Shown here piece by piece: positions 1-64,000 of a stretch of 64,000 nucleotides of DNA. Position numbers and translations under genes: made by a program. The DNA is from an uncultured Thiotrichales bacterium (GTDB taxonomy: Bacteria > Pseudomonadota > Gammaproteobacteria > UBA4575). The notes under the pieces are model-generated. The model saw only the letters and a program-made list of their open reading frames with translations, was not told where the DNA came from and did not search any database. The stretch spans positions 75,371-139,370 of the forward strand of contig CAZAOO010000004.1 in NCBI GenBank assembly GCA_964486815.1, in the 5' to 3' direction. How positions within the stretch are numbered: position 1 is the stretch's first letter; each line of letters starts with the position of its first letter.

Positions 1-805
<805 letters not shown>

Positions 806-827
806 TCAAAAGTCTATCTAATATTAT

Positions 828-1331
828 TTATCGCATAGACTCTATTTTTAAAATTTGTTTCCCTGTAGCAATTCCAAGCGCACCTGAACGCACAAGCTCA
901 AAAACTATTTCTGATGGTACTGCTTTAATAGCACGATCAAGCTTTTCACCCACACCGGTTATCTCAATGATAATTGCGTCATTCGAGTCACTTACAACCC
1001 GACCTTTATATTCGTTCGTTAACGTTTCAATAGCCGCTTTCGCAACTTCGTTATCATGTAATTTTAACAATAACACTTCACGCTCAATATGCTTATCAGC
1101 TGTTAAATCGAGCACTTTTACTACATCTACCAATTTGTTTAGTTGGTTTACTATTTGCGAAATAACCTCATCACTACCTTCTGTAATAACGGTAATTCGT
1201 GAAACAGTTGAATCATCAGTTGGTGCAACGGTTAGCGATTCAATATTATAACCACGCGCTGAAAACAAGCCTGAAACTCTGGATAGAGCACCTGCCTCAT
1301 TTTCTAATAGTATCGAAATAATATGTCGCAT
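828..1331 (-). CDS. ilvH: Acetolactate synthase small (regulatory) subunit
   Basis: 167-aa protein MRHIISILLENEAGALSRVSGLFSARGYNIESLTV... with the ACT-domain signature of IlvH/IlvN. It lies immediately upstream of ilvC on the same strand. Confidence 0.85.
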   Translation of the reverse strand: MRHIISILLENEAGALSRVSGLFSARGYNIESLTVAPTDDSTVSRITVITEGSDEVISQIVNQLNKLVDVVKVLDLTADKHIEREVLLLKLHDNEVAKAAIETLTNEYKGRVVSDSNDAIIIEITGVGEKLDRAIKAVPSEIVFELVRSGALGIATGKQILKIESMR

Positions 1332-1491
1332 TAAGCAATAACTGTTTTGTATTTTTTATTATCAATAAAAAATATGCTCCAGCTAGTCAGCTAGAGCATA
1401 TTGATTCTTTAGTTTCGAAGCGGGTAACTAAGATTGTTTAGTTATGGCTAGACCGCCGTAACTAACTTAACAAATATTTATAGTTATTTTA

Positions 1492-1722
1492 TTACTTCTT
1501 CTTTATATGGAAATAAAACTTCCCGTCATTCTCTTTAGAATCTAAAAGGTCATTTCCAGTTTGCTTTGCAAATGCCTCAAAATCTTTAACTGCGCCAGGG
1601 TCAGTAGCAATAATATGTAACACTTTGCCAGATTCCATACCAGACAGCGCTTTTTTGGCACGTAAAATTGGTAACGGGCAATTTAAGCCACATGCATCTA
1701 ACTCTTGATCAAACTCAGACAT
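1492..1722 (-). CDS. TusA/SirA-family sulfurtransferase-like small protein
   Basis: 76 aa with a CPxP motif (LDACGLNCPLPIL) typical of the TusA family. Confidence 0.7.
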   Translation of the reverse strand: MSEFDQELDACGLNCPLPILRAKKALSGMESGKVLHIIATDPGAVKDFEAFAKQTGNDLLDSKENDGKFYFHIKKK

Positions 1723-1938
1723 CTTTAAAACTCCTTAGAAATACGTTCACAATAGTAGCCTATGGGCGCTTCAGCCCAAAGCCACAAATCATATTATAAT
1801 ATCATTATATTTTAATATATGTTGTAAAGACAATAATACAACCATAACTTAGATATGGTTATATATATAAATCAGTATCTGATTGAATAAACGTTACAAT
1901 ATTGCAAACGAATTGGTCATGAACCAGTCTTAATATAT

Positions 1939-3420
1939 ATGCATAACCTACAAACATGGCTGTTGAAAGCATCTTTACATCGAAAAAACATTGGCTACGT
2001 TTTATTCAGCTTTATTTTTGTAGTTACATCGCAAATATCATTAGCTGATAATAATTTACCTGATATTAGTGGTCCTGCAAGTGCAGAGCTCAGCATCTCC
2101 AAAGAAATTGAATTAGGCCAAATACTTATTTCTCAAGTACGCGGCCATCTTCCAGTATCTAACGACCCGGAGCTAAGTCAATATATCCATTCCCTAGGAA
2201 CAAGAATTACCTCCGCAAGCATTGATTCTAACTTTCCATTTACTTTTATCTTGATAAACAACACAGATGTCAACGCATTTGCCTTGCCGGGAGGTATTGT
2301 GGCCATCAATACCGGCCTCTTAACATTGAGCGAAAAAGAGAGTGAAGTGGCTAGTGTATTTGCTCATGAAATTGCCCATGTAACACAACGCCATATTGCT
2401 CGTAATTTTGCTAATGCAAAGTCATTCAGTGTAATTTCTGCACTTACGCTTCTAGGATCAATTTTAGCTGCTGCATACGGAGGTGGTGAATTGGGGCAAG
2501 CCGCAATTATCACAACACAATCCGGTTTACAAGAACGGCAACTTGCTTACTCACGAAGTTTTGAGCAAGAAGCAGATCGTGTAGGGATGCAGTTTTTAGT
2601 CGATGCAAATATTGATCCGCAAGGCATGCCAGCATTTTTTGAGAGATTAAATAAACATACACAACTTAACCGCGGCAAGATCCCGGAGTTTCTTAGCTCA
2701 CACCCGCTAACTTCAAATCGAATAAGTGAATCAAAGTCTCGAGCAAACCAATATAGCGGCTCATTCACATCCAACACGATTCATTTTGATTATGCTAAAG
2801 CCCGCGCTATCGCAATTTCCACTAGCCCTAGTCAGTTAGTTGATTTTTATAGAAAAAAGAACACAACACCCGGAAATTTAAGCGATACAGAAACATATAT
2901 ATATGCACTTAGCTTAAGCCGCACAGGCAAAAATCAACAAGCTTTACAACAGCTAAAACTAATTTCATTACATGCTGATAATGAATTAACCATCAAATTA
3001 GCAAACGCACAAATACTAATTGCTGATGGACAATTCTCGCAAGCGGAAAAACTATTAGCAACTTTGGAACAAATATACCCAAGCAACCCATCCATAAAAT
3101 ATTATTTAGCGACTGCATTATCAGAGAATGGAAACCCTCAACTTGCTTTACAAAAACTTGATCAACTCGATAATTCCAACCCAAATAATCCTTTATTTGA
3201 TAAGTTGAAAGCCAAAGTTGCAAGCAAGGCAAACATACCATGGCGCAGTCACGAGTCATTAAGTGACTATTATGCTGCACATGGTCAATACGAGACAGCA
3301 ATGGAACAAATACAGTTGTCATTGCGAGCAAACGGTATCGATAGTAATTCCAAAGCAAGAATTGAAGCGAAAAAAGAGTTGTTACAAGAAGCTCGCAAGA
3401 GACGCGATAACTTCAAATAG
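1939..3420 (+). CDS. bepA: M48-family Zn metalloprotease with C-terminal TPR repeats (BepA/YfgC-like periplasmic protease)
   Basis: HEIAHVTQRH (HExxH) zinc motif, N-terminal hydrophobic signal-like segment, TPR-like C-terminal half. Confidence 0.7.
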   Translation: MHNLQTWLLKASLHRKNIGYVLFSFIFVVTSQISLADNNLPDISGPASAELSISKEIELGQILISQVRGHLPVSNDPELSQYIHSLGTRITSASIDSNFPFTFILINNTDVNAFALPGGIVAINTGLLTLSEKESEVASVFAHEIAHVTQRHIARNFANAKSFSVISALTLLGSILAAAYGGGELGQAAIITTQSGLQERQLAYSRSFEQEADRVGMQFLVDANIDPQGMPAFFERLNKHTQLNRGKIPEFLSSHPLTSNRISESKSRANQYSGSFTSNTIHFDYAKARAIAISTSPSQLVDFYRKKNTTPGNLSDTETYIYALSLSRTGKNQQALQQLKLISLHADNELTIKLANAQILIADGQFSQAEKLLATLEQIYPSNPSIKYYLATALSENGNPQLALQKLDQLDNSNPNNPLFDKLKAKVASKANIPWRSHESLSDYYAAHGQYETAMEQIQLSLRANGIDSNSKARIEAKKELLQEARKRRDNFK

Positions 3421-3428
3421 ATTTGTTT

Positions 3429-4067
3429 CTAGTAATACGCTCTAACTGATTGCAAACTATTTAGTAATTCATGATGTTGTTGTTGCAACTGAGCACCCAA
3501 TCTGGACATTTGGAGCGCAACATCATCCACTTCCCTTACTTCTTTTGAAGTTGCAGTAGTCGTCTTAACTTTACAGTGCAAGTACTGATATTTTTTTAAC
3601 AAATAATTGTTATATAAAATACCATCTAAAAATGCCTTTGATTCAGTATAAAAACTACGAATTGCAATCCGCTCTTCTTTATTAGGTAGCTTATTTATTT
3701 GCGATGTGTCACTCGCAAACTTGTTGTATATATCCTCTACACCACTCCAAAATATGAATAAGCCGTTCTCCGCTTTACTTTCAGCTAGTTTGGTAGATAT
3801 ATCATTTCGGTAGGAATTTAGAAATATTGATATATCCTGCTTATAATTTTCACGCAGTTCTTTAATTCGTTGTAGTTCTTCTCTGTTTCTTGCTCTATGA
3901 TTTTTTGCAATTAAAATGTTGCTACGCATTCTACGCACAACATTAAATCCCCACAGCACCAACAACAGGATCGCAATAGCTGCAATACCTAATTTTAAAT
4001 TCGAGATCGATAAAACTGAGTCTATTATTTGCATGACTCTTAAGCCTCCAACTCCAATGGAAGACAT
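3429..4067 (-). CDS. Hypothetical single-pass membrane protein with a coiled-coil cytoplasmic region
   Basis: Hydrophobic segment GIAAIAILLLVLWGF followed by a charged, heptad-like region. No recognisable catalytic motif. Confidence 0.35.
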   Translation of the reverse strand: MSSIGVGGLRVMQIIDSVLSISNLKLGIAAIAILLLVLWGFNVVRRMRSNILIAKNHRARNREELQRIKELRENYKQDISIFLNSYRNDISTKLAESKAENGLFIFWSGVEDIYNKFASDTSQINKLPNKEERIAIRSFYTESKAFLDGILYNNYLLKKYQYLHCKVKTTTATSKEVREVDDVALQMSRLGAQLQQQHHELLNSLQSVRAYY

Positions 4068-4200
4068 AGAAATAGCAGAGAAAACTAATTGATATTCACA
4101 AATAGAGCTAAGTGGTGTATTTAAGACGACAAACGGCCAGCTAATGATCAGGAAAATTTATAAGCCTCTGATTTTTAATAACTTAGCATTATAATTTTTC

Positions 4201-6138
4201 TTAAATATTTGCGCGATTGGCAATAATTTCGTCCACCACTGACGGATCAGCAAGTGTAGAAATATCGCCCAGATTATCAATATCATTCTCTGCAACTTTT
4301 CTTAATATACGTCGCATAATTTTCCCAGAACGGGTTTTTGGTAGGCCAGGCGCCCATTGAATAATATCCGGTTTTGCAAAGGGCCCAATTTCCTTGCGCA
4401 CCAGTTGTACTAACTCTGCTTTTAACGCTTCACTTGTTTCAACTCCAGACATAGGTGTTACATATGCGTAAATACCCTGACCTTTAATATCATGCGGGTA
4501 ACCCACTACTGCTGCCTCCGCAATTTTTGCATGCAACACTAAGGCACTTTCAACTTCTGCAGTGCCTAGACGATGGCCAGAAATATTTAGCACATCATCG
4601 ACACGACCCGTAATCCAATAATAACCATCGGCGTCACGTTTACATCCATCACCACAAAAATACATTCCAGGATATTGTGAAAAATAGGTTTCTATAAAAC
4701 GTTTATGATCCCCATACACAGAACGCATTTGACCTGGCCATGGAAATTTAATGACTAAGTTACCCTGGCACACACCTTCCAGCTCCTTACCATTTTCATC
4801 AACAATTGCCGGTTGAATTCCAAAGAAAGGCTTACTGGCAGAACCAGGTTTTAAATCAGTTGCACCCGGTAATGGCGTAATCATGTGGCCGCCAGTTTCA
4901 GTTTGCCACCAAGTATCAACAATCGGGCAACGGCCATCTCCGACAATATGGTAATACCACTCCCACGCTTCTGGATTGATAGGCTCCCCGACAGTACCTA
5001 ACAAACGCAGACTTTTACGACTGGTTTTCTTAACCGCATCATCACCTAAACTCATTAATGCACGTAGAGCTGTAGGCGCTGTATAAAAACTAGCAACATT
5101 GTGCTTATCACAAACTTGCCAAAAACGGCTGCCATCAGGGTAATTTGGAACACCTTCAAACATAACCGTGATCGCACCATTACACAGCGGCCCATAAAGA
5201 ATATAAGTATGCCCGGTTACCCAACCTACATCGGCTGTACACCAATAGACCTCTCCATCTTGATAATCAAATACGTATTTATGAGTTATAGCTGCATATA
5301 AGAGGTAACCCCCAGTAGTATGTAAAACCCCTTTTGGTTTTCCGGTTGATCCTGAGGTATACAAAATAAACATTGGATCTTCAGCATCCATATGCTCAGG
5401 CTCACATACATCTGTCACAGTTGAAATCTGTTCGTGATACCAACAATCACGTGAATCATTCCAACTTATATTGCCATCTGTACGCTTTACAACTAATACA
5501 GTGCTCACATTAGGACACTCTTCTAATGCTTTATCTGTATTGGCTTTTAATGGTACTGGCTTGCCACCACGAACACCTTCATCTGCTGTTATAACCGTTT
5601 GGCAATCTGAATCTAATATACGATCACGCAATGAGTCTGGTGAAAAACCACCAAACACAACTGAATGCACTGCACCTATGCGAGTACATGCCAGCATTGC
5701 AAAAGCTGCTTCAGGAATCATCGGCATGTAAATACATACACGATCACCTTTTTTAACGCCGCGAGATTTTAAAACGTTTGATAGTTTGCATACTTCTTGA
5801 TGCAATTCTCTGTAACTGAATTTTTTATCATCATTGGGTTTATCACCTTCCCAGATGATTGCAGTCTGATCTCCTCGTGTATCTAGATGTCGGTCAATGC
5901 AGTTATATGAAACATTTAATCTAGCACCTTCAAACCAACGAATATGTCCTTTGCTATAATCCCAATCTAGTACGTTGTCCCATTTCTTATACCAGGTAAC
6001 AAATTTATCTGCCTGCTCTGCCCAAAATACTTCGGGATTTTCAATTGAAGCCTGATACATTGATTCATATTTTGCCGCATCTATATGTGCAGTTGACGAA
6101 ACTGATGCTGGTACAGGATAAACTTTATCTGTTGACAT
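4201..6138 (-). CDS. acs: Acetyl-CoA synthetase (AMP-forming)
   Basis: 645 aa with a typical Acs N-terminus ([25 protein letters not shown]), an AMP-binding motif [11 protein letters not shown] and a conserved C-terminal lysine region. Confidence 0.95.
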
Positions 6139-6180
6139 AGCATTTCTCCTTTAGACTTATTATTCTTTTAGTTAGATTAA

Positions 6181-8505
6181 TTATGCAGTTAATCGAAGAT
6201 ACAGCATAGGTAACTTTTCGGGCAAGTGTTCCAGTTTATCAATTACTGCTACATTTTTTCTGCCAAAAATTTTGTGTAAATAATTATCTCCACCTGCATC
6301 CAGACCCACACAAAAAGTATCTATACCTAAACGTGAAATAGACCGCACAACCTTTCGCGCATCTTCAACCAAGTATTGTTGATCCTCGACATCTATATCT
6401 GAAGGTTCACCATCAGAAATTACCAGCAACAACCTTCTATGGGTGCGTTGCGCCACTAAATCGCGTGTGGCATGCCTCATAGCTGCACCCATCCGGGTTG
6501 ATAATTTACCCTGTAAACCTGCCAAATAAGCACGTGCTGTGCTGTCATAGGGAGAATTGAAATCTTTTATACGATAATAATGCACATCTTCTTTGCCATC
6601 GGAACAAAATGCAGCAATAGCAAATGGGTCATTTAATTCAGACATTGCATAGGCAAGCAAACTAGTGGCCTGAATTTCAAGTTCTAATATTGATGCACCT
6701 GAAGCTTGAACTTTATCATTGGTTGAGTTAGAAATATCTAACAATACCATGACTGATAAATCACGATGTTTTCGTTCAGTAGTACTGTAAATTCTAGGAT
6801 CAGGTGTATCATCCATCCTGCGACTAATAACTGCATTAATACAAGCATCTAGATCTAAAGACTCACCTACACTTTGATGATGCAACCGTTCTGGCAAACT
6901 TACTTTAGCGGTTTGAATTAAATTTGTTATTCGATTAACAAGATTATTATGTTTTTCTAGAATTCTCTCAATTTTATATGCATTTCCAAAATCAGGAAAA
7001 TATTCCAACACACAGGCCCAGTTTGGTCGCTCAGACCCGGTTAAGTAATCATATTCTGGATAACGTACGGCAACTTCGGATTCTCTTTGTTCTGAATCTG
7101 TACTTTCTCGTGCATGATATTGTTGCTCATCTTCATCATTTTCCTTTTTATCTTGCTCACTAGAAGAATCATCTTCGACTTCTTCACGATCCATGTGCAT
7201 AGCTTCGATAAAGACTCCTTCATTATCTTCTTCCTGATCTTGTTGATCTCCAAAGTCCCACAAGCCCATATTATCGTCTCTATAAGCAGGTTCTACGACA
7301 TAAGTTTTAGCATTAAATTGTGCACGTAACTGACCTAAATCATTACCTAAAAGCACCCCGATCTTTCGGCACATAGCTGGATTCGTGATGTCATTTTGCG
7401 GATCAAAAAACATGTCACGGCCCTTTTGCACCCAACCATCTTTGTCTTTATATTGCTTATCGATAAGTGCACGTGCGAGTCGTGTTAATAACAGTGGCAC
7501 TAGTTTTGGTCCACTAGGTTTTGCAATATGAAATGGCTGCCAAAGTTTTTGCAAACCTGGAAAGGATTGCATCGCCAGATACTCAACACGAGCATCTTCA
7601 AGTAACGAAACCAAGGCTACTTGTATAGGTTTTAGCTCACCTAATGGAAATATCGTAGTTGAATGCACCAAGTGTGCGCCTACATGCGCAAGCCCTGCAC
7701 GAAAGATTTTCTCAGCTTGTTCACCATGAAAACCTGGAAACACTTCGGGAACCCTCACTACCCCATTACTAATTGAAATTCTCCTTAACGATAATGGTGA
7801 TGTAGACACTGGAAGATCTCGAATTGGTGGGCGTAAACTCCAAAGAGAAATCAAATAAAGCTTTAAACGACGATCAAGATCAGTGAAAACAACATCACCT
7901 GCTTCGTGTCTAAACCACTTTTCTGATTCAGGGTCAGTAAAATTAAAATAACTAATTTGACGTAAGGTATCATCTCCGGTTGAGCGCAACCCAGTTAGCA
8001 CCCAAGATTTAAATTGATCAGGCGTTAAGGTAGAAACAATCTTTTGTGTGCGTTCTAGAACCGCCAGCAAAGATTCGGGGGCGTTATAGATTATTTCTTC
8101 AATAGTCTTTAGCCAAAAAGTAAATGCCTGTATAGATTTTAATTCATGCGCCGCATGCACTGCAGATTTTGGCAACAATTCTGCTGCAGCTCGATTAACT
8201 TTAATTGCAGTTAACGAAACCGTTGGCGCTAAATTAATTGCTGCTTCAGGATTTAATAGTTTAACTAATTTTGGAGAATGGCGTGCATAAGAAAGAGGTA
8301 TTAAAGCACCATAACCAGCATGTGAAAGTTTATTGCAAGCAGCTTCCCAAAGCGGGAAATATTCATTTGGAAATTGATGTTTTGCTTCATTAATAAGAAA
8401 AGCTAGACGCGCATCGGGGTCTCCTGGTTCTTTTACAGGCTCTTGTCCTGGTTTTAAGGAATGCGAAGAAATTGCATACTTTCCTCGCGTCGTGGAGGCA
8501 GCCAA
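6181..8505 (-). CDS. cbbO: CbbO/NorD-type von Willebrand factor A (VWA) domain protein, partner of the adjacent MoxR-AAA+ ATPase
   Basis: 774 aa. A C-terminal VWA domain with MIDAS motif DISNS (VMVLLDISNSTND) and LLLVISDGEP. A central highly acidic low-complexity stretch. The length fits CbbO (~770 aa) better than NorD (~600 aa). It is translationally adjacent to the cbbQ-like gene. Confidence 0.75.
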   Translation of the reverse strand: MAASTTRGKYAISSHSLKPGQEPVKEPGDPDARLAFLINEAKHQFPNEYFPLWEAACNKLSHAGYGALIPLSYARHSPKLVKLLNPEAAINLAPTVSLTAIKVNRAAAELLPKSAVHAAHELKSIQAFTFWLKTIEEIIYNAPESLLAVLERTQKIVSTLTPDQFKSWVLTGLRSTGDDTLRQISYFNFTDPESEKWFRHEAGDVVFTDLDRRLKLYLISLWSLRPPIRDLPVSTSPLSLRRISISNGVVRVPEVFPGFHGEQAEKIFRAGLAHVGAHLVHSTTIFPLGELKPIQVALVSLLEDARVEYLAMQSFPGLQKLWQPFHIAKPSGPKLVPLLLTRLARALIDKQYKDKDGWVQKGRDMFFDPQNDITNPAMCRKIGVLLGNDLGQLRAQFNAKTYVVEPAYRDDNMGLWDFGDQQDQEEDNEGVFIEAMHMDREEVEDDSSSEQDKKENDEDEQQYHARESTDSEQRESEVAVRYPEYDYLTGSERPNWACVLEYFPDFGNAYKIERILEKHNNLVNRITNLIQTAKVSLPERLHHQSVGESLDLDACINAVISRRMDDTPDPRIYSTTERKHRDLSVMVLLDISNSTNDKVQASGASILELEIQATSLLAYAMSELNDPFAIAAFCSDGKEDVHYYRIKDFNSPYDSTARAYLAGLQGKLSTRMGAAMRHATRDLVAQRTHRRLLLVISDGEPSDIDVEDQQYLVEDARKVVRSISRLGIDTFCVGLDAGGDNYLHKIFGRKNVAVIDKLEHLPEKLPMLYLRLTA

Positions 8506-8514
8506 AGTATCACC

Positions 8515-9318
8515 TCACGCGCATGCTGCAATTGCCGAACTCAATGCATTACGAATATCGAGATCATCTGTAATCGGCAAAACTAACGCCACTTCGCAGG
8601 CTTCTTCTAAAGGAATCCCCTTGGATATAAGTTGCGCTGCGTAAATTAACATACGTGTGGATGCGCCCTCATCTAAACCATGGCCTTTTAAATTTCTAGA
8701 ACGTTCAGAAATTTTCACAAGTTTGGCAGCAGTTTTCATATCTATACCAGATTCATGTGTAATAATTTTCGCTTCGTCTTCAGCTTTAGGATAATCAAAA
8801 TCTATTGCTCCAAATCTTTGCTTAGTTGATTCTTTCAAATCTTTTAATACACTTTGATAACCAGGATTATAAGAAATTACTATTTGGAAATCTTTATTAG
8901 CTTTGATGACTTCATTTTTCTTCTCTAATGAAAGAATACGTCGATTATCTGTTAAGGAATGAATCACCACGCTGGTATCTTGCCTGGCTTCAACAATTTC
9001 ATCTAAGTAACAAATTGCACCATGGCGCACCGCTAAGGTTAATGGGCCATCATGCCAAACCGTACCATCAGCATCGAGTAAATAGCGCCCCACCAGATCC
9101 GAAGCGGTCATATCTTCATGACAAGAAACAGTAATCAGTGGTTTTTTAAGTTTCCATGCTATGTATTCCACAAAACGTGTTTTGCCACAGCCAGTGGGGC
9201 CTTTAAGCATCATCGGCATACGGTTTGCATATGCCGCCTCAAACAACTGAATTTCGTTATGAGTAGGAGAGTAGTAAGGCTCTTCCGTAATTAAATAATC
9301 ATCAAGATTCATACCCAT
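8515..9318 (-). CDS. cbbQ: CbbQ/NorQ/NirQ-type MoxR-family AAA+ ATPase
   Basis: 267 aa with Walker A GPTGCGKT and Walker [11 protein letters not shown]. Strong family signature strings are [35 protein letters not shown] and PITDDLDIR, typical of CbbQ/NorQ. The size is identical to CbbQ. Confidence 0.85.
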
Positions 9319-9370
9319 GCACTCACTATGTACTCAAAAATTTCAGCGAATTTAAAATGCGCATTATTAT

Positions 9371-9418
9371 TAAGAAAAAGTAAAGTGAAGACACAAATAA
9401 GCCTTCACCTTACTTTTT
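9371..9418 (-). terminator. Intrinsic terminator hairpin between amiE and cbbQ; it reads as a terminator on either strand
   Basis: GTAAAGTGAAG...CTTCACCTTAC forms an 11-bp stem with 1 mismatch. It is flanked by an A-run on one side and a T-run on the other. Confidence 0.5.
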
Positions 9419-9436
9419 ACAAAACTATATGCAAAA

Positions 9437-10471
9437 CTATCTGTGGGTCTTAGGGTTTGGAATGCCTTCAATTTCACACTCTTCTGTGCCCACTGTGGTT
9501 CTGGTAATGGATTCCACCATTTCACGTGCAGCTTCAGGATCTGTAATCCATTTTTTGTAAAAATCAAACGGACATTCTGCAACACCTGTGTCACCTTCAC
9601 CTGAATTAATTTTTCCGGTGTAGCCACGATGCAAAAGTTTGAACAGATGGTTTTCGGATTGCTGATTCTTGCGTGCATCACGAATTAGTGAAACCGATAA
9701 ATTGGCATATTGAACACCCATATCTTCTTCACCACATTCACCTAATGTACGTCCATCAAATCCAACGATGGCCGAATGACCAAAGTAAGAATACACTCCA
9801 TCAAATCCAGTAGCATTTGCAACTGCGACATAGGTGTTATTCATCCATGCCATAGCTTTTGCAACCAGGACTTGTTGATCCTTTGATGGATACATATAGC
9901 CTTGGCAACGGACTATTAGCTCTGCACCTTTCATTGCACAATCACGCCAAATTTCAGGGTAATTGCCATCGTCACAAATTATCAAACTAATCTTTAAACC
10001 CTTAGGACCATCAGAGACATAAGTACAATTTCCTGGATACCAACCTTCAATCGGCACCCACGGCATGATTTTGCGATACTTCTGAACAATTTCGCCTTTA
10101 TCATTCATCAAAATTAGCGTGTTATAAGGCGCTTTATTAGGGTGATCTTCATGACGTTCTCCAGTTAAGGAAAACACACCCCAAACTTTTGCATTACGAC
10201 ACGCTTCCGCAAATATTTCAGTTTCATCGCCTGGAATGCTCGATGCAGTTTCATACATCTCGGTTTCGTCATACATAATTCCATGCGTACTGTATTCAGG
10301 GAAAATGACTAAATCCATTCCTGGTAATCCCACTTTCATGCCTTCGATCATATTCGCGATATTGCGAGCATTATCGAGCACTTCTGCTTTGGTATGCAGA
10401 CGTGGCATCTTGTAGTTGACAACTGCAACACCTACTGCATCTTTACTACTTGATATATCACCGTGATACAT
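9437..10471 (-). CDS. amiE: Aliphatic amidase (acylamide amidohydrolase), nitrilase superfamily
   Basis: 344 aa. It is near-collinear with the P. aeruginosa AmiE sequence recalled from memory ([97 protein letters not shown]). The catalytic Glu/Lys/Cys context is conserved. Confidence 0.9.
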
Positions 10472-10591
10472 AATTTATCCTCCTCGTCTATTCACACCAT
10501 ATTTAGGTTAGGTGTAAAAACGACATGTTTTTACGAGTATATTTTTAACCTCAAACTAGTTATGTTTTCGGTCAACATTTCTCACACGCAT

Positions 10592-10636
10592 AAAAAAAGC
10601 CCTCGCAGATATAGAATATCCGTGAGGGCTTTTTTG
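10592..10636 (-). terminator. Strong intrinsic terminator/attenuator in the amiE leader, candidate target of AmiR antitermination; bidirectional
   Basis: On the minus strand this reads GCCCUCACGGAUAU-UCU-AUAUCUGCGAGGGC followed by U7, a ~14-bp stem with one mismatch. It lies ~120 nt upstream of the amiE ATG and downstream of amiR. An A7 run on the opposite side makes it bidirectional. Confidence 0.55.
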
Positions 10637-10799
10637 CCCAATCTTCTCAATTACAGAAGCATTATTGGTTCTGTATAATTTTAACTAGCTAGAATGCTAT
10701 GTGTTAATTAACTTTTTAGACTAATTTATTGAACACGTCAAGGGTGATTTTAATCATAATGCTATTTATATTATTGCTTAAAACTTGTATTTACAGGTT

Positions 10800-11402
10800 T
10801 TATTTAAGATTAACTTCTAAGGTTTTATCAGCGTTTACAATCTCTTGAGCAATATCTTCTGTGGTTAAACGTCGTTGCATGGCCCTACTGCGAATAAATT
10901 CATACGCTTGTTCATGACTAATATCATTCGCCCTCTCGAGTATTGCAACTGCATGTTCGACCGCATGAATCTTTCTTAACTTAGTCTCAAGTTTTTCAAC
11001 TCTGGAAGTCAACACCAATTCTTTTCGCCAACGAGTTCTTGCAATTACTAAATTAGCCAATAATCCAAATGGACGCACCGGTGTATTGATAATTCCATGG
11101 GCACCTATGTCATACACGGTCTGTAAAACTGTTGGGTTTTCATAATCAACAATAGCAATTATGGTAGGGCTATTCCTCTCATCTTTTAGCCATGATGGTT
11201 TCTCAGTGAAGGGATGCTCATGTAAAGATTGCAAAAGAACAACATCAGTATCGTTATGAATATCATTTGGACATGGCCAAACCATTCGAACTTTACAACC
11301 AATCCGTTCAATATGCTGGCAGATATCGCCACCTTGTTGATCTTGAGGATGCACAACAAGCACCCGCAATTTACGCAAGTCTTTTAAAATCTCTAAAGCC
11401 AT
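10800..11402 (-). CDS. amiR: ANTAR-domain transcription antiterminator response regulator (AmiR-like)
   Basis: 200 aa with a pseudo-receiver N-terminal domain (LRKLRVLVVHPQDQ.., IERIGCKV) and a C-terminal ANTAR coiled-coil/helix region (KLETKLRKIHAVEHAVAIL...EQAYEFIRSRAMQRRL). It parallels P. aeruginosa AmiR. Confidence 0.85.
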   Translation of the reverse strand: MALEILKDLRKLRVLVVHPQDQQGGDICQHIERIGCKVRMVWPCPNDIHNDTDVVLLQSLHEHPFTEKPSWLKDERNSPTIIAIVDYENPTVLQTVYDIGAHGIINTPVRPFGLLANLVIARTRWRKELVLTSRVEKLETKLRKIHAVEHAVAILERANDISHEQAYEFIRSRAMQRRLTTEDIAQEIVNADKTLEVNLK

Positions 11403-11404
11403 CG

Positions 11405-12583
11405 TTAATTTAACTCACTTTCAAAGTATTGCATACGATCCAAGCTTTTATCAGAACCAAGATCAACGAGATAAGGGTCGGGCTTAACTGGTGCATAAGT
11501 TTCAGCAACAATTTGAAACTTACCTTGATCATCAACTCGACCAATTTTAGGCCACAAATAGGTATGATGATTATCGGGATCAATTTGTATAGTCCCTTCT
11601 GGTGCATCAAAAATGGTCCCAAGTGTCGCAGTACGCACAATATCCGTATCAATTGTGCCTACACGGCGCAATACATCTGCAAAAAGATTAACTTGAAAAT
11701 AAGCGGCTTCGGCACATGCATTGGTGCATTCTGATGCTCCAAACATGGCTTTATAACTGTTTACAAATAGTAAATTAGCAGGAGTATCTACAGTTTCAAA
11801 ATAAGGCGCTGCTGTAATATGTCCTGCGCCAACTTCATGGCCCATAGCAGTTACTTCTGCCTCACTAGTGGTTAGACTTGCTATAGGCATTTGTCTTGGC
11901 TGCAAACCTGCACGCCAGTAACTTTTATAAAATTTACTTGTTGCAGCTCCAACTATCGTACTGAATATCACATTCGGACGTTTTTCTAGAATATCGACCA
12001 ATATAGGATCAATATCTTTATAATTTGCATCCAGTGGAAGATATTTTTCTGCAACTACCTTCCCTCCTGTAGATTGCAAAATATCTTTCATAATTCGATT
12101 TGATTCATAAGGATAAATATAATTAGATCCGACAAAATAAAAACGATTACCATATTGACTGAGCAAATAACGCGCTAAGAACATACTGTTTTGATTGGGT
12201 GTCGCGCCGGTATAGATAACATTTTTTGAATATTCAAACCCTTCGTACAATGTTGGGTACCATAATAATCCGTTATAGTCTTCCACGATCGGGATAACTG
12301 CCTTGCGAGCACTTGACATATAACATCCAAAAATTATTTTCGCAGAGTCTTTTGTAATTAAACGTTTAGCTAGTTGTCGAAATTTCTCTGGGTTGGATTC
12401 CGGGTCATAAACTATTGGCTCGATACGCCTACCATTCACACCTCCACGAGTATTTATTTCTCGAATGGCAAGCAAAGTTGCATTTAATTGCGTCTTCTCA
12501 ATAACTGATGTAGCACCAGTTTTAGAAAATAAAACACCTACTTTCCATGACAACTTGATCATTAGTCTGCCTTTAAGTAACAC
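11405..12583 (-). CDS. amiC: Amide-binding negative regulator/sensor, cytoplasmic type-I periplasmic-binding-protein fold (AmiC-like)
   Basis: 392 aa with no signal peptide. Strings shared with AmiC as recalled: FGCYMSSARKAV.P, YPT.YEGFEYS.N..Y.G..PNQNS, FVGS.YIYP.ESN, PIASLTTSEAEV, APYF...DTPA. It is coupled to amiR by a 3-nt spacing. Confidence 0.85.
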   Translation of the reverse strand: MLLKGRLMIKLSWKVGVLFSKTGATSVIEKTQLNATLLAIREINTRGGVNGRRIEPIVYDPESNPEKFRQLAKRLITKDSAKIIFGCYMSSARKAVIPIVEDYNGLLWYPTLYEGFEYSKNVIYTGATPNQNSMFLARYLLSQYGNRFYFVGSNYIYPYESNRIMKDILQSTGGKVVAEKYLPLDANYKDIDPILVDILEKRPNVIFSTIVGAATSKFYKSYWRAGLQPRQMPIASLTTSEAEVTAMGHEVGAGHITAAPYFETVDTPANLLFVNSYKAMFGASECTNACAEAAYFQVNLFADVLRRVGTIDTDIVRTATLGTIFDAPEGTIQIDPDNHHTYLWPKIGRVDDQGKFQIVAETYAPVKPDPYLVDLGSDKSLDRMQYFESELN

Positions 12584-12726
12584 TCTGCTAAAATTTTAAA
12601 GCATTAGTGATACACTTGTTAATAAATTTTATTAATTCAAGTGATAAAGATTATTCAATAGCTATATATTAATTAGATTGAAACTATCATTGCCTAATTA
12701 CATTAATAAAAAATATATATCCTAAA

Positions 12727-13575
12727 GTGGTAAATTTTTTCAAGCTTACAATGTCTGGCATCGCCCAGGTCATTGTTCAACACTGCCCACTATCAGGATT
12801 GATTATCTTAGCAAGTATTGGTATTCACTCGTGGAAAATGGCACTAGGTGCTTTATTTGGCGCATTTATTGGTACTGCGACTGCAAATATTCTCAACTTC
12901 AACAGGAAAGATATAACCTTAGGCATCTATGGTTATAACGCTACATTAATAGGAATTGCAAATATCTACTTTTTCCAAACTGCAACTATGTCAGTAATCG
13001 TATTTATCTTGAGCTGTATAGCATCCGTATTTATAACCCAATGGATCCCAAAATATCTAAAACTACCAGCATTTACTGCACCTTTTGTTTTTATCACCTG
13101 GGTCATCATTCTCTTTGCGGATGTAATAAAATTAAAACCATCAAATGACATTCTTAATTTCGCGGACAACATTCATACAGCTGGTCTTGGAGAAGCGGTA
13201 GGTCAGGTATATATACAGGGAAACGGAATCACTGGCGCAATAATGTTATTAGCTATTTTGCTTTGCTCAAAATCTAGTTTCATATGGGCTTTAGTTGCAA
13301 CAACATTAACATGGCTATTGGCACAATCACTAAATTACCCTGATACTAATATTCAAAATGGTCTTTATGGTTTCAGCGCTGTTTTAACCGCTATCGCTTT
13401 ACAAAATATGAAGCCGATCATATTTCCATTGACCGGTATCGTATTAACTGTTTTTGTTATGCATACTTTCATACTATCGGGTTGGCCATCATTAACCGCA
13501 CCTTTTGTGCTTATATCATGGGTGATTACGATTGTTTACCAAAATTATGAAAAAATCTTTAACAAATCCACATGA
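12727..13575 (+). CDS. UT-family urea channel/transporter
   Basis: ~10-TM protein with two internally homologous halves, each carrying the UT signature (GIYGYNATLIGIA / NGLYGFSAVLTAIA and LPAFTAPFVFITW / LTAPFVLISW). The start is uncertain: GTG at 12727 or ATG at 12751. Confidence 0.65.
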   Translation: MVNFFKLTMSGIAQVIVQHCPLSGLIILASIGIHSWKMALGALFGAFIGTATANILNFNRKDITLGIYGYNATLIGIANIYFFQTATMSVIVFILSCIASVFITQWIPKYLKLPAFTAPFVFITWVIILFADVIKLKPSNDILNFADNIHTAGLGEAVGQVYIQGNGITGAIMLLAILLCSKSSFIWALVATTLTWLLAQSLNYPDTNIQNGLYGFSAVLTAIALQNMKPIIFPLTGIVLTVFVMHTFILSGWPSLTAPFVLISWVITIVYQNYEKIFNKST

Positions 13576-14242
13576 AAAATTAACTATAGGATTTGATGTA
13601 TACGGAACTTTAGTTGATCCATTTGATATTAGTGTCAATTTACAGAAACTAATTGGCAAGAAAGCAGAACCATTCGCTGAAATTTGGAGACAAAAGCAAC
13701 TCGAATACACCTTCCGCCGTGGATTAATGAACCGATATGAAAATTTTGATATTTGTGTTCAACAAGCTATGCAGTATACAATTGAATATCTAAACGTAAG
13801 CCTTACAAGCAACGAGAAAAACTGTCTTCTTGATTTGTATTCAAATCTTAAAGCATTCCCAGATTCTGTATCTGCATTAGAACTACTAAAAAAAAGCAAC
13901 CATACTTTAGTAGCATTTTCGAATGGAGTGAAATCAACACTACAAACATTATTATCTAATGCAGGTTTAATCGACCATATCTCAGAAATAATAAGCGTAG
14001 ATGAATTGCAAACTTTCAAGCCAAACCCAAAAGTATATGAACTACTTGCTACAAAAACGAATTCAGAACCAACTAACTGCTGGATTATATCTAGTAATTC
14101 CTTTGATGTTATTGGAGGCAAATCTGCAGGCTTAAGTACTGCATGGATACAACGCGACTCGAGTAACGTTTTAGACCCTTGGGGGTACACGCCTGATATA
14201 ACTATAAAAAATTTGATTGAGTTTGCAGCATTTGTGCAGTAA
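13547..14242 (+). CDS. HAD-superfamily hydrolase, type II haloacid dehalogenase-like
   Basis: N-terminal motif FDVYGTLVD (DxYGT nucleophile motif) and a downstream S/T-K-D/D pattern. The ATG at 13547 is preferred over the TTG at 13532. It overlaps the urea channel gene by ~29 nt. Confidence 0.65.
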   Translation: MKKSLTNPHEKLTIGFDVYGTLVDPFDISVNLQKLIGKKAEPFAEIWRQKQLEYTFRRGLMNRYENFDICVQQAMQYTIEYLNVSLTSNEKNCLLDLYSNLKAFPDSVSALELLKKSNHTLVAFSNGVKSTLQTLLSNAGLIDHISEIISVDELQTFKPNPKVYELLATKTNSEPTNCWIISSNSFDVIGGKSAGLSTAWIQRDSSNVLDPWGYTPDITIKNLIEFAAFVQ

Positions 14243-14315
14243 CTTGTTACTACGATTTAATACTATTACGTACACAATAACTGCTTAATTCAATACACAT
14301 AATTATTATTATCCC

Positions 14316-14981
14316 ATGCCAAAACAAACAATTAAAAAGAAGCCTATTAGTCGTTCAAAACAAAAACGAACTTCAAAGTCTAAATCTGATTCATCAACCA
14401 CCACATCTTTCAAAATTGAAAATCATATTGGCAATGTAATACGAGAGCAAAGAAACTCTAATCATTTAACAATTAATGAAGTTTCTGATTTAGCAGGAAT
14501 TAGCGCAGGTATGTTAAGCCGTATTGAACGAGGAGATGTTTCTGCAAGCCTTGACACATTAGAAAAACTAGCAACAGCTTTAGGTATGCCAATATCTTTA
14601 TTTTTCAGAGACTATGATGTTCCAGAAGGCAGCGCGCAGTTAGTAAAAAAAGGCAAAGGCATGCAAGTAGTACGAAGAGGAACTAAAAATGGGCATAGCT
14701 ACCAATTGCTTGCCTATGAACAAGGCCCATCTAAATCATTCGAACCATTCTTGATTACTATGGATGATGCAAGTGAAGTGTTTCCTAGTTTTCAACATCA
14801 AGGAACCGAATTTATCTACATTCTCAAAGGTAAAATAGAATATCGCCATGGTAGTAATACTTATATTTTACTGCCTGGTGATTCTTTGATGTTTTCAGGT
14901 GAAGTCCCGCATGGGCCAGAAAAACTTATTAAAGTACCCATTGAAATGCTTGCAATAATTAATTACGCCACAGCAAGCTAA
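14316..14981 (+). CDS. XRE-family HTH plus cupin domain transcriptional regulator
   Basis: HTH_3 motif LTINEVSDLAGISAGMLSRIERG, a lysine-rich N-terminal tail and a C-terminal cupin domain (GTEFIYILKGKIEY...LPGDSLMF). It sits directly upstream of the mgs operon. Confidence 0.7.
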   Translation: MPKQTIKKKPISRSKQKRTSKSKSDSSTTTSFKIENHIGNVIREQRNSNHLTINEVSDLAGISAGMLSRIERGDVSASLDTLEKLATALGMPISLFFRDYDVPEGSAQLVKKGKGMQVVRRGTKNGHSYQLLAYEQGPSKSFEPFLITMDDASEVFPSFQHQGTEFIYILKGKIEYRHGSNTYILLPGDSLMFSGEVPHGPEKLIKVPIEMLAIINYATAS

Positions 14982-15174
14982 GTAAATACACCACACTACA
15001 TCTTTATTGCTGCAAACGACCACTAAAATTTAGTGCAGATTTTCTTAATTATCAGATAGATAATTATCTTTTTTAATTTTATATTTAACTATCTACCGAC
15101 TTCTCAATATTTTATTGACAGTAAACTTATTTTACGTATAGTAATATTTTACTAGTTCGGGAATATTCACAAAA

Positions 15175-16071
15175 ATGTGCGGAATCGTAGGTCTATTTGC
15201 AAAATCCAAACACATCGAGGCTGAACTAGGTACCTATCTAGCGCAAATGCTAGATGAAATGTGTGAGCGCGGGCCTGATAGTGCAGGTATTGCTATATAT
15301 AGAAACCCAACCGACAAAAATCATACCAAGATTACACTTCTGAGCATAAACCTAGAATATGACTGGAATGCAGTAGCACATGATTTAGAACAGCATTATG
15401 AAGGTAAAGTTGAATTCGAAGTTAGAGGAAATCAGGCAACTTACGTTGTACCTGGTAAGAAAGATGGTATTAATACTTGGCTAAGCAGCCATCACCCTGA
15501 ACTTACATTAACCAGTTCAGGAAGTGTAATTGAAATTTATAAGGCTAAAGGCCGACCATCTCATATCATTAATCGATTTAATGTTAAAGAGCTTACGGGA
15601 ACCCATGCATTAGGGCATACACGTATGGCAACAGAAAGCGCGGTCACAACTAATCATTCCCATCCTTTTTCTACTGGTGAAGATTTATGTCTAGTGCATA
15701 ACGGCTCATTATCAAACCACAACCGTTTACGCAGAACATTACAAAAAGAAGGAATTGTATTTCATACAGATAATGACAGCGAAGTAGCTGCAGGTTATCT
15801 CGCATACCGATTACAACAAGGCGACAGCTTAGATCAAGCACTTGAAGCTGCAATTGAAGACTTAGACGGTTTTTATACGTTTGCAGTAGGAACTAAAGAT
15901 GGATTTGCAGTAATGCGGGATCCAGTAGCTTGCAAACCTGCGATCATTGCCGAAACTGATGACTGGGTTGCCATGGCATCTGAGTATCGTGCTATCGCTG
16001 TACTACCTGGTGCAAAAACTTCAAATTGTTGGGAACCTGAACCCGCAAAAATCTATAGCTGGAAACATTAA
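15175..16071 (+). CDS. mgsA: N-methylglutamate synthase subunit A (class-II glutamine amidotransferase domain, GOGAT N-domain homologue)
   Basis: MCGIVGL N-terminal nucleophile Cys2, Ntn amidotransferase fold. It is followed by the GXGXG and FMN-domain genes. Confidence 0.75.
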   Translation: MCGIVGLFAKSKHIEAELGTYLAQMLDEMCERGPDSAGIAIYRNPTDKNHTKITLLSINLEYDWNAVAHDLEQHYEGKVEFEVRGNQATYVVPGKKDGINTWLSSHHPELTLTSSGSVIEIYKAKGRPSHIINRFNVKELTGTHALGHTRMATESAVTTNHSHPFSTGEDLCLVHNGSLSNHNRLRRTLQKEGIVFHTDNDSEVAAGYLAYRLQQGDSLDQALEAAIEDLDGFYTFAVGTKDGFAVMRDPVACKPAIIAETDDWVAMASEYRAIAVLPGAKTSNCWEPEPAKIYSWKH

Positions 16072-16093
16072 ATAAACATAACGTAAATAAAAA

Positions 16094-16780
16094 ATGACTG
16101 ATTTTGATTTAAGCCAGACAGAACTACGCGAATTAAATTCAGCGTTACATAATTCTGAACTCACAAGCAACCAAACTAACTGGAAAGTTACCAATACCAA
16201 TGGAGCCCATGCTATAGCGGTAGGAATTGATGCTTCATTACATATATTAGTAGATGGACACGTTGGATATTACTGCGCAGGCATGAACAAACTAGCTACG
16301 GTAACTATAAATGGACACTGTGGTCCTGGTGTTGCAGAAAATATGATGTCGGGAATTGTTTGGGTTAAAGGTAATGCCTCTCAGTACGCGGGGGCTACAG
16401 CACATGGTGGATTACTTGTTATCGAGGGTAATGCTAGTTCACGTTGTGGAATTTCTATGAAAGGCGTAGACATTGTTGTTAAAGGTAATGTCGGTCATAT
16501 GAGTGCATTTATGGCACAAACAGGTCGTTTAGTTGTCTGTGGTGATGCAGGAGATGCGCTTGGTGATTCATTATATGAAGCTAGGATATATATACGCGGT
16601 AAAGTTGCCAGCTTAGGCGCAGACTGTATTGAAAAACCCATGCAAGCAGAACACCAGAAAGAACTAAAAGAATTACTTTCTCGCGCAAATTTAAGCGAAT
16701 TCAATGTGAATGAATTTCGCCGTTATGGATCTGCACGAAATTTATATAATTTTAATATTGATAACGTAGAGGCTTACTAA
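16094..16780 (+). CDS. mgsB: N-methylglutamate synthase subunit B (GXGXG domain, GOGAT C-terminal domain homologue)
   Basis: Repetitive beta-helix GXGXG motifs (GNASQYAGATAHGGLLVIEGNASSRCGISMKGVDIVVKGNVGH). Confidence 0.75.
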   Translation: MTDFDLSQTELRELNSALHNSELTSNQTNWKVTNTNGAHAIAVGIDASLHILVDGHVGYYCAGMNKLATVTINGHCGPGVAENMMSGIVWVKGNASQYAGATAHGGLLVIEGNASSRCGISMKGVDIVVKGNVGHMSAFMAQTGRLVVCGDAGDALGDSLYEARIYIRGKVASLGADCIEKPMQAEHQKELKELLSRANLSEFNVNEFRRYGSARNLYNFNIDNVEAY

Positions 16781-16793
16781 AAGAACCTTATCT

Positions 16794-18125
16794 ATGTCAC
16801 AACAAAACGATAATAACTCGTGGCTTAAGGAATCTGCCACCTTCCCTCGCCATGTAATCGCAGAAATTCAACGTGCCGCAAACACAGGGCTTTATGATAT
16901 TCGGGGTTATGGGGCAAAGCGTCATGTACCTTCGTTTGATGATTTACTATTTCTAGGCGCAAGCATGTCGCGTTACCCTCTTGAAGGCTATCGGGAAAAA
17001 TGTGATACAAATGTTACGATCGGTACGCGTTTTGCCAAAAAACCCATTGAGTTAAAAATTCCAATTACTATTGCAGGCATGAGCTTTGGTGCATTATCTG
17101 CTCCCGCAAAAGAAGCATTAGGCCGTGGTGCAGATGCAGTAGGAACTAGCACTACTACAGGTGATGGTGGCATGACACCAGAAGAACGAGGTCATTCATC
17201 TAAACTCGTTTATCAACTACTACCTTCTCGCTATGGTATGAATCCAGATGATCTACGCAAAGCTGATGCTATTGAAATAGTTGTGGGTCAAGGTGCTAAA
17301 CCTGGCGGTGGCGGTATGTTGTTAGGACAAAAAATTAGTAAACGCGTAGCAGCTATGCGTAATTTGCCACAAGGAATAGATCAACGTAGCGCATGCCGAC
17401 ATCCTGACTGGACTGGTCCGGATGACTTGGAAATTAAAATATTAGAATTGCGTGAAATTACTGATTGGCAAAAACCCATTTATATAAAAATTGGTGCCTC
17501 GCGCACGTACTTTGACACCATGCTGGCTGTTAAAGCGGGTGCCGATGCTATTGTTTTAGATGGCATGCAAGGTGGTACCGCAGCAACCCAAGATGTATTT
17601 ATTGAACATGTGGGCATTCCTATCTTACCTGCAGTGAGATTAGCCGTCGATGCACTTGAAGAAATGGATATGCATAGGAAAGTACAATTGATTGTCTCTG
17701 GTGGAATACGCAGCGGTGCAGATGTTGCTAAAGCATTAGCACTTGGAGCGGATGCAGTATCTATAGGCGTTGCGGCTCTAATTGCTTTAGGTGACAACAG
17801 CCCTGACCTCGAAGAGGAATATCGGAAACTTGGCACCTCTGCTGGTTACTATGATGACTACCAAGACGGCAAAGACCCCGCTGGTATCACCACGCAAAAT
17901 GAAGAACTCGCAAAACGTTTTGACCCGGTTCAAGGCGGTCGAAAGTTAGCTAACTATTTAAGAGTGCTCACCTTAGAAGCGCAAACTCTTGCGCGCGCTT
18001 GCGGCAAGAGCCATGTACATAACCTTGAACCCGAAGATATGGTAGCACTAACTCTTGAGGCTGCTGCAATGGCAAGAGTACCCTTAGCAGGCACAAGCTG
18101 GATTCCAGGCAACAATAATTTTTAA
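16794..18125 (+). CDS. mgsC: N-methylglutamate synthase subunit C (glutamate synthase FMN-binding domain homologue)
   Basis: GltS FMN-domain hallmarks: IAGMSFGALS, QGAKPGGGG, DG.QGGTAA, SGGIRSGADVAKALALGAD. Confidence 0.8.
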   Translation: MSQQNDNNSWLKESATFPRHVIAEIQRAANTGLYDIRGYGAKRHVPSFDDLLFLGASMSRYPLEGYREKCDTNVTIGTRFAKKPIELKIPITIAGMSFGALSAPAKEALGRGADAVGTSTTTGDGGMTPEERGHSSKLVYQLLPSRYGMNPDDLRKADAIEIVVGQGAKPGGGGMLLGQKISKRVAAMRNLPQGIDQRSACRHPDWTGPDDLEIKILELREITDWQKPIYIKIGASRTYFDTMLAVKAGADAIVLDGMQGGTAATQDVFIEHVGIPILPAVRLAVDALEEMDMHRKVQLIVSGGIRSGADVAKALALGADAVSIGVAALIALGDNSPDLEEEYRKLGTSAGYYDDYQDGKDPAGITTQNEELAKRFDPVQGGRKLANYLRVLTLEAQTLARACGKSHVHNLEPEDMVALTLEAAAMARVPLAGTSWIPGNNNF

Positions 18126-18210
18126 AAAACTCAACATTACAAAGAATCGTTAAAAATTAAAATTTTTTCTAAATAATATTTATACTAATTAACATAGAGA
18201 AAGAATCACT

Positions 18211-19518
18211 ATGACAAAAGATTTAGCTCAAATAGCAAAAACAAAAGGCATTAAATATTTTCTTATAAGTTTTGTAGATCTCTTTGGTGTACTTCGTGCA
18301 AAACTAGTGCCAATGCGTGCAATCAAAGGCATGCAAAAAGATGGTGCTGGTTTTGCAGGCTTTGCTGCATGGTTAGATTTAAGTCCTGCAGACTCAGATA
18401 TGTTTGGAGTTCCTGATCCAGACAGCCTTATTCAGCTACCTTGGAATCCTGAAATTGGCTGGTTAGCTGCAGATTTATGGATGGATGGAAAAGAAGTTGA
18501 GGCTTCACCGCGTGTCGCATTAAAAAAGCAAATCGCAAAAGCACAAAAAAAAGGCTTCCGTGTGAAAACCGGTGTCGAATGTGAATACTTTTTATTAAAC
18601 CAAGATGGTACTGAGCTATTCGATACTTATGATACACAGACTAAACCTTGTTATGACCAACTAGCATTGATGCGCCGTTACCCACTTGTGAAAGAGATAT
18701 GCGATTGCATGTTAGAGCTAGGATGGGGGCCATATCAAAATGACCATGAAGACGCCAATGGTCAGTTTGAAATGAATTGGGATTATAACGATGTATTACT
18801 TACTGCAGACAGGCATGTATTTTTTAAATATATGACCAAAACCATTGCAGAAAAACATGGCATGCGCGCAACTTTTATGCCGAAACCATTTTCAAATTTA
18901 ACTGGTAATGGATGCCATTCGCATATTTCCATTTGGGATAAAACTGGCAAGAAGAATTTATTCATAAGTAAAACAGATGAACTAGGATTATCCAAACTTG
19001 CCTATCATTTTCTCGGCGGGGTACTGGAGCATGCAACCTCAATGTGTGCAATCCTAAATCCAACGGTTAATAGCTATAAAAGAATCAATGCTCCACGCAC
19101 CACATCTGGCGCCACCTGGTCTCCAAGTTCTATCACCTATACTGGCAATAACCGTACTCACATGATTCGAGTTCCCGATGATGGGCGCTTTGAATTACGT
19201 TTGATGGATGGTGCAACCAACCCTTACCTATCACAAGCCGCCATCATCGCGGCAGGTCTGGAAGGAGTTCAAAACAAACGTGATCCGGGTGAGCCAAGCC
19301 ATATAAATATGTATGAAGAAGGCCACACAATTAAAAACGCAAAGAAACTACCTTCTAATCTTTTGGATGCTTTGCGATTGTTAGAAAAAAATAAGATATT
19401 AAAACAAGAACTAGGGTCTGATCTTGTTGATGCTTACGTGAAGTTAAAAATGATTGAATGGCATCAATTCACAAGCCACCTTAGCCAGTGGGAAAGACAA
19501 AACACACTTGACTGTTAA
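18211..19518 (+). CDS. gmaS: Gamma-glutamylmethylamide synthetase (glutamine synthetase-family, lacking the adenylylation loop)
   Basis: 435 aa GS-like catalytic domain (GVECEYFLL, NGCHSHISIW, NSYKRI). It is sandwiched between the mgs and mgd genes, as in known methylamine NMG-pathway clusters. Confidence 0.75.
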   Translation: MTKDLAQIAKTKGIKYFLISFVDLFGVLRAKLVPMRAIKGMQKDGAGFAGFAAWLDLSPADSDMFGVPDPDSLIQLPWNPEIGWLAADLWMDGKEVEASPRVALKKQIAKAQKKGFRVKTGVECEYFLLNQDGTELFDTYDTQTKPCYDQLALMRRYPLVKEICDCMLELGWGPYQNDHEDANGQFEMNWDYNDVLLTADRHVFFKYMTKTIAEKHGMRATFMPKPFSNLTGNGCHSHISIWDKTGKKNLFISKTDELGLSKLAYHFLGGVLEHATSMCAILNPTVNSYKRINAPRTTSGATWSPSSITYTGNNRTHMIRVPDDGRFELRLMDGATNPYLSQAAIIAAGLEGVQNKRDPGEPSHINMYEEGHTIKNAKKLPSNLLDALRLLEKNKILKQELGSDLVDAYVKLKMIEWHQFTSHLSQWERQNTLDC

Positions 19519-19610
19519 AATTAATAATAAAATGTACTTTACAACTATTTCTATAATAAAACTTATTTCAGTAATATTGTGTCTTTTACCAAAGTGATTT
19601 GTAAATAAAG

Positions 19611-20852
19611 ATGCCCCTTGGGCTATTAAAATATGGCTTTAGTAAAGCCCATCCTGTTGAGCGGCATTTCAAAAAACCCGCCTCGCTTAAGTCTAGCTAT
19701 GATATTGTAATTGTAGGAGGCGGTGGGCATGGTCTTGCTACTGCATACTATCTTGCCAAGCAATACGGCATCACCAATGTCGCAGTTTTAGAAAAAGGAT
19801 ATCTTGCAGGTGGTAATACTGCTCGAAATACTGCAATTATTCGATCCAATTATTTAACTCCTGATGGCGTTCGTTTTTACGATGAATCTGTAAAACTATT
19901 CCAAAATTTAAGCAATGAGCTTGATTACAATATCCTTTACTCAGAAAGAGGCCATCTAACCTTAGCGCATACAGATGCTGCAATGCGTACTTCGCGTTGG
20001 CGCGCGGAAGTGAACAAACATCTTGGTGTTAATTCTGAAGTCGTTTATCCAGATGAGCTTGCAAAACTATGCCCACATTTGAACTTAAGCCAAAATGTTC
20101 GTTTCCCAATAATGGGTGCGTTATATCATCCACCAGGAGCTATCGCTAGGCATGATGCTGTAGCCTGGGGTTATGCACGTGGCGCATCTGACCGCGGTGT
20201 AGAAATTCACACGCACACTGAAGTTACTGGTTTTGATATTGAAAATGATCGTGTCGTTGGTGTCAAAACAAATCGTGGTGATATTCGCTGCGGTAAAGCA
20301 CTACAAGCAGTAGCCGGGTTGAGTTCAGATGTTTCTAAACTTGCAGGATTTAAACTACCAATTAAATCAATACCCTTGCAAGCTTGTGTCACTGAACCTG
20401 TAAAACCTTTTTTAAATATAATTGTTGTATCTGGCTCACTGCATGTTTATGTATCACAATCATCACGTGGTGAACTTGTGATGGGTGCTTCCAGTGACCC
20501 TTACCCACTTTACTCAACACGCTCAACTTTAGAATTTAAAGAAGAACTAATGATGCATTTGCTAGAACTTTTCCCTTTTGTTGGAAAATTAAAAATATTG
20601 CGTCAATGGGCAGGAATTACTGATATGACCCCAGACTTTAGCCCGGTAATGGGTTTCACTCCAATACAAAACTACTTTATTGATGCTGGCTGGGGTACCT
20701 GGGGATTTAAAGCAACGCCCGTCTGTGGTAAGCGTATGGCTGAAACTTTAGCTACCGACAGACTCCCCGACATACTTAAACCATTTGAGCTAGAACGTTT
20801 TTATCGATTCGAGCAAGTCGGTGAGCGTGGTGCAGCTTCTGTTGGACATTAA
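19611..20852 (+). CDS. mgdA: N-methylglutamate dehydrogenase subunit A (SoxB-like FAD oxidoreductase)
   Basis: Dinucleotide-binding motif VIVGGGGHGLATAYYLA and homology to the heterotetrameric sarcosine oxidase beta subunit. Confidence 0.75.
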   Translation: MPLGLLKYGFSKAHPVERHFKKPASLKSSYDIVIVGGGGHGLATAYYLAKQYGITNVAVLEKGYLAGGNTARNTAIIRSNYLTPDGVRFYDESVKLFQNLSNELDYNILYSERGHLTLAHTDAAMRTSRWRAEVNKHLGVNSEVVYPDELAKLCPHLNLSQNVRFPIMGALYHPPGAIARHDAVAWGYARGASDRGVEIHTHTEVTGFDIENDRVVGVKTNRGDIRCGKALQAVAGLSSDVSKLAGFKLPIKSIPLQACVTEPVKPFLNIIVVSGSLHVYVSQSSRGELVMGASSDPYPLYSTRSTLEFKEELMMHLLELFPFVGKLKILRQWAGITDMTPDFSPVMGFTPIQNYFIDAGWGTWGFKATPVCGKRMAETLATDRLPDILKPFELERFYRFEQVGERGAASVGH

Positions 20853-20876
20853 TATCTACTTGATAGACATGAAACA

Positions 20877-21164
20877 ATGAAATTAATGCCCTGCCCTGTA
20901 AATGGATTGCGTAACATCTCTGAATTTATTTGTGGAGGCGAACTTATAAATATGCCTGATCCAACTTCTGGTAGCGACCATGATTGGGCAGAATATCTAT
21001 TCATTGAAAACAATACTAAAGGCTTTGTAAGTGAATGGTGGATGCATGTGCCTACATCTTATTGGTTTATTGCTGAACGTAATACTGAGACAGAAGAAAT
21101 AATTAAAACTTACCCTGCTAACAAACTATTTAAACAACGAATAGATTTTAAAGAGAGCAAATAA
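20877..21164 (+). CDS. mgdB: N-methylglutamate dehydrogenase subunit B (SoxD-like delta subunit)
   Basis: 95 aa with the CPxxG...EF.Y.G pattern of the sarcosine oxidase delta subunit (MPCPVNGLRNISEFICGGE). Confidence 0.7.
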   Translation: MKLMPCPVNGLRNISEFICGGELINMPDPTSGSDHDWAEYLFIENNTKGFVSEWWMHVPTSYWFIAERNTETEEIIKTYPANKLFKQRIDFKESK

Positions 21165-21187
21165 GAAATTTCTCTAGCTATTAAGAT

Positions 21188-24094
21188 ATGCGTCTACCCG
21201 AATCAAAAGGATTGTATCTAGATCGTAGCAAAACGATCTCGTTCACATTCGACGGAAAAACCTATAAAGGTTTTTATGGCGACACCATAGCAAGCGCATT
21301 AGCTGCAAATAATATACAGGTCCTTTCACGTTCTTTTAAATATCACCGACCACGTGGCATTTTAACCATGGCAGGTCGCGATGCCAATTGTCTAGTTCAA
21401 ATTGCTGACGAACCTAGTGCACGTGCAGATACAACCCTCATTTCTCAAGATTTAGAAGTGCAGGCACAAAATGTTTTTGGAAGTCTAAATAATGATTGGG
21501 GTAGATTAATAGAACATTTAGGTAAATTTTTACCGGTAGGATTTTATTATAAAGCATTTTATAAACCAAAAGGCGCTTGGAAATATTGGGACAATATAAT
21601 ACGAAATTTTGCCGGGCTAGGAAAAATTGAGGCAACTGCAAAGCCCTATGCTAGTGATAAAGCTTACCGGTTTTGCGATGTGGCAATTATAGGTGGTGGT
21701 CCTGCTGGATTAAGTGCAGCACTACAAGCTGCAAATGCAGGTGCAGAAGTAATTCTGATTGATGAAAACCCGCTTTTAGGTGGTTCATTAAATTATGCAA
21801 GATTTGATGTAGATGAAAACCAAAATCGCTCTCTGAGAGTTGAATTGATTGCTGCAGTAAATAATCATCCTTCAATTACCCTCTATACAAATGCGTTATG
21901 TAGCGGATGGTTTGCAGATAATTGGCTATCAATAATGTGTGAAAATCGCATGCTCAAGCTACGCGCGCAAGTAGTTGTTGCAGCCACTGGTTCAATAGAA
22001 CAACCGGTAGTATTTCGTAATAATGATTTACCTGGAGTAATGTTAGGTTCTGCAGCACAACGTTTAATACGTTTATATGGTGTTGCACCAGGGAAAAAAG
22101 CCATTGTCCTTACTGGAAACAATGACGGATACGGTGTCGCATTGGATTTAATTGATTGCGGTGTAGCTGTACAGGCTGTAGTAGATATGCGGGCTACAGC
22201 TAGCATAACTTCGTTGATGATTGCAGTTAAAGACAAAAATGTTCAGATTTTACAGGGACATGTTGTATATGAAGCAATACCTGGAGCCGGTAAACGTAGT
22301 ATTACGCATGCTTTAGTAGATCAGATTACTTCAGAAGGAACAACTATAGGTAAGACACAAATAATTGAGTGTGACTTAATTTGTATGTCTGCAGGCTATT
22401 CACCTGCTGCACAATTACTTTGTCATTCTGGTGGTCAACTTGAATATGATGAAAAGGATGCAATTTTAAAAGTAAAACAACTACCAATCCATGGGAAATC
22501 TGTAATTTCAGGCTCAGTAAATTCTGTATTTGAGTTAGAAGCAACACTTAACGATGGCAAACATGCAGGCTGGAGAGCCGCTATGAATGCAGGATTTTCA
22601 GCTGATGAACCTCCAATTTCGAACAAAGATAAAAGTGTTAGCGAACAAAACTACCCGTGGCCAATATTTCCACATCCAAAAGGAAAAGAATTTATCGATT
22701 ATGACGAAGATCTACAAATCAAGGATATTGTGAACGCCGTTAAAGATGGATATGACGATTTAGAGTTAGTAAAGCGCTACTCAACAGTAGTGATGGGCCC
22801 ATCACAAGGAAGATATTCTGCACTTAACAATATGCGTTTAGTTACAAAAGAAACTAAACGAGCATTGCATGGCGTAACACTTACGACGCAGAGGCCTCCA
22901 TTTTCACCGGAATATATTCAACACTTAGCAGGTAAGGCTTTTCAGCCAGTTAAACATACAGCGATACATCACCGCCACATAGAGTATGGCGCGCAAATGA
23001 TGCCTGCAGGTGCATGGCTAAGACCTGCATACTATGGCAGTCCCAACAACAAAGAATACAGTATTGAAAAAGAAAATTTAGCCGTTAGGAATAATGTCGG
23101 CATTGTAGATGTATCAACCTTAGGCAAATTAGAAATTCGAGGACCTGATGCAGCGGAGTTTTTAAACCGTATGTATACGTTTGCTTATTCAAAACAGCCT
23201 AATCTTCGTTCACGCTACGTATTAATGACCGATTCTACTGGCGCGATCATTGATGATGGTGTTGCATGTCGCTTTGATGAACAACACTTTTATGTCACTG
23301 CTACCACCGGTGGCATAGACAGCGTTTATCGGAATATGTTGCGTTGGAATGCAGAGTGGAATCTGAATGTTGATATTGCCAATGTAACTGCAGCTTATGC
23401 TGCAGTAAATTTAGCCGGCCCAAACTCACGCGATGTGCTCACTGGATTAACAAACGATATAGAACTCAGTGCTGAGAAATTTTCCTACATGGAGGTGCGC
23501 AGTGGACACATTGCAAGCATCCCTGCGCGTTTATTACGCGTTGGATTTGTCGGTGAGCTAGGCTACGAAATTCATGTACCTGCCAGTCAAGGCGAAGCAT
23601 TATGGGACGCATTAATACTAGCAGGGAAAAAATATGAAATTTGCCCATTCGGAGTAGAAGCACAACGACTATTACGTCTTGAGAAAGGTCATATAATTAT
23701 TGGTCAAGACACCGATGGCTTAACCATTCCACAAGAAGCCAATATGGATTGGGCAATCGCTAAGAAGAAAGTATTTTTTCACGGCAAACGGGCGATTGAT
23801 GTAATAAATAGGCGCTCTCTCAGTCGTCAGTTAGTGGGATTTACCCTGCCATCTGGCTCACCATTGCCCCAAGAATGTAACCTTGTAATAAAAAATAATG
23901 AAATAACCGGTCGAGTCACTTCTGTTTCACACTCACCCATTCTCAAAAAAATCATCGGTTTAGCATTTGTGTCGCCAGACAGATCTGAAGAAGGTTCGAA
24001 AATTGATATAAAACTATCTAATGCTAATATTGTAAGTGCAACTGTATGCTCAATGCCTTTTTATGATCCAGATAATAAACGCCAAGAAATGTAA
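21188..24094 (+). CDS. mgdC: N-methylglutamate dehydrogenase subunit C (SoxA-like alpha subunit with folate-binding aminomethyltransferase-type C-terminal domain)
   Basis: 968 aa. An N-terminal 2Fe-2S-like/NAD-FAD region with the AIIGGGPAGLSAA motif. A C-terminal GcvT-like domain. Confidence 0.8.
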   Translation: MRLPESKGLYLDRSKTISFTFDGKTYKGFYGDTIASALAANNIQVLSRSFKYHRPRGILTMAGRDANCLVQIADEPSARADTTLISQDLEVQAQNVFGSLNNDWGRLIEHLGKFLPVGFYYKAFYKPKGAWKYWDNIIRNFAGLGKIEATAKPYASDKAYRFCDVAIIGGGPAGLSAALQAANAGAEVILIDENPLLGGSLNYARFDVDENQNRSLRVELIAAVNNHPSITLYTNALCSGWFADNWLSIMCENRMLKLRAQVVVAATGSIEQPVVFRNNDLPGVMLGSAAQRLIRLYGVAPGKKAIVLTGNNDGYGVALDLIDCGVAVQAVVDMRATASITSLMIAVKDKNVQILQGHVVYEAIPGAGKRSITHALVDQITSEGTTIGKTQIIECDLICMSAGYSPAAQLLCHSGGQLEYDEKDAILKVKQLPIHGKSVISGSVNSVFELEATLNDGKHAGWRAAMNAGFSADEPPISNKDKSVSEQNYPWPIFPHPKGKEFIDYDEDLQIKDIVNAVKDGYDDLELVKRYSTVVMGPSQGRYSALNNMRLVTKETKRALHGVTLTTQRPPFSPEYIQHLAGKAFQPVKHTAIHHRHIEYGAQMMPAGAWLRPAYYGSPNNKEYSIEKENLAVRNNVGIVDVSTLGKLEIRGPDAAEFLNRMYTFAYSKQPNLRSRYVLMTDSTGAIIDDGVACRFDEQHFYVTATTGGIDSVYRNMLRWNAEWNLNVDIANVTAAYAAVNLAGPNSRDVLTGLTNDIELSAEKFSYMEVRSGHIASIPARLLRVGFVGELGYEIHVPASQGEALWDALILAGKKYEICPFGVEAQRLLRLEKGHIIIGQDTDGLTIPQEANMDWAIAKKKVFFHGKRAIDVINRRSLSRQLVGFTLPSGSPLPQECNLVIKNNEITGRVTSVSHSPILKKIIGLAFVSPDRSEEGSKIDIKLSNANIVSATVCSMPFYDPDNKRQEM

Positions 24095-24100
24095 TTCACT

Positions 24101-24811
24101 ATGCCTAACAACACAATCACACCAGATAAATTTATACGACGTAGTTTTTTGTATAGAAAATTTGATGAACCTCAAACGACTTGGGAAGAAGTAAATGGCT
24201 ATGCAATAGTTTCTTACGTCAATAATAAAACTAACAATGCTCAAAATTTAGCTTTATGCGATTTAAGCTATTTGCAACGAATAGGTTTTAAAGGCGCTGG
24301 TGCCTGTGATTGGCTAAAGACTCAAAATATAAAAATTCCTAAGGATATAAATACAGCACTGACTACAGCGGATGACTGCATCGTCGCCAGACTTGGAAAC
24401 AACGATATATTGATATTAGACAGTATAAAAAACCAATCTAACGTACCAAAGACTTTAGAACAATCTTGGCAGCAAGACTATTCACAATCCAATAAGCCTC
24501 ACGGATTCATAGTGCCGCGACAAGATAGTCATGCATGTTTTAGTATAAGTGGAGTATGTGTTGCTGAAATGTTTTCGAAATTATGTGCAATTGACCTTCG
24601 TATGACTAAATTTGAAAATAATATGATCGTACAGACTTCTATGGCACGTCTTGGGGCAATCATAATTCGCCACGACTTAAACACACTAACAAATTATCTG
24701 GTATTAGTGGAAAGTGCCTCAGTAGAATATCTCTGGGATTGCATCATTGATGCTATGCAAGAATTCGATGGTCAAATTATTGGAACTTCTGCATTACTTA
24801 AATTAACCTAA
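24101..24811 (+). CDS. mgdD: N-methylglutamate dehydrogenase subunit D (SoxG-like gamma subunit)
   Basis: 236 aa. Assigned by size and position immediately after the SoxA-like gene, with a 6-nt gap. Confidence 0.65.
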   Translation: MPNNTITPDKFIRRSFLYRKFDEPQTTWEEVNGYAIVSYVNNKTNNAQNLALCDLSYLQRIGFKGAGACDWLKTQNIKIPKDINTALTTADDCIVARLGNNDILILDSIKNQSNVPKTLEQSWQQDYSQSNKPHGFIVPRQDSHACFSISGVCVAEMFSKLCAIDLRMTKFENNMIVQTSMARLGAIIIRHDLNTLTNYLVLVESASVEYLWDCIIDAMQEFDGQIIGTSALLKLT

Positions 24812-24935
24812 TAAGTCCTAATACTTATCAGTAGGTACTGTTACTATAATTAACCACTTATTTTATAGGTGTGAAACTATATACTGAATGAATTAATATT
24901 TTGATATTCAAATATTCGCAAAGCTTATTCTAAAG

Positions 24936-26231
24936 ATGGCTATAAATCGACGAGATTTCATAAAAGCCTCCTGTGCAGCTTCAACACTGCTCATTCCAAA
25001 ACTATCTATATCAAGGTCCAGGTCACCCTGGATCACTAAACGTGGCACTATCAAAATAGGTTTACTTTGGTCTTTAACAGGACACCTTAGTGTAATTGAA
25101 AAACCTTCACGAGATGTTGGTCTTTATTGGGCTGATAGTATTAATAAAAATGGTGGGGTCGCAGGCTTCCAAATTGAACCTGTTGTTATCGATGCAAGAT
25201 CTGATATGAAAACTTATCGGGAAGGTATTCAGAACTTGATGTTAAATGAAAATGTTTTGGCAACCTTCGGCGGATACACTTCAGCAAGCCGACGAGCTGT
25301 GATGCCATTAGTAACTTTGAATAATGGCCTCTTCTACTACCCGACTTGCTACGAAGGTAGAGAATGCTGGCAGCATATTATTTGTACCGGTCCTATTGCA
25401 AACCAACATTCTTATGACTTAATCCCTTACATGGTTAAAAACCATGGTCCCAGAGCCTATTTCATAGGGTCAAACTATATCTGGCCAAAAGAATCAAATC
25501 GAAACGCAGAGCGTTGGCTGCATAAAGCCGGTGGCAAACTCACTGGCGAATCATATATGCCACTTGGTCATGGTAATTTTGACCCAATTTTCAAAAAATT
25601 AAAAAAACACCAACCCGATTGGATTTTTTCTACTGTAATTGGAGATTCAGACTTATTTTTTAGAAAAGAGTATATCAAAGCTGGTTTTAGTCCCGATATA
25701 TTACCGACCGCTTCGTTAACAACATCTGAAATGGAAGTGAAACTAATGGGTGTGGAATATGGTGAGGGCCAGATACTTTCCGCACCTTATTTCCAAAGTC
25801 TGAGCAATGAAACTAATCAGCAATTCGTTGACCAGTTCCTAGCAAGCCAATACGGTGGTAGTGGTGTTACTCACTACAACATGGAAGAAACCTATTTAAC
25901 TTTTCTTTATTTTAAGAAAGCTGTTGAACTACTGGTTAATGAAGAAGGTGAATCTGCAATCAACCCTATGATGTTACGACAATACTCAGCTGGCTTAGAA
26001 TTAACAGAGCAAGAATCACCCGAAGGTGCAGTGCATATAGACAATAATAACTATAATAGTTGGCTTACCCCTAAAATTGGAAAGTTTGATGGCAATGGTC
26101 AGATTAAATTATTGTATCAGCAAGGTCATGCCATAGCCCCAGACCCATATATACTCTACCCTCAACGAGGCGAGTGTATGACAACTGGATTACACTTACC
26201 TAATGGCAAAGTAATCAAAGCAGCTTCTTAA
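24936..26231 (+). CDS. Tat-exported UrtA-paralog periplasmic binding protein (type-I PBP; urea/amide family), candidate ligand sensor for the downstream hybrid kinase
   Basis: Twin-arginine signal MAINRRDFIKASCAA. ~55% identity by eye to the bona fide UrtA at 29637 (GLLWS.TG.L.VIE, FGGYTSASRRAV.P, FYYPTCYEGREC, IGSNYIWPKESN, GGGVTHYNMEETYL). It is followed 55 nt later by a hybrid histidine kinase. Confidence 0.75.
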   Translation: MAINRRDFIKASCAASTLLIPKLSISRSRSPWITKRGTIKIGLLWSLTGHLSVIEKPSRDVGLYWADSINKNGGVAGFQIEPVVIDARSDMKTYREGIQNLMLNENVLATFGGYTSASRRAVMPLVTLNNGLFYYPTCYEGRECWQHIICTGPIANQHSYDLIPYMVKNHGPRAYFIGSNYIWPKESNRNAERWLHKAGGKLTGESYMPLGHGNFDPIFKKLKKHQPDWIFSTVIGDSDLFFRKEYIKAGFSPDILPTASLTTSEMEVKLMGVEYGEGQILSAPYFQSLSNETNQQFVDQFLASQYGGSGVTHYNMEETYLTFLYFKKAVELLVNEEGESAINPMMLRQYSAGLELTEQESPEGAVHIDNNNYNSWLTPKIGKFDGNGQIKLLYQQGHAIAPDPYILYPQRGECMTTGLHLPNGKVIKAAS

Positions 26232-26285
26232 TAGCATTCATATTTTTCTATTAAGATTAAATTTTATTTATTTATAAAATTAAAC

Positions 26286-28361
26286 ATGAAAAATACAGTC
26301 AAGAATATTATTAATAAAATGTCTGTTGGACAAAAAGTTCTGACAATAATATTTCTTGAAATTTTCTCTTATTCAGTAGTAACTACAATTGCACTGTCAC
26401 AAATTAGCTTGGTAGGTAATGTAGTTACGCAGACATCAGATCTATATTTACCCCTATTTAACTCATCTGAATCGATTCGACATCAAATACAAGATAGCCG
26501 ATTAAATTTAAAAGATATTATTTTTGTTGGTGACCGTGTAGTTTACGACAAGGAAGCTGAAGAAGCTTACATTGCTGCGCGTGGCCGCTACCAAGAAGCA
26601 AACAGTAAGATCAACGAAGAAATCGACTGGGCTGACAAGTTAATCAGCAAAGCTGCTTCACAAAAAGATAAACAATATAATTTAATCAGAGAATTCAGCC
26701 AGAACTTACTGCGCCAGCTATCTAGCCTTAGACAAGCCGGCCGTATTCATAATGTACGTGCTGAGAAAGTATTTCGACATGTAGAAGACGGTTCGTTCTT
26801 GATGGGAATGGAAATGGTTTCTGATGTCGAGGCAAGTGAAAAAACGCTTATTAATGAATTAGACGCACTTGTTAACGAACTAAGTAATCTTAATGATGCA
26901 TCAGTTGAATATGCAGATAGAGTTGAAAACACCGCATCCAGTTTTACTATACTTGCTTCAATCATCACTATTTGTATAGTTATCACTATTTTTTACTATG
27001 TGGTTAAAAGAAATATATCTGACCCTTTACATGCATTAACCGACACTATTAACTCCATTAGCGCATTACATGATGTTAAGGACTCAGAACAAGAAAAAGA
27101 ACTCATGTCACGCGGAGACGAACTGGGAATGGTAAGCCGAAGCTTCAGCACATTGAAACACGATTTAAGCGCACAAGATAAGAATCTGCGTAATGCAAAA
27201 GAGGAAGCTGAACGAGCAAATCGTGCAAAATCACAATTTCTGGCTGCAGCAAGTCACGACCTCCGCCAACCGCTACATGCAATGCAGATGTACATAACAG
27301 CATTACAACTAAAAATTAAAGACAAACACTTACTTAAGATAGTTTCAGATATCGATGCAGTTTCTATATCAACAGGACGTTTATTAAATTCAATCTTGGA
27401 TGTTTCACAGTTAGAAGCTGGAGCGGTAAAACCTCAAATCGAAGACTTTGCTATACAAGAAGTGTTGCACAGAGTTGCTCGTGGTTTTCGTCCAATGTCT
27501 TACCGTAAAGGAATAGCATTACATATTGTTCCATCAAAAGCATATGTGCGCAGCGATCCTATTCTATTAGAACAAATCATAGGAAACTTTGTTGCCAATG
27601 CCATCCGCTACACAGAAACAGGACGTGTATTATTAGGATGTAGACGTAGAAAAGGAAAACTATCTATTGAAGTTTTGGACACAGGGCCAGGCATACCCTT
27701 ACATCAACGTGATGCAATCTTCGATGATTTTCATCAACTAGATAATAAAGAACGCGATCGAGGCAAGGGACTTGGTCTTGGATTAGCAATAGTTCGGCGA
27801 CTTTCTATATGCCTAGACCATCAAATAGAACATACTTCCAGAGTTAACCAAGGATCACGTTTTGCTGTAATTGTCGAAATGGGTAATCGGCCCGCAAAAA
27901 ACATTCAACCAAGAAGGTATGAAACAACTTTGCTAGATTTAAATAATACTTCGGTATTGTTGATCGAAGATGATGCAATGGTGCTAAATGCAACCAAACA
28001 ACTTCTTGAGTCTTGGGGATGTAATGTAATCTGTGCTAAATCGGCAATAGAAGCAGAACGATTATTGTTTGACCCACAGAAAATTCCGGACATCATTATT
28101 GCTGACTACCGTCTACCAGAGAGTGTTAATGGCGTACAAGCCATTAATAATATTACTACGAAACTAGGCTATCCAATTCCCGCGTTTATTATTACAGGTG
28201 AAGCGAACACCAGCGAAGTTCGTAAAATTGCAGACCACGGTTACCACGTACTATCAAAACCAGTCCATCCTGCAAAATTAAGAGCGCTTATCTCTCATTT
28301 AATTCATGAGCCTAGGGATACTTTATTACCAACAGATCAACTCAAGATATCTGTTTTATGA
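26286..28361 (+). CDS. Hybrid sensor histidine kinase/response regulator with a ~180-aa periplasmic domain
   Basis: Two transmembrane segments bracket a periplasmic region, followed by HAMP-like, HisKA (AAASHDLRQPLHAM), HATPase_c (GLGLGLAIVRRL) and a C-terminal receiver (VLLIEDDAMVL...IIADYRLPE) domain. Confidence 0.85.
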   Translation: MKNTVKNIINKMSVGQKVLTIIFLEIFSYSVVTTIALSQISLVGNVVTQTSDLYLPLFNSSESIRHQIQDSRLNLKDIIFVGDRVVYDKEAEEAYIAARGRYQEANSKINEEIDWADKLISKAASQKDKQYNLIREFSQNLLRQLSSLRQAGRIHNVRAEKVFRHVEDGSFLMGMEMVSDVEASEKTLINELDALVNELSNLNDASVEYADRVENTASSFTILASIITICIVITIFYYVVKRNISDPLHALTDTINSISALHDVKDSEQEKELMSRGDELGMVSRSFSTLKHDLSAQDKNLRNAKEEAERANRAKSQFLAAASHDLRQPLHAMQMYITALQLKIKDKHLLKIVSDIDAVSISTGRLLNSILDVSQLEAGAVKPQIEDFAIQEVLHRVARGFRPMSYRKGIALHIVPSKAYVRSDPILLEQIIGNFVANAIRYTETGRVLLGCRRRKGKLSIEVLDTGPGIPLHQRDAIFDDFHQLDNKERDRGKGLGLGLAIVRRLSICLDHQIEHTSRVNQGSRFAVIVEMGNRPAKNIQPRRYETTLLDLNNTSVLLIEDDAMVLNATKQLLESWGCNVICAKSAIEAERLLFDPQKIPDIIIADYRLPESVNGVQAINNITTKLGYPIPAFIITGEANTSEVRKIADHGYHVLSKPVHPAKLRALISHLIHEPRDTLLPTDQLKISVL

Positions 28362-28441
28362 ATTCTCTTTTTATGAATTCTGGCTCATTGAAGTTTGGAC
28401 AAAAATATAGTCTGAAGCTAGAACATACATCTATCCCAGAT

Positions 28442-29140
28442 TTATGAATATTCTTTATCTCTTTTAAGTTGCGAGTACATGGCCACAGCTTCCGTACGGT
28501 TTTGTACGTTTAAAGTTTTAAAAATGCGAGATGAATGCATTTTAACTGTCCCGACATTTAAACCAAGATCATTTGCAATGTCTCTGTTCGGTTTACCAAG
28601 CGCCATGAGGTCTAATACTTCCAGTTGTCGCGGTGTAAGTTGCGTGTAGCCCTTCTCTAAAGAGCTCCCAAATGATTCTGCTGTGTAAGTTTGCTCAAGT
28701 GCTTGATCATCGCTAGATGAAACTGTCCCTAAAATATGTGGAGGTACATACACTCCACCAGATAAAACCAATTTTATTGCACTCATCATCACTTCTGGTG
28801 ATGATGTTTTAGGTATATAGCCCATTGCGCCCGCAGCCAGAGCGCTACGTATTGCTGCTATATGCTCTCTAACCGAGACTACGATTACGGGTACATCAGG
28901 CCACTCTTTACAAATTTGTTTAATACCTTCCATGCCACTCATACCAGGCATTAAAAGATCCAGCAATAATAAATCTACAGAGTTACCTTCATTTAGAAAG
29001 TCTAAAGTTTGCTTAAAACCACTAGTCTCGACAATTTCTACATTCTCTTGAACTAATTTAACTAATTGAACAAGACCGCCACGTACCAATGCATGATCAT
29101 CTGCTACCACAATTCTAAAAATTGAAGAATCAACACTCAT
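28442..29140 (-). CDS. NarL/FixJ (LuxR-type) response regulator
   Basis: Receiver domain (IVVADDHALVRGGL, LLLLDLLMPGMSG) and a C-terminal LuxR HTH (LTPRQLEVLDLMALGKPNRDIANDLGLNVGTVKMH). It is divergent from urtA. Confidence 0.85.
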   Translation of the reverse strand: MSVDSSIFRIVVADDHALVRGGLVQLVKLVQENVEIVETSGFKQTLDFLNEGNSVDLLLLDLLMPGMSGMEGIKQICKEWPDVPVIVVSVREHIAAIRSALAAGAMGYIPKTSSPEVMMSAIKLVLSGGVYVPPHILGTVSSSDDQALEQTYTAESFGSSLEKGYTQLTPRQLEVLDLMALGKPNRDIANDLGLNVGTVKMHSSRIFKTLNVQNRTEAVAMYSQLKRDKEYS

Positions 29141-29420
29141 AAGAATTCAAATAATTACTCTTGTTTTTATAGCCTTTAGCCAACAATTAATTCTGTTTGC
29201 TGCCTATTCAAGTAAATAAGCACAAGGAATTATGTACAATAATAAGCAAAGAAATTGAATGCAATACATTTCTCAAGTAATTGAATAATAGATAATTTTA
29301 AATACTCTCATCCTAAACTTAAGCAGAAATCTATTTGTAATGATGACTGTTTTACCAATATCTTAATTCACACACATATCAGTATTAACGTGATTTGCCA
29401 TTATGACAGATACGTAAGGC

Positions 29421-29492
29421 TATATGTATTGACCCAGTTGCCTATATATGATTCACTATATGCCATAAGTCTATATACTTATGACCGTGTCC
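29421..29492. promoter_or_regulatory. Conserved promoter/operator block upstream of urtA; TTGACC...ATATATGATTCACT...GCCATAAGT-N6-ACTTATGAC
   Basis: The sequence tattgacccagttgcctatatatgattcactatatgccataagtctatatacttatgacc is re-found with few changes upstream of dmfA1 (34865-34935). The palindromic core is shared with 50748-50782. Confidence 0.4.
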
Positions 29493-29636
29493 TTAAAAAT
29501 TTTTTTGAGGCACAACAAACATTCGATTCTAACAACTCTGAGATTGGCATCCGAGACGCTCTGCGCATACTTAACCAGTAGCAACAAACCACGTGAGGCT
29601 TTATTGCTGGCCGCCACTCAAACGTAAGGAGAATTT

Positions 29637-30971
29637 ATGAAGAAAAACAAGCCTATTAGTAATAAACGAAGAGCGATCCTCAAAGGTTCGGCTGCAGGCG
29701 TTACTGCAGCGGCTTTAGGATTCCCATCGTTTTTTGTTAAAAACGCATCCGCTGCTACACCTTGGATAAAGAAGGGTGATAAAACCATTAAAGTAGGCTT
29801 ACTTTGGTCTACAACTGGAAATTTAGCGGTTATTGAAAACGACTCAACTCAAGTTGCTCTATATGCAATCGATGAAATCAATGCCGCGGGGGGGGTTGCT
29901 GGAAAAATGATTGAACCCATCGTTATTGATGCTAAATCAGACATAAAAGTCTATTCAGAAAAAATAAGTCAGTTGATCTTAAAAGATCGCGTAATTTCAA
30001 CCTTCGGTGGCTACACATCAGCAAGTCGTCGTGCAGTTGCACCGATTGTAATGGCACGCGATCATCTTTTCTACTACCCAACCTGCTATGAGGGTCGCGA
30101 ATGCACACAAAACATTATTAACACTGGGCCGTTAGCAAACCAACATTCACAAGACCTTATTCCATTCATGGTGAAGGAATTTGGCCCTAAATGTTATTTA
30201 ATTGGTTCCAACTACATTTGGCCAAAAGAGTCCAATAAAAATGCCAAAGTGTGGTTAGAACGTGCAGGTGGTGAAATAGTAGGTGAAGATTATGTACCGC
30301 TTGGTGGTTCAGAATTCATACCAGTTTTCAATAAAGTACGTCAAGCCAAGCCAGACTTTATCTTCTCAACAGTTGTAGGTGATTCAGATATCGCTATGCA
30401 CAAACAATTCTTACAAGAAGGCTTTAAGTCCGACAAACTCCCTATTGCTGCACTTACAACAGGGGAGATTGAAATACGCGCTATGGGTGCCGAAGCTGGT
30501 GCTGGACATTTCCTTTCTGCACCTTATTTCCAAACTCTGGACAACCCTACTAATCAGAAATTTGTAGAAGGTTATCTAGGTAGTAAATATGGTGGTGGAG
30601 GTGTAACCCATTACAATATGGAAGAAACATATCTATCGCTATATGTATGGAAGTATGGTTTAGAGAAGGCGTTAAAAGAAACCGGCAATATCGAAGACAT
30701 TACTCCACGTATGATTCGTGATGTTTCTGGCGGCATAAGAGTTGAAGACGATGTTTCTCCAGAAGGCTTGATTTGGATTGATCCTGACAACTTCAATACT
30801 TGGCTTAAACCAAAAATAGGTCAATGTGGATCAGACGGTCAATTCAAGATAGTAAAAGCTGCTGATGAGCATGTTGCACCGGATCCGATGTCAATCTATC
30901 CAGAACGAGGCGTATGCAAGGCAGATGGTTTACATACACCGGACGGAGAAATTAAAACCAACGTGCTTTAA
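29637..30971 (+). CDS. urtA: Urea ABC transporter substrate-binding protein
   Basis: 444 aa type-I PBP with a Sec/Tat-like signal (RRAILKGSAAGV). It is followed by the urtBCDE permease and ATPase genes. Confidence 0.9.
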   Translation: MKKNKPISNKRRAILKGSAAGVTAAALGFPSFFVKNASAATPWIKKGDKTIKVGLLWSTTGNLAVIENDSTQVALYAIDEINAAGGVAGKMIEPIVIDAKSDIKVYSEKISQLILKDRVISTFGGYTSASRRAVAPIVMARDHLFYYPTCYEGRECTQNIINTGPLANQHSQDLIPFMVKEFGPKCYLIGSNYIWPKESNKNAKVWLERAGGEIVGEDYVPLGGSEFIPVFNKVRQAKPDFIFSTVVGDSDIAMHKQFLQEGFKSDKLPIAALTTGEIEIRAMGAEAGAGHFLSAPYFQTLDNPTNQKFVEGYLGSKYGGGGVTHYNMEETYLSLYVWKYGLEKALKETGNIEDITPRMIRDVSGGIRVEDDVSPEGLIWIDPDNFNTWLKPKIGQCGSDGQFKIVKAADEHVAPDPMSIYPERGVCKADGLHTPDGEIKTNVL

Positions 30972-31197
30972 ATTTAAGCTTGATTCGTGTGAGTAGCAAC
31001 TTAGGCATACATGCTGAAGTCGTTACTCACTTCGAGCAAGAATTTGCTAATAAACGTTAGCTTTTTAGGTCGTTAGTTTGAGCACATAAAAGAATAGTAA
31101 CTACCTGTGTATGCATTATAAAAATAATGTTTATAAAACTAAAAAATGCTAATTGCAGTTATGCCCTAACAGGTAAATTCAAGGAGAAGATTAGTTA

Positions 31198-32100
31198 ATG
31201 AGCCTTCATGATTTTTGGACCCCTTTTTCTTTATATCCATTTTTAAATGCACTTTTTATTGGAATTAGCCTCGCAAGTATTTTTTTTATTGCTGCACTGG
31301 GACTAACCATAATTTATGGTGCGATGGGTGTCATTAACATGGCACATGGTGAATTCATCATGTTGGGTGCATATACAACTTATGTATTTCAACATTTTTT
31401 AGGCGTGCCATTTCTACTCTGTTTGCCCTTGGCTTTTATTGTGCTTGCATTAATTGGCTTACTGATTGAACGAGGAATCATACGGACGCTCTATCAACGA
31501 CCGTTAGATACACTATTAGCAACCTGGGGATTATCACTAATTTTAATACAAGGTATACGCTTAATTTTTGGTGGTGATCCCAAATACATAGGAGTGCCTA
31601 AATTTTTAGATTTTCAAATCGCAGCCAACTTTATTCATTTATCAGGAGTACGGCTCTTCATAATTATTTTTGCAATTTTAATCGGTTTTGCAACTTGGTT
31701 CCTGATGTACAAAACCACTCTAGGGATGCGGGTCCGTGCAGTGATGCAAGATAAAGAAATGGCGGCATCTTTTGGTATCGATGCTAATAAGATTTACAGC
31801 ATTACTTTCGCTTATGGCGCTGGATTGGCAGGTGTTGCAGGAGCTTTGTTTGGTGCACTGAAAACACTATTCCCTGATATGGGTAGCGGTTATATTGTTG
31901 AAGCTTTTCTAGTAGTAGTAGTTGGAGGTATCGGGCTGCTTGGCAGTATGTTTAGCTCAGCTATTCTTGGACAATTGAGTTCAATATTCTCATACTTTAC
32001 CAACGAAACCTTCGCACGCTTCATTTTGTTTACACTCATTGTTATATTTCTTAGATTTCGTCCACAAGGCCTTATCACTGATGGGGCAACGCGACGCTAG
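31198..32100 (+). CDS. urtB: Urea ABC transporter permease (LivH-like)
   Basis: 300 aa polytopic LivH-family permease. Confidence 0.9.
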   Translation: MSLHDFWTPFSLYPFLNALFIGISLASIFFIAALGLTIIYGAMGVINMAHGEFIMLGAYTTYVFQHFLGVPFLLCLPLAFIVLALIGLLIERGIIRTLYQRPLDTLLATWGLSLILIQGIRLIFGGDPKYIGVPKFLDFQIAANFIHLSGVRLFIIIFAILIGFATWFLMYKTTLGMRVRAVMQDKEMAASFGIDANKIYSITFAYGAGLAGVAGALFGALKTLFPDMGSGYIVEAFLVVVVGGIGLLGSMFSSAILGQLSSIFSYFTNETFARFILFTLIVIFLRFRPQGLITDGATRR

Positions 32101-32139
32101 TTATAAGAACCGCACTATAGAATCTGGAGAATTAACAAA

Positions 32140-33231
32140 ATGAATGGCAATATTTATCACAATCGCAAAGCACAGTGGGCTATTTATATTGTGGTATTTG
32201 TGTTGCTTGCGTTGTTACCTTTTGTATTTGATAACCCTTTCACCTTAAACCAGTTTGCTCGTTATATTATTTTTTCATTAGCGGCTGTATCGGTATCGTT
32301 GGTTTGGGGATATGGCGGAATATTAAGCTTAGGCCAAGGCATTGCTTTTGGAATGGGTGCTTATGGAATGGGTGCCACGATGCAAATGCAATTTCAAGAT
32401 CCTGAATCGGATCCGATTCCTACATTCATGTTGACCAACGAATTAGAATCCTTGCCTCTAGTTTGGGAACCGTTCTGGTCAACACCTATTGGGTTATCGT
32501 TAGCCATTGGAATACCAACACTATTCTTTTTAGTTTTTGGTTACATGATGTTTCAAGCAAGAGTCGCGGGAGTGTTCGTGGCTATTATGACCTTAGCAAT
32601 GCTTTCGGCGTGGTATAGCGTGACATACGACATGCAACCTTTTACTGCAGGTTTTAATGGTATTTCACCACCGTCACCCTTTGAAATATTTGGTACGCAG
32701 ATTGATCCCTATAGTTCGACTGCCTATTGGATTTGTGTTGCTTTTCTCGCCATTCTAACTTTAGGTACTAAATTTATGTTGCATACAAAATTTGGACTCA
32801 TCGTACAAGCCATGCGCGATGATCCAGAACGCGCACGATTCTTAGGTTACAGCGTGGCTTACTATCAAACAGTTTTGTTTACTCTTTCAGGATTCATTGC
32901 TGCTTGTGCAGGAATATTATGGGTCATGATTACCCAATATGTATCACCTACTTCAATGGAAATTATGTTAAGTATTTCTTTTGTCATTTGGGCAGCTGTG
33001 GGTGGTCGTACCTCATTACTAGGGGCTATTATTGGAGCCTTTTTAATTAATTGGGGGCAAAGTTATGCAGGTGATGAGTTTAGACAATTATGGCTAATCA
33101 TTATCGGAAGCATATTTCTAGTGGTTGTATTATTTCTTCCAAAAGGGATCACAGGACTGTTTGAATATTTATTAGGAAAAATTTCTGGAAACAATAGTGA
33201 AGCTAATAATACAACGGGGCAAAAAGTATAA
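32140..33231 (+). CDS. urtC: Urea ABC transporter permease (LivM-like)
   Basis: 363 aa LivM-family permease with an N-terminal extension. The stop overlaps the urtD start (TAATG). Confidence 0.9.
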   Translation: MNGNIYHNRKAQWAIYIVVFVLLALLPFVFDNPFTLNQFARYIIFSLAAVSVSLVWGYGGILSLGQGIAFGMGAYGMGATMQMQFQDPESDPIPTFMLTNELESLPLVWEPFWSTPIGLSLAIGIPTLFFLVFGYMMFQARVAGVFVAIMTLAMLSAWYSVTYDMQPFTAGFNGISPPSPFEIFGTQIDPYSSTAYWICVAFLAILTLGTKFMLHTKFGLIVQAMRDDPERARFLGYSVAYYQTVLFTLSGFIAACAGILWVMITQYVSPTSMEIMLSISFVIWAAVGGRTSLLGAIIGAFLINWGQSYAGDEFRQLWLIIIGSIFLVVVLFLPKGITGLFEYLLGKISGNNSEANNTTGQKV

Positions 33232-33974
33232 TGGCAATACTTGAGCTTAAAGAAGTTACAAAAAAATATAATGATTTTTCAGTCATTAATGGATTAAACC
33301 TCAGTGTCAATGAAGGTGAATTACGATGCTTAATTGGCCCTAATGGTGCAGGCAAAACCACTTCATTAGACTTGATTACTGGTCGTCAAAAGCTCACTTC
33401 GGGAACCGTACACTTTGATGGTAAAAATATCACAAAGTTAATGGAGAAACAGATAGCTATCTTAGGCATAGGTAGAAAATTTCAAATACCTGCGATATTT
33501 AAGGAATTAACCGTGCGAGAAAATTTTGAAGTAGCACTTACTAGCAAAATTGGCCCATTTCAAAACATGAATCCATTCTCTACAAATAGAGGAAAAAATC
33601 ACTATAACAAGATTATAGAGCTTACAGGTTTAGGCAGCCGACTAAATGATATTGCTGGTTTACTATCTCATGGAGAAACTCAGTGGTTAGAAATTGGTAT
33701 GGTGCTAATGCAAAAACCACGACTATTGTTGATGGATGAACCTACCGCAGGGATGACCGAACAAGAAACAGAAAAAACTTCAGAGATTTTTAAAGAATTA
33801 AAAGGTGACCACACTTTAGTTGTAGTCGAGCACGATATGTCTTTTGTGAAAAGTATTGCTGATGTTATCTCTGTTATGCATCAAGGCTGCATGCTTGCCG
33901 AAGGAACCTTATCTGAGATTGAACAGCACCCTAAAGTTAAAGAAGTATATCTCGGCACAGAAGGAATTAATTAA
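33231..33974 (+). CDS. urtD: Urea ABC transporter ATP-binding protein
   Basis: Walker A GPNGAGKTT, signature LSHGETQWLEIG, Walker B LLLMDEPTAGM. Confidence 0.9.
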   Translation: MAILELKEVTKKYNDFSVINGLNLSVNEGELRCLIGPNGAGKTTSLDLITGRQKLTSGTVHFDGKNITKLMEKQIAILGIGRKFQIPAIFKELTVRENFEVALTSKIGPFQNMNPFSTNRGKNHYNKIIELTGLGSRLNDIAGLLSHGETQWLEIGMVLMQKPRLLLMDEPTAGMTEQETEKTSEIFKELKGDHTLVVVEHDMSFVKSIADVISVMHQGCMLAEGTLSEIEQHPKVKEVYLGTEGIN

Positions 33975-33975
33975 C

Positions 33976-34671
33976 ATGCTAGAACTAAATAATGTTACTT
34001 CCTTCTATGGCAAAACACCCATCCTTCAGGGTATCAATATCTCCATGCAAGAAGGCCAATGTCTATGTGTTCTTGGCCGAAATGGCGTAGGCAAAACCAC
34101 ATTGCTACAAACCATTATGGGTCTTACAACGAGCATGACGGGCACACTAAAAATCAATAATCAGGACTTTTCTAACCAACCCACGCATGCACGCGCGCAT
34201 GCAGGCTTAGGCTATGTACCTCAGGGTCGTAGAATTTTAGGGAAATTCAGTGTGCGTGAAAATATTGTACTTGGCACTTTCGCACGCAACGACAAATCCA
34301 ACTCACTACCGGAATCTTGTTTGAAACTATTCCCTTATCTGGCAGATAATCTTGATAAACGTGCAGGTTTACTATCTGGTGGGCAACAACAACAACTCGC
34401 CGTAGCAAGAGCCTTAGCAACGGACCCAAAAGTTTTATTGCTCGATGAGCCCACGGAAGGCATTCAACCTAATATCGTAGAAGAAATACAAAACACCCTA
34501 CATCATTTAAATAAAGATATGGGAATGACACTGGTTCTGACTGAACAACACATAAAAATTGCTAAAAAATTAGCAGACTTATTTATTATCATGGATATCG
34601 GCCACATTGTCGCACATGGCCCGATTAGTGAACTCACTGAAGAGCTTGCGCATAAGCACTTGACTATTTGA
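33976..34671 (+). CDS. urtE: Urea ABC transporter ATP-binding protein
   Basis: Walker A GRNGVGKTT, signature LSGGQQQQLAVA, Walker B LLLDEPTEG. The ATG at 33976 directly after the urtD stop is preferred over the longer overlapping ORF at 33856. Confidence 0.85.
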   Translation: MLELNNVTSFYGKTPILQGINISMQEGQCLCVLGRNGVGKTTLLQTIMGLTTSMTGTLKINNQDFSNQPTHARAHAGLGYVPQGRRILGKFSVRENIVLGTFARNDKSNSLPESCLKLFPYLADNLDKRAGLLSGGQQQQLAVARALATDPKVLLLDEPTEGIQPNIVEEIQNTLHHLNKDMGMTLVLTEQHIKIAKKLADLFIIMDIGHIVAHGPISELTEELAHKHLTI

Positions 34672-34864
34672 TTTTATTATAAGAACTAATAAACCATCCT
34701 GATAAAGTCAGCTATAAGTTACGTCTAGTATCTACTTGATTAACATACATTCAGTAAGTCGAGTTTTGTCGAATTATTAAATGATTCAACCTACTCTACG
34801 AGTCTTCTATATTTGCAATATCTATCGATACAGATAGCCGATCTTTCTTAATATTTCGCAGTAG

Positions 34865-34935
34865 TTCTATATTGACCTATAAGCCAATATATGATTCACT
34901 TATGGTCATTAGACAGTAGTCTTTTGGCTATAATT
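34865..34935. promoter_or_regulatory. Second copy of the conserved promoter/operator block, upstream of dmfA1
   Basis: The sequence ttctatattgacctataagccaatatatgattcacttatggtcattag aligns with 29421-29492. TTGACC, ATATATGATTCACT and the half-site ACTTATGG are shared. Confidence 0.4.
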
Positions 34936-35060
34936 GCGCATGCTTTTATATTGATTGCATATATAAAAATGGTCAACTCAAAACCTGAGGATCAAGCTTA
35001 TTAAATACAACATTTTTTAACTCATCACTACAACTCATGCAATTTGCGGAGGAAGAATAA

Positions 35061-35510
35061 ATGATATCTATACCTAAAAAAGGAACTCCTGAACGTGAAA
35101 GACTTATCGCTACTCACAAGGAATGTATCGAATCCATGAAAGGTGTACCTGGCTGCACCATCATGAAGTGTGAAACTCAAGGCGACACCACCAACATTTC
35201 AGGTGGATTTCAAGAAGACCCATTACTAAATAAAGTTTTAATTCGCATGCGCACAGCCATGCCAGGAAACTTTGGAGGAAAATTAGTAGTGATTTGTACA
35301 AAAGTAGAAAAAGAATGGCGTATTGGACGGCTATCAGGTATTCGCGGTGTTCCACCAACATTTGTCGGTAAGAAAGTTTATGACAACGAACAAGATCCGC
35401 AACATGACATCTTCTTAATGCGCTTAGATGAACTAGATGAAGAAGATGGATATCCCGAGCACTTTAATGAAGGTTGGAAACGTCGAAATGATAATTGGAC
35501 GGTAACCTAG
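35061..35510 (+). CDS. dmfA1: N,N-dimethylformamidase small (alpha) subunit-like protein
   Basis: 149 aa with a GGAGG RBS. It is positioned immediately upstream of the large-subunit gene, as in known dmfA1A2 operons. The segment RIGRLSGIRGVPPTFVGKKVYDNEQDPQHDIFLMRLDEL is homologous to the 113-aa small protein at 44755 and to the C-terminus of the permease at 45149. Confidence 0.55.
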   Translation: MISIPKKGTPERERLIATHKECIESMKGVPGCTIMKCETQGDTTNISGGFQEDPLLNKVLIRMRTAMPGNFGGKLVVICTKVEKEWRIGRLSGIRGVPPTFVGKKVYDNEQDPQHDIFLMRLDELDEEDGYPEHFNEGWKRRNDNWTVT

Positions 35511-35563
35511 ATAACGGATTAGACATAATAAATAAAGAATAATTTAGATCAGGAGAACATGAT

Positions 35564-37963
35564 ATGTGTGCAATGAGATTAACGGGTTACGCTGATAAGT
35601 TTGGCGTCCATCCCGGAGATACAATTAAATTCCATGTGAATTGTGACGGACCCAAAAAATATGATTGCCAAATCGTAAAAATGATTCATGGCGATACTAA
35701 TCCACGTGGCCCTGGGTTTATTGAAAAAAAAGTTTCTGCTAAATGTAACGGTGAATATAAAGGTAGACCACAAACTATCTATAGTGGTTCTTATGGTTAC
35801 ACAGATGACTTCAGCCACTTTCAAGTTGAATCCTTTACTATGCAGTGTTGGATTTGGCCAACAACACCAAAAACGCATCCAAAATATTGGCGTCATGGTG
35901 CGCAAGGTTTAATGACAAAATGGTGTAAGGGCAAAGGTTATGGATTATTTATTAACGAAGATGGTTGTTTGGAATTACGCATAAACAACAAGAAAATTAC
36001 CACAGGTGCCCCCATCCGTGATCATGCCTGGCATTTTGTTGCTGCAACGTTTGATGCTAAAACTGGCAAGGCAACTCTTTATCATGAGCCACAGATTCAG
36101 TATGCCTTGGACCCTGATATCCCACCTGTTACAGAGAAAATTAGCGGTAAAATCCAACACACTGATGGTGTTCCATTTGCAGTAGCAGCGTATGCGGATG
36201 GCGCAAGTTCAAATCCGCAGGCACAAGCTTCACGCCCTGCAGGCATGATCATGACAGGCCATTACAATGGCAAAATCGATAGCCCAAGACTGTGTAGACG
36301 CGCATTAAGTCGACAAGATATTGAAACCATGAAGCTTGGTGCACAGCCCGGCTTAACTGAACGCCGACATAGTGGTCCTACAGGCCCATTGTCTGAAGCT
36401 ATAGTGGGTGCATGGGATTTCTCAGATGGAATAAACACCATGGTAGGCATAGATCACGGTCCATACTTATATGACTTAGAAATTGTAAATTGTCCAACTC
36501 GAGCAATGACCGGATATAACTTCTCGGGTCACAACTTTGATTGGAAACACGCACCTGAAGAATACGGTGCAATTCATTTTCACGATGACGATGTCGATGA
36601 TGCACGCTGGGATGTTGATTTCGAATGGGATGTACCTAAAGGCACTGACAGTAAATTTTATGCTGCAAAACTAACCACAGATTCTGGTGACGAAGAATAC
36701 ATACCGTTTTGGGTGGTTCCACATGTTGGCGAAGAGACCGCTAAAATTGCTTACATGGTGCCAACGATTAGTTATATGGCTTATGCAAACGAACACCTTG
36801 CAAACAATGCAGGTGGTGCAGAATTGTTAGTCTATCGTGTACCGATCATGCAAGACCAAAACATGTTTTTAAGTGAACACCGTGAATATGGTGGTTCTAT
36901 TTATGACACCCATACAGATGGTAGTGGTCTATGTTTGTCATCGCGTTTACGACCAATCTTGAGTATTCGTCCGAAATACGATCACTTTTTAATGCAAGCT
37001 CCATGGCAATACCCTGCTGATCTACACATGATCTATTGGCTGGAAGAAATGGGCTACGAATATGATTGTATTACCGACGAAGATGTTACCTATGATGGTC
37101 TAGCACGACTTGAGAATTACAATGTCGTAATAACGGGTTCTCACCCAGAGCACAACAGTGGTCCACAACTAGATGCTTTACATAACTATACACAACAAGG
37201 TGGACGCTTGATGTATATGGGTGCTGATGCTTGGTATTGGATCCATTCGTATCATCCTGCATACGATAATTTAGGTCGAGGCATTGTTACCGAGATGCGT
37301 CGTTGCGAATCTGGTATTCGCACCTGGCGTGCAGATCCTGGTGAGTATTATCACCAAGGCACTGGTGAACTCGGTGGTATGTGGCGTTATCGCGGTCGCT
37401 ATCTGCACTCCGTTGCCGGTACTGGAATGTCTTCAGAAGGTTTCGATATTTCTTCCTACTACTCACGAACTTATGAAAGTAAAGATCCTCGTATATCTTG
37501 GGCATTTGACGGCATTGCTTATGATGAGAAGATTGGAAACTTTGGTTTAGTCGGTGGTGGTGCCGCAGGAACAGAGCTCGACATTGTCGATACTATGTTA
37601 GGTTCTCCTCCGCACACCTTAGTAGGTGCTACTTCTGCTGGGCGTCACACGGAAGCTTACCTTTTGGTAATGGAAGACTATGGCTTTAGCCAGCAAGGTA
37701 TTGATGGTACACAACATCCACGTGTTCGATCTGATATTGCATTTCATGAAACTCCGAATGGTGGTGGATGTTTTGCATTTAGCTCAATAGCTTTTTGTGG
37801 ATCACTTCCATGGAACAATGGTAAGAACAACATTTCTACATTAGTAGGAAATGTTTTAGATCGTTTCATGAAAGATGGACCATTACCTGCAGCACCTAAG
37901 AGCGCTTACATTCATCGTGGACGTGCAGATCACGATCCAGCAATGAACAAAAAAGCGAAGTAA
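35564..37963 (+). CDS. dmfA2: N,N-dimethylformamidase large (beta) subunit
   Basis: 799 aa. N-terminal strings MRLTGYADKFGVHPGDTIKFHVNCDG...HGDTNPRGPGFIEKKV plus the overall length and domain layout fit the DMFase beta subunit (~760-800 aa). It is a paralogue of the 773-aa ORF at 42395. Confidence 0.7.
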   Translation: MCAMRLTGYADKFGVHPGDTIKFHVNCDGPKKYDCQIVKMIHGDTNPRGPGFIEKKVSAKCNGEYKGRPQTIYSGSYGYTDDFSHFQVESFTMQCWIWPTTPKTHPKYWRHGAQGLMTKWCKGKGYGLFINEDGCLELRINNKKITTGAPIRDHAWHFVAATFDAKTGKATLYHEPQIQYALDPDIPPVTEKISGKIQHTDGVPFAVAAYADGASSNPQAQASRPAGMIMTGHYNGKIDSPRLCRRALSRQDIETMKLGAQPGLTERRHSGPTGPLSEAIVGAWDFSDGINTMVGIDHGPYLYDLEIVNCPTRAMTGYNFSGHNFDWKHAPEEYGAIHFHDDDVDDARWDVDFEWDVPKGTDSKFYAAKLTTDSGDEEYIPFWVVPHVGEETAKIAYMVPTISYMAYANEHLANNAGGAELLVYRVPIMQDQNMFLSEHREYGGSIYDTHTDGSGLCLSSRLRPILSIRPKYDHFLMQAPWQYPADLHMIYWLEEMGYEYDCITDEDVTYDGLARLENYNVVITGSHPEHNSGPQLDALHNYTQQGGRLMYMGADAWYWIHSYHPAYDNLGRGIVTEMRRCESGIRTWRADPGEYYHQGTGELGGMWRYRGRYLHSVAGTGMSSEGFDISSYYSRTYESKDPRISWAFDGIAYDEKIGNFGLVGGGAAGTELDIVDTMLGSPPHTLVGATSAGRHTEAYLLVMEDYGFSQQGIDGTQHPRVRSDIAFHETPNGGGCFAFSSIAFCGSLPWNNGKNNISTLVGNVLDRFMKDGPLPAAPKSAYIHRGRADHDPAMNKKAK

Positions 37964-38076
37964 GGCTTGGTACTTTTGCAATACATTGGCTAACTTAAGT
38001 AAGTTGAATTATTTCAAAATGTGTAAACCTCCAAAGCATCATTGACACAATCAGGTGTCAATGATGTACAAGGCAA

Positions 38077-39291
38077 TTGAATTACAATAACGTTGGATGG
38101 TGCAATATGGATTTTCATCCAGATATGGGTTACATAGAGAATGGTGTCGATCTCACCAATAATGATTTATATAAATCGACAAACCTACCCTTCGGACAAG
38201 CTTCGATACTTCCACCCTTTTCGTATCAATCAAAAATTTTTAGTGATCTAGAAGATGAAAAACTCTGGACACGCAATTGGATAGCTGTCGGATTCACTCA
38301 TGAAATACCTAACGCAGGAGATCTTTTACCCTTCACAGTCGGACATCATGGCTTACACGTTCAACGACAAGAAGATGGCAGTTTAATAGGTCGGTTCAAT
38401 AAAGCTCAGCATGGCGGATGTCGTGCAGTACCACTGCAATGCCAAACTGGCAAGAAAACCAAATGCTCCTTTACCTCTTGTGGTTACAGTCGTGACCGAA
38501 ATGTTATTCACGTACAAGAAATTGGGGAAAATACCCCGACCATGCATCAATATATAGGATTAATTCCTGAAAGATTATTGCCTGTAAAAGTAGAAGTTTT
38601 AGGTTCAATTATTTTTATTAACCTAGATAATGAATGCAATAAGCTTGCAGATGAATTCTCGGCAGTAGCCAAGGATATCAAATTATCTTTAAACGAAGAT
38701 TTTATATTACAAAATAATGTGTGGATTGAATGCGCCTCAAATTGGAAATTTTCTGGGCGCGCTTTCTTTGATGGAAATAACATATGCAATAGTATTTCAA
38801 ATCATAGCAATAATAATATTTACAATTTCTTTATTAGTCAAAATGTTTCTACTCAAGAAATAGGTCTAAATATTGATGATGCTAATGAAGATAATATGAA
38901 TTATGTACAACTAAGTTGGTTATTCCCTAACATAGTGCTTATTCAACACACAGATTTTCTTGTAAGCGTAATTTTACAGCCCACAAACATGGGCGAAACT
39001 AATTTACGCACTTCTTTGTTTTTAAAAGACCATTACAGAAATGATGTTGCATCCCACCTGCTAACAAATTTGCGAGAATACATGCAATCCATCACATCAA
39101 GAGCACTACAAATGCAAAGTCAAGCTGATGAGCTAACTGCGCCGGGCGCTCCTGAATTTAAAAGCAACATGATTCCAATTGAAACGAATTTGGCAGGTTA
39201 CTCTTTCAATCGTTACATAATTGGAAAAATTGAAAAAGAGCATCAGTATTACTGGAACGCACCACTATATAGCAACAATATTAGGCGTTAG
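38077..39291 (+). CDS. Hypothetical protein with an N-terminal Rieske/ring-hydroxylating-oxygenase-alpha-like region in which canonical cluster ligands are replaced by a 4-Cys pattern
   Basis: The spacing W..VGFTHEIPNAGDLLPFTVG..GLHVQRQEDGSLIGRFN mimics the Rieske-oxygenase N-terminus. Where CxH / CxxH are expected, the sequence reads QHGGC...C-x7-C-x4-CGY. An Asn-rich low-complexity insert is present. Confidence 0.3.
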   Translation: MNYNNVGWCNMDFHPDMGYIENGVDLTNNDLYKSTNLPFGQASILPPFSYQSKIFSDLEDEKLWTRNWIAVGFTHEIPNAGDLLPFTVGHHGLHVQRQEDGSLIGRFNKAQHGGCRAVPLQCQTGKKTKCSFTSCGYSRDRNVIHVQEIGENTPTMHQYIGLIPERLLPVKVEVLGSIIFINLDNECNKLADEFSAVAKDIKLSLNEDFILQNNVWIECASNWKFSGRAFFDGNNICNSISNHSNNNIYNFFISQNVSTQEIGLNIDDANEDNMNYVQLSWLFPNIVLIQHTDFLVSVILQPTNMGETNLRTSLFLKDHYRNDVASHLLTNLREYMQSITSRALQMQSQADELTAPGAPEFKSNMIPIETNLAGYSFNRYIIGKIEKEHQYYWNAPLYSNNIRR

Positions 39292-39326
39292 TAATCCTGG
39301 AAATTAAAATAATATTAGATTAAGTA

Positions 39327-40013
39327 ATGGCAAATAAAAAGGAAAACAATATGAACCAAGCACGTCAAGCATATAACAAGGGTGACTATGAAAGAGCACA
39401 TGATATTTGGCTGACACAAGCCGAAAATGGCAGTCCTGAGGCACAAGCTTGGCTGGGATCTTTATATGCGAATGGTGAAGGTGTTGATGCCGATGAAAAA
39501 AATGCCTTATCTTGGTACGAAAAAGCTGCTGAACAAGGCAACTCAATGGCACAAGCTAATGTAGGTGCAATGTACTATATGGGGCAAGGTACCAGCAAAA
39601 ATGTCGATAAAGCCATCAAATGGCTATCCGCTGCTGCTGAGAATGGTGATGTTAATGGATTATTCAATCTAGCGGTTATTTACAGCAAAGGTGAAGATGT
39701 TGAAAAAAATACCGAACGTGCTGCTGAGCTATATCAACAAGCATCTGAACAAGGCCATTACCCTTCACAATCTCGTTTAGGTTACATGTATGCGCATGGA
39801 CAAGGTGTAAAAAAAGATCGTATCAAAGCTTATATATGGTTAAGCCTTGCTGCACAGCATGGTATCGGCACTGCATTAAGTGAGCTCGAATCAATCGTGA
39901 AAAGCATGTCTGCAGAAGAAAAAGCTATGGGGGCAACATTATCAGAGCAATGGCGCAATAAAACTGGGGCCAACAAAATGCAAGTTGCATTGCAACCTGC
40001 CCCCTCAAATTAA
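39327..40013 (+). CDS. Sel1-like repeat (TPR-related) protein
   Basis: Five or more repeats of the A..G.A.A...LG..Y..G.GV..D...A..W(Y/L)..AA.QG pattern. Confidence 0.75.
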   Translation: MANKKENNMNQARQAYNKGDYERAHDIWLTQAENGSPEAQAWLGSLYANGEGVDADEKNALSWYEKAAEQGNSMAQANVGAMYYMGQGTSKNVDKAIKWLSAAAENGDVNGLFNLAVIYSKGEDVEKNTERAAELYQQASEQGHYPSQSRLGYMYAHGQGVKKDRIKAYIWLSLAAQHGIGTALSELESIVKSMSAEEKAMGATLSEQWRNKTGANKMQVALQPAPSN

Positions 40014-40060
40014 ACCTAACAGCTAATAATCGGCCAAATTTTTATTTACTAGCTATATTT

Positions 40061-40366
40061 ATGATTTACAGCGTTCAACAAATCAAATTTGAAATTCTTG
40101 CCCACATCAAAGAATTTGGTGGTGAATTTAAGGACTGGTATGTTGGCATTGCAGCAGACCCTAAAAGTACATTGTTTAAAAAACATAAAGTACATAAAGA
40201 AGATGATATATGGCTTCATAAACAAGCACTCACTTTCACAGCATGCAAAACTACTCAAAAATATTTTTTGGATATTTTAAAAACAGATGGAGAAGAAGTT
40301 TCAGAGGGCGATGAGGATACTGATTGCGTCTATCTTTATAAAAAAAGTAGTCGCACAATTCCTTAA
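40061..40366 (+). CDS. Hypothetical small protein
   Basis: 101-aa ORF with no recognisable motif. An alternative overlapping-frame ORF exists at 40089-40280. Confidence 0.25.
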   Translation: MIYSVQQIKFEILAHIKEFGGEFKDWYVGIAADPKSTLFKKHKVHKEDDIWLHKQALTFTACKTTQKYFLDILKTDGEEVSEGDEDTDCVYLYKKSSRTIP

Positions 40367-40488
40367 TGGGTTATTGCATAAATATGCTTACATTAAATTT
40401 AATGTAATTAATTTGATGAAAGTTTTTTTACATGTCTTCTTGCTAAACCCGGTATAAGGTAGTGTCCGAGCTACCTAGGTAAATTAGA

Positions 40489-41859
40489 ATGAGTGTTACG
40501 GTCAAAAGAGCTGTAACCATATTAGTAGCGGCGATGCTATTAATTCTTATAACAGTTCTAATTGTCATGACAATTAGACCAATTTCTCTGCCATTCCTAT
40601 CAAATTATATTGAAAATCAGTTAGAAACCCATCTCCACACATACTATATAGATTTTTATGATGCTCGAGCTCGTTGGCGACCTCTCAAAGGCACCTTAGA
40701 ATTTCATTTAAATTCAGCTCGTGCACTAGATCATGGTAAAAATGTACTTGTTTCAATCCCAAAAGTTTTAGCTGAAGTGAGAACAGAGTCTATCTTTAAT
40801 AAACATTTAATTCTTCAACACTTAGAATTTCAAGAACCTAGAATTAGTTTTACACGTACTACTGATGGTTCATTAAAATTTGACATTGGTAGTAGCGATG
40901 ACGGGTCCTCAGGAAAGATATTGGAAACCATTCTTATTAATATGGATACCACACCAACATTGCCTTCATCAACTAATGAATCGGTTACCGATCTTCGTAT
41001 TGTTAATTCCGACCTCACCATTAGCGATGAAATTACGGGTTCGTTATTACATGCGCCCAACGCAAATATTACCTTAATAGCTAAAAATGAAGGTATTGGA
41101 TGTGCATATGACTTTAATGTTTTTGCGCGAGGAGAATATTTACATTTATCTGGGGACTGTTTGTATAAAACTGCTACTGAAGAATTCGATCTATCAGTAA
41201 ATCTCGATGAAATTCGACCTGCTTTGCTTACTGAAATTTCACCACAATTCTTTTATCTTACTCCATTAGAAGTAAGACTATCTGGAGAAGTACGATTAGA
41301 GTTAGACAAGTTTCTTACAGTTAAAAAAGCAGAGTTCGACCTTACAAGTGGAAATGGTTCATTAGAAATTATTGACTATTTTGGCAAAAATCTAGATATA
41401 AATGCATTTCATATAGCTGGGAAAACATTAAATAATTTTTCGCATATTGAATTTGATAATGTAATGGTACAGTTGGATAAAGCAAAAGCTGAGGCAAGTG
41501 GTCTCTTCTTAATTGATAAAGAAAACTTGGATTTCAAATTAAATGCTTTTATTTCAGGCACACTAATAACAAACCTTCTTCCCCGTTGGTTTTCCTATTT
41601 AGAAACAGATAATTTGGACTGCATAAGCTCATTATCATCAAATAATCTTAAACGATCATCATTAACTATAGATGGTATATATAATCTTAAACAAAATCAG
41701 ATAAATGCCATTGGGAAAATATCTTGCTTAGATCAAAGATTAGCAGACGATGACATTAATCACTCAATAACCAAATATTTAGAAACTAAAATTAACAGCA
41801 CGCAAAAATTTAGTGTAGACGGAACTTTTGAATCGCCCAATTTGAAAACAATTCAATAA
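40489..41859 (+). CDS. AsmA-like/DUF3971-like membrane-anchored protein (possibly a truncated member of the YhdP/AsmA family)
   Basis: N-terminal signal-anchor (VTILVAAMLLILITVLIVMTI) followed by a long beta-rich, Ser/Thr/Asn/Asp-rich region typical of AsmA-like proteins. Confidence 0.35.
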   Translation: MSVTVKRAVTILVAAMLLILITVLIVMTIRPISLPFLSNYIENQLETHLHTYYIDFYDARARWRPLKGTLEFHLNSARALDHGKNVLVSIPKVLAEVRTESIFNKHLILQHLEFQEPRISFTRTTDGSLKFDIGSSDDGSSGKILETILINMDTTPTLPSSTNESVTDLRIVNSDLTISDEITGSLLHAPNANITLIAKNEGIGCAYDFNVFARGEYLHLSGDCLYKTATEEFDLSVNLDEIRPALLTEISPQFFYLTPLEVRLSGEVRLELDKFLTVKKAEFDLTSGNGSLEIIDYFGKNLDINAFHIAGKTLNNFSHIEFDNVMVQLDKAKAEASGLFLIDKENLDFKLNAFISGTLITNLLPRWFSYLETDNLDCISSLSSNNLKRSSLTIDGIYNLKQNQINAIGKISCLDQRLADDDINHSITKYLETKINSTQKFSVDGTFESPNLKTIQ

Positions 41860-42120
41860 AATATGTTTATAATTATATACCTTGCATAAATGATTAATGA
41901 GGTATTGAATGATTAAGCGCTGAGCACAGTAACGCTGTGTCACAGTAATGTTTATAAGTATTTAACTTACCATCTTTCGCTGTCCATAAATGAACCGTTT
42001 GCACTTCTAAATCCTGGCCAGATACTGTGGCTTTGGTTCGGTAAACCTTGCACAATTATATTTTCACCATCTACACTTCTGAAAGTTCCCCTCTACTGTT
42101 TACAAGCTTATAATAACGTT

Positions 42121-42368
42121 CTGCTTACTGTTTTATATTTTTACTCATGTATTTATATCCTCCCCATCAAAATACAGGTTTATTGATGTAACTCTAGGTG
42201 ATTTAACAAAACATATTTACGTCAAACACCATTAGTAGAATTAATAATTATGCATAGCCATAAGTATGTATAAAATATATTTATTCTTAATAGTTAATTG
42301 ATTAAGTAGTGCAATATTAAGGAAATAAACGAGTTATGACGTAAGAATATTCATTTAACTTGAATACC
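42121..42368. repeat. Direct repeat copy D (~250 bp), downstream flank of the ABC/DMFase-like operon; a degenerate copy of 50610-50956
   Basis: Aligns over its length with 50610-50956 in the same orientation (ctgcttactgttttatattttTACTCATGTaTTTATATCCtCCCC...CAGGTTTATTGATGT...gccataagtat...gacgtaagaatattcatttaact). Confidence 0.6.
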
Positions 42369-42394
42369 TTCTAAATACAAATCAATTACATTTA

Positions 42395-44716
42395 TTATCT
42401 CCACTGTTTTTCTTCAAGCGTCCAGCTTCCCCCTGGAAGTTCACCATCCTTAATAAAATTATCGACAACATTTTTAAGCAAGCTTGAAGCGCCATTTTTA
42501 TAATCATTTGCAGGCAAAGCTGATCCAAAAGCAATTGAGCCTGTGCTAAACACAGCACCATTATTGGGTGCTGTAAAATAAGTTATATCTGCGCGTACAC
42601 GATAATCTAAGCTACCAACTAAGCCTGCATAGGCATACAAAAGCTCTTCCGTTACTACCACATAGTTATCACTATGCCCTCCCGATGAGGCAATAATTTT
42701 AGTATGCGGCGGCGTACCTAATGAGAGATCGTAGCGATCTAGCTCAATTCCCGCAGCACCACCATAAGCTAAACCTTCATCACCAAAAACCTCATCCTCA
42801 ATTCCTTCTGTGAGCCAAGAAACGGTTCGATGATAGCTATCAGGCATTTTCCTAAAAGGTGCACTAGTTTCAAATCCTTCTGCAATAAAACCTACGCCGG
42901 TAAGTTTTTGCGGTGCACGCCCACGTGTTCTCCACAAACCACTCTTCTCACCTGTGGTTTGCAAATAGTGTTCACCAGCTTTTGCCGCCCAAGCACGCAT
43001 ACCTGAATCTAATTTTCTAACTTCCATACACCAAGGTTCATCCTCATTAAAACCGATACACCAGTAATAACCATTGCCACCCATATATATGAGTCGCCCA
43101 CCTTGAGCTACAAAGTCTTCTTGTGCATCTAACATCCGTTCCGAAACATATTCTGGATGTGTGCCAGTCATTACACAGTTATAAGGTTCTAATGCACTTA
43201 ATTCTTCCTGATGTAAATCTTCATCAGTAATAATGTCATAGTCATAACCACTCGCTTCAAGCCAAGCTATAATGGAAAGATCAGCAGGAAATTGCCACGG
43301 CACATTCATACTTGATATGCGATATTTCGGTCGCATATTTACGATGGGCCTCTTATAGGAACTGAATGACACACCCGCACCATCCTCATAACTGTCGTAC
43401 GTTGACAATCCAAATTCACCATTTTTATAAATTTCAATATCGACATCACTGATTACAGGTGGTTGCCCTGTCATAGGTTGTATTATTTGTGCATCAAAAC
43501 TTAATTTTTCATTTGCATAGGCAAGATAACTAGCAGTAGGAACCAAAAAACATAATTTAGATGTAGGTTTAGCTGGTCTTACAAAAAAGACTACATATTC
43601 TTCACCCAACCCATTACCACTACCTGCAGTTAAACGAAATGCATATACTCCACTTTTTAAATTTTCCGGGACCTGCATAGATTTAGTTACTTCCCAATTA
43701 CAATCTGTAACTGACTCAGGGTGGAACTCAATACCTCCATACTCATACGGTGCCAGCCTGAAACAATCATTTTTCCCTGACCAATTCCAACCTGTTAAAC
43801 CTCGTACAGGATGATTTACACCAACTGCATTAAGTTTATGGGGACCAATATCGACAACCGTGTTACCGATACCATTTTCCGTATAGCCTTCCGTTGTATC
43901 CCAGTACGCTAAGATAGAGTTTTTGGGTGGCAATTCGCCGGAACAAACTTTGTCTAATTCATCACGTGAAAGAGCTCGATTACAAATACCCGGGCGATCA
44001 ATTTTTCCGAAATACATGTCGTTAACAAAATTACCTCTTAATTCATGAAAATCTAATGCTCCTGCAATCATGAAAGGAACATCTTGTCTGTTTTTTTGTT
44101 TGAACCTAAGGGTAGTTTGCATGTGCGAGCTAAAATCATATGGCGTAACCTTTCCAATTAACGAGTTATAGCGATTCATAACTCCCTCTTGAAAAAGAGT
44201 TACTTTACCGCTACTAGGATCAAAACTTGCAGCTACGAAATACCAGACTTTATCTACTAGTGGTAATTCAGAAGCAATATAGTCAATCTCTGCGCCATCA
44301 CCCACCCAAAATTCGAGATGACCTTGCGGATTTATACCGATTCCATAACCCTCATTGGTGCGCGCATCTACTCGCCCTAATAGAGTTTGGCGTAAACCTT
44401 TTTTAGAGATGGTTGGCCAGATATAACAGAATATAGTGAAACTTCCTTCAACACATAGATGCTGATTTGGATCATCAACAACCAAATGCGAGCCTAACTG
44501 AGTGAACTGTTTTTTAACATCCCATTCCCCATTCACTGGACATTCAACTTCTTCTTCAACAAAACCTGGGCCGTCTACATGCTCGTCACCATGTATAAGG
44601 CGTACAAGTTGGGCATCTGCTGTTTTTGTTCCATCTGCATTTACATGAATATCAATATCCTCACCTTGTTTAACAGATATTTTATTCGTATATCCAAATA
44701 TTTTAATTTCAGCCAT
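42395..44716 (-). CDS. DMFase large-subunit paralogue (N,N-dimethylformamidase beta-subunit-like amidohydrolase), substrate unknown
   Basis: 773 aa. Clearly homologous to the ORF at 35564 along its whole length (MAEIKIFGYTNKISVKQGEDIDIHVNADG...LIHGDEHVDGPGFVEEEV vs MRLTGYADKFGVHPGDTIKFHVNCDG...MIHGDTNPRGPGFIEKKV). It is the last gene of an ABC-importer operon. Confidence 0.7.
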   Translation of the reverse strand: MAEIKIFGYTNKISVKQGEDIDIHVNADGTKTADAQLVRLIHGDEHVDGPGFVEEEVECPVNGEWDVKKQFTQLGSHLVVDDPNQHLCVEGSFTIFCYIWPTISKKGLRQTLLGRVDARTNEGYGIGINPQGHLEFWVGDGAEIDYIASELPLVDKVWYFVAASFDPSSGKVTLFQEGVMNRYNSLIGKVTPYDFSSHMQTTLRFKQKNRQDVPFMIAGALDFHELRGNFVNDMYFGKIDRPGICNRALSRDELDKVCSGELPPKNSILAYWDTTEGYTENGIGNTVVDIGPHKLNAVGVNHPVRGLTGWNWSGKNDCFRLAPYEYGGIEFHPESVTDCNWEVTKSMQVPENLKSGVYAFRLTAGSGNGLGEEYVVFFVRPAKPTSKLCFLVPTASYLAYANEKLSFDAQIIQPMTGQPPVISDVDIEIYKNGEFGLSTYDSYEDGAGVSFSSYKRPIVNMRPKYRISSMNVPWQFPADLSIIAWLEASGYDYDIITDEDLHQEELSALEPYNCVMTGTHPEYVSERMLDAQEDFVAQGGRLIYMGGNGYYWCIGFNEDEPWCMEVRKLDSGMRAWAAKAGEHYLQTTGEKSGLWRTRGRAPQKLTGVGFIAEGFETSAPFRKMPDSYHRTVSWLTEGIEDEVFGDEGLAYGGAAGIELDRYDLSLGTPPHTKIIASSGGHSDNYVVVTEELLYAYAGLVGSLDYRVRADITYFTAPNNGAVFSTGSIAFGSALPANDYKNGASSLLKNVVDNFIKDGELPGGSWTLEEKQWR

Positions 44717-44754
44717 TTTTTATTATTCCCAGATTAAATAGTTATCCATTAAAT

Positions 44755-45096
44755 TTAGGATTCCATTAGATCACTAATTCTTTTCAAAAATACCCCGTGG
44801 TAAGCATCTTCAATTGTTTTAAATTCCTTGCCTTCAACAATACGAGGAAGCTCACCTCTCACACCTGAAAGTGCAATGATTTTGAATGAACTAGTTTTAT
44901 TGTCGCGCTTAATCGCATATTTATTTTTTTGTGGTGCACTACAAAAATAATGCAACAATCTCGAAAGAGGTTCACTGTGCTGCCCATGAGAGTTGTTTTC
45001 ATGCTCTTGTATGACATCTTGGCAGACTAAAGTTTTTAGAAATTCGCTTTGTTTTTTATCGAAATATTCACGATAAAAAATATCTTTATCCTTCAC
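44755..45096 (-). CDS. DMFase small-subunit-like protein (free-standing)
   Basis: 113 aa with an apparent GTG start. ~60% identical to the C-terminal 115 aa of the permease encoded immediately upstream. Homologous to DmfA1 at 35061. Confidence 0.55.
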   Translation of the reverse strand: MKDKDIFYREYFDKKQSEFLKTLVCQDVIQEHENNSHGQHSEPLSRLLHYFCSAPQKNKYAIKRDNKTSSFKIIALSGVRGELPRIVEGKEFKTIEDAYHGVFLKRISDLMES

Positions 45097-45148
45097 TTCA
45101 ATTTCTTCTTCAATGGATATGGATTAATATTATTATTAATTATTCTTA

Positions 45149-46798
45149 CTATGATTCCAGCAAATCGTATACACGTCTTACAAAAACACCATGGTAAGCA
45201 TCTTCGATAGTTTTGTATTCTTTATCTTCGACTAATCGTGGAGACATTCCTCTTACCCCCGAGAACGCTACAATCTTAAATGTATTTGAAATTCCATCGC
45301 GTTTAATTGCATATTTATCATTTTGAGGAACACGACGAAAATAAAGTAATATTCTTTCTAGTGCTTCACTATGTTGTCCTAGAGGTTTACTTTTATGTTC
45401 ATTTATTACTTCATCACACACTAGATTTTTTAAATAATCTCTTTGCATCTTGTCGAAACGCCGATGGTATATATGATCTTTATCGCAGATCTCCGTCGCC
45501 TCTTCTGGTAAGACATCACCACCTTTTTCAGCGCGAGCCGACCGCCACTCCCCTTTCTTTTTATCACGCCAAGCACGAAATTGTTGTTTCATGCCAAATA
45601 GACCTTTGTTTAAAAATAACACAACGAACAGCATTAATAGTCCTATCATAACGTGTCTTACAGGCCCTAAAGTAATCAAAACTTTATCCAATATAACTAC
45701 AATCAGTGTGCCAATAATTGCACCTTCTGCTTTCCCGATACCACCAATGGTAAGCATAGCCAAGCCAAGCAAAAGAGTATCAAAACTAAATATTGAAAAA
45801 GCTACTCCTCTGTAATGTGCAGCATAAAAACCACCAATGAATCCAAGCGCTACTGAAGAAACAAGAAATACGGTTATTCTTGCCTGCTTATAATTCACAC
45901 CAGTAGCTTCAGCAAACGCTTCTCTTTTCTCGGGTGCCATTTTTAACAGTCGACCAAGACGTTTACCATCTACAAATCTAAACAAAAAAAGTGCAGCAAT
46001 TAATAATGCAAAAGCTCCATAGTATGAGACCAGTGATTGCATTAATGGTGGCCAATCAGAATTTATGTACGTTGAGGCACCATATAAACCTCCTGAAGCA
46101 GAACCAAATTCTTTTGAGGTAACCATATAAACTCTACAAAGCTCATTTAAACCTAAAGTCAACAATGCATAGTAAAATCCATCTAAACGCATTGCCGGTA
46201 ATGCAATGATCCCACCAAAAATAAATCCGATAGCCATTCCAATTAAGGGTAATGACCACCACGGATAGCCTAAATTTATCGATAACCAAGAAGTACAAAA
46301 TGCTGCCACACCAACTACTGCATAGGTGGCAAGTGAAAAAATACTCGCCGTACCAATCACTAATGTCCAACATACATTTATCGCAGCAAATATTCCAAAC
46401 ACCGCTCCTGCCGTAAGAAGTGTGTTCTGCATACTTTCAGGAAAGAAAAGAGGTGCTAAAGCTAATGCTGTTAAACCTATTACCCAATAAATAGGGCGTT
46501 TATCCACAATTAGTTTTTGAGCTTTAAGAGACTTTATATTGTAATAGCCTCGTACATGTAACAAGGTTCTTCTAGTTGGCCACCACCTCAATCTTTTCCA
46601 AAGACGTTCCCCATGATTTTTCCATTTATATATATATTTAAACCGACCTACTTTATAGAGAGGCACGTTATAAGTTTTATTTTTATCCCAAATTGATCCA
46701 GGATCCTCTACTTTTATTGAAGGAACTTCATAATTTCCACCTTTATCTCCCCAAACCGATAGTGGATTCTTCCAGGTATACTTTTTAGTATTGCTCAT
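45149..46798 (-). CDS. ABC permease (LivM/UrtC-type) fused to a C-terminal DMFase small-subunit-like domain
   Basis: 549 aa. Residues ~100-410 form a LivM-family polytopic permease. Residues ~430-549 (…HIYHRRFDKMQRDYLKNLVCDEVINEHKSKPLGQHSEALERILLYF…KIVAFSGVRGMSPRLVEDKEYKTIEDAYHGVFVRRVYDLLES) repeat the sequence of the next gene. The start overlaps the upstream permease stop (ATGA). Confidence 0.7.
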   Translation of the reverse strand: MSNTKKYTWKNPLSVWGDKGGNYEVPSIKVEDPGSIWDKNKTYNVPLYKVGRFKYIYKWKNHGERLWKRLRWWPTRRTLLHVRGYYNIKSLKAQKLIVDKRPIYWVIGLTALALAPLFFPESMQNTLLTAGAVFGIFAAINVCWTLVIGTASIFSLATYAVVGVAAFCTSWLSINLGYPWWSLPLIGMAIGFIFGGIIALPAMRLDGFYYALLTLGLNELCRVYMVTSKEFGSASGGLYGASTYINSDWPPLMQSLVSYYGAFALLIAALFLFRFVDGKRLGRLLKMAPEKREAFAEATGVNYKQARITVFLVSSVALGFIGGFYAAHYRGVAFSIFSFDTLLLGLAMLTIGGIGKAEGAIIGTLIVVILDKVLITLGPVRHVMIGLLMLFVVLFLNKGLFGMKQQFRAWRDKKKGEWRSARAEKGGDVLPEEATEICDKDHIYHRRFDKMQRDYLKNLVCDEVINEHKSKPLGQHSEALERILLYFRRVPQNDKYAIKRDGISNTFKIVAFSGVRGMSPRLVEDKEYKTIEDAYHGVFVRRVYDLLES

Positions 46799-47676
46799 TG
46801 CTCACGCGCCTTATCCAAAAGACCCGCAATACCTCTTGGTCTGATAATTAATATTGTAATAATCACAAGAAACTGTGTGATCAACACATATTGCCCACCT
46901 AATAACCTCGATGTAAGCGCTTCAGTCAGACCAAGAATGATGGCAGCAATTACAGCACCTTGAACACTTCCGAGACCACCGCATAACGCTATGCTCACAC
47001 CTTTGATTAATGGAGTTAAACCGCTAAAGGGTGATATATAATAAGTCTGAGACAGAAGCACAGCCGAAAGACCCGCCATACCTCCAGTAATTGCCATTAC
47101 ATAAAAGCCTGTTTTCCTTATCCCAATACCAACAATAGATGCGGCATGAGGGTTCATCATCATGGCTCGTATTTCTAAACCGCGTCTACTGGACTTCATC
47201 CATAGCACAACAAATATCAACATCAATATGGAACAGACTATTATTCCAATTTTATCAGAGGTTAAAACGGTGTTACCTATAGAGACTTTCCAATAACCAA
47301 ATACTTCAGGCAGTGCTTTATTTTTTGGACCAAAATACCAAAGCAAACCCTGTGAGCCAATTAAGCTAATCGCCAGTGTTCCAATCATGCCCCTAATGGT
47401 AAAATTTGGCTTGTCATGTAGCGGTATAAAAACCAACATACAAATGATAATCCCTCCAAGTGCTCCAATTAATATTCCAGCAGCAATCACTACGACTGGA
47501 TGATCAGAAATCATTCGCGCTGCTAAGTAAGCACCATATCCTGCAAATGAAAAAATAAATCCATAACTTAGATTCAGCAACCCCAAACTTGACCAAGTAA
47601 TAGAGACCGCTACGGCTATAAGGCCATAAATACAAGCTACTATAGTTGCATTAATTAATATGAAACTTATATCCAA
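46795..47676 (-). CDS. ABC permease (LivH/UrtB-type)
   Basis: 293 aa polytopic LivH-family permease. Confidence 0.85.
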   Translation of the reverse strand: MDISFILINATIVACIYGLIAVAVSITWSSLGLLNLSYGFIFSFAGYGAYLAARMISDHPVVVIAAGILIGALGGIIICMLVFIPLHDKPNFTIRGMIGTLAISLIGSQGLLWYFGPKNKALPEVFGYWKVSIGNTVLTSDKIGIIVCSILMLIFVVLWMKSSRRGLEIRAMMMNPHAASIVGIGIRKTGFYVMAITGGMAGLSAVLLSQTYYISPFSGLTPLIKGVSIALCGGLGSVQGAVIAAIILGLTEALTSRLLGGQYVLITQFLVIITILIIRPRGIAGLLDKAREQ

Positions 47677-47706
47677 ATCAAACCCACCTTAAATACTATT
47701 TACGGA

Positions 47707-48414
47707 CTACTTTAATTGCATTGACAAAGCAGAAGTTGCTTCACCTTTTAATTTTCCAGCATGCATTCCAATAACACGATCTACATTGCCTTCTAATAGA
47801 GCAACGTTTTGTTCAGCGATAATCATTGCTGAATTACTTAATTCTATTTTCAATAGCGCTTCCATTACACCCTTGCCAATTTTTGGTGCCAATCCCAACG
47901 ATGGTTCATCTGCAAGATAAAGTTTTGCATCCATCATCAACCCTCTTCCTATAGAAACCATTCTTCGTTCACCACCAGACAATCTTGCAACAGGTGTTTT
48001 TAATAATTTTTTTAATGGTTCAAACAAATCTAAAACTTGTTCTTTTCTTTGTTTTCGATTTTTCCAAGCTTGTTTTGTGAAAGCACCACTGTCTAGATGC
48101 TCTTCAACTGTTAGACCATGAAATATTTCATCTCCTTGGGGCATAATAGCGAGTCCTTGCCTAACAATATGATGCGTATAACGCCCCGGCCCTTGACTTC
48201 GCGTTCTACCAATTTGATTTCCATTAAATAAAATTGAGCCACGTTGCCAACCGGTTAGTCCCGCAATACCATAAAACAGTGTGGTTTTCCCATGGCCATT
48301 TAAACCCACCAATCCAACGCGTTCTCCAGAGCTAACTATTAAATCTAAGTCATGTATTACACGCAATGGGCCATAGCCTGTTGACAATCCCTGAACATTT
48401 AGTATTTCACTCAT
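47707..48414 (-). CDS. ABC transporter ATP-binding protein (LivF/UrtE-type)
   Basis: Walker A GLNGHGKTT, signature LSGGERRMVSIG, Walker B LYLADEPSLG. Confidence 0.85.
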   Translation of the reverse strand: MSEILNVQGLSTGYGPLRVIHDLDLIVSSGERVGLVGLNGHGKTTLFYGIAGLTGWQRGSILFNGNQIGRTRSQGPGRYTHHIVRQGLAIMPQGDEIFHGLTVEEHLDSGAFTKQAWKNRKQRKEQVLDLFEPLKKLLKTPVARLSGGERRMVSIGRGLMMDAKLYLADEPSLGLAPKIGKGVMEALLKIELSNSAMIIAEQNVALLEGNVDRVIGMHAGKLKGEATSALSMQLK

Positions 48415-49142
48415 TAGGCAGTCTCAAAATATGCAGCTTGTACTTTTGGACTGTTAATTATCTCTTTGAGCGAACCCTGTGCGATTACTTCGCCTGCATC
48501 CATGACAACTACTCTGTCAGCAATGGTTTCCAGGAGTTCAATTCTATGTTCTACAATTATTACTGCGATATTCATTTCTTTAGAAAGCATTCTTAGAATC
48601 TCGTCTATCTCATCTATTTCAGAATTGATTAATCCAGCAGCAGGTTCATCCATTAACAACAATTCTGGCTTATGCATGAGAAGATTAGCCAGCAATAGTT
48701 TGCGTCGGTTGAACGTTTTAAGTTGAGTATTAAACACATGTTCGTCCACAACAAAATCAACTAGATCCGCTGCGTATTCCGCATCGAAACGTGTGAGATA
48801 AGGCTTATAAGCTTGCCTTACCGCTTTGAATGTTTCGCCTACAGTAAGGTCTTCGGGAACCACTGGAGTTTGAAATGTTCGACCAATCCCAATTCGCGCA
48901 CGTTGATGAAAGTTCATGCCAGTAATGTTTTTTTGTTTATAAGAAACATTACCAGTTTTTGGCGTGTATCGACCTGAAAGAATTTCAAGCAAGCTAGTTT
49001 TACCTGCACCATTTGGACCAATGATGCCTAATACTTCTCCGGGTTTAATTTCTAAATTAATGTCTCGTAATATCTCTCTACCACCCAAATCGAGGGACAA
49101 GTTCTTGCACGAAAACAAAGGGGCAAAAGTTTGATCATCCAT
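48414..49142 (-). CDS. ABC transporter ATP-binding protein (LivG/UrtD-type)
   Basis: Walker A GPNGAGKTS, Walker B LLLMDEPAAGL. The stop overlaps the next gene's start. Confidence 0.85.
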   Translation of the reverse strand: MDDQTFAPLFSCKNLSLDLGGREILRDINLEIKPGEVLGIIGPNGAGKTSLLEILSGRYTPKTGNVSYKQKNITGMNFHQRARIGIGRTFQTPVVPEDLTVGETFKAVRQAYKPYLTRFDAEYAADLVDFVVDEHVFNTQLKTFNRRKLLLANLLMHKPELLLMDEPAAGLINSEIDEIDEILRMLSKEMNIAVIIVEHRIELLETIADRVVVMDAGEVIAQGSLKEIINSPKVQAAYFETA

Positions 49143-49168
49143 GAAATTCGCCCCACTATTCTTTTACG

Positions 49169-50515
49169 TTACCCCCACCAAGGAGCTGGCTGAAGTTTGG
49201 ATTCTGCTATTGCATTTGGCCAAACAATTTTGTGCTGCACGTCTTGTACTTGCACAAAAAGTTGACCCATACCAGTTTCATGCGAATCTGATTGATTTCC
49301 GAAACCATTGTCTGGATAGTGAAGAGCTTCTTGATATTCATTATCCATGTCCATCATTCCGCACACACCTCTATCTGGATTCGCTCTTACCCAAGCACAA
49401 TTCTTCTTGAAGTCTTCTGGTGTAGTATCCAATGCCTTAGTAGCATTCCACGCTTTCTCAAGATACTTAACGATGTCATAACCATTACCTGTATACACAA
49501 GACCCATGGTATTTCTTTCGTCATCACCAAACTCAGGAAAGCGTTTCAAATATTTTTTCCTAAAATCTTTTCCTTTTTTATCGCCATAAATCCCTAATAC
49601 GGTGCTCCAACAAAAACCTTCTGTTGCACGACCTCCAAGCTCTAAGAACTCAGGCTGTGACGGACCATACTGCAGATAAACGAGTGAATCTTTAACAGGA
49701 TCTGAACTAAATTGTTTACAAAATGCCGCATACTCAGAGGCTACCCAGTGATCAATCATAATTGCACCAGCATCCACTTCTTTAAGTCTTTGCATGACTG
49801 GCGACCAATCATTTACTGGGTATTGAATGTCTGTAACTTCTGCCAATTCAAAATCATATTTTGGAATGGCTTCTTTAGCGGCTTTAAGAATCGTTTGGCA
49901 ATAACCTACTTGTTCAGCAACAATGTGTATTTTTCTATTCTTAGGCTTCCATCCTTGCTCTTTTTCCATTTGTTGAAGCCAAAGCGGATAGGTCCAACCG
50001 TAATTCACTTCAGATGGGTCGGTTTGCAGCACATGGCTGTATTTTTCTGGCTCTGCTTTATATGCCTCAGTTGCATTTCGTTGTGTGTTGCCCTGTAAAT
50101 ATGGACATTTATATTTTGCAGATTCATCCATAGCAGGTATAGGCGCAAACAAAAATGAATTAGAGATCGCATGTACTTTTTTATCTATACATGCGGCAAT
50201 CGCTTGCCTACAACTTTCAGGATTAAGCTTGTCAACATCCGGAACAAATAACTCTAACTCTCTTCCTAATATTCCACCTGCTGCATTAATTTCTTCTTGA
50301 GCTAGAATGGAACCGTTAAGGTGATCTTGATCATCAGCAACACCATAGGGTGTTGACAAGGATGACGGGATACCTAATAAGATTTTATCTGATGCATCTA
50401 CTCGCCTCACCCATGGCGCAGGAAATGCAGAGACCACTGCACCTGCTGCAACTCCTTTTAATATTTTTCGTCTTGTTTGTTGACTTTTATTCAGCTTCTT
50501 CTCTTTTTTTCTCAT
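49169..50515 (-). CDS. Tat-exported periplasmic substrate-binding protein of the Liv/Urt/amide family (divergent from UrtA)
   Basis: 448 aa with twin-arginine motif TRRKILKGVAAGAVV and a type-I PBP fold. It is the first gene of the operon, with a GGAGG RBS. Confidence 0.8.
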   Translation of the reverse strand: MRKKEKKLNKSQQTRRKILKGVAAGAVVSAFPAPWVRRVDASDKILLGIPSSLSTPYGVADDQDHLNGSILAQEEINAAGGILGRELELFVPDVDKLNPESCRQAIAACIDKKVHAISNSFLFAPIPAMDESAKYKCPYLQGNTQRNATEAYKAEPEKYSHVLQTDPSEVNYGWTYPLWLQQMEKEQGWKPKNRKIHIVAEQVGYCQTILKAAKEAIPKYDFELAEVTDIQYPVNDWSPVMQRLKEVDAGAIMIDHWVASEYAAFCKQFSSDPVKDSLVYLQYGPSQPEFLELGGRATEGFCWSTVLGIYGDKKGKDFRKKYLKRFPEFGDDERNTMGLVYTGNGYDIVKYLEKAWNATKALDTTPEDFKKNCAWVRANPDRGVCGMMDMDNEYQEALHYPDNGFGNQSDSHETGMGQLFVQVQDVQHKIVWPNAIAESKLQPAPWWG

Positions 50516-50609
50516 AGTCTCGTCCTCCGAGTGAATATCAAAAATACCGGTTAGATATATTTCATTTTTAAGGATTCAAAAATAGATAGGCGATATTGCG
50601 ACAAGGAAT

Positions 50610-50956
50610 CTGCTAGTTCTTTTATATTTCTACTCATGTGTTTATATCCTTCCCCTTAGACACAGGTTTATTGATGTGACTGCTTCCCATTTAATAAAAT
50701 GTATTTACGTTAATTACCCTTACAAAAATTAACTAATTATTATGTATGGCCATAAGTATATATATAGTTATATACTTATGGCTAGTATAAAATATAGTAT
50801 ATATATATTTCTTATAATCAATATACGTATAACTAATTACAAAGCTATCCATATATTGTAGATTTTTTCGTATATATCAGAAAATTTATGCATCAAAAGT
50901 TACAAAGAAAAGCATATATGAGACATGACTTAAGAATATTCATCTAACTCAAATAT
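50610..50956. repeat. Direct repeat copy U (~350 bp), upstream flank/promoter region of the ABC/DMFase-like operon and of divergent ureE
   Basis: Aligns with 42121-42368. It contains an extra TA-rich insert and a complete 35-bp palindrome. Confidence 0.6.
50748..50782. promoter_or_regulatory. Perfect inverted repeat GGCCATAAGTATATA-N-TATATACTTATGGC; candidate operator in the divergent promoter region between the ABC/DMFase-like operon and ureE
   Basis: 14-bp arms that are exact reverse complements. The half-site GCCATAAGT recurs at 29462-29470 (with partner ACTTATGAC), 34887-34895 (ACTTATGGT) and 42256-42264. Confidence 0.45.
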
Positions 50957-50991
50957 GTACTGAATATCAATAAATTGTAAGAAATCTTCTG

Positions 50992-51441
50992 ATGATAGAA
51001 ATAAACCAAGTGCTTGGTCATTCACATGATTCGAATCTAGCGAATCAACTTCATGACTTATCACACCATAACAAAGTCGAATATATTGTTTTGGATCATG
51101 CAAATTTACAACGCCGTCGTTTTCGCACACAAACAGATCAAGGCACAGACTGCGCTGTGACAATAGCTCGTGATAATAAATTATCTAATGGTGCAGTTTT
51201 ATTATTAGAAAAAGATCGCGCCATTGTGGTGAAAATGGCTGAGGATCAGTGGCTTTCGCTCCACCCTAAAGATATTTCATGTGCGATTGAACTTGGCTAC
51301 TTTGCTGGCAATATGCATTGGCGAGTTAAGTTTGAGAATGAACGTCTTGATATTGCACTTGAAAGCCCTAAAGAAACTTATCTTGATCGATTACAGATAT
51401 TTTTTAACCAAAATAAAATAACTCTCGTTAAGCATGACTAA
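50992..51441 (+). CDS. ureE: Urease accessory protein UreE (no His-rich tail)
   Basis: 149 aa with the GNMHW motif (GNxH of the UreE metal-binding domain). Layout as in K. aerogenes UreE. Confidence 0.75.
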   Translation: MIEINQVLGHSHDSNLANQLHDLSHHNKVEYIVLDHANLQRRRFRTQTDQGTDCAVTIARDNKLSNGAVLLLEKDRAIVVKMAEDQWLSLHPKDISCAIELGYFAGNMHWRVKFENERLDIALESPKETYLDRLQIFFNQNKITLVKHD

Positions 51442-52114
51442 AGAAGAACAAATACTTACTCTTTTACAACATGGAGATAGCTTTTTTCCTTCTGGAGCAG
51501 TATCGTTTTCTTGGGGCTTGGAAATGTTAAATAACGACCAAGTCATCACTTCAATTAATGAGCTCAATATATTTATTGAAAATCAATTGCTTGAGAGATG
51601 GGCCCCGTTTGAACGTGTTGTCTTGGCTCATTCTTATGATCATGCTGATGATATCGAACATGTAATTTCCATTGATAGACTTGTTGAATGTATGACCTTA
51701 GCAAGTGAACTAAGAGATGGTTCAAAAAGATTAGGGTCTGCACTTTTAACTATATATCAACAACTAAATAACCCAATAGCAGACCGTTACCTCAAGCTAA
51801 GTTATGAAGGAAAAGCATTAGGTCACTTGCCGATTACCCAGGCTCTGGTGTGGAACTCGCTTGGTTTATCACGTAATTCAGTATTAATGTTATCTGCATA
51901 TAACTTTTGTGTTTCAGTGCTTGGAGCGGCATTACGGCTTGGCATTGTCGGTCATATAAACTGTCAAAAAAGTTTAACTGCATTTAGCCAACTAATTAGT
52001 GAAATTTTAACTTGGCCCATTCCCGCAATAGAAGATATTCATGCCTTCACTCCTTTTGCCGACATTGCATCGATGCGTCATGAAAATTCAGAGATTAGGC
52101 TATTTGCAAACTAA
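51434..52114 (+). CDS. ureF: Urease accessory protein UreF
   Basis: 226 aa, helical. The motif LLQHGDSFFPSGAVSFSWGLE matches the UreF N-terminus (FPxG..s.S.GLE). Confidence 0.8.
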   Translation: MTKEEQILTLLQHGDSFFPSGAVSFSWGLEMLNNDQVITSINELNIFIENQLLERWAPFERVVLAHSYDHADDIEHVISIDRLVECMTLASELRDGSKRLGSALLTIYQQLNNPIADRYLKLSYEGKALGHLPITQALVWNSLGLSRNSVLMLSAYNFCVSVLGAALRLGIVGHINCQKSLTAFSQLISEILTWPIPAIEDIHAFTPFADIASMRHENSEIRLFAN

Positions 52115-52145
52115 AAATAATTACTCAAAGATTCGGAGATAAACC

Positions 52146-52841
52146 ATGCTACTAACACCCACTGAATATGAGCGTTTAACTATTTACACTGCGGCCGAAC
52201 TTGCAAGAAAAAGAAGAGAGAAAGGCTTGAAATTAAATCATCCAGAAGCAACAGCTATTATTGCTGACGAAATTTGTGAAGGAGCAAGAGAAGGTCGAAG
52301 TGTTGCAGAAATGATTAGCTTTGGTTCAACAATATTAAGCACCGACGATGTTATGCCTGGTGTTGGAGATATGATGCACATGCTTCAAGTTGAGGCTACC
52401 TTTCCTGATGGCACCAAATTAGTCACCGTACATGAACCGATACGATCAGGTAAAAAGAAAACTAAAGGAAATATCGTACCAGGGGAAATTATACCGGGTG
52501 ATGGTGATATCAAAATTAATGCAGGAAAACGCTCAAACAAACTAAAAGTACTTAATACAGGTGACCGCCCTGTACAAATTGGTAGCCATTTTCACTTTTT
52601 TGAAGTTAATCCAGGATTAGATTTTAAACGTAGTGACGCATTTGGAAAACACCTGGATATACCCGCCGGCACCGCAGTGCGTTTCGAGCCAGGTGAAAGC
52701 AAAGAAGTACAACTGGTTAATTTTGGTGGCGCTAGAGAAATACATGGCTTAAACAGTTTAACGAATGGTTCAACTACCAATGATGTTAAAAAACAAGAAG
52801 CCTTGCTCGAAGCTAAAAATCGTGGATTTAAGGGGGCATAA
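52146..52841 (+). CDS. ureAB: Urease gamma-beta fused subunit (Helicobacter-type UreA)
   Basis: Residues 1-100 are urease gamma ([11 protein letters not shown]...LKLNHPEA...[19 protein letters not shown]). Residues ~107-231 are urease beta ([17 protein letters not shown]...). Confidence 0.9.
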
Positions 52842-52845
52842 GAAA

Positions 52846-54558
52846 ATGATTAAAATTTCGAGAAAAGAATATGCAACTATGTATGGCCCTACCAAAGGAG
52901 ATGCAGTGCGTCTTGGAGACACCTCATTGTTGGCAGAAGTTGAACAAGACTGTGCCGTTCCGGGTGATGAATGTTTGCATGGTGGCGGTAAAACTTTACG
53001 CGATGGATTGGGACTAACTCCGGGCTATGACAGTGCAGCAGGTTCCTTAGACATGTTGGTTAGTAACGCACTGATAATTGATCCCGTATTAGGCATTGTC
53101 AAAGCCGATATAGGAATTAAAGAAGGTAATATAGCAGGCGTCGGCAAAGCTGGAAATCCTGCGACTATGGATAATGTAGACCCTGATCTTGTTTGCGGTG
53201 CTGCAACTACGGTACGAGATGCAGAGGGACTTATTGCAACACCAGGTGGAATAGACGTGCATGTGCATTTTGATAGTGCGCAGTTATGTGATCACGCAAT
53301 TGGTTCAGGCATTACCACCATGCTTGGTGGATCGTTGGGCCCAATCACCGTTGGCATAGACTGTGGCGGAGCATGGAATGTTGGCAAGATGTTACAAGCT
53401 TCTGAGCAATGGCCAATAAATTTTGGATTTTTAGGCCGTGGTAATTCTTCTAAACCTAGATCTCTGGTCGATCAACTTGCAGGTGGCTGTTTAGGATTAA
53501 AAATTCACGAAGATTGGGGTGCTATGCCAGCTGTAATTGACACCTGTCTTTCTGTTGCTGACGATTTAGATTTTCAAGTACAACTTCATACCGATACACT
53601 CAACGAAAGTGGCTTTGTTGAAAATACATTAGCTGCCATAAATGGCCGCACAATTCATATGTATCACACCGAAGGTGCAGGTGGAGGACACGCACCTGAC
53701 ATTATTCGAGTTGCGGGTGAATATAATTGCCTACCCTCTTCCACTAATCCAACCAATCCATACACAATCAATACATTTGATGAACACTTAGACATGACCA
53801 TGGTATGTCATCATTTGAATCCTGCTATCCCAGAAGATGTAGCCTTTGCAGAAAGTCGTATTCGTGCACAAACCATCGCAGCGGAAGATGTAATGCATGA
53901 TCTTGGTGCGATTTCTATGTTGGGCTCTGATAGTCAAGGAATGGGACGTATCAATGAAGTCATTTGCCGGACTTGGCAATTAGCAAGCAAGATGAAAGAT
54001 CAACGCGGTCGACTTGAAGAAGAACAAACGAAGCTTGGAGATAATGAAAGAATAAAACGTTATATAGCGAAATACACCATCAACGCCGCACGTACATTTG
54101 GTATTGATCAATATATAGGCTCATTAGAAAAAGGAAAAATGGCAGATATAGTGTTATGGAAACCCGCATTTTTTGGAATAAAACCAGAATTAATTATAAA
54201 AGGTGGTTTTATAGTTTGGTCCGCAATGGGTGACAGTGCTGCGTCACTCATGACTTGCGAACCCCTAGCGATGCGACCTCAGTGGGGAGCGTTCGGAAAT
54301 GCTAAACAACAGTTGAGTGCTAATTTTGTAAACCAGTCAGCAGTTGATGCCAATATTGGCGAAAAGTTACAACTACAAAAAACCTGCCTTGCTGCGCAAG
54401 GTACACGAAAACTTAATAAAGGCCATATGCTACACAACGATAATTGCCCAAAAGTGACGGTTAATCCTAATACATTCGATGTATTTGTCGACGGTGAACT
54501 GGCCACTTGTGAACCCGCTGAGACACTACCATTAACCCAACGATACATGCTTCGATGA
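52846..54558 (+). CDS. ureC: Urease alpha subunit
   Basis: Ni-site motifs [49 protein letters not shown]. The ATG at 52846 ([10 protein letters not shown]) is preferred over the longer overlapping ORF at 52765. Confidence 0.92.
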
Positions 54559-55181
54559 ACAAAAAAGCTTCTCAAAATGGCCCCGCGCGAGTCGGCATAG
54601 GTGGACCTGTAGGCTCAGGTAAAACAGCGCTGATCGAACAACTAATTCCTATCTTTATTACTCGTGGAAATGAAATTGCAATTGTAACTAATGATTTAGT
54701 TACACGTGAAGATGCTAAGCGACTACAACAATCTGGTTTACTTGCCCCAGAGCGAGTGGTTGCAGTAGAGGCAGGTGCTTGTCCGCACACCGTCATACGA
54801 GAAGATCCTACACTAAATATACAGGCTGTAAATCGATTAGACCAACAATTTGAAAACTTAGATATCATTTTGATTGAAAGCGGTGGCGACAACCTTGCTT
54901 CTACTTTTTCTTTGGATCTTGTGGATTATTGGATGTTTGTAATTGACACTTCAGAAGGAGATGACATCCCGCGTAAACGTGGGCCTGGTATTGTACAATC
55001 TGACCTATTAGTAATCAATAAAATTGATATCGCTAAATACGTAGGTGCAGATGTTGATTTAATGGTGAGAGAAGGACAAGAAGTTAGAGGTAACAAACCT
55101 CTAGTGCTCACTAACTGTAAAACAGGACAAGGAATTGAGGATGTGGCTAACCACATTATCAACAACGTGCTCTTTAAATAG
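54555..55181 (+). CDS. ureG: Urease accessory GTPase UreG
   Basis: P-loop [16 protein letters not shown] and NKIDIA motifs. Confidence 0.92.
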
Positions 55182-55193
55182 TATAGAAAATAA

Positions 55194-56003
55194 ATGACAA
55201 ATTTATCACTAGAATTTGCAAGAAATTGCGATGGGAAAACATTCCTTGAATACCAATATGCATCATACCCATTTCATATTTGTAGAACTCAATACCTTGA
55301 GAATGATCCACCTGGAATGGCTAATATCTATATTCAGTCTGCGTCTGGCGGAATATATGAAAATGAAATCCTAACTACGAATGTTATTGCTAGTACGGGT
55401 TCATACAGTCACGTAACTACACAAGCCTCAACCATCGTACATGGCATGACGGATGGCAGTGCATATCAAACAGTAAATATTAATGCTATAGATAACTCAT
55501 ATACAGAATATGTATCTGACCCATTAATTCTTTTCCCTCAGTCAAAATTAAGCACAACTATAAATATATTTGCAGATCAAACCAGTACGGCTGTGATTGC
55601 AGATGCATTTTTACTACACTTTTTAAATGGTGAAAATCGAGTCTTTAAGCAATTAAAAAGCTATTTGCAAATTCACGATGAAAATAATCAATTACTGGCT
55701 AAAGATGTCTACATAATTAATCCAGTGAACTTTTTATCTACAGGACGAAAATATATAGGCATGGGTACTATTTCAATTATAAATCGTTCAATCAACACTG
55801 AAGGCATGTTAGAACGATTACAAGAAGCGATTAAAGCTAATAAAAACGTTTATGGAGGCGCTACCTTATTACCAAATAACTGTGGAATCATAATTAAATT
55901 CTTAGCCCCTGATGGAGATTTTCTAAAAAAGACGATTACTCAACTATGGATGGATATTAGAGAATTATTAGTAGGCACAAAACCAAACATACGAAAGAAA
56001 TAA
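55194..56003 (+). CDS. ureD: Urease accessory protein UreD (UreH in Helicobacter nomenclature)
   Basis: 269 aa. Assigned by position after ureG and by its beta-helix-like composition. Confidence 0.7.
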   Translation: MTNLSLEFARNCDGKTFLEYQYASYPFHICRTQYLENDPPGMANIYIQSASGGIYENEILTTNVIASTGSYSHVTTQASTIVHGMTDGSAYQTVNINAIDNSYTEYVSDPLILFPQSKLSTTINIFADQTSTAVIADAFLLHFLNGENRVFKQLKSYLQIHDENNQLLAKDVYIINPVNFLSTGRKYIGMGTISIINRSINTEGMLERLQEAIKANKNVYGGATLLPNNCGIIIKFLAPDGDFLKKTITQLWMDIRELLVGTKPNIRKK

Positions 56004-56014
56004 TAATATTTAAC

Positions 56015-56671
56015 ATGACTTTATTATTCATACTTGCTATTAGTATCGGCATCCGTCACGCATTTGAGCCTGACCATATGGCAGCTGTTCTGACAGTTTC
56101 AACACAATCTAATTCCTTATCCGCAACTGCCAAACAAGGCGCTATCTGGGGCGTAGGACACACCATAACCCTATTCATATTCAGCATGATATTAATGGGT
56201 TTGGATATTAAAATAGATGGAAGTGTGTTTGTATTTTTTGAATTTATTGTCGGTATAGTTTTAATATGGATGGGCCTAGATGTAATTAATAAATCCAAGA
56301 TTTTATTACATGCTAGAGTAAAAAAGAACACTAATTCTTTAATGAAAACTAAAAATGATGAAACTAAACTATCATTAAAATTACTTTCGGTAGGATTATT
56401 GCATGGTGCAGCTGGATCTGGTGTAATTATTGCGCTTGTAAGCACTACAATAGACTCTATTTACTTAAAATTTACATATATAGCATTATTTAGTATTGGA
56501 TTAATTTTAAGCATGTCTTTACTCTCAATGCTTATGACTATGCCCTTACATAGCAGAGTGAAAATTATTCCTTTTCGGTATTTTAAGGTAATAACTGGGA
56601 CACTAGCATTATTGATTGGCATGAAAATACTTTACCAATCTAGCGCACAAATAGGCACATTATTTGTTTGA
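56015..56671 (+). CDS. Nickel permease, NicO/UreH-like (HX4DH family)
   Basis: 6-TM protein with the N-terminal HAFEPDH motif (HX4DH nickel-transporter signature) and a second His-containing helix (LLHGAAGSG). It lies directly after the urease cluster. Confidence 0.5.
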   Translation: MTLLFILAISIGIRHAFEPDHMAAVLTVSTQSNSLSATAKQGAIWGVGHTITLFIFSMILMGLDIKIDGSVFVFFEFIVGIVLIWMGLDVINKSKILLHARVKKNTNSLMKTKNDETKLSLKLLSVGLLHGAAGSGVIIALVSTTIDSIYLKFTYIALFSIGLILSMSLLSMLMTMPLHSRVKIIPFRYFKVITGTLALLIGMKILYQSSAQIGTLFV

Positions 56672-56730
56672 TAAAATACTGCAATAAAATAATCTGCAAC
56701 ATTATCTATACATCTAGATTTAAATTATTA

Positions 56731-57405
56731 ATGAATTTCAAAATTTGTGAAGATGTTTCTGCGCTTAGCATAAAAGTTGCATTTCTTATAATTCATAACA
56801 TTGACAACAATCATTATGATGATTCACTCAAACATAAGATGGATATATTTTATGCTCAATTTCTGAGGAAGTACTCAACTAAAAGCCTTGAAAATGATGT
56901 AAACATTATAGGTTATAGACAACTGCATGAAATAATAGGCATTACTGATAAATCCTTGATCTCCTCACCTGAGAGTTTAATAAATTTACTTTTCAAATAT
57001 AAGTCATTACGATCTATCAATTTTATTGTTGACACGTATAACTATATAGCAATTAAAAACAAGATATCTATAGGCGCCCATGACGTAAAGCATATAAATG
57101 GAAATGTCAGATTATGTTTTACCGTAGGTGATGAAAAATTCATTCCCTTAGGTAAAAATAAACCAAAAACAATTAGTTGTGGAGAATATTGCTATATAGA
57201 TGACGATAATGAAATACTATGTAGGCTAGATTCTAGACAATGTGATAAAACTAAAACTACAGTAGACACTAAAGATTGCCTGTTTATAATTCAAGGGCAC
57301 AAAAATATAGCATTAGGGTTAATAAAAGCAACTGCAGAGGAACTACTGGCTACTTTCAGACCATACGTTAAAAATGTAAAAGAGAGTATTTTAATAATAA
57401 AATAA
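56731..57405 (+). CDS. B3/4 domain-containing protein (PheT B3/B4-like)
   Basis: Assigned from overall architecture only. The start at the ATG 56731 (MNFKICEDV) is preferred over 56668. Confidence 0.35.
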   Translation: MNFKICEDVSALSIKVAFLIIHNIDNNHYDDSLKHKMDIFYAQFLRKYSTKSLENDVNIIGYRQLHEIIGITDKSLISSPESLINLLFKYKSLRSINFIVDTYNYIAIKNKISIGAHDVKHINGNVRLCFTVGDEKFIPLGKNKPKTISCGEYCYIDDDNEILCRLDSRQCDKTKTTVDTKDCLFIIQGHKNIALGLIKATAEELLATFRPYVKNVKESILIIK

Positions 57406-57414
57406 CCTAGTTAC

Positions 57415-57858
57415 TTAGATTAATTTTCGAAATGCGACCATTGAAGATCGAATAAACCCATGCTGCTGATAAAACCGGTGAGCTCCATAATTATCGAAAT
57501 CTGTGAGCAAAGTAATCCGCTTGCAACCATTCTCTTTGGCTAAATCAAGAGAATATTTCATCAAGCTTGAACCCACACCTATTCCTCGCATCTTCGGAAA
57601 TACAACCATATCTTCAAGAATTGCAACTCGACTACCGAGTGCAGTTGATATGGTATACAAAATATTGGCCATTCCAATGACTTTATTTGAATCTATAGCA
57701 ATCACTATTGCACCGACGTCTGATTTAGTAATTATTTCTCTTAAACCTTCGCTTTGAATCTCAGCATTTGGTTTAAATTCCACTTCTTGCTCAAATAAAT
57801 AATTTAATAACTCACATAAATCAGGAATATCATCTAAATTTGCTTTACGTAACTGCAT
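57415..57858 (-). CDS. GNAT-family N-acetyltransferase
   Basis: Acetyl-CoA binding motif FPKMRGIGVGSSLM (R/Q-x-x-G-x-G/A). Confidence 0.75.
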   Translation of the reverse strand: MQLRKANLDDIPDLCELLNYLFEQEVEFKPNAEIQSEGLREIITKSDVGAIVIAIDSNKVIGMANILYTISTALGSRVAILEDMVVFPKMRGIGVGSSLMKYSLDLAKENGCKRITLLTDFDNYGAHRFYQQHGFIRSSMVAFRKLI

Positions 57859-57898
57859 AACGTTATCGATTTATCTGATTACTGTTTGATACATAACA

Positions 57899-58264
57899 TC
57901 AGGTTAGCGTCGTGTAATAGGTTAATACTTCTGAAAAAACACCCGATGAATTCACCTTTATCAACCCAGCACCTTTAATATTGGTACCAGGAATCACCCA
58001 CATACATGAAGCAGTAATTATTTGATTTTCTTCTGAAGTAAGTACTTCTGTAAGCTCCATAAATGGTTTGGGTAGATTACCGTTACATAGTGTTTTTACA
58101 GTCTCCTTCATCTCATTAAGATAGTTGCTAAATTTATCCTTTGAGATTTTCCCTACATTAGGATCGTCCAATATGTATTCATTTGTAATTGCTTGCAATA
58201 TTATATCTGCATCACCATTTTTCCAACCTTCTGCATACTGCCCTAGATGATCTAATGCATTCAT
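57899..58264 (-). CDS. Hypothetical protein, possibly with an NTF2/SnoaL-like fold
   Basis: 121 aa with no catalytic motif. Confidence 0.3.
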   Translation of the reverse strand: MNALDHLGQYAEGWKNGDADIILQAITNEYILDDPNVGKISKDKFSNYLNEMKETVKTLCNGNLPKPFMELTEVLTSEENQIITASCMWVIPGTNIKGAGLIKVNSSGVFSEVLTYYTTLT

Positions 58265-58288
58265 AAGTCACTTCCTAGATTTAATGTA

Positions 58289-58816
58289 TTATTTATATAG
58301 TGTAATTAGTGAATCTAAACCAGCTAAATATATATCACTTATAATTTTTTTAACCACATCATTGCTTTCATCTACAGCATTAAAAGTGGACTGCCAAATT
58401 ACTTCAGCCTCATTATTACCAACTTTTTTGACCGTTAAAGTTGCATGGTAATTTTCAACTGGTAATGGAGATTCTAGTATTACATATTGTAATGACATTG
58501 CAGCCTCATCATAAAACTCAAGTTTTTCTATAATACTGGATTCATCCCCTAGTGTTAAAACTCTAATATCACCCACATCTTTGCCTGTACCTATCAATGC
58601 ACTAGCAAATACAGCTGGATGCCATCTATCTAGCACCTGAAAGCCACCTATTAGTGCCCAAACTGCTTTGACAGGAGCTTTTACAATGACTCTCTCTTCT
58701 ACCATCAGCTGTTGAGCTTGAAGATTCGTAGAGCACCCTAAGCCAATCAAAAGTACTGTTAAAATAGCGGTAGTATATTTAATTTTATTTTCCCTAATTT
58801 GTGATTGTAATTTCAT
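58289..58816 (-). CDS. SRPBCC (Bet v1/START-like) lipoprotein
   Basis: Signal peptide with lipobox LIGLGCS. A polyketide-cyclase-like fold pattern (W..I..F....W). Confidence 0.45.
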   Translation of the reverse strand: MKLQSQIRENKIKYTTAILTVLLIGLGCSTNLQAQQLMVEERVIVKAPVKAVWALIGGFQVLDRWHPAVFASALIGTGKDVGDIRVLTLGDESSIIEKLEFYDEAAMSLQYVILESPLPVENYHATLTVKKVGNNEAEVIWQSTFNAVDESNDVVKKIISDIYLAGLDSLITLYK

Positions 58817-58836
58817 ATGCGACTCCAGAATTTTTA

Positions 58837-59121
58837 TTACTTATTTCTATTGATAATTAACCTGCAAACAAAAACAATAAAAACTCCCCATAACATGCTA
58901 TTCAGTATAAATGGGATCTGACTGGCTACTCCACTAGTACCCACATAGTTAGAATTTTCAAATATAGTTACAATCGGAAAAAACAACATCTCAACGAGCC
59001 AGTAATTAATTATTTGCATTATTTTTAACTCTTTCCCCGTATCAAAATAATGAAAAGCGTGAGCAAATGACTTAGTAGACAACCATACGCTTATTAAATA
59101 ATGAATAATTGAAATACTCAC
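58837..59121 (-). CDS. Hypothetical small membrane protein
   Basis: 94 aa with 3 hydrophobic segments. Confidence 0.3.
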   Translation of the reverse strand: MSISIIHYLISVWLSTKSFAHAFHYFDTGKELKIMQIINYWLVEMLFFPIVTIFENSNYVGTSGVASQIPFILNSMLWGVFIVFVCRLIINRNK

Positions 59122-59310
59122 AACTAAGATAGTAGATTTTATTCTAACGAATATACGTCAGCCATTCCATATATCGCAAATAATATATCCAGACGATGAA
59201 TACGAATTAACTAAGAATCATTTTGTATATATTGTGAATAGCCTATTGGAATAAATAGTTTAAGAATATTGAACACAATATTAAATATAATAATTAAATA
59301 TAATATTTAC

Positions 59311-59862
59311 TCAAATTAACTCATCCACACTAACTACATTCGCATATGCAAACGCCAAAGCAGACATTGAAGCGGTATGTACATCTACAGCAGAAACTGT
59401 TTTGCCTAAATATTCTATATCACGAGTAGCACATGCATCTTGAACAACAACACATTTAAATCCATAATCTGCTGCAGCACGTGTAGTAGCCTCAATACAC
59501 ATATGACTCATTGCCCCACAAATCACTAAATTAGTTATATGTTTTTCATTTAATTGATCAAGCAGATTAGTTTCACGAAAACTGTTTGGGAAATTCTTGG
59601 GTATAACTTTTTCACTAGGCAATGGATCTACACTGCCATGTATTTTGGAACCTTCAGTATTCGGTAACAAGAATTCTGCTTGCTGGTCCTTAAATGTATG
59701 TTGAATATGAAATGTCAATAGATTTTGATCTCTAAATTTATCTAAAAGCATTCTTGCATTTGAACTTGCTAAATCGATACCCATTAACTCCATATTTCCA
59801 CCTGGAAAATAATCATTTTGAATATCAACAAGGAGTAATGCTGGCTTCATACCTAACCTCAA
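59311..59862 (-). CDS. Isochorismatase-family cysteine hydrolase
   Basis: The strings ALLLVDIQNDY and VICGAMSHMCIEATTRAA match the catalytic Asp...Lys...Cys triad context. Confidence 0.8.
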   Translation of the reverse strand: MRLGMKPALLLVDIQNDYFPGGNMELMGIDLASSNARMLLDKFRDQNLLTFHIQHTFKDQQAEFLLPNTEGSKIHGSVDPLPSEKVIPKNFPNSFRETNLLDQLNEKHITNLVICGAMSHMCIEATTRAAADYGFKCVVVQDACATRDIEYLGKTVSAVDVHTASMSALAFAYANVVSVDELI

Positions 59863-60056
59863 TATTTTGAATAGAATTTTATATGATAATCCTCCATATT
59901 TCAGATGTATTGATTACCCATATATTTTTTATGGTCTATTTTCTCTACAATTAAAATATACTAGTCTATATTGTGGAATTGAGTAAAAATTGAGACTATT
60001 ATCTATTCAAATTTGTAGCCTCATATTTGTAAAACAAAAATAAATATAACTTATAT

Positions 60057-60449
60057 ATGGAGAGTGTTATGAACGAAGAAACTAAAGCTAAATTATTAAA
60101 AATCTTTTTAATCGTCACAGGAATATTCTTTGTTATTGGTATTTATCCAATGATGAATTGGATTGCACCAGAAAGCTGGGGCTGGAGTCCAAGACAAAGT
60201 CAATATGAACAAATGATCGTTGTGATATATGCAACACTTGGAGTGTTCTTAGTACTCGCAGCTAAAAGCCCAAACGAACATAGGAGCCTTTTATGGTTCA
60301 CGGTTTGGTCCAGCATTACGCACGGCGGTATCATGCTGTATCAAGCGCTAACCAGTGGCGGGCACGAACATGCAAACTTGTTTGGTGATATACCTGCACT
60401 ATTTGCAGTTGCTATTGTTTTATGGTTCTTGATGCCTAAACGAGCTTAG
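60057..60449 (+). CDS. Hypothetical membrane protein (3-4 TM)
   Basis: 130 aa, hydrophobic, with no known motif. Confidence 0.35.
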   Translation: MESVMNEETKAKLLKIFLIVTGIFFVIGIYPMMNWIAPESWGWSPRQSQYEQMIVVIYATLGVFLVLAAKSPNEHRSLLWFTVWSSITHGGIMLYQALTSGGHEHANLFGDIPALFAVAIVLWFLMPKRA

Positions 60450-60513
60450 CACAAGCACTAAAGATATTTTTGAATTCGAGGTTAAGTTATATGATCTAAT
60501 CTATCCTTAGTGT

Positions 60514-60948
60514 CTATAATTTAACTTCTTCAAAATCATGCACGCGTATTTTTTTGGACAACGGTATCAGGACTTTTTTAACAACACTTTGGCGCACAGG
60601 ATGAACAAGATAACGCTGCAGATAGATTTCATTTTTAAAAACCATATATAAACCTACATCAAAACTATCATCAACTATTTCTCTATCGCTAGATATTGAT
60701 TTCCCTACTCGCATTTCTTGCAAGCCGGGAATCTCTCTTAATTGATTCGATCCATCAATAACTTGTTGAATATGCTCTTGATTTCCCTGATCTTTTAACC
60801 AGATTAATACAATATGTATGACTGTATTATCTTGTGTTTTCTCAGCTGCTGTTACCACACAAGCCAACAGCGCTATACACAATATAATCATGCTTATATA
60901 TAAGCGCATCATGTATCTAATTTCTTTACCGAGAATATAGGTAGCCAA
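60514..60948 (-). CDS. Secreted Dabb-type (stress-responsive alpha+beta barrel) domain protein
   Basis: N-terminal signal/anchor followed by a VIHIVLIWLKD ferredoxin-like dimeric alpha+beta barrel pattern. Confidence 0.45.
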   Translation of the reverse strand: MATYILGKEIRYMMRLYISMIILCIALLACVVTAAEKTQDNTVIHIVLIWLKDQGNQEHIQQVIDGSNQLREIPGLQEMRVGKSISSDREIVDDSFDVGLYMVFKNEIYLQRYLVHPVRQSVVKKVLIPLSKKIRVHDFEEVKL

Positions 60949-61018
60949 ATGGTAGCAACAACACCTGTCTGATCACTATCATTTTCAATGGTTATATGCC
61001 CTTGATGAAATTCTGCGA

Positions 61019-63111
61019 TCAACGCGCAATGTATAAACCGGTTCCTAGATGGATTTCGTTTTTACAAGGATCTCTTTTATAGTTTTGCTCACGTACGGAC
61101 ACCATCGATTCAAACAACCTTCCCTGCATTTTTTCAGATAATAAGAGCCCTTTGTTAAAGATGGTTAGCTTTGCTTGTTCGATTTCTTTGCTAAGCGTTA
61201 TCTTTATCGGGTCATCGAGGTTATTAAATTCAACTGCATTCGCAACCACTTTATCAATTAGTTGTGCAATATTTTCTGGTACACCTTTTATTTGTAAATC
61301 GATATTACAGATTTCAGTTTCAAATACGTATTCATCATATGCTGCCTGATAACCTTCTGAGCACCCTTGCACTAACTTGGTTAAATTAAATACCTCTTTC
61401 TCACTGGACTGTAACGAATGTTCAAGTCTTATAGCTTCGCTCATATTTGTTAAAATTGAATTCAATCTCTTGATACCTACTTGTGCACGCTGCATATATA
61501 TTTTTGCTTCTTCGCTATGATCCAACATTACTAAATTATCTAAAGAAGACCTCACAACGGTTACAGGTGTACGAAATTCATGTGAAAGTCGCGAGGTCAT
61601 GTTTTCTAAATAGCTATTGTACTGGCCCAATCTACTAACGATGCTAGAAAAGCTCCTTGAAAGATCGCCAATCTCATCATTCACGCTCGAACCTTTAAAT
61701 TAAGCATGAATACGGCCATTCTCATCTATGACATGTTCTGCTTGACTACGTAATTTACGTATACGATAAGATATCCTCGATGCAAAAAGAAATAAGGCTA
61801 AAGTACTTAACAACATCACAGCAAGAATTACGCTAAACAATCTTTCTAAAGCTTTGTTCCTAATCGTGCGTATGCCATTGGTAGTTCCTTCAGCAACCAC
61901 TACTCCATCACCTTCTCACCGACCCATATAGGATGTGCCGCAGATATCACTACTGCTTTCTTGTCTGGTGTGAGATACCAGGATGGCTTTACCTCACCGA
62001 GAATAGCATCATCTATTTGAGATCCGGCTAATTCAGTGGCTTCTTCAAGCTCATCTATAAAGTCTTTTGGTGGACGCGTGAGCAGTTGATAATAAATTGG
62101 GTGTAGATATTTATGCTCCATGCGTTGCAGCCAAGATAAGGATGCTTCTCTATCATCATTGACGTTATCGATTGCCCCTGATGCAGAGCGTATATCACCT
62201 ATTCTCGCTAAAACACGACGATGGGAATCTATTACCCAGATTCTTGAGTTAGATCGTGCCAAACCTTTTAATATTTTCTCAATTTCAGAAGAAGGTACTA
62301 GCACTGTACCAAGTTGATCCGAATGTTGGGTATTGGAGGTACCGACAATGTTCTCTATCTCACGAGTTCGGTTGTTATCAACATCATAAATAGCAAACCC
62401 TAACTTGTTGCCAATCATATCTAGTGGAATACGTAGTTCTACATTATAGCCTCTTGGCGTTTCAAGCCAATTTCCTTGTATTTTATTTACATGCTGAACA
62501 GGGTAAACACTCCCCTCATCAGGTTTTATTAAGTAGGCATTAATCCATCCAGGCTTCTCATTTGAAATAATATAGCGTTGAAATTGATCTTCTTTATCTA
62601 TTAATGCCAAATGAATACTGTCATTATGATGTATATTAAATGTGTTTTCTTTTTTATATACAATATAATCATCAATTACTTCAAACATGACATATAAGTA
62701 ATTCTCATATTTGACTAGCATCTGCTTAAAGCTAAGCGAAGCTGGATTATATTCACTTTTATTTTCTAGCACATAATCATCACCATAATAATATGGTTGA
62801 TAATTAAAATATTTCCACTCTTGCAAGTCTCCATCTAGTTGAATCGGATCAGATATATCTACTGCATATAAGTCTCTTCCTTTCCTTACGTCACTTAGAA
62901 AACTCGCCTGAGAATTAAAAAGATTGGGACGCTCATGTAAAGCAGTTTCTGCAGCACTTACTGTGCCAACCAAGGTTTGTTCTTGACCTTTACGTAAATA
63001 TTTTTCCATTTCCCATACATATTTATAACCCAACCATGGAATAGCAAATAAAAAACTGGACAAGAAAACTAATTTTAGACGCAAGCCTATTCTTGGCTTA
63101 AATAGAGACAT
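61019..63111 (-). pseudogene. Sensor histidine kinase split into three ORFs (periplasmic sensor 61900-63111; TM2/HAMP fragment 61700-61900; HisKA+HATPase 61019-61684) by a frameshift and an in-frame TAA
   Basis: The sensor ORF ends at a TAG overlapping a GTG (taGTG at ~61900), which continues in another frame. The HAMP segment then ends ...ENGRIHA-TAA-FKGSSVNDEIGDLSRSF, with the TAA in frame in the middle of the HAMP motif DEIGxL..F. The downstream ORF carries HisKA (LSHEFRTP) and HATPase_c boxes. Confidence 0.6.
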
Positions 63112-63117
63112 AATATA

Positions 63118-63819
63118 TTACTTAGAAACGCTAGAGTTCCAGCGATAACCCATACCATATACTGTATCTATACAATCAAAATGTGGATCTATTTGAATAA
63201 ATTTTTTGCGTATGCGCTTGGTATGTGAAGTGATCGTACTATCATCTACAACCATCTGAGATTCTTGCATAAGTTGTTGGCGATTTTTCACATGTCCAAT
63301 ATATTTAGCCAATGCGTGCACCATCCAGAACTCTGTTACGGTTAAATCCACATCTTTATCTTGCCATTTTATGATCATGCGTTGTGTACCCATACTTAGA
63401 TCTCCCTGCTTTAATATAGCCTCTCCTGTGGCTGGTTCACCCATAGCATATTGGCGTCGAAATAATGCAGCAATACGAGCCAGCAGATGTGGAAAACTAA
63501 TATCCTTTGTTAAGTAATCATCTGCACCAATTCGCAAGCCACTTACGGTATCTACATCTCTATCACGTGCAGTAAGAAAAATAATAGGCAATGTCTCAGA
63601 CATGGAACGTAATGTTCGACATAAGGTAAAGCCTCCATCCATCTCGTCTTGCAAACCTATATCAATAACCGCCAAATCTGGAAGCCTTTACTCAAATACC
63701 GCCATAGCATCTTTACGATTGGCAAAAGTTTGTACGCTATAGCCTTGTTTACGCAATGCATCTGCATAATTTTCTCTTAAAGCAAACTCATCTTCAATTA
63801 CTGCTACACGACGACTCAT
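63118..63819 (-). pseudogene. OmpR-family response regulator interrupted by an in-frame TAA in the receiver domain
   Basis: From the ATG at 63819 the sequence reads MSRRVAVIEDEFALRENYADALRKQGYSVQTFANRKDAMAVFE-TAA-RLPDLAVIDIGLQDE... The receiver domain is otherwise colinear, and a winged-helix C-terminus (TVYGMGYRW) follows. Confidence 0.6.
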
Positions 63820-64000
63820 AACTCTTTAGCTTATATATATTAGACCGACTAAAACTATGCTGATTAATTACTGCAAAACCAGCTAGTTTGCCAAATTGCC
63901 TTTTTCTTGCCACATTTAAACCGCAAAAGGTCTATTTTCACACCTAAAAGTGTCACAAGTGTTTTGTTAAATACCCTTAACCTAATCGTAGATCTAATGG

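What the first reader, a model, noticed from the sequence alone, without database searches (positions are those of the whole stretch)
6181..9318. Orphan CbbQ/CbbO-type MoxR-AAA+/VWA pair sandwiched between amiE and acs, with no RuBisCO nearby
The 267-aa ATPase and 774-aa VWA protein carry the hallmark motifs of CbbQ/CbbO RuBisCO activases or NorQ/NorD. They sit immediately downstream of the aliphatic amidase amiE and upstream of acetyl-CoA synthetase, all on one strand. AmiE converts acetamide to acetate, and Acs activates acetate, so the Q/O pair is embedded in a coherent acetamide-assimilation module. This parallels the poorly understood AAA-type amiB in the Pseudomonas ami operon. The pair may remodel a non-RuBisCO client, such as the hexameric amidase, or it may be a RuBisCO activase relocated away from cbbL/cbbM.
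Basis: partly seen in the sequence, partly recalled or inferred. Interest (0 to 1): 0.6.

Follow-up and report, generated by a model that had tools for sequence, protein, structure and literature searches.

The report
CbbQO-type activase for aliphatic amidase

Summary
On the minus strand lie amiC, amiR, a leader terminator, amiE, a hairpin, Q (267 aa, AAA_5+CbbQ_C), O (774 aa, C-terminal VWA with an intact MIDAS) and acs. The window has no RuBisCO or nor genes.

The pair is not an orphan. amiE-Q-O is a conserved module: 72 of 72 O-seeded genome loci with upstream DNA have it, as do 46 of 61 assessable amiE-seeded metagenome loci and many alpha- and betaproteobacterial plasmids.

Q is 65-72% identical to solved CbbQs. 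O shares full-length homology and CbbO-specific motifs with RuBisCO-linked CbbO, but not with NorD. The amiE-linked pairs form their own clade.

AmiE ends in His-Arg/Lys in 124 of 125 Q/O-linked loci. None of 19 unlinked loci with other tails has Q/O. The two traits flip together about 12 times on the AmiE tree. This is the same C-terminal HK/R motif that Tsai et al. (2015) showed is required for CbbQO to act on RuBisCO.

Amidases without Q/O often carry an unrelated ClpB-D2-like ATPase (AmiB type) in the same position.

Best reading: a CbbQO-type remodeller whose client is AmiE, probably a repair "activase". No experiment supports this yet. One 2026 paper mentions the gene neighbourhood in passing.

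The parts
11405..12583 (-). amiC-like amide sensor and negative regulator (392 aa, cytoplasmic periplasmic-binding-protein fold)
   Evidence: Pfam Peripla_BP_5 1.5e-145. UrtA-like, below the NCBIfam cut-off. Sits directly upstream of amiR as an amiC-amiR pair. The same pair is found in related loci.
10800..11402 (-). amiR, an ANTAR-type transcription antiterminator (200 aa)
   Evidence: Pfam AmiR_N 8.8e-38 and ANTAR 8.3e-11.
10678..10707 (-). promoter-like site for the amiE leader (TTAACA-18-TAAAAT). A conserved CTTGACG...GTCTAAAAAG box lies about 30 nt further upstream.
   Evidence: Consensus scan. The leader sequence is conserved in six gamma loci. Function is inferred.
10592..10635 (-). intrinsic terminator in the amiE leader, the presumed AmiR antitermination target. 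A GGGC-A6-GCCC alternative hairpin overlaps its 5' arm.
   Evidence: Folding gives an A-run, a 14-bp GC-rich stem and a U-run. The whole leader has z=-6.2. Stems differ but are maintained in L004, L005, L007, L008 and L013. The AmiR mechanism is taken from P. aeruginosa (PMC12591593). The role here is inferred.
9437..10471 (-). amiE, aliphatic amidase (344 aa, nitrilase superfamily; E59, K134, E142 and C166 present). Proposed client of Q/O.
   Evidence: NF009802 722 bits. About 83% identical to the G. pallidus amidase 2PLQ.
9440..9445 (-). codons for the C-terminal His343-Arg344 of AmiE, the proposed recognition tag for Q/O
   Evidence: The tail is ...NPKTHR. AmiE is the only one of 69 window ORFs of at least 100 aa that ends in H[RK]. 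H[RK] is found in 124 of 125 Q/O-linked AmiE, and none of 19 unlinked AmiE with other tails has Q/O. The same HK/R motif is required on RuBisCO for CbbQO action (PMC4660213; PMC8718961).
9375..9418 (-). 18-bp hairpin flanked by an A-run and a U-run between amiE and Q, probably an attenuating terminator that sets amiE expression far above Q/O
   Evidence: MFE -35 kcal/mol for the spacer, z=-5.1. In 16 gamma loci, 8 of the 11 pairs show compensatory changes. A stable hairpin is present in the amiE-Q spacer of all 74 loci examined. No promoter-like site was found in the spacer. In P. aeruginosa amiB is likewise transcribed less than amiE.
8515..9318 (-). Q: CbbQ-type MoxR AAA+ ATPase (267 aa), the presumed hexameric motor
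   Evidence: AAA_5 and CbbQ_C. phmmer E=2.6e-123 to CsoCbbQ 5C3C and 1.1e-114 to AfCbbQ2 6L1Q. Falls in the amiE-linked Q clade, 67% NJ bootstrap.
6181..8505 (-). O: CbbO-type adaptor (774 aa). Parts: N-terminal helical domain (~30-222), middle domain (~228-400) with CbbO-specific motifs, disordered acidic linker (~404-476), beta-hairpin 'finger' (478-502) and VWA domain (~575-774).
   Evidence: 31% identity over 764 aligned columns to RuBisCO-linked CbbO. Motifs H274, H278, E303, D304, R306, E308, RDDN409-412 and W416 are shared with CbbO but not NorD. AF2 model mean pLDDT 79.6. The best fold matches are NorD VWA domains in NorQ complexes, E=7e-17, then the Rea1/MDN1 MIDAS domain.
6412..6738 (-). 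MIDAS residues of the O VWA domain (D590-x-S592-x-S594, T670, D698)
   Evidence: Invariant in 75 of 75 amiE-linked O proteins, in CbbO and in NorD. MIDAS mutants of CbbO lose activase function (PMC4660213).
4201..6138 (-). acs, acetate-CoA ligase (645 aa), 42 nt after O with its own RBS. A clade-specific addition to the module.
   Evidence: TIGR02188 1034 bits. Downstream of O only in the gamma clade plus L059. No terminator-like site lies between O and acs. Acs ends in ...RANI, with no H[RK] tag.
12727..13575 (+). divergent urea-transporter-family (UT/Yut) membrane protein, probably the amide/urea uptake channel of the locus
   Evidence: Pfam UT 7e-55. Conserved next to amiC in L001, L004, L005, L007 and L008. 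Other lineages use UrtABCDE-like or AmiS/UreI transporters instead.

Best explanation
Q and O form a CbbQO-type AAA+/VWA remodelling complex whose client is the aliphatic amidase AmiE encoded just upstream. By homology, this would be a Q hexamer carrying one O adaptor.

Shown here: the pair is a genuine member of the CbbQ/CbbO sequence family. It belongs to a widespread clade that is always encoded with amiE. AmiE in those loci, and essentially only in those, ends in the dipeptide His-Arg/Lys-COOH.

Inferred: O docks on AmiE through this C-terminal tag and through its MIDAS site binding an acidic AmiE residue. ATP hydrolysis by Q then pulls on the C-terminal arm of AmiE, which wraps the neighbouring subunit near the buried active site.

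The most likely purpose is an 'amidase activase' role, that is, reopening active sites trapped in dead-end complexes, for example with urea-like analogues or stalled thioester adducts on Cys166. A less likely purpose is helping the hexamer to mature.

Expression is acetamide-inducible through AmiC/AmiR antitermination. A conserved hairpin after amiE keeps Q/O sub-stoichiometric.
For: (1) Family membership. Q has AAA_5+CbbQ_C and is 65-72% identical to solved CbbQs. O aligns end to end with RuBisCO-linked CbbO at 31% and shares CbbO-specific mid-domain motifs that NorD lacks. Its MIDAS is invariant. Its predicted finger+VWA module matches NorD bound in the NorQ pore.

(2) Synteny. amiE precedes Q-O in 72 of 72 O-seeded genome loci that have upstream DNA, down to 41% O identity. 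The same is seen on plasmids of Labrenzia/Roseibium, Shinella, Agrobacterium, Brucella, Rhizobium, Azospirillum, Aestuarium, Paraburkholderia and B. arboris. It is also seen in 46 of 61 assessable loci of an independent amiE-seeded metagenome sample.

(3) Tag. AmiE ends in H[RK] in 73 of 73, 45 of 46 and 6 of 6 Q/O-linked loci. All 19 unlinked AmiE with other tails lack Q/O. Fisher p=1.7e-5 on the metagenome set. The residues before HR vary in length and sequence. On the AmiE tree the tail and Q/O states change 12 and 13 times and almost always together.

(4) The same HK/R C-terminus is present on RuBisCO only when cbbQ/cbbO are present. Deleting or extending it by one residue abolishes activation and ATPase stimulation (PMC4660213; PMC8718961). 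As a control, Cereibacter RbcL next to CbbQ/O ends ...VQHR.

(5) Only AmiE among 69 window ORFs carries the tag. Acs, AmiC, AmiR and UT do not.

(6) Analogous displacement. Where Q/O is absent, a ClpB-D2-like AAA+ protein often sits next to amiE (Klebsiella, Halomonas, Rhodococcus). Burkholderiales loci read amiE-(amiS)-Q-O-amiC-amiR, which is the Pseudomonas order with Q/O in the amiB slot.
Against: There is no biochemical or genetic evidence anywhere. A 2026 paper only notes the genes and calls their roles unclear.

A strong terminator-like hairpin separates amiE from Q, so co-transcription is inferred, not shown.

Amidases about 80% identical (P. aeruginosa, G. pallidus) have been crystallised. 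To my knowledge they are active when made in E. coli without Q/O, so Q/O cannot be an obligatory folding factor.

AmiE has no metal cofactor and no documented activase requirement.

The dead-end-inhibition idea rests on my recollection of older enzymology (slow urea and hydroxyurea inhibition of P. aeruginosa amidase), which I could not find in the paper library.

Seven HR-tailed AmiE showed no Q/O within 4.5 kb. Of the six examined, five have urease structural or accessory genes just downstream and one has ureD followed by a histidine kinase. One Q/O-linked AmiE ends in HA.

Clade support is modest: NJ bootstrap 67% for Q and 53% for O.

The Fisher test is not phylogenetically corrected.
Confidence: 0.7

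Rival explanations
1. Same client (AmiE), different job. Q/O would be an assembly or maturation chaperone needed once, for example to build the hexamer or to set the strained catalytic Cys166 geometry. This would resemble NorQD acting on an assembly intermediate, rather than a repair activase acting repeatedly on inhibited enzyme.
For: NorQ/NorD, the other characterised relatives, act in maturation. The synteny and tag evidence does not distinguish repair from maturation.
Against: O is of the CbbO type, not the NorD type, in its N-terminal two thirds. Close AmiE homologues without Q/O exist in many lineages and differ at almost no core position: only 4 discriminating positions among 226 that are at least 97% conserved. 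This argues against a special folding need. To my knowledge, recombinant AmiE homologues are active without Q/O.
Confidence: 0.2
2. The pair is a RuBisCO activase (CbbQ/CbbO) displaced from a cbb operon elsewhere in the genome, and its position next to amiE is incidental.
For: Q is as similar to bona fide CbbQ (65-72%) as to some amiE-linked Q proteins (67-80%). O has the CbbO length and motifs.
Against: No RbcL or RbcS homologue occurs in the window or in any of the 87 loci held (80 O-seeded genome loci plus plasmid loci), apart from the two RuBisCO control loci. amiE linkage is universal in the clade. The module occurs on plasmids of non-autotrophs. RuBisCO-linked CbbQ (83% bootstrap) and CbbO (100%) form separate clades. 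The tag sits on AmiE itself.
Confidence: 0.02
3. The client is another product of the locus. Candidates are acetyl-CoA synthetase, the amide/urea transporter, the AmiC-AmiR regulatory complex, or urease in the loci that have it. In the case of urease, Q/O would be a NorQD-like metal-insertion chaperone.
For: acs follows O in this window and clade. In Rhodococcus an AmiB-type ATPase is co-oriented with acs, not amiE. AmiB was once proposed to work with AmiS in transport. A urease cluster sits between amiE and Q/O in Ancylobacter, and urease genes follow amiE in several metagenome loci.
Against: acs, UT, UrtABCDE, AmiS, urease and even amiC/amiR come and go between lineages. amiE is the only constant partner. 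None of these proteins in the window ends in H[RK]. Urease has its own UreDEFG accessory system.
Confidence: 0.05
4. Q/O is a NorQ/NorD system for a nitric-oxide reductase encoded elsewhere. This is what automatic annotation suggests, since many homologues are named 'NorD'.
For: Database names of homologues. Q is about 52% identical to NorQ and the VWA domain about 33-36% identical to NorD.
Against: Only the C-terminal ~300 residues of O align with NorD. The N-terminal and middle domains are of the CbbO type. No norC or norB occurs in the window or in the loci held, apart from the Paracoccus nor control locus. A true norCBQD locus (Paracoccus aminovorans) lies far away in both trees.
Confidence: 0.01

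Closest known systems
CbbQ/CbbO RuBisCO activase (Acidithiobacillus ferrooxidans Q1O1/Q2O2/Q3O3, Halothiobacillus neapolitanus CsoCbbQ/O; Tsai et al. 2015, 2022)
   Same: Q is 65-72% identical. O is of the same length, with full-length homology (31%), the same CbbO-specific mid-domain motifs, an acidic linker and a perfect MIDAS. The genes are adjacent in Q-then-O order. The client encoded upstream carries a C-terminal H-K/R tag that is present only when Q/O is present.
   Different: The client is a nitrilase-superfamily Cys-Glu-Lys amidase (homohexamer), not RuBisCO. The pair belongs to a separate clade. It is regulated by AmiC/AmiR antitermination rather than by CbbR. It occurs in heterotrophs and on plasmids. 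The inhibited state to be repaired, if there is one, is unknown.
NorQ/NorD (Paracoccus denitrificans, Jhaorihella thermophila; PDB 9QH4-9QHG)
   Same: A MoxR AAA+ hexamer plus a VWA partner. The predicted O finger+VWA module superposes on NorD bound in the NorQ pore (TM 0.73 normalised to target). The MIDAS is conserved.
   Different: The NorD N-terminal part is unrelated. The NorQD client is membrane-bound cNOR and the job is Fe(B) insertion. No nor genes are present here.
AmiB of the Pseudomonas aeruginosa amiEBCRS operon and AmiB-type ATPases next to amiE in Klebsiella, Halomonas and Rhodococcus
   Same: An ATPase of unknown role encoded right beside amiE, in the same operon slot (amiE-X-amiC-amiR). 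In P. aeruginosa, amiB is transcribed less than amiE.
   Different: Not homologous beyond the AAA+ fold. It is a single ClpB-D2-like module (AAA_2 + ClpB_D2-small) with no VWA partner. The AmiE proteins beside it lack the H[RK] tail. I tested the Klebsiella and Rhodococcus proteins against family libraries and found the Halomonas one by tblastn similarity. I did not test the P. aeruginosa AmiB sequence itself.
Rea1/Midasin and RavA-ViaA (other MoxR-clade AAA+/MIDAS remodellers)
   Same: An AAA+ ring coupled to a MIDAS domain that grips a client carboxylate. The O VWA domain also matches the Rea1/MDN1 MIDAS fold.
   Different: The domains are fused in Rea1. The clients are pre-ribosomal factors or respiratory complexes. 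No C-terminal tag logic is known for them.

Membership tests
CbbQ/CbbO (CbbQO-type AAA+/VWA system) | Q is a ~270-aa MoxR ATPase with an AAA_5 core and a CbbQ_C domain, closely similar to characterised CbbQ | tested here: met
   Pfam AAA_5 2e-33 and CbbQ_C 4e-32. E=2.6e-123 and 1.1e-114 to 5C3C and 6L1Q.
CbbQ/CbbO (CbbQO-type AAA+/VWA system) | O is a ~770-aa protein with a C-terminal VWA domain and a perfect MIDAS | tested here: met
   774 aa. VWA 2e-8. D590, S592, S594, T670 and D698 are invariant.
CbbQ/CbbO (CbbQO-type AAA+/VWA system) | The ~550 residues of O before the VWA domain are homologous to CbbO rather than to NorD | tested here: met
   31% identity over O residues 32-773 to Cereibacter CbbO. 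H274, H278, E303, D304, R306, E308, RDDN and W416 are shared with two RuBisCO-linked CbbOs and absent from NorD.
CbbQ/CbbO (CbbQO-type AAA+/VWA system) | cbbQ is immediately followed by cbbO | tested here: met
   9-nt gap with an RBS overlapping the Q stop. Gaps are mostly 4-15 nt in related loci.
CbbQ/CbbO (CbbQO-type AAA+/VWA system) | Encoded with RuBisCO genes (cbbLS or cbbM, or a carboxysome operon) | tested here: not met
   No RbcL or RbcS homologue in the window or in the related loci held. amiE takes that place instead.
CbbQ/CbbO (CbbQO-type AAA+/VWA system) | The client bears a C-terminal HK/R motif that co-varies with the presence of Q/O | tested here: met
   Met, but on AmiE rather than RuBisCO: 124 of 125 linked loci, against none of 19 unlinked loci with other tails. 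The motif is defined in PMC4660213 and PMC8718961.
CbbQ/CbbO (CbbQO-type AAA+/VWA system) | Q6O1 hetero-oligomer, client-stimulated ATPase, release of inhibitor from the client | not testable with these tools
   Needs purified proteins.
NorQ/NorD | Encoded with norCB, with a NorD-type N-terminal region (~630-aa protein) | tested here: not met
   No NorB or NorC hits. Only O residues ~468-774 align with NorD.
Pseudomonas-type ami operon (amiE-amiB-amiC-amiR-amiS) | amiE with the AmiC sensor, the AmiR ANTAR antiterminator and a leader terminator | tested here: met
   The gene order differs here: amiC-amiR-leader-amiE.
Pseudomonas-type ami operon (amiE-amiB-amiC-amiR-amiS) | AmiB (Clp-like ATPase) and AmiS (AmiS/UreI channel) | tested here: not met
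   No ClpB-D2-like ORF in the locus. Q/O occupy the ATPase slot, and a UT-family transporter replaces AmiS.

The most novel reading that the evidence does not exclude
The C-terminal His-Lys/Arg-COOH dipeptide is a portable 'activase tag' read by CbbQO-type machines. Aliphatic amidase would then be a second natural client class, one that like RuBisCO traps itself in dead-end complexes and needs ATP-driven repair. Amidase has independently recruited two unrelated AAA+ machines: the ClpB-D2-like AmiB and the CbbQO-like Q/O. This mirrors the convergent RuBisCO activases Rca, CbbX and CbbQO. It would also give the first functional explanation for amiB, which has been unexplained since 1995.
Probability: 0.4. 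Interest if true: 0.88.

Novelty: new variant of a known kind. Interest (0 to 1): 0.78.

Why it matters
CbbQO is currently known only as a RuBisCO activase. "Enzyme repair by a dedicated AAA+ activase" is treated as a peculiarity of RuBisCO.

This finding points to a large sister clade serving an unrelated, cofactor-free hydrolase. In the amiE-seeded metagenome sample, three quarters of assessable loci carry it. It uses the same two-residue C-terminal tag.

If confirmed, this would do four things:
- It would generalise the activase concept.
- It would provide a small soluble client, with crystal structures available for homologues about 80% identical, for locating the still-unidentified tail-binding pocket of CbbQO.
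- It would suggest that the tag can be transplanted to direct the machine to new clients.
- It would make the 30-year-old question of what AmiB does in the Pseudomonas ami operon directly testable.

It also corrects a systematic mis-annotation, because these O proteins are widely labelled NorD. Finally, it matters for recombinant use of amidases, where the tail and the helper proteins may affect stability under turnover.

Tried and rejected
(1) I recalled that P. aeruginosa AmiB belonged to the CbbX/CfxQ family, which would have made a neat second RuBisCO-activase parallel. The AmiB-type ATPases I could fetch (Klebsiella L089, Rhodococcus L088, and Halomonas L098 by similarity) are ClpB-D2-like (AAA_2 + ClpB_D2-small). 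I dropped that idea. The P. aeruginosa protein itself was not available.

(2) V139 and C149 of AmiE, which flank catalytic E142, first looked like Q/O-specific residues. The larger sample shows they are lineage markers, also present in AmiE proteins that lack Q/O.

(3) An NJ tree of O with 131 unannotated 50%-cluster representatives had an unresolved backbone (internal branches 0.00-0.05). It could not define clade borders. Only anchored trees were used.

(4) The first AF2 run with 17 sequences was poor (pLDDT 58.7, VWA unmodelled). A run with 91 sequences gave 79.6.

(5) Rfam at gathering thresholds found nothing in the window. The leader does not obviously fit the dual-hexaloop ANTAR motif, so I describe only the hairpins.

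(6) Literature searches for slow inhibition of amidase by urea or hydroxyurea returned nothing usable in the held library. That part of the mechanism rests on my own recollection.

(8) Seven HR-tailed AmiE without visible Q/O were followed up by scanning downstream ORFs of six of them. Five have urease structural or accessory genes just downstream and one has ureD followed by a histidine kinase. This resembles Ancylobacter, where Q/O lies beyond the urease cluster. The 4.5-kb flanks did not reach far enough to confirm it.

Full report
OBSERVATION. The two ORFs are exactly as described, on the minus strand: Q at 8515-9318 (267 aa) and O at 6181-8505 (774 aa, TTG start with a GAGGTG ribosome-binding site that overlaps the Q stop codon). 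Q matches Pfam AAA_5 and CbbQ_C. O matches VWA. Upstream is amiE (9437-10471; NCBIfam aliphatic amidase, 722 bits) and downstream is acs (4201-6138). tblastn with RbcL, RbcS, NorB and NorC taken from annotated plasmid loci found nothing in the 64-kb window.

WHAT THE PAIR IS BY SEQUENCE. Q is about 72% and 67% identical to the two solved CbbQ structures (H. neapolitanus 5C3C, A. ferrooxidans 6L1Q) and about 55% to NorQ. Walker A (G40-T47) and Walker B (D106/E107) are intact. O aligns with solved NorD only over its last ~300 residues. It aligns end to end (31% over 764 aligned columns) with the CbbO encoded next to form I RuBisCO on a Cereibacter plasmid. A set of invariant mid-domain residues (H274, H278, E303, D304, R306, E308, R409-D-D-N412, W416) is shared with RuBisCO-linked CbbO from Cereibacter and Nitrobacter but not with NorD. 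The five MIDAS residues are invariant in all three groups.

An AlphaFold model built on 91 homologues (mean pLDDT 79.6) shows five parts:
- an N-terminal helical domain (~30-222);
- a mixed middle domain (~228-400);
- a disordered acidic linker (~404-476);
- a long beta-hairpin (478-502);
- the VWA domain (~575-774).

Its best structural matches are the NorD VWA/finger modules seen inside the NorQ pore, followed by the Rea1/MDN1 MIDAS domain. The pair is therefore a true CbbQ/CbbO-family member in sequence and architecture.

THE PAIR IS NOT AN ORPHAN. A genome-collection scan seeded with an O alignment returned 80 loci. In all 72 that include DNA upstream of Q, amiE lies just before Q-O. This holds down to 41% O identity. 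The taxa include gammaproteobacterial MAGs, Marinomonas, Sedimenticola, Kiloniellaceae, Pelagibius, Azospirillum, Mesorhizobium, Nitratireductor, Shinella and Thioclava.

Annotated plasmids show the same module in Labrenzia/Roseibium, Shinella, Agrobacterium, Brucella anthropi, Rhizobium etli, Azospirillum, Aestuarium, Paraburkholderia aromaticivorans and Burkholderia arboris. By my count from the coordinates, about 26 of the 60 listed plasmid amiE records have a CbbQ-type gene beside amiE.

An independent metagenome scan seeded with AmiE, not with Q or O, gave 61 assessable loci, of which 46 have Q/O.

What surrounds the core varies:
- acs follows O only in the gamma clade (plus L059);
- transporters are UT, UrtABCDE-like or AmiS/UreI;
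- amiC/amiR may lie before or after the core;
- a permease plus alpha/beta-hydrolase, an amiS gene, or a whole urease cluster can be inserted between amiE and Q.

amiE is the only constant partner. No RuBisCO or nor gene occurs in any of the 87 loci held, apart from the control loci that supplied the query proteins.

PHYLOGENY. In an NJ tree of Q, the amiE-linked sequences (all but Paraburkholderia) form one clade (67% bootstrap). Four RuBisCO-linked CbbQs form another (83%). NorQ lies outside both. The O tree agrees but more weakly: 53% for the amiE-linked clade and 100% for the two CbbOs. A second, shorter O form (~580 aa, lacking the N-terminal helical domain) is also amiE-linked in Burkholderiales. 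The family is large, with 1171 50%-identity clusters at E<=1e-30, but its backbone was not resolvable with the tools at hand.

THE DECISIVE CLUE: A SHARED C-TERMINAL TAG. I compared AmiE proteins with and without Q/O. Only four positions discriminated the two groups. One was the penultimate residue: every Q/O-linked AmiE ends in His-Arg, after a tail that varies in length and sequence (...NPKTHR...NQKTATHR...NEKEDASHR...HADPAHR).

Enlarging both sets gave these counts:

| Sample | Q/O-linked: H[RK] tail | Q/O-linked: other tail | No Q/O seen: H[RK] tail | No Q/O seen: other tail |
|---|---|---|---|---|
| O-seeded genome loci | 73 | 0 | - | - |
| AmiE-seeded metagenome loci | 45 | 1 (VHA) | 7 | 8 |
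| Plasmid loci | 6 | 0 | 0 | 11 |

Fisher's exact test on the metagenome sample gives p = 1.7e-5, uncorrected for phylogeny. Tails in the unlinked set include ...GTK, ...SNY, ...MDA, ...SAR and ...AAK.

Downstream ORFs were scanned for six of the seven HR-tailed loci that lack visible Q/O. Five have urease structural or accessory genes directly after amiE, and one has ureD followed by a histidine kinase. This resembles Ancylobacter, where Q/O lies beyond the urease cluster and outside a 4.5-kb flank.

On an AmiE tree built without the tail, the unlinked, untagged lineages are scattered inside tagged, linked clades. Parsimony needs 12 changes of tail state and 13 of Q/O state, nearly always on the same branches. 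The association is therefore not simple inheritance.

I then found that Tsai et al. (2015) had described exactly this for RuBisCO. Large subunits associated with cbbQ/cbbO carry a C-terminal HK/R motif that is absent from other RuBisCOs. Deleting one or two residues, or appending one alanine, abolishes activation and ATPase stimulation. The penultimate His is critical. An 11-mer tail peptide stimulates the Q2O2 ATPase (PMC4660213). A later paper confirmed the co-variation and showed that the last three residues set activase specificity (PMC8718961). As a control in my own data, the Cereibacter RbcL next to CbbQ/O ends ...VQHR. In the window, AmiE is the only one of 69 ORFs of at least 100 aa that ends in H[RK]; Acs, AmiC, AmiR, UT, Q and O do not. 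An unrelated enzyme thus carries the CbbQO recognition tag precisely when a CbbQO-type pair is encoded beside it.

ANALOGOUS DISPLACEMENT. Where Q/O is missing, amiE is often accompanied by a different AAA+ protein:
- in a Klebsiella plasmid (urtABCDE-formamidase-amiE-AAA) and a Halomonas replicon, it lies immediately downstream of amiE;
- in Rhodococcus it lies beside a divergent acs.

The Klebsiella and Rhodococcus proteins are stand-alone ClpB-D2-like modules (AAA_2 + ClpB_D2-small; ClpB/ClpC hits at about 1e-56). The Halomonas one is 57% identical to the Klebsiella protein. This fits the published description of P. aeruginosa AmiB as a Clp-like ATPase, whose role is still called poorly described (PMC12591593). 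Burkholderiales loci read amiE-Q-O-amiC-amiR or amiE-amiS-Q-O-amiC-amiR, which is the Pseudomonas amiE-amiB-amiC-amiR-amiS layout with Q/O in the amiB slot. Two unrelated ATP-driven remodellers in the same slot argue that AmiE benefits from such a function.

REGULATION AND STOICHIOMETRY. Between amiR and amiE lie a conserved promoter-like box, a small 5' hairpin and a strong intrinsic terminator (10592-10635). The 5' arm of the terminator can alternatively form GGGC-A6-GCCC. The arrangement is conserved in six gamma loci, with different but maintained terminator stems. This fits AmiR antitermination as described for P. aeruginosa, but the role is inferred.

Between amiE and Q lies an 18-bp hairpin flanked by A and U runs (9375-9418). 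In 16 gamma loci, 8 of its 11 pairs show compensatory changes. A stable hairpin is present in the amiE-Q spacer of all 74 loci examined. No promoter-like site was seen in the spacer. I read this hairpin as an attenuator that gives much more AmiE than Q/O, as expected for an enzyme and its sub-stoichiometric helper. It matches the lower amiB than amiE transcript levels in P. aeruginosa.

HOW IT MOST LIKELY WORKS.
- Shown: family membership, conserved linkage to amiE, and the tag on AmiE.
- From established knowledge of CbbQO and NorQD: a Q hexamer binds one O, whose VWA finger enters the ring; the O MIDAS grips an acidic client residue; the client C-terminus binds a specific pocket; client binding stimulates ATP hydrolysis, which remodels the client.
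- Inferred for this system: the tag is the free ...His-Arg-COOH end of the long C-terminal arm of AmiE. That arm embraces the partner subunit next to a deep, closed active-site funnel (structure summarised). Pulling on it would loosen the site.

The purpose is uncertain. I favour repair of dead-end complexes, in line with the CbbO-type architecture. The loci import urea-like compounds, and from memory urea and hydroxyurea are slow active-site inhibitors of P. aeruginosa amidase. I could not document that in the paper library. One-time maturation is the main alternative. Q/O cannot be a general folding requirement, because AmiE homologues about 80% identical exist without it.

COMPARISON WITH WHAT IS KNOWN, AND NOVELTY. 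The system works like CbbQO and is a member of that protein family by every sequence criterion tested. It fails the contextual criterion, linkage to RuBisCO, so it should not be filed as a RuBisCO activase. It is not NorQD.

In the held literature I found no paper linking CbbQO to amidase. [quoted passage not shown] I found no description of the breadth of the association, its separateness from RuBisCO-linked pairs, the shared H-K/R tag, or the displacement relationship with AmiB-type ATPases. I rate it a new variant of a known kind: the same machine and the same recognition logic, applied to a new client.

LIMITS. Everything rests on comparative genomics. Tree support is modest. The tag-linkage statistics are not phylogenetically corrected, although the traits flip together many times. 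Linkage was scored within +/-4.5-10 kb only. The physiological trigger for remodelling is conjecture.

Noticed in passing
window 15175-24811 (+): A complete-looking N-methylglutamate pathway for methylamine use. It comprises GATase-like, GXGXG and Glu_synthase-like subunits (mgsABC-like), a glutamine-synthetase-like gene (gmaS-like, 18211-19518), and a DAO subunit plus a 968-aa sarcosine-oxidase-alpha-like protein (mgd-like).
   Followed up: partly
window 35564-37963 (+) and 42395-44716 (-): Two paralogous ~780-aa proteins with an N,N-dimethylformamidase beta-subunit-like C-terminal domain (DMFA2_C, 5e-86 and 8e-92) plus a Laminin_G_3 domain. The second lies next to a branched-chain/amide-type ABC transporter (45149-50515). 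With amiE, urease and the methylamine genes, the window looks like an organic-nitrogen scavenging island.
   Followed up: no
window 24936-34671 (+) and 51434-57405 (+): A UrtA-like binding protein followed by a hybrid histidine kinase (26286-28361), then urtA/urtBCD(E) (29637-34671), and a urease cluster (ureC at 52765-54558). Urea uptake and hydrolysis are therefore encoded 20-45 kb from the amidase module.
   Followed up: partly
L039 14045-22011 (MAG alphaproteobacterium CAWEZX010000005.1): Besides amiE-Q-O, this contig has a second CbbQ/O-type pair (Q 63% and O 31% identical to the window). It is flanked by three ORFs with weak tubulin/FtsZ-like Pfam hits (E~1e-6), and none of them ends in H[RK]. 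This is a third, uncharacterised context for CbbQ/O-type pairs.
   Followed up: partly
L097 (Ancylobacter polymorphus plasmid pB) 10001-19298; metagenome loci L126, L137, L159, L161, L168, L170: Urease genes lie directly after amiE. In Ancylobacter a full cluster (ureE, ureF, ureAB, ureC, ureG, ureD) is followed by a convergent Q-O pair. The AmiE proteins keep the HR tail. This suggests a combined amide/urea nitrogen module. In the metagenome loci Q/O may lie beyond the fetched flank.
   Followed up: partly
L086 (Acidithiobacillus caldus megaplasmid) 4891-7821: amiE is followed by an O gene split into two ORFs, with no Q, amid IS elements. AmiE ends in ...RHK. This looks like a decaying copy of the module in an autotroph that has its own RuBisCO systems.
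   Followed up: partly
AmiE residues 139 and 149 (window 10025-10057, minus strand): Positions flanking catalytic Glu142 are V139 and C149 in the Q/O-linked lineage but C/T139 and T/R/Q149 in most other AmiE. The cysteine appears to swap sites. These positions track lineage rather than Q/O presence: some V/C AmiE lack Q/O.
   Followed up: partly
L083, L100, L101, L109, L116 and others: A short O form (~580 aa) lacks the confidently folded N-terminal helical domain (residues ~30-222 of the window protein). It is still amiE-linked and paired with more divergent Q proteins (53-62% identity). That domain is therefore not needed for the amidase association.
   Followed up: no
L068, L069, L138, L150, L175; plasmids NZ_CP084753.1 and NZ_CP059897.1: In some loci 1.2-2.5 kb is inserted between amiE and Q. 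Where ORFs were scanned, the insert encodes a cytosine/purine-family permease plus an alpha/beta-hydrolase (L068, L175) or the hydrolase alone (L150). L138 gave no Pfam hits and the rest were not scanned. The same two genes lie beside the Paraburkholderia locus. They may be a further accessory pair of the amide module.
   Followed up: partly
L002 and L037 record titles: Contigs carrying near-identical gammaproteobacterial or alphaproteobacterial amiE-Q-O modules are binned as 'uncultured Mycobacterium sp.' and 'Candidatus Poseidoniales archaeon'. These are probably MAG binning errors.
   Followed up: no

What the first reader, a model, noticed from the sequence alone, without database searches (positions are those of the whole stretch)
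24936..29140. UrtA-paralog binding protein plus hybrid histidine kinase plus LuxR-type regulator: a TorT/TorS-style periplasmic urea/amide sensor?
A Tat-exported paralogue of UrtA is encoded 55 nt upstream of a hybrid sensor kinase that has a ~180-aa periplasmic domain. A NarL-type response regulator is encoded divergently and abuts the urtA promoter. The arrangement mirrors the TorT-TorS and LuxP-LuxQ systems, in which a binding protein signals to a hybrid kinase. Together with the shared operator motif, this points to ligand-binding-protein-mediated sensing of urea or short amides controlling urt, dmf and ure expression. This would be distinct from the cytoplasmic AmiC/AmiR logic used for amiE in the same window.
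Basis: inference. Interest (0 to 1): 0.65.

Follow-up and report, generated by a model that had tools for sequence, protein, structure and literature searches.

The report
Binding-protein-dependent amide sensor kinase module
A periplasmic binding protein related to urea and amide binders is always encoded directly in front of a membrane sensor kinase, next to an amide-uptake and amide-hydrolysis gene cluster, so it most likely acts as the kinase's detachable ligand sensor; this pairing is uncharacterised but follows a known signalling principle.

Summary
Window 24936-26231 encodes a twin-arginine-signal, UrtA/AmiC-family binding protein (SBP). A hybrid histidine kinase (HK) with a ~175-aa periplasmic domain starts 54 nt downstream. 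A REC+LuxR-type regulator (RR) lies convergent to the HK and divergent from a urtABCDE-like operon.

In all 37 related loci with readable upstream DNA, seeded from either the HK or the SBP and spanning four phyla, the SBP gene sits directly upstream of the HK. Sensor SBPs form their own clade, apart from the transporter SBPs, and carry an invariant C-terminal (K/R)(A/S)AS tail. The HK sensor is a single four-helix bundle, not TorS- or LuxQ-like. Its only near-invariant stretches are the two membrane-distal apex loops.

The module mostly travels with a DMFase-family iron amidase and an AmiC-like-pocket transporter, not with urease. A small N-alkyl amide or alkylurea is therefore a likelier ligand than urea.

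The palindrome is real and conserved upstream of the urtA-like and dmf-like genes. It lies at about +1 of the best promoter-like element, and what binds it is unknown.

Verdict: a probable new SBP-dependent two-component family. The logic resembles TorT/TorS and, more closely, XylFII-LytS. The ligand, the phosphorelay route and the operator assignment are unproven.

The parts
24811..24828 (.). Exact copy of the palindrome core ATAAGT-N6-ACTTAT, 108 nt upstream of the SBP start codon
   Evidence: 2 exact copies in the window against 0.01 expected. This copy is not conserved in related loci.
24853..24909 (+). Conserved upstream block of the SBP-HK operon (ACCACTTATTTTATAGGTGTG ... ATGAATTAATATTTTGATATTCA); candidate promoter or regulatory region
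   Evidence: Alignment of the upstream regions of 10 gammaproteobacterial loci; sequence read.
24936..26231 (+). Sensor SBP, 431 aa, UrtA/AmiC family (Peripla_BP_5). Twin-arginine signal at residues 4-10, mature protein from about residue 30, invariant C-terminal VIKAAS tail.
   Evidence: AF2 model has pLDDT 83. Best folds are urea-binding proteins and AmiC.
26286..28361 (+). Hybrid sensor histidine kinase, 691 aa: TM1, periplasmic four-helix bundle, TM2, HAMP, HisKA (H324), HATPase, REC (D607); no Hpt
26406..26933 (+). Periplasmic sensor domain of the HK (about aa 41-216); predicted single four-helix bundle with no Pfam family
   Evidence: AF2 model, weak Foldseek hits to PcaY, NarQ and Tsr ligand-binding domains, no Pfam match upstream of residue 240.
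26529..26552 (+). Apex loop 1 motif GDRVVYDK (aa 82-89); proposed SBP docking surface
   Evidence: 5 of 6 loop positions are invariant in 30 orthologues.
26778..26813 (+). Apex loop 2 motif HVEDGSFLMGME (aa 165-176); proposed SBP docking surface
   Evidence: 7 of 13 positions are invariant. It changes to IEFGSYLMG(M/K)E in the subfamily whose SBP pocket also changes.
27225..27875 (+). HisKA and HATPase catalytic core
   Evidence: Closest NCBIfam is the NahK/ErcS family, 367.7 bits against a cut-off of 400.
27954..28292 (+). C-terminal receiver domain of the HK
   Evidence: It is a separate gene in L001 and L002. Hpt is fused in other family members.
28442..29140 (-). Response regulator, 232 aa, REC (D61) plus GerE/LuxR HTH (NarL/FixJ class)
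   Evidence: Orthologues lie next to the SBP-HK pair in at least 17 loci.
29429..29457 (+). Conserved promoter-like block TTGACC-N17-TTCACT, with TG one base upstream of the second hexamer
   Evidence: Phylogenetic footprint in 8 loci. The same block occurs upstream of dmf-alpha.
29462..29485 (.). 24-bp palindrome GCCATAAGT-CTATAT-ACTTATGAC (operator or 5' RNA hairpin) upstream of the urtA-like gene
   Evidence: The core is identical in L004, L008, L009, L010 and L012. L011 carries a symmetric variant. As RNA it folds at -6.7 kcal/mol.
29637..30971 (+). Transporter SBP, 444 aa, UrtA/AmiC family, twin-arginine signal; sits at the head of the ABC operon
31198..34671 (+). urtBCDE-like genes: two permeases and two ATPases
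34884..34926 (.). dmf promoter block (ATATGATTCACT) and degenerate palindrome GTCATTAGA-CAGTAG-TCTTTTGGC (34903-34926)
   Evidence: L008 has GCCATAAGA-CAGTAG-ACTTTTGGC at the same position. As RNA it folds at -10.8 kcal/mol.
35061..37963 (+). DMFase-family amidase: small (149 aa) and large (799 aa) subunits; likely the main regulated target
   Evidence: Fe ligands Y399, Y440 and E521 of 6LVB are conserved. It is 71% identical to the pAMI5 paralogue.

Best explanation
Proposed mechanism: a three-component sensing module.

1. The Tat-exported binding protein (24936-26231) is a signalling-only paralogue of the transporter SBP (29637-30971). It binds the same small amide-type solute in the periplasm (inferred).
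2. The liganded protein docks on the membrane-distal apex of the kinase's periplasmic four-helix bundle, at the loops GDRVVYDK and HVEDGSFLMGME (inferred).
3. Docking changes signalling through HAMP to the kinase core (H324).
4. The phosphoryl group reaches the LuxR-type regulator (D61). It travels either directly, with the fused REC (D607) acting as a sink or modulator, or through an unlinked Hpt protein (inferred).
5. The regulator then controls the adjacent urtABCDE-like importer and the DMFase-family amidase operon (inferred).

The ligand is most likely a small N-alkyl amide or alkylurea (for example N-methylformamide, N-methylacetamide, DMF or methylurea) rather than urea.

What is shown: gene architecture, domain content, invariant synteny, separate clades, and the conservation pattern. 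What is inferred: the SBP-HK contact, the ligand, the phosphotransfer route and the regulon.
For: 1. Invariant adjacency.
- Every HK-seeded locus with upstream sequence has the SBP gene directly upstream. That is 4 metagenome contigs plus 29 of 30 reference-genome loci. The thirtieth starts inside the HK.
- All 4 SBP-seeded contigs have an HK directly downstream.
- The hosts are Gamma- and Alphaproteobacteria, a Verrucomicrobiaceae MAG and a Nitrospina MAG.

2. The pair stays together when everything else changes.
- The REC is fused, or a separate gene.
- Hpt and PAS domains are added in some members.
- The target operon differs, being a Peripla_BP_4 ABC system in L001, L002, L027, L028 and L030.

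3. Sensor SBPs are a distinct lineage.
- They are monophyletic and separate from transporter SBPs.
- 162 of the 191 positions conserved in both groups are identical, including the pocket motifs YTSASRR, YYPTCYEG, SNY(I/V)WP.ESN and HYNMEETY.
- The (V/I)(K/R)(A/S)AS-COOH tail is present in 30 of 30 sensors and in no transporter.

4. Localisation fits. The twin-arginine motif is conserved in the sensors whose N-terminal region could be read, about half of those examined. The HK loop between the two TM segments is periplasmic by the positive-inside rule.

5. HK sensor conservation is focused at the apex. The apex loops score 0.94 and 0.90 (majority-residue fraction). The helices score 0.55-0.74 and the membrane-proximal loop 0.30.

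6. In the subfamily whose SBP pocket changes (YPASYPG, NNVRSQE), the HK apex motif changes too (IEFGSY).

7. Independent recruitment. On Paracoccus aminophilus pAMI5, a signal-less homologue (50% identical) is in an operon with a soluble PAS-HK and a NarL-type RR. That operon lies next to the orthologous amidase.

8. Kinase core and RR have matching best families, NahK/ErcS and ErdR.

9. Precedents for SBP-stimulated kinases, including the mono-modular four-helix-bundle LytS with the SBP paralogue XylFII, are reviewed in PMC8050422.
Against: - No physical or genetic evidence exists.
- The HK sensor model is only moderate (pLDDT 74, 8 sequences), and its Foldseek matches are weak (E about 1e-2).
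- Apex conservation could equally reflect a direct small-molecule site.
- Gene adjacency is also expected if the SBP merely shares regulation with the kinase.
- The HK lacks Hpt, and none is encoded in the window, so the path to the RR is undefined.
- In most alphaproteobacterial loci no RR lies within 10 kb downstream.
- The ligand is inferred only from motif comparison and neighbourhood.
- The pAMI5 orthologue of the amidase is reported as not linked to DMF use (PMC4543880).
Confidence: 0.65

Rival explanations
1. The upstream SBP is just a second, accessory substrate-binding protein for the UrtBCDE-like importer. The kinase senses its signal directly through the four-helix bundle, as NarX and Tar do.
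For: - The two SBPs share almost all pocket motifs, and ABC systems often have extra SBPs.
- Four-helix-bundle sensors commonly bind small ligands directly; the best structural matches are PcaY, NarQ and Tsr.
- Public annotation calls these proteins 'urea transport system substrate-binding protein'.
Against: - The SBP stays with the HK, not with the permease genes. In alphaproteobacterial loci it lies at the far end of the cluster next to the HK, while the transporter keeps its own SBP.
- In L001, L002, L027, L028, L030, L031 and L040 there is no urt-like permease nearby, yet the SBP-HK pair persists.
- Sensor SBPs form their own clade with a private C-terminal tail.
Confidence: 0.12
2. This is the first reader's version: the ligand is urea (or urea plus short amides), and the system is the master switch for the urt, dmf and ure operons through the GCCATAAGT palindrome bound by the LuxR-type RR.
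For: - The SBP fold is closest to solved urea-binding proteins (8TG1, 7S6F, 8HIC).
- Urease genes lie in the window, and 2 kb downstream of the HK in L013.
- Palindromes with the same 9-mer occur upstream of urtA, dmf-alpha and in the liv/ure intergenic region.
Against: - Both SBPs fail the UrtA equivalog cut-off.
- At four motif positions they resemble AmiC rather than the urea binders: YTS against WTS; YPTCYEG against YP(V/I)QYEG; NYIWPKESN against DYVFPRT(A/S)N; STVIGDS against NTLNGD.
- About 26 loci link the module to the DMFase-family amidase, and only 2 link it to urease.
- The palindrome lies at about +1 to +24 of the conserved TTGACC-N17-TGnTTCACT element, an unusual place for an activator.
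- No data connect the palindrome to this RR.
Confidence: 0.15
3. The conserved palindrome is not the RR's site. Either it is the operator of a different repressor, with the recurrent XRE-HTH plus cupin regulator at 14316-14981 as the leading candidate, or it acts as a 5'-terminal RNA hairpin of the urt-like and dmf-like transcripts. The RR would then bind elsewhere, for example at the conserved ACTTAAGT element just upstream of the TTGACC hexamer.
For: - Position relative to the conserved promoter-like block.
- HTH-cupin genes sit next to the SBP-HK pair in L023, L025 and L038, and upstream of the linked mgs genes in the gammaproteobacterial loci.
- All copies have a 6-nt centre and fold as hairpins: -6.7, -10.8 and -21.7 kcal/mol, with z-scores of -2.2 to -5.5.
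- L011 carries a symmetric, pair-preserving double change, ATTAGT...ACTAAT.
Against: - LuxR/NarL-type dimers also bind inverted repeats and can repress.
- An exact GCCATAAGT half-site recurs upstream of dmf-alpha in Mesorhizobium, where an orthologous RR is divergent.
- There is no Rfam family here, and only one compensatory event.
Confidence: 0.45
4. The SBP has a dual role. It both delivers substrate to the UrtBCDE-like permease and signals to the kinase, as ChvE, GltB and BctC do.
For: - The pocket motifs are nearly identical to those of the transporter SBP.
- Dual-function SBPs are documented (PMC8050422).
Against: - The transporter keeps its own SBP at the head of the operon in every locus where it can be seen.
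- The sensor clade persists without urt-like permeases in several loci.
Confidence: 0.15

Closest known systems
XylFII-LytS/YesN (Clostridium beijerinckii)
   Same: A signalling-only paralogue of a transporter SBP is encoded next to a kinase with a mono-modular four-helix-bundle periplasmic domain. The system controls the ABC importer for the same solute (PMC8050422).
   Different: - XylFII belongs to a different SBP family (Peripla_BP_4).
- LytS has a different kinase class and a different regulator type from the LuxR-type RR here.
- In the crystal structure XylFII binds the side of the bundle, whereas conservation here points to the apex.
- There is no sequence homology.
TorT-TorS-TorR (E. 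coli, Vibrio parahaemolyticus)
   Same: A periplasmic binding protein without its own transporter signals to a hybrid kinase. The ligand is a small methylated nitrogen compound.
   Different: - TorS has a two-tier helical sensor and a fused Hpt.
- TorT is Peripla_BP_1.
- TorR is OmpR-type.
- The window HK scores 229.6 bits against a 676.5 cut-off for TIGR02956, and only over its kinase core.
LuxP-LuxQ
   Same: An SBP and a hybrid kinase lacking Hpt, with ligand-dependent switching of kinase and phosphatase activity.
   Different: - The LuxQ sensor is a dCache-like double PAS domain.
- LuxP is Peripla_BP_4.
- The relay goes through LuxU to LuxO.
- NF041947 scores 183 bits against a cut-off of 1200.
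AmiC-AmiR (Pseudomonas aeruginosa; also present at window 10800-12583)
   Same: The binding-protein family and pocket motifs are the same (38% identity; YPT.YEG, NYI.P.ESN). The protein is used as a sensor rather than for transport, and the target is amide catabolism.
   Different: - AmiC is cytoplasmic and sequesters an ANTAR antiterminator.
- Here the protein is exported and paired with a membrane kinase and a DNA-binding regulator.
Tar-MBP, Trg-RBP/GBP and Tsr-LsrB chemoreceptor systems
   Same: A liganded SBP docks on the membrane-distal apex of a single four-helix-bundle sensor. Remote HMM relatives of the window's sensor domain are chemoreceptors.
   Different: The output is chemotaxis rather than a kinase and regulator, and those SBPs also serve transporters.
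Paracoccus aminophilus pAMI5 locus (JCM7686_RS20350-20370)
   Same: It has an orthologous DMFase-family amidase (71% identity) and an SBP-like protein (50% identity) in an operon with a kinase and a NarL-type RR.
   Different: - The binding protein has no signal peptide.
- The kinase is a soluble PAS-PAS-HisKA_3 protein unrelated to the window HK.
- It is uncharacterised, and the amidase is reported as not linked to DMF use (PMC4543880).

Membership tests
UrtA urea ABC transporter SBP (TIGR03407) | Score at or above the curated cut-off of 492.75 bits | tested here: not met
   The sensor SBP scores 278.7 bits and the transporter SBP 323.0 bits.
UrtA urea ABC transporter SBP (TIGR03407) | Motifs shared by the solved urea binders (WTS; YP(V/I)QYEG; DYVFPRT(A/S)N; NTLNGD) | tested here: not met
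   The window SBPs have YTS, YPTCYEG, NYIWPKESN and STVIGDS, which are closer to AmiC. The assignment of these motifs to the pocket rests partly on memory of the AmiC T106 and csUBP Q114 literature.
Peripla_BP_5 / AmiC-UrtA type I binding-protein fold | Pfam PF13433 match and a two-lobe fold | tested here: met
   E = 1.5e-98. The AF2 model has pLDDT 83. Foldseek top hits are 8TG1, 7S6F and 1PEA, with TM-scores of 0.74-0.87.
Tat-exported protein | Twin-arginine motif (S/T-R-R-x-F-L-K) followed by a hydrophobic region | tested here: met
   NRRDFIK at residues 4-10. RR-x-F-(L/V/I) is conserved in the orthologues with a readable N-terminus, about half of those examined. Export itself cannot be tested here.
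SBP-dependent sensor kinases (functional class) | SBP gene adjacent to the kinase gene and co-inherited with it | tested here: met
   37 of 37 loci.
SBP-dependent sensor kinases (functional class) | Physical SBP-sensor domain interaction that modulates kinase activity | not testable with these tools
Only indirect evidence is available (apex conservation).
TorS (TIGR02956 / PRK11466) | TorS-type two-tier sensor domain, fused Hpt, and a score above the cut-off | tested here: not met
   Scores are 229.6 against 676.5 and 154.9 against 982, with the match confined essentially to the cytoplasmic transmitter region (kinase core and REC). The sensor is a single bundle of about 175 aa. There is no Hpt.
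LuxQ (NF041947) | LuxQ-periplasm (dCache-like) sensor and a score above the cut-off | tested here: not met
   183.2 bits against 1200. The sensor is predicted to be all-helical.
NahK/ErcS family hybrid kinase core (NF041832) | Score at or above 400 bits over the HisKA-HATPase-REC region | tested here: not met
   367.7 bits over residues 309-672. This is the closest family but falls just below the cut-off.
NarL/FixJ (LuxR-type) response regulators | REC domain with acidic pocket and conserved Lys, plus a C-terminal GerE HTH | tested here: met
   PF00072 at 1.3e-23 and PF00196 at 4.5e-16. D14/D15, D61 and K111 are present.
ErdR (NF041830) | Score at or above 390 bits | tested here: not met
   129.8 bits; this is the best hit only.
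N,N-dimethylformamidase (DMFase) family, for the linked target enzyme | Large subunit with DMFA2_C domain, Fe(III) ligands Tyr-Tyr-Glu, and a small alpha subunit | tested here: met
   - PF20254 at 5.4e-86.
- Y399, Y440, H519 and E521 of 6LVB align to identical residues.
- Orthologues of the 149-aa ORF match PF26354 DMF_alpha.
- DMF as the substrate was not tested. The enzyme is 40% identical to 6LVB and 71% identical to the pAMI5 paralogue, which is not linked to DMF use (PMC4543880).

The most novel reading that the evidence does not exclude
This would be a previously unrecognised and widespread three-component sensing family, found in marine and soil Proteobacteria and in Verrucomicrobia and Nitrospinota MAGs.

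- A Tat-exported AmiC/UrtA-family protein with a signature C-terminal KAAS tail docks on the apex of a new four-helix-bundle kinase sensor.
- It reports an as yet unidentified small N-alkyl amide or alkylurea.
- That signal switches on an uncharacterised iron amidase of the DMFase family, whose methylamine product feeds the adjacent N-methylglutamate pathway.

The same binding-protein family would then serve three different signalling architectures: AmiC-AmiR antitermination, the periplasmic SBP-HK pair, and a cytoplasmic SBP-like protein with a PAS-HK in Paracoccus.
Probability: 0.45. Interest if true: 0.7.

Novelty: new variant of a known kind. Interest (0 to 1): 0.55.

Why it matters
SBP-stimulated kinases are known from about a dozen systems. 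None of them uses the UrtA/AmiC (Peripla_BP_5) family, and none senses amides or urea (review PMC8050422).

In public data these sensor proteins are annotated as urea-transport proteins. Metagenomic surveys may therefore over-count urea uptake and miss a regulatory system.

The module marks an uncharacterised DMFase-family amidase pathway. DmfA proteins from Alpha- and Gammaproteobacteria have been detected in Pacific metaproteomes (PMC9477243). Identifying the SBP's ligand would be a direct route to the natural substrate of that enzyme.

Cultured carriers exist, so the prediction can be tested: Aminobacter anthyllidis, Mesorhizobium sp. Root552 and Hyphomicrobium sp. GJ21.

Tried and rejected
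There is therefore no interface model.
- tblastn of the HK sensor against plasmids found nothing.
- An Rfam scan of the whole window found nothing.
- Literature searches found no description of such a system: UrtA plus histidine kinase, 8TG1, UrtA crystal structure, and AmiC-like/UrtA-like.
- The Dziewit 2010 DmfR paper (PMC2837997) is not held.
- The ErdR paper gives no motif in its text.
- I considered an ANTAR-type dual-hexaloop target for the palindromes. I rejected it because there is only one hairpin and the loops lack the A1/G4 pattern (from memory of Ramesh et al. 2012).
- I considered a sigma-54 promoter (TGGCAT-N8-GC at about 29545). I dropped it because it is not conserved in L004 or L008.
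- I looked for an Hpt protein among all ORFs of at least 100 aa. None was found.
- The organism could not be named. The closest genomes are uncultured Thiotrichales and Gammaproteobacteria MAGs.

Full report
**1. Observation**

- ORF 24936-26231 (+) encodes a 431-aa Peripla_BP_5/Peripla_BP_6 protein (E = 1.5e-98) with an N-terminal NRRDFIK twin-arginine motif.
- ORF 26286-28361 (+) starts 54 nt later and encodes a 691-aa kinase. Hydrophobic segments lie at about residues 18-38 and 216-242. HAMP, HisKA (H324), HATPase and a C-terminal receiver (D607) follow, with no Hpt.
- ORF 28442-29140 (-) encodes a 232-aa REC plus GerE regulator (D61). It is convergent with the kinase and divergent, across 496 nt, from a second binding-protein gene (29637-30971). 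That gene heads a urtBCDE-like permease/ATPase operon.
- The two binding proteins are 54% identical. The sensor is 38% identical to the AmiC encoded at 11405-12583.
- Both binding proteins fall well below NCBI's UrtA cut-off (279 and 323 bits against 492.75).

**2. Neighbourhood**

The window is an island for small nitrogen and C1 compounds.

- amiE-amiR-amiC and a urea transporter.
- An HTH-cupin regulator.
- N-methylglutamate-pathway genes (mgsABC-like, gmaS-like, four sarcosine-oxidase-like subunits).
- The SBP-HK pair and the RR.
- The urt-like ABC system.
- A DMFase-family amidase (149 aa plus 799 aa) followed by conserved accessory genes.
- A second DMFase-family enzyme with a liv-type ABC system on the other strand.
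- A urease cluster.

**3. Is the SBP-kinase pairing more than chance?**

- The kinase's N-terminal 311 residues have few relatives (15 by word-indexed search). An exhaustive profile search found 21 cluster representatives at E below 1e-30.
- All four metagenome contigs carrying a relative have a Peripla_BP_5 gene directly upstream.
- A pattern scan of 185,579 reference genomes returned 30 loci. In 29 the SBP gene is immediately upstream of the kinase. The thirtieth begins inside the kinase.
- Starting instead from the SBP, four further contigs were examined: Aminobacter anthyllidis, a Tara Oceans scaffold, a JGI metagenome and an ENA metagenome. All four have a kinase starting within 56 nt downstream or overlapping the SBP stop codon.
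- The hosts span Gamma- and Alphaproteobacteria, a Verrucomicrobiaceae MAG and a Nitrospina MAG.
- The pair persists while its surroundings vary:
  - the receiver is fused, or a separate gene;
  - PAS and Hpt modules are added in some members;
  - the regulator is convergent, divergent or in the same operon;
  - five loci replace the urt/dmf genes with a Peripla_BP_4 ABC system.

**4. The binding protein**

- Sensor SBPs from 30 loci form one clade, separate from the transporter SBPs of the same genomes and from the Paracoccus protein.
- Of the 191 alignment positions conserved within both groups, 162 carry the same residue. These include the motifs that line the cleft in this fold (YTSASRR, YYPTCYEG, SNY(I/V)WP.ESN, HYNMEETY).
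- 29 positions differ. The most striking is the extreme C-terminus: (V/I)(K/R)(A/S)AS in 30 of 30 sensors against TNVL in transporters.
- Twin-arginine motifs are conserved in the sensors whose N-terminal region could be read, about half of those examined.
- The AF2 model (pLDDT 83) is a standard two-lobe binding protein. It is closest to Caldicellulosiruptor and cyanobacterial urea-binding proteins and to AmiC.
- At four motifs the window proteins resemble AmiC rather than the solved urea binders. Examples are YPTCYEG against YP(V/I)QYEG, and YTS against WTS.
- That these positions contact the ligand is partly from memory (the AmiC T106N specificity mutant and csUBP Q114). It should be treated as a lead.

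**5. The kinase sensor**

- AF2 (pLDDT 74, shallow alignment) predicts one antiparallel four-helix bundle between the two membrane helices.
- There is no Pfam family for it.
- Foldseek finds only weak matches, to PcaY, NarQ and Tsr ligand-binding domains. It finds none to TorS or LuxQ.
- Remote HMM relatives are chemoreceptors with a four-helix bundle and HAMP.
- Across 30 orthologues the two membrane-distal loops are nearly invariant. GDRVVYDK (82-89) and HVEDGSFLMGME (165-176) have majority-residue fractions of 0.94 and 0.90.
- The helices score 0.55-0.74 and the membrane-proximal loop 0.30.
- The apex is where maltose-binding protein is modelled to dock on Tar (PMC8050422).
- In the five-locus subfamily whose SBP pocket motifs change (YPASYPG, NNVRSQE), the second apex motif also changes, to IEFGSYLMG.
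- This pattern fits a conserved protein-protein surface. It does not exclude a direct ligand site.

**6. Regulator and phosphorelay**

- The kinase core is closest to the NahK/ErcS family (367.7 bits against 400). The regulator is closest to ErdR (129.8 bits against 390). Neither is a member.
- Orthologous regulators (51-88% identity) sit next to the pair in at least 17 loci.
- No Hpt protein is encoded in the window, although some family members carry a fused Hpt.
- Whether phosphate passes directly from H324 to the regulator or through D607 and an unlinked Hpt cannot be decided here.

**7. What is sensed and what is controlled**

- About 26 loci place the module beside the urt-like importer and the DMFase-family amidase. 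Urease is close only here and in L013.
- The 799-aa protein keeps the Tyr-Tyr-Glu iron ligands of the solved DMFase (40% identity to 6LVB).
- It is the orthologue (71%) of the Paracoccus aminophilus pAMI5 paralogue. That paralogue is reported as not linked to DMF use (PMC4543880).
- The same structural family includes an N-acetyl-beta-phenylalanine acylase, so the substrate is open.
- In the gammaproteobacterial loci the module abuts methylamine-assimilation genes. This fits an N-methyl amide or methylurea that releases methylamine.
- On pAMI5 a signal-less homologue of the SBP is in an operon with a soluble PAS kinase and a NarL-type regulator, next to the amidase. This is an independent, cytoplasmic version of the same idea.

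**8. The palindrome**

- GCCATAAGT-N6-ACTTATGRC at 29462-29485 is real. The 12-base core occurs twice in the window against 0.01 expected.
- It is identical at the same position, about 180 nt upstream of the urtA-like start, in five diverged gammaproteobacterial loci. L011 carries a symmetric variant.
- A degenerate copy lies upstream of dmf-alpha (34903-34926), also conserved. Both follow a conserved TTGACC-N17-(TG)nTTCACT block.
- Read as a promoter, that block puts the palindrome at about +1 to +24. The consensus scan instead reads TTCACT-16-TATACT, which would put the palindrome over the -10.
- Either reading suggests a repressor site or a 5' RNA hairpin rather than a classical activator site.
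- The copy at 24811 upstream of the SBP gene is not conserved in relatives.
- The liv/ure intergenic copy is a 38-bp perfect palindrome.
- An HTH-cupin regulator recurs with the module and is an equally plausible binder.
- The link between the regulator and the palindrome, and control of ure, therefore remain hypotheses.

**9. Comparison with known systems**

- The logic is that of SBP-stimulated kinases.
- The closest precedent is XylFII-LytS: a signalling-only SBP paralogue, a mono-modular four-helix-bundle kinase, and control of the cognate ABC importer.
- TorT-TorS and LuxP-LuxQ share the principle but not the folds. Membership of either family fails on score and domain content.
- The 2021 review of such systems lists 13 SBP families. 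It lists no urea or amide sensor and no Peripla_BP_5 member. My searches found no later description.
- The binding protein is a relative of AmiC, which senses amides in the cytoplasm by a different output mechanism.

**10. Verdict**

- The core interpretation, a binding protein signalling to the kinase, is well supported by comparative genomics but has no physical evidence (confidence 0.65).
- The TorS/LuxQ analogy is functional only.
- The ligand is more likely a small N-alkyl amide or alkylurea than urea.
- The operator-regulator link is open.
- I rate it a new variant of a known kind, of moderate interest. It is readily testable in cultured Aminobacter, Mesorhizobium or Hyphomicrobium strains.

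Noticed in passing
window 42395-50515 (- strand): There is a second DMFase-family cluster: a 773-aa large-subunit homologue, a 113-aa ORF with no family, two liv-type permeases, two ATPases and a 448-aa Peripla_BP_6 SBP. The window therefore holds two paralogous amidase-plus-importer units with different transporter types.
   Followed up: partly
window 42130-42265 and 50620-50760: A segment of about 135 nt downstream of the second amidase gene duplicates the promoter and leader region of the liv-type SBP gene. The duplicate includes the RBS and start of a small ORF and a GCCATAAGT half-site. It looks like a remnant of a duplication.
   Followed up: no
window about 50556-50636 (- strand): A 26-codon upstream ORF (MSRNIKELADSLSQYRLSIFESLKMKYI) with its own RBS precedes the liv-type SBP gene. 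It may be a leader peptide (read).
   Followed up: no
window 50747-50784: A 38-bp palindrome centred on a 6-nt spacer lies in the liv/ure divergent intergenic region. Its ends are GCCATAAGT and ACTTATGGC. It folds as a 16-bp hairpin at -21.7 kcal/mol, z = -5.5.
   Followed up: partly
window 14316-14981; L023, L025, L038: An XRE-type HTH plus cupin regulator recurs next to the SBP-HK pair in Mesorhizobium and Aminobacter, and upstream of the linked mgs genes in the gammaproteobacterial loci. It is a candidate second regulator of the same regulon.
   Followed up: partly
window 26214-26231 (last six codons of the SBP gene); all sensor SBPs in L001-L035: The sensor SBPs end in an invariant (V/I)(K/R)(A/S)AS-COOH tail. 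The tail is absent from transporter SBPs and from the Paracoccus cytoplasmic homologue. Its function is unknown.
   Followed up: partly
L001, L002, L027, L028, L030: A sister subfamily has altered SBP cleft motifs (YPASYPG, NNVRSQE) and an altered HK apex motif (IEFGSYLMG). It lies next to a Peripla_BP_4 ABC system instead of the urt/dmf genes, and presumably senses a different ligand.
   Followed up: partly
L005 (Paracoccus aminophilus pAMI5, record 62418-68953): This is a cytoplasmic counterpart: a signal-less AmiC/UrtA-like protein, a soluble PAS-PAS-HisKA_3 kinase and a NarL-type regulator, divergent from the orthologous dmfA1/A2-like genes.
   Followed up: yes
window 38077-41859; L003, L013-L035, L038: Three to four genes always follow the DMFase-family genes: a 404-aa protein with weak similarity to oxygenase alpha subunits, a Sel1-repeat protein, a 101-aa protein with no family, and often a 456-aa DUF748/YhdP-like protein. 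Their roles are unknown.
   Followed up: no
window 29408-29418 and orthologous positions: The element ATACTTAAG(T/G) is an 8-bp palindrome ACTTAAGT in L009 and L015. It is conserved about 10 nt upstream of the TTGACC hexamer in the RR-urtA intergenic region. It is an alternative regulator site at an activator-type position.
   Followed up: no
window 50992-57405: The urease cluster has the order ureE-ureF-(fused ureA/B, 231 aa)-ureC-ureG-ureD. A NicO-like nickel transporter and a B3_4-domain protein follow.
   Followed up: no
L004, L007, L009 compared with window, L008, L010, L012: Related gammaproteobacterial loci differ in whether the four sarcosine-oxidase-like (mgd-like) genes lie between the gmaS-like gene and the SBP gene.
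   Followed up: no
L040 (JGI 3300009481): Here the sensor SBP is preceded by a porin-like gene. It is followed by a 1197-aa HAMP-PAS-HK-REC-Hpt kinase, within a cluster of three other very large hybrid kinases.
   Followed up: no

Follow-up and report, generated by a model that had tools for sequence, protein, structure and literature searches.

The gene pair at 35061–37963 of the window, the whole 64,000-nucleotide stretch of DNA that was analysed, is by sequence comparison a separate and highly conserved branch of the N,N-dimethylformamidase (DMFase, DmfA1A2) family, apart from the degraders of N,N-dimethylformamide (DMF). Its products would form a cytoplasmic two-subunit metallo-amidohydrolase, the catalytic core of a larger module. 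The residues and gene neighbours described below tip the balance slightly towards a module in which import and hydrolysis are co-regulated and which acts on a small neutral amide or an N-substituted urea rather than on DMF.

The gene pair and its family assignment

35061..35510, + strand, small subunit, a divergent DMF_alpha/DmfA1-family protein (149 aa, ATG start, GGAGGA Shine-Dalgarno)
35564..37963, + strand, large catalytic subunit of the DMFase family (799 aa, ATG start, AGGAG 8 nt upstream)

The two ORFs are separated by 53 nt and reproduce the layout typical of DmfA1A2, in which an alpha gene of the ~15-kDa type lies directly 5' of a beta gene of the ~85-kDa type. A Pfam search of the large ORF finds DMFA2_C (5.4e-86, 289.8 bits, cut-off 27) and a second, LamG/pentraxin-like domain (Laminin_G_3, 41.1 bits, cut-off 27.6), and its domains place it within the DMFase-like superfamily (Pfam DMFA2_C / KEGG K03418). 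It aligns over its full length with the large subunit of the Paracoccus DMFase (6LVB_A, E = 1.9e-151), and public annotations name it DMFase. For the small ORF, nothing was found in the local Pfam and NCBIfam copies or by phmmer against the PDB. Its precomputed Pfam assignment is PF26354 'DMF_alpha', and profile–profile comparison (hhalign) matches it to DmfA1 with a probability of 94% and E = 1e-7. It is also tied to DmfA1 transitively, via the small ORF of a second, more DmfA-like pair in the same window (42395–45096, minus strand). On the strength of these profile matches, the small ORF is a genuine but distant DmfA1 relative.

A separate orthogroup

The large subunit is 35.6–38% identical to the proven DmfA2 proteins (38% to pAMI2 DmfA2, 35.6% to the Methylobacterium DM1 copy), and the small subunit is about 24% identical to proven DmfA1. 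Simultaneously, the large subunit is 75–98% identical to the members of one tight orthogroup that spans Alpha-, Beta- and Gammaproteobacteria and takes in the second dmf-like locus of Paracoccus aminophilus, on pAMI5 (large subunit 70.7% identical). At 50% identity the clade falls to a single representative (77% identical, 1480 bits), and the next-best representative reaches 47% and 690 bits, a gap of 790 bits. Orthology with any enzyme proven on DMF was not found, the pair lying in its own 50%-identity cluster. The original prediction of a canonical two-subunit DMFase holds for the family and the two subunits; the word canonical does not fit these identities, the separate orthogroup and the exchange of Asn547 for Asp described below.

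P. aminophilus possesses both types, the proven dmf locus on pAMI2 and the orthologous clade locus on pAMI5. No link of the pAMI5 locus to DMF utilisation was found in this organism, and a strain cured of pAMI2 is unable to use DMF with the pAMI5 locus still there (PMC4543880). This agrees with the earlier suggestion that the enzyme may not be directed at DMF, although missing induction or uptake, rather than enzyme specificity, could also explain the result, so that the enzyme may still act on DMF. The hosts of the clade are strongly skewed to methylotrophs, and close relatives are frequent in marine MAGs, open-ocean MAGs included. The GC content of the window is indeed low (0.32–0.44), as had been remarked, but with close relatives so common the enzyme is not unusual in such a setting.

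Remodelling of the active site

Residue roles follow those assigned to the Paracoccus DMFase by Arya et al. 2020. The predicted Fe ligands of the large subunit are Y407, Y447 and E529 (Tyr399, Tyr440 and Glu521 of the Paracoccus enzyme), and the predicted catalytic residues are H527 and E671 (His519 and Glu657). None of the five varies among 82 clade members and 150 family representatives, so the proposed check against the Paracoccus structure finds the metal ligands intact. F708, the counterpart of F693 that constricts the pocket in the Paracoccus enzyme, is also kept, as in true DMFases.

Around these residues, three positions differ. D555 replaces N547 and is Asp in 82 of the 82 clade members examined, whereas 148 of the 152 family sequences have Asn at position 547, among them DmfA2, the family's N-acetyl-(R)-beta-phenylalanine acylase and the second paralogue of the window. 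In the Paracoccus DMFase, Asn547 is the proposed binder of the oxyanion and of water, and the N547A mutant is inactive. Furthermore, H530 replaces Y522 (100% Tyr elsewhere in the family) and A556 replaces G548 (97% Gly elsewhere). The changes at N547, Y522 and G548 are confined to the clade, and all three positions are near-invariant outside it. As judged from the alignments, the active-site shell is remodelled around an intact catalytic core.

The conserved gene block

38077..39291, + strand, degenerate Rieske-oxygenase-alpha-like protein, always 3' of the large subunit
39327..40013, + strand, cytoplasmic Sel1-repeat protein (Pfam Sel1 2e-44), co-conserved with the cluster
40061..40366, + strand, 101-aa protein, co-conserved with the cluster

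The order small, large, Rieske-like, Sel1-repeat and 101-aa ORF is fixed in ~80 genomes. Among the related loci, the small ORF lies directly upstream of the large ORF in 76 of 77, and the Rieske-like gene (77/77), the Sel1 gene (76/76) and the 101-aa ORF (69/72) recur with it. The pair had been described as a two-gene unit; it is real as a pair, but the unit is larger, with three more genes (38077–40366) co-conserved in 69–77 of 72–77 loci. This trio is missing beside bona fide dmfA1A2 and other paralogues. A Urt-like transporter lies upstream in ~77% of the loci (UrtE-like directly upstream in 54/70, UrtA-like in 47/60).

The start of the Rieske-like gene is uncertain (TTG 38077, ATG 38107 or ATG 38125). 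In its product, a conserved H112/C115/C122/C130/C135 set takes the place of the canonical CxH...CxxH motif, whose first Cys and second His are lost. Conservation is poor in the catalytic domain, which is barely detectable (Ring_hydroxyl_A, E = 0.005). With neither the CxH...CxxH ligands nor the 2-His-1-carboxylate motif, the protein falls outside the Rieske oxygenase alpha subunits. The conserved block contains no reductase or ferredoxin gene, and Pfam and PDB searches gave no match to the 101-aa protein.

The Urt-like importer and its binding-protein pocket

29637..30971, + strand, transporter substrate-binding protein of UrtA-like fold (Peripla_BP_5 4e-108; Tat-type signal RRAILK)
31198..32100, + strand, ABC permease, UrtB-like (TIGR03409, 321.7 bits, cut-off 250.3)
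32140..33231, + strand, ABC permease, UrtC-like (TIGR03408, 316.5 bits, cut-off 296.2)
33231..33974, + strand, ABC ATPase, UrtD-like (TIGR03411, 314.2 bits, cut-off 304.1)
33856..34671, + strand, ABC ATPase, UrtE-like (TIGR03410, 288.6 bits, cut-off 285.8, domain from residue 42)

The five Urt-like genes (29637..34671) lie on the same strand as the pair and upstream of it, separated by a spacer of 389 bp (34672–35060), close to the ~390 bp given originally. The UrtE-like ORF as listed begins at TTG; translation probably starts near 33976 instead, as the product is 231 aa long in a 97%-identical relative (L087). UrtB to UrtE all score above their NCBIfam equivalog cut-offs, and the binding protein scores below that of UrtA (TIGR03407, 323 vs 492.75 bits).

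The pocket signature of the transporter binding protein is YSYCEYWVT, compared with WSYQEYFNS in the urea-binding UrtA and YSYPEYYVT in AmiC. Of the urea-contact set of Prochlorococcus UrtA (W120, S122, Y141, Q144, E146, Y190, N246 and S274), W120, Q144, N246 and S274 are replaced. Mutation of W120, Q144 or N246 lowers or abolishes urea binding (PMC10392092), and their equivalents are Y, C and V in the transporter binding protein and Y, P and V in AmiC. Seven of nine pocket positions are identical to AmiC (Y83, S85, Y104, P107, E109, Y150, Y152, V, T233), the two differences being Cys for Pro107 and Trp for Tyr152, and the signature recurs in 52 of 56 orthologous binding proteins and in the putative sensor paralogue described below. 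Judged by these residues, the pocket is probably amide-type (AmiC-like), not urea-type, in line with the earlier proposal that the Urt system may also handle formamide-type substrates. Because UrtB–E pass the urea-transporter cut-offs and urease is often nearby, the importer may transport urea as well, by analogy with FmdDEF of Methylophilus methylotrophus, which the passage of PMC10781810 citing Mills et al. 1998 gives as a short-chain amide/urea importer.

Putative sensing genes and the shared upstream block

24936..26231, + strand, periplasmic UrtA/AmiC-like binding protein (Tat-type signal RRDFIK; pocket YSYCEYWIT)
26286..28361, + strand, membrane hybrid sensor histidine kinase (NCBIfam hybrid HK/response-regulator families)
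28442..29140, − strand, response regulator with LuxR/GerE DNA-binding domain (Pfam Response_reg 1.3e-23, GerE 4.5e-16)
29427..29457, + strand, shared upstream block, copy 1, ~180 nt 5' of the urtA-like start
34870..34900, + strand, shared upstream block, copy 2, ~160 nt 5' of the small-subunit start

The binding protein at 24936..26231 shares 54% identity with its counterpart in the transporter and reaches 278.7 bits against TIGR03407 (cut-off 492.75); it may serve the neighbouring histidine kinase as ligand sensor. Of 50 loci with complete flanks, 32 have a homologous kinase close to the cluster, and the response regulator recurs beside the cluster in related loci. In addition, a 31-nt block, TATTGACC-N5-GCC-N-ATATATGATTCACT, matches the window twice (29427 and 34870; chance expectation 0), only 5' of the transporter operon and 5' of the small ORF. 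The block is kept at the same distance in related MAGs, which bears out the shared promoter block noticed earlier and suggests co-regulation of importer and enzyme.

Proposed function and alternatives

The favoured import-and-hydrolysis module would begin with the periplasmic binding protein, the hybrid kinase and the LuxR-type regulator, which would sense the ligand. The Urt-like ABC importer, with its AmiC-like pocket, would bring the ligand in, and the small/large enzyme, together with its Rieske-like, Sel1-repeat and 101-aa partners, would hydrolyse it. The residues of the pocket and the neighbouring genes make a small neutral carboxamide or urea derivative the probable substrate, presumably one resistant to ordinary amidase and urease. 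Roughly ranked, the candidates would start with N-substituted ureas, among them methylurea, dimethylurea and acyl-ureas (for instance formylurea), with N-methylformamide or formamide coming second. Methylamine or formate and ammonia or urea would be the products, and they would enter C1 and nitrogen metabolism through urease and, here, the neighbouring N-methylglutamate (NMG) pathway. The NMG genes are present at 15175–24811, as the original prediction had it, but the link to them is weak, since they are adjacent only in this window and in one of 80 related loci (L015). Methylamine as a product is only faintly suggested, because the adjacency is confined to these two cases.

DMF itself is an unlikely substrate. 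Family membership, the two-subunit layout, all Fe ligands, the H519/E657 equivalents, the F693 equivalent and the public annotation would suit a genuine N,N-dimethylformamidase that converts DMF (or DMF and N-methylformamide) to dimethylamine and formate, with the Urt-like system importing DMF, and the methylotroph hosts could use dimethylamine. Nevertheless, this reading has a low probability in view of the 35.6–38% identity to proven enzymes, the replacement of the essential N547 and of two further family-invariant neighbours, and the failure of pAMI2-cured P. aminophilus to grow on DMF despite its orthologous pAMI5 locus (PMC4543880). The pocket of the binding protein still has the contacts for the NH2/C=O of a primary amide, a grouping that DMF does not have. 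Furthermore, identity of 75–98% over three proteobacterial classes argues for an old natural substrate; the solvent was first made in 1893 (PMC7686228). Unsubstituted short-chain primary amides (formamide, acetamide), hydrolysed for nitrogen scavenging only by an analogue of FmdA/AmiE with an FmdDEF-like importer, fit the AmiC-like pocket (7/9 positions), the AmiS/UreI carrier that stands as an alternative in pAMI5, the AmiC/AmiR-type regulators flanking the cluster in Methyloversatilis-type loci and the weak activity of the Paracoccus DMFase on formamide. We consider this unlikely, though worth keeping in mind: the window already encodes AmiE/AmiC/AmiR, 12 of 50 related loci likewise carry such a nitrilase-superfamily aliphatic amidase (AmiE), an enzyme of 800 aa plus four partner proteins looks excessive for formamide, and the characterised family members all cut N-substituted amides (DMF, N-acetyl-beta-phenylalanine and acetamiprid).

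A nickel-independent urea hydrolase with a true urea importer, serving as back-up or alternative to urease, is highly improbable. The binding protein lacks W120, Q144 and N246 and stays under the UrtA cut-off, the Paracoccus DMFase is inactive on urea, and the window has its own UT urea channel and complete urease, the latter 13 kb downstream of the cluster. UrtB–E at urea-transporter cut-offs and the Asp and His gained beside the metal site, which could alter its chemistry, speak for urea. Urease also follows the cluster in one third of loci (≤10 kb downstream in 20/60), but such co-occurrence better fits a role upstream of urease than its replacement. The Rieske-like metal motif could point beyond simple hydrolysis. 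A clade that is no longer a simple amide hydrolase and that, together with a Rieske-like partner, carries out another reaction on a small nitrogen compound at a remodelled centre (binuclear or redox-active, perhaps) would account for the three family-invariant residues changed by the Fe site in this clade only, for the obligatory partner with its His/Cys4 motif and for the two more clade-specific proteins. Little credence is given to it, as the residues needed for hydrolysis are all kept except N547, the Rieske-like protein has neither canonical ligands nor conserved catalytic-domain residues, and the block is devoid of a reductase or ferredoxin gene. We tentatively entertain, finally, a distinct ancient system that is not a DMFase, with a remodelled centre, three dedicated partners and a natural N-substituted urea or formamide (e.g., methylurea, formylurea, N-methylformamide) taken up via a Urt-derived amide transporter. 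H530 and D555 beside the 2-Tyr-1-Glu iron would then possibly bind a second metal or act as an acid/base pair.

Significance

DMF is a man-made solvent and, to our knowledge, only solvent degraders have been assayed among the genes annotated as 'N,N-dimethylformamidase'. The structural paper on DMFase left open the origin of the enzyme and of its two new folds (PMC7686228). Thousands of such annotations exist, and ocean metaproteomes list them among the ammonifying enzymes (PMC9477243). The present clade is among the most conserved of the family, has a fixed ten-gene context and differs uniquely at an essential catalytic residue, and for these reasons offers a testable handle on the natural function of the family and on a small organic-nitrogen substrate of methylotrophs and marine bacteria. 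DMFase annotations should not be taken as evidence of DMF degradation, nor should the Urt-like operon here be read as a urea transporter. If the distinct ancient system were real, it would be an unrecognised, widespread route by which methylotrophs and marine bacteria release methylamine or formate and urea or ammonia, and the clade would be the natural stock behind the plasmid-borne solvent-degrading DMFases.

Comparison with known systems

Compared with DmfA1A2 (Paracoccus sp. DMF, 6LVB; P. aminophilus pAMI2; Methylobacterium sp. DM1 pLVM1), the pair has the same small ORF directly 5' of a ~800-aa large ORF, a three-domain large subunit alignable end to end, and the same 2-Tyr-1-Glu iron ligands, catalytic His and Glu, and pocket Phe. 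It differs in the low identity (35.6–38% large, about 24% small) and in the changes of N547 to D, Y522 to H and G548 to A. True dmf operons are on plasmids, IS-flanked, with a LuxR-type DmfR and without an ABC importer or the trio, whereas the pair here is chromosomal, with an ABC importer, three extra genes and a putative binding-protein/kinase/regulator triad. The orthologous pAMI5 locus (P. aminophilus JCM 7686 chromid, JCM7686_pAMI5p063-064; large subunit 70.7%, small 61%) likewise has a Rieske-like gene next and a UrtA/AmiC-like binding protein, kinase and regulator before. However, it has an AmiS/UreI channel gene at the cluster end and no urtBCDE nearby, and neither Sel1 nor the 101-aa ORF was detected there.

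The importer shares with UrtABCDE (e.g., Prochlorococcus UrtA, PDB 8HIC) the five-gene layout, permeases and ATPases above equivalog cut-offs and the binding-protein fold (closest solved relatives 1e-62 to 1e-78), but it departs from UrtA at five of the nine positions that contact urea, among them the three residues binding one nitrogen of urea. With AmiC of Pseudomonas aeruginosa (PDB 1PEA) it has the pocket YSY-EY-VT in common, while overall similarity reaches only E = 4e-49; both binding proteins here are predicted to be periplasmic (Tat), whereas AmiC is cytoplasmic. The concept is shared with AmiC and FmdDEF: in a methylotroph, small amides would be taken up or sensed by way of a binding protein.

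Within the enzyme family, N-acetyl-(R)-beta-phenylalanine acylase (PDB 8HUY) has the same fold and metal-site residues but keeps the Asn (GGNGFYW) and is a more distant match (5e-107). Another member, AceAB, cleaves acetamiprid. This acetamiprid amidase has the fold and metal-site residues of the DMFase family (PMC11573777). The substrates of the acylase are far larger than would be expected from the pocket of the binding protein linked to the present pair. The two enzymes show that the family cleaves varied N-substituted amides beyond DMF.

Gene structure and family membership of the first pair

The two DMFase-like genes, termed the first pair, and the surrounding features of the window are as follows.

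6181-12583, minus strand: AmiE-type amidase with AmiC/AmiR and CbbQ/vWA genes
12727-13575: UT urea channel
15175-24811: N-methylglutamate (NMG) pathway
24936-29140: binding-protein/hybrid-kinase/LuxR-type-regulator triad
29637-34671: five-gene Urt-like ABC operon
35061-35510, plus strand: small ORF, 149 aa, good Shine-Dalgarno sequence
35564-37963, plus strand: large ORF, 799 aa, good Shine-Dalgarno sequence
38077-39291: Rieske-like gene
39327-40013: Sel1-repeat gene
40061-40366: 101-aa ORF
42395-50515, minus strand: second DMFase-family pair and Liv-type ABC transporter
50992 onward: urease genes

The small ORF lies 389 bp downstream of the ABC operon. The large ORF contains the Pfam domain DMFA2_C (5.4e-86) and a LamG-like domain, and aligns end to end with 6LVB_A, the large subunit of the Paracoccus DMFase (E=1.9e-151). 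The small ORF gave no match in local Pfam, local NCBIfam or a phmmer search of the PDB. PF26354 (DMF_alpha, precomputed Pfam) is carried by 310 of its close homologues, and the top PDB match of a profile built from its homologues is the DMFase small subunit, with a weak score (E=0.21). Its homology to DmfA1 is settled by a profile-profile comparison of the small-ORF family with three DmfA1 proteins (94% probability, E=1e-7, 95 columns) and by a bridging paralogue, the 113-aa second small ORF of the window, which is 35% identical to DmfA1 (E=3e-18) and matches the first small ORF at E=3e-7. The original prediction of a two-subunit DMFase-family enzyme is thus upheld for both subunits, and the pair is assigned by homology to the DMFase-like superfamily, in which it is predicted to work like DMFase. 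AlphaFold2 modelling of the small subunit alone, from a 17-sequence alignment, gave a mean pLDDT of 40.7; the subunit probably folds only when seated on the large subunit. The GC content of the window is highest at 36001-38000, in the region of the large-subunit gene (0.444 versus approximately 0.38 around it), as would fit strong constraint on the protein or transfer of the gene in the past.

Separation from the proven DMFases

The description of the pair as a canonical DMFase did not hold. The proven enzymes were recovered by tblastn of plasmids, and the large subunit is 38% identical, with 71 gaps, to dmfA2 of Paracoccus aminophilus pAMI2 and 35.6% identical to the copy of Methylobacterium sp. 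DM1. Its best plasmid match, at 70.7%, is instead a second dmf-like locus of P. aminophilus, situated on the chromid pAMI5. Dziewit et al. report no link between this second locus and the use of DMF, and a P. aminophilus strain that has lost pAMI2 cannot use DMF (PMC4543880). Relatives at 75-98% identity occur in large protein databases and are spread over Alpha-, Beta- and Gammaproteobacteria. When a library clustered at 50% identity is searched, the group as a whole falls under one representative (77% identical, 1480 bits). The next cluster drops to 47% and 690 bits, and over 1000 further clusters of the family come after it; hence, the clade is a discrete, unusually conserved orthogroup in a large, mostly uncharacterised family. 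A literature search for the clade returned nothing beyond one sentence in Dziewit et al. (PMC4543880), and in marine studies it appears under the plain name DMFase (PMC9477243, PMC10308929).

Active site

In the Paracoccus DMFase, Arya et al. described the Fe ligands Y399, Y440 and E521, together with H519, E657 and N547, as ligand or mutated residues. Five have direct equivalents in the first large subunit (Y407, Y447, E529, H527 and E671), conserved in every aligned sequence. The metal-ligand loss that had been named beforehand as evidence against the assignment is therefore not seen. The sixth position is different: N547, whose mutation to Ala inactivates the Paracoccus enzyme (Arya et al.), is replaced by Asp555 in 82 of 82 clade members, against Asn in 148 of 152 family sequences, including pAMI2 DmfA2, the beta-phenylalanine acylase 8HUY and the second paralogue of the window. 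When the columns conserved across the family were scanned for residues peculiar to the clade, two further changes emerged, at Y522 beside the ligand E521 (Tyr in 100% of the others, His530 in the clade) and at a Gly conserved in 97% of the others (Ala556). The shell around the metal is specifically remodelled in the clade. Such a shell could alter the metal site itself, or offer the substrate a new partner for acid/base chemistry or hydrogen bonding.

The window carries a second pair (42395-45096, minus strand, with 45149-50515) of the two-subunit DMFase family, adjoined by a Liv-type ABC transporter. Its 773-aa large subunit aligns with pAMI2 DmfA2 at 40% identity and with few gaps, shares 39% identity with the first pair, and retains Asn547. 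By these comparisons, the second pair is closer to the canonical type than the first.

A conserved gene block

One genome per species was scanned, yielding 80 clade loci onto which the window proteins were mapped by tblastn; the closest is an uncultured Thiotrichales MAG (98%). The small ORF lies directly upstream of the large subunit in 76 of the 77 loci with enough sequence. Downstream, the Rieske-like gene (77/77), the Sel1-repeat gene (76/76) and the 101-aa ORF (69/72) are co-conserved, so that the pair originally proposed stands but belongs to a larger unit. Upstream, a UrtE-like gene just precedes the block in 54 of 70 loci, and an orthologous UrtA-like gene is found in 47 of 60. The downstream trio was not seen beside real dmfA1A2 operons, other paralogues or the second pair of the window.

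In the Rieske-like protein and its 81 homologues, the first Cys and the second His of the canonical CxH...CxxH ligands are lost, the "catalytic" domain is poorly conserved and decayed, and a nearly invariant set, H112-x2-C115-x6-C122-x7-C130-x4-C135, is present; it may represent a novel variant that binds metal and serves either as a partner protein or in maturation. The 101-aa ORF gave no credible match, either as a profile against the PDB or as the window's protein against Pfam.

Several loci deviate in arrangement or assignment. L004 (CAXMUG010000115.1), 98% identical at the protein level, is binned as "Mycobacterium sp."; its contig starts inside the large-subunit gene and continues with the downstream gene order of the Thiotrichales window, and it is probably mis-binned. 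L082 (75%) is binned as "Acidobacteria". In two Hansschlegelia loci (L036 and L050), a further DMFase-family paralogue (35-36% identical, Asn kept) lies immediately upstream of the Urt-like operon, and two family members thereby flank one transporter. In Methyloversatilis and relatives (L039, L040, L044-L046, L057 and L060), the five-gene hydrolase block occurs without urtBCDE and is flanked by two different AmiC-like binding-protein genes with the signatures YSCMEYFVC and YSYYEYWVA. At several of them, an AmiR-like regulator and accessory genes of urease are present as well.

Regulation

The shared promoter block noted originally is real: the 64 kb contain exactly two matches to TATTGACC-N5-GCC-N-ATATATGATTCACT, where 0 are expected, one upstream of the urtA-like gene and the other upstream of the small ORF. 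An exact search in related loci gave no match; a mismatch-tolerant search recovered a recognisable block at the same distances in related gammaproteobacterial MAGs. The binding-protein/kinase/regulator triad is likewise recurrent: among the 50 fully flanked loci, 32 have a kinase, and pAMI5 carries the triad. We infer that the adjacent two-component system co-regulates both operons. No riboswitch or other known RNA was detected in 24000-51500.

Transporter and ligand pocket

UrtB-E score above the NCBI equivalog cut-offs, whereas the binding protein falls short of its own (323 versus 492.75 bits). In Prochlorococcus UrtA, urea binding is strongly diminished or lost when W120, S122, Q144, Y190 or N246 is mutated (PMC10392092). 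The urea-contact positions of that structure were aligned across the binding proteins.

Residues at the nine contact positions
UrtA (Prochlorococcus) and 8TG1: WSYQEYFNS
Binding protein of this transporter: YSYCEYWVT
Sensor paralogue: YSYCEYWIT
AmiC of P. aeruginosa, acetamide sensor: YSYPEYYVT

The residues holding the carbonyl oxygen and one nitrogen are kept in both proteins of the window, which both bear Tat-type signal peptides. At the three positions that contact the second urea nitrogen, smaller or hydrophobic residues are found instead, as in AmiC. The transporter's pocket signature is common to 52 of 56 orthologous binding proteins, and P. aminophilus, which has no urtBCDE, carries an AmiS/UreI-family channel gene at the cluster end. 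Taken together, the retained contacts, the AmiC-like substitutions, their conservation and this channel suggest that the ligand is small and neutral, with the general form H2N-C(=O)-X, in which X is not a free amino group. As judged from sequence, the transporter is Urt-derived, but its binding protein departs from UrtA in both score and contact residues.

Genomic neighbourhood and hosts

The window forms an island of genes concerned with small nitrogen compounds. The 6181-12583 segment encodes an aliphatic amidase (CN_hydrolase) together with AmiR (ANTAR) and an AmiC-like protein of the cytoplasmic kind; after these come a CbbQ/NorQ-type AAA+ protein, a vWA protein (CbbO/NorD-like) and acetyl-CoA synthetase; the AAA+/vWA pair is also present in seven related loci. 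The urease cluster (50992-56003) comprises ureE, ureF, fused ureAB and ureC, and since it shares the window with the UT channel, urea use is independent of the Urt-like system. Among related loci, 20 of 60 have urease no more than 10 kb downstream, and 12 of 50 have AmiE. The NMG genes adjoin the block only here and in one other locus (L015) and were rejected as a conserved partner; methylamine flow into this pathway, as originally proposed, is possible in this genome but is not a conserved trait. Methylotrophs are strikingly common among the hosts (Methylopila, Hansschlegelia, Methyloversatilis, Methyloligella, Hyphomicrobium, Methylobacterium, Xanthobacter and Ancylobacter), and marine MAGs, Planktomarina among them, are also frequent.

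Proposed mechanism and substrate

In the scheme that seems most likely, the periplasmic binding protein would sense the ligand and report to the kinase and regulator, which would switch on the importer and the hydrolase block via the shared upstream element. The amide-type ABC system would then take the compound in, and the two-subunit iron enzyme would cleave a C-N bond beyond the reach of urease and of amidases for primary amides.

To our knowledge, the characterised DMFase-family enzymes all cleave N-substituted amides. The pocket seems to call for a primary carboxamide end plus a substituent, and the neighbours are urease and C1 metabolism; on these grounds, we would rank an N-substituted urea first, N-methylformamide or formamide second, and DMF last. 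The first-ranked substrate might be methyl- or dimethylurea, yielding methylamine, or an acyl-urea such as formylurea, yielding formate and urea. Methylguanidine, which would give methylamine and urea, was set aside because it is a cation, a poor match for the AmiS/UreI channel that P. aminophilus has in place of the ABC importer.

Comparison with known systems

The closest solved relative of the 29637-30971 binding protein is 8TG1 (PDB, "extracellular ligand-binding receptor", unpublished; E=2.7e-78), yet 8TG1 possesses the full urea-type signature, so overall similarity does not predict the pocket type. In terms of function, the nearest precedent for the transporter is FmdDEF, the short-chain amide/urea importer of Methylophilus, as cited in PMC10781810 (Mills et al. 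1998). Compared with DMFase proper, the first pair differs both in lacking orthology with the proven enzyme and in lacking the essential Asn (N547), and it provides a well-defined, widespread system for asking what the DMFase family does in nature.
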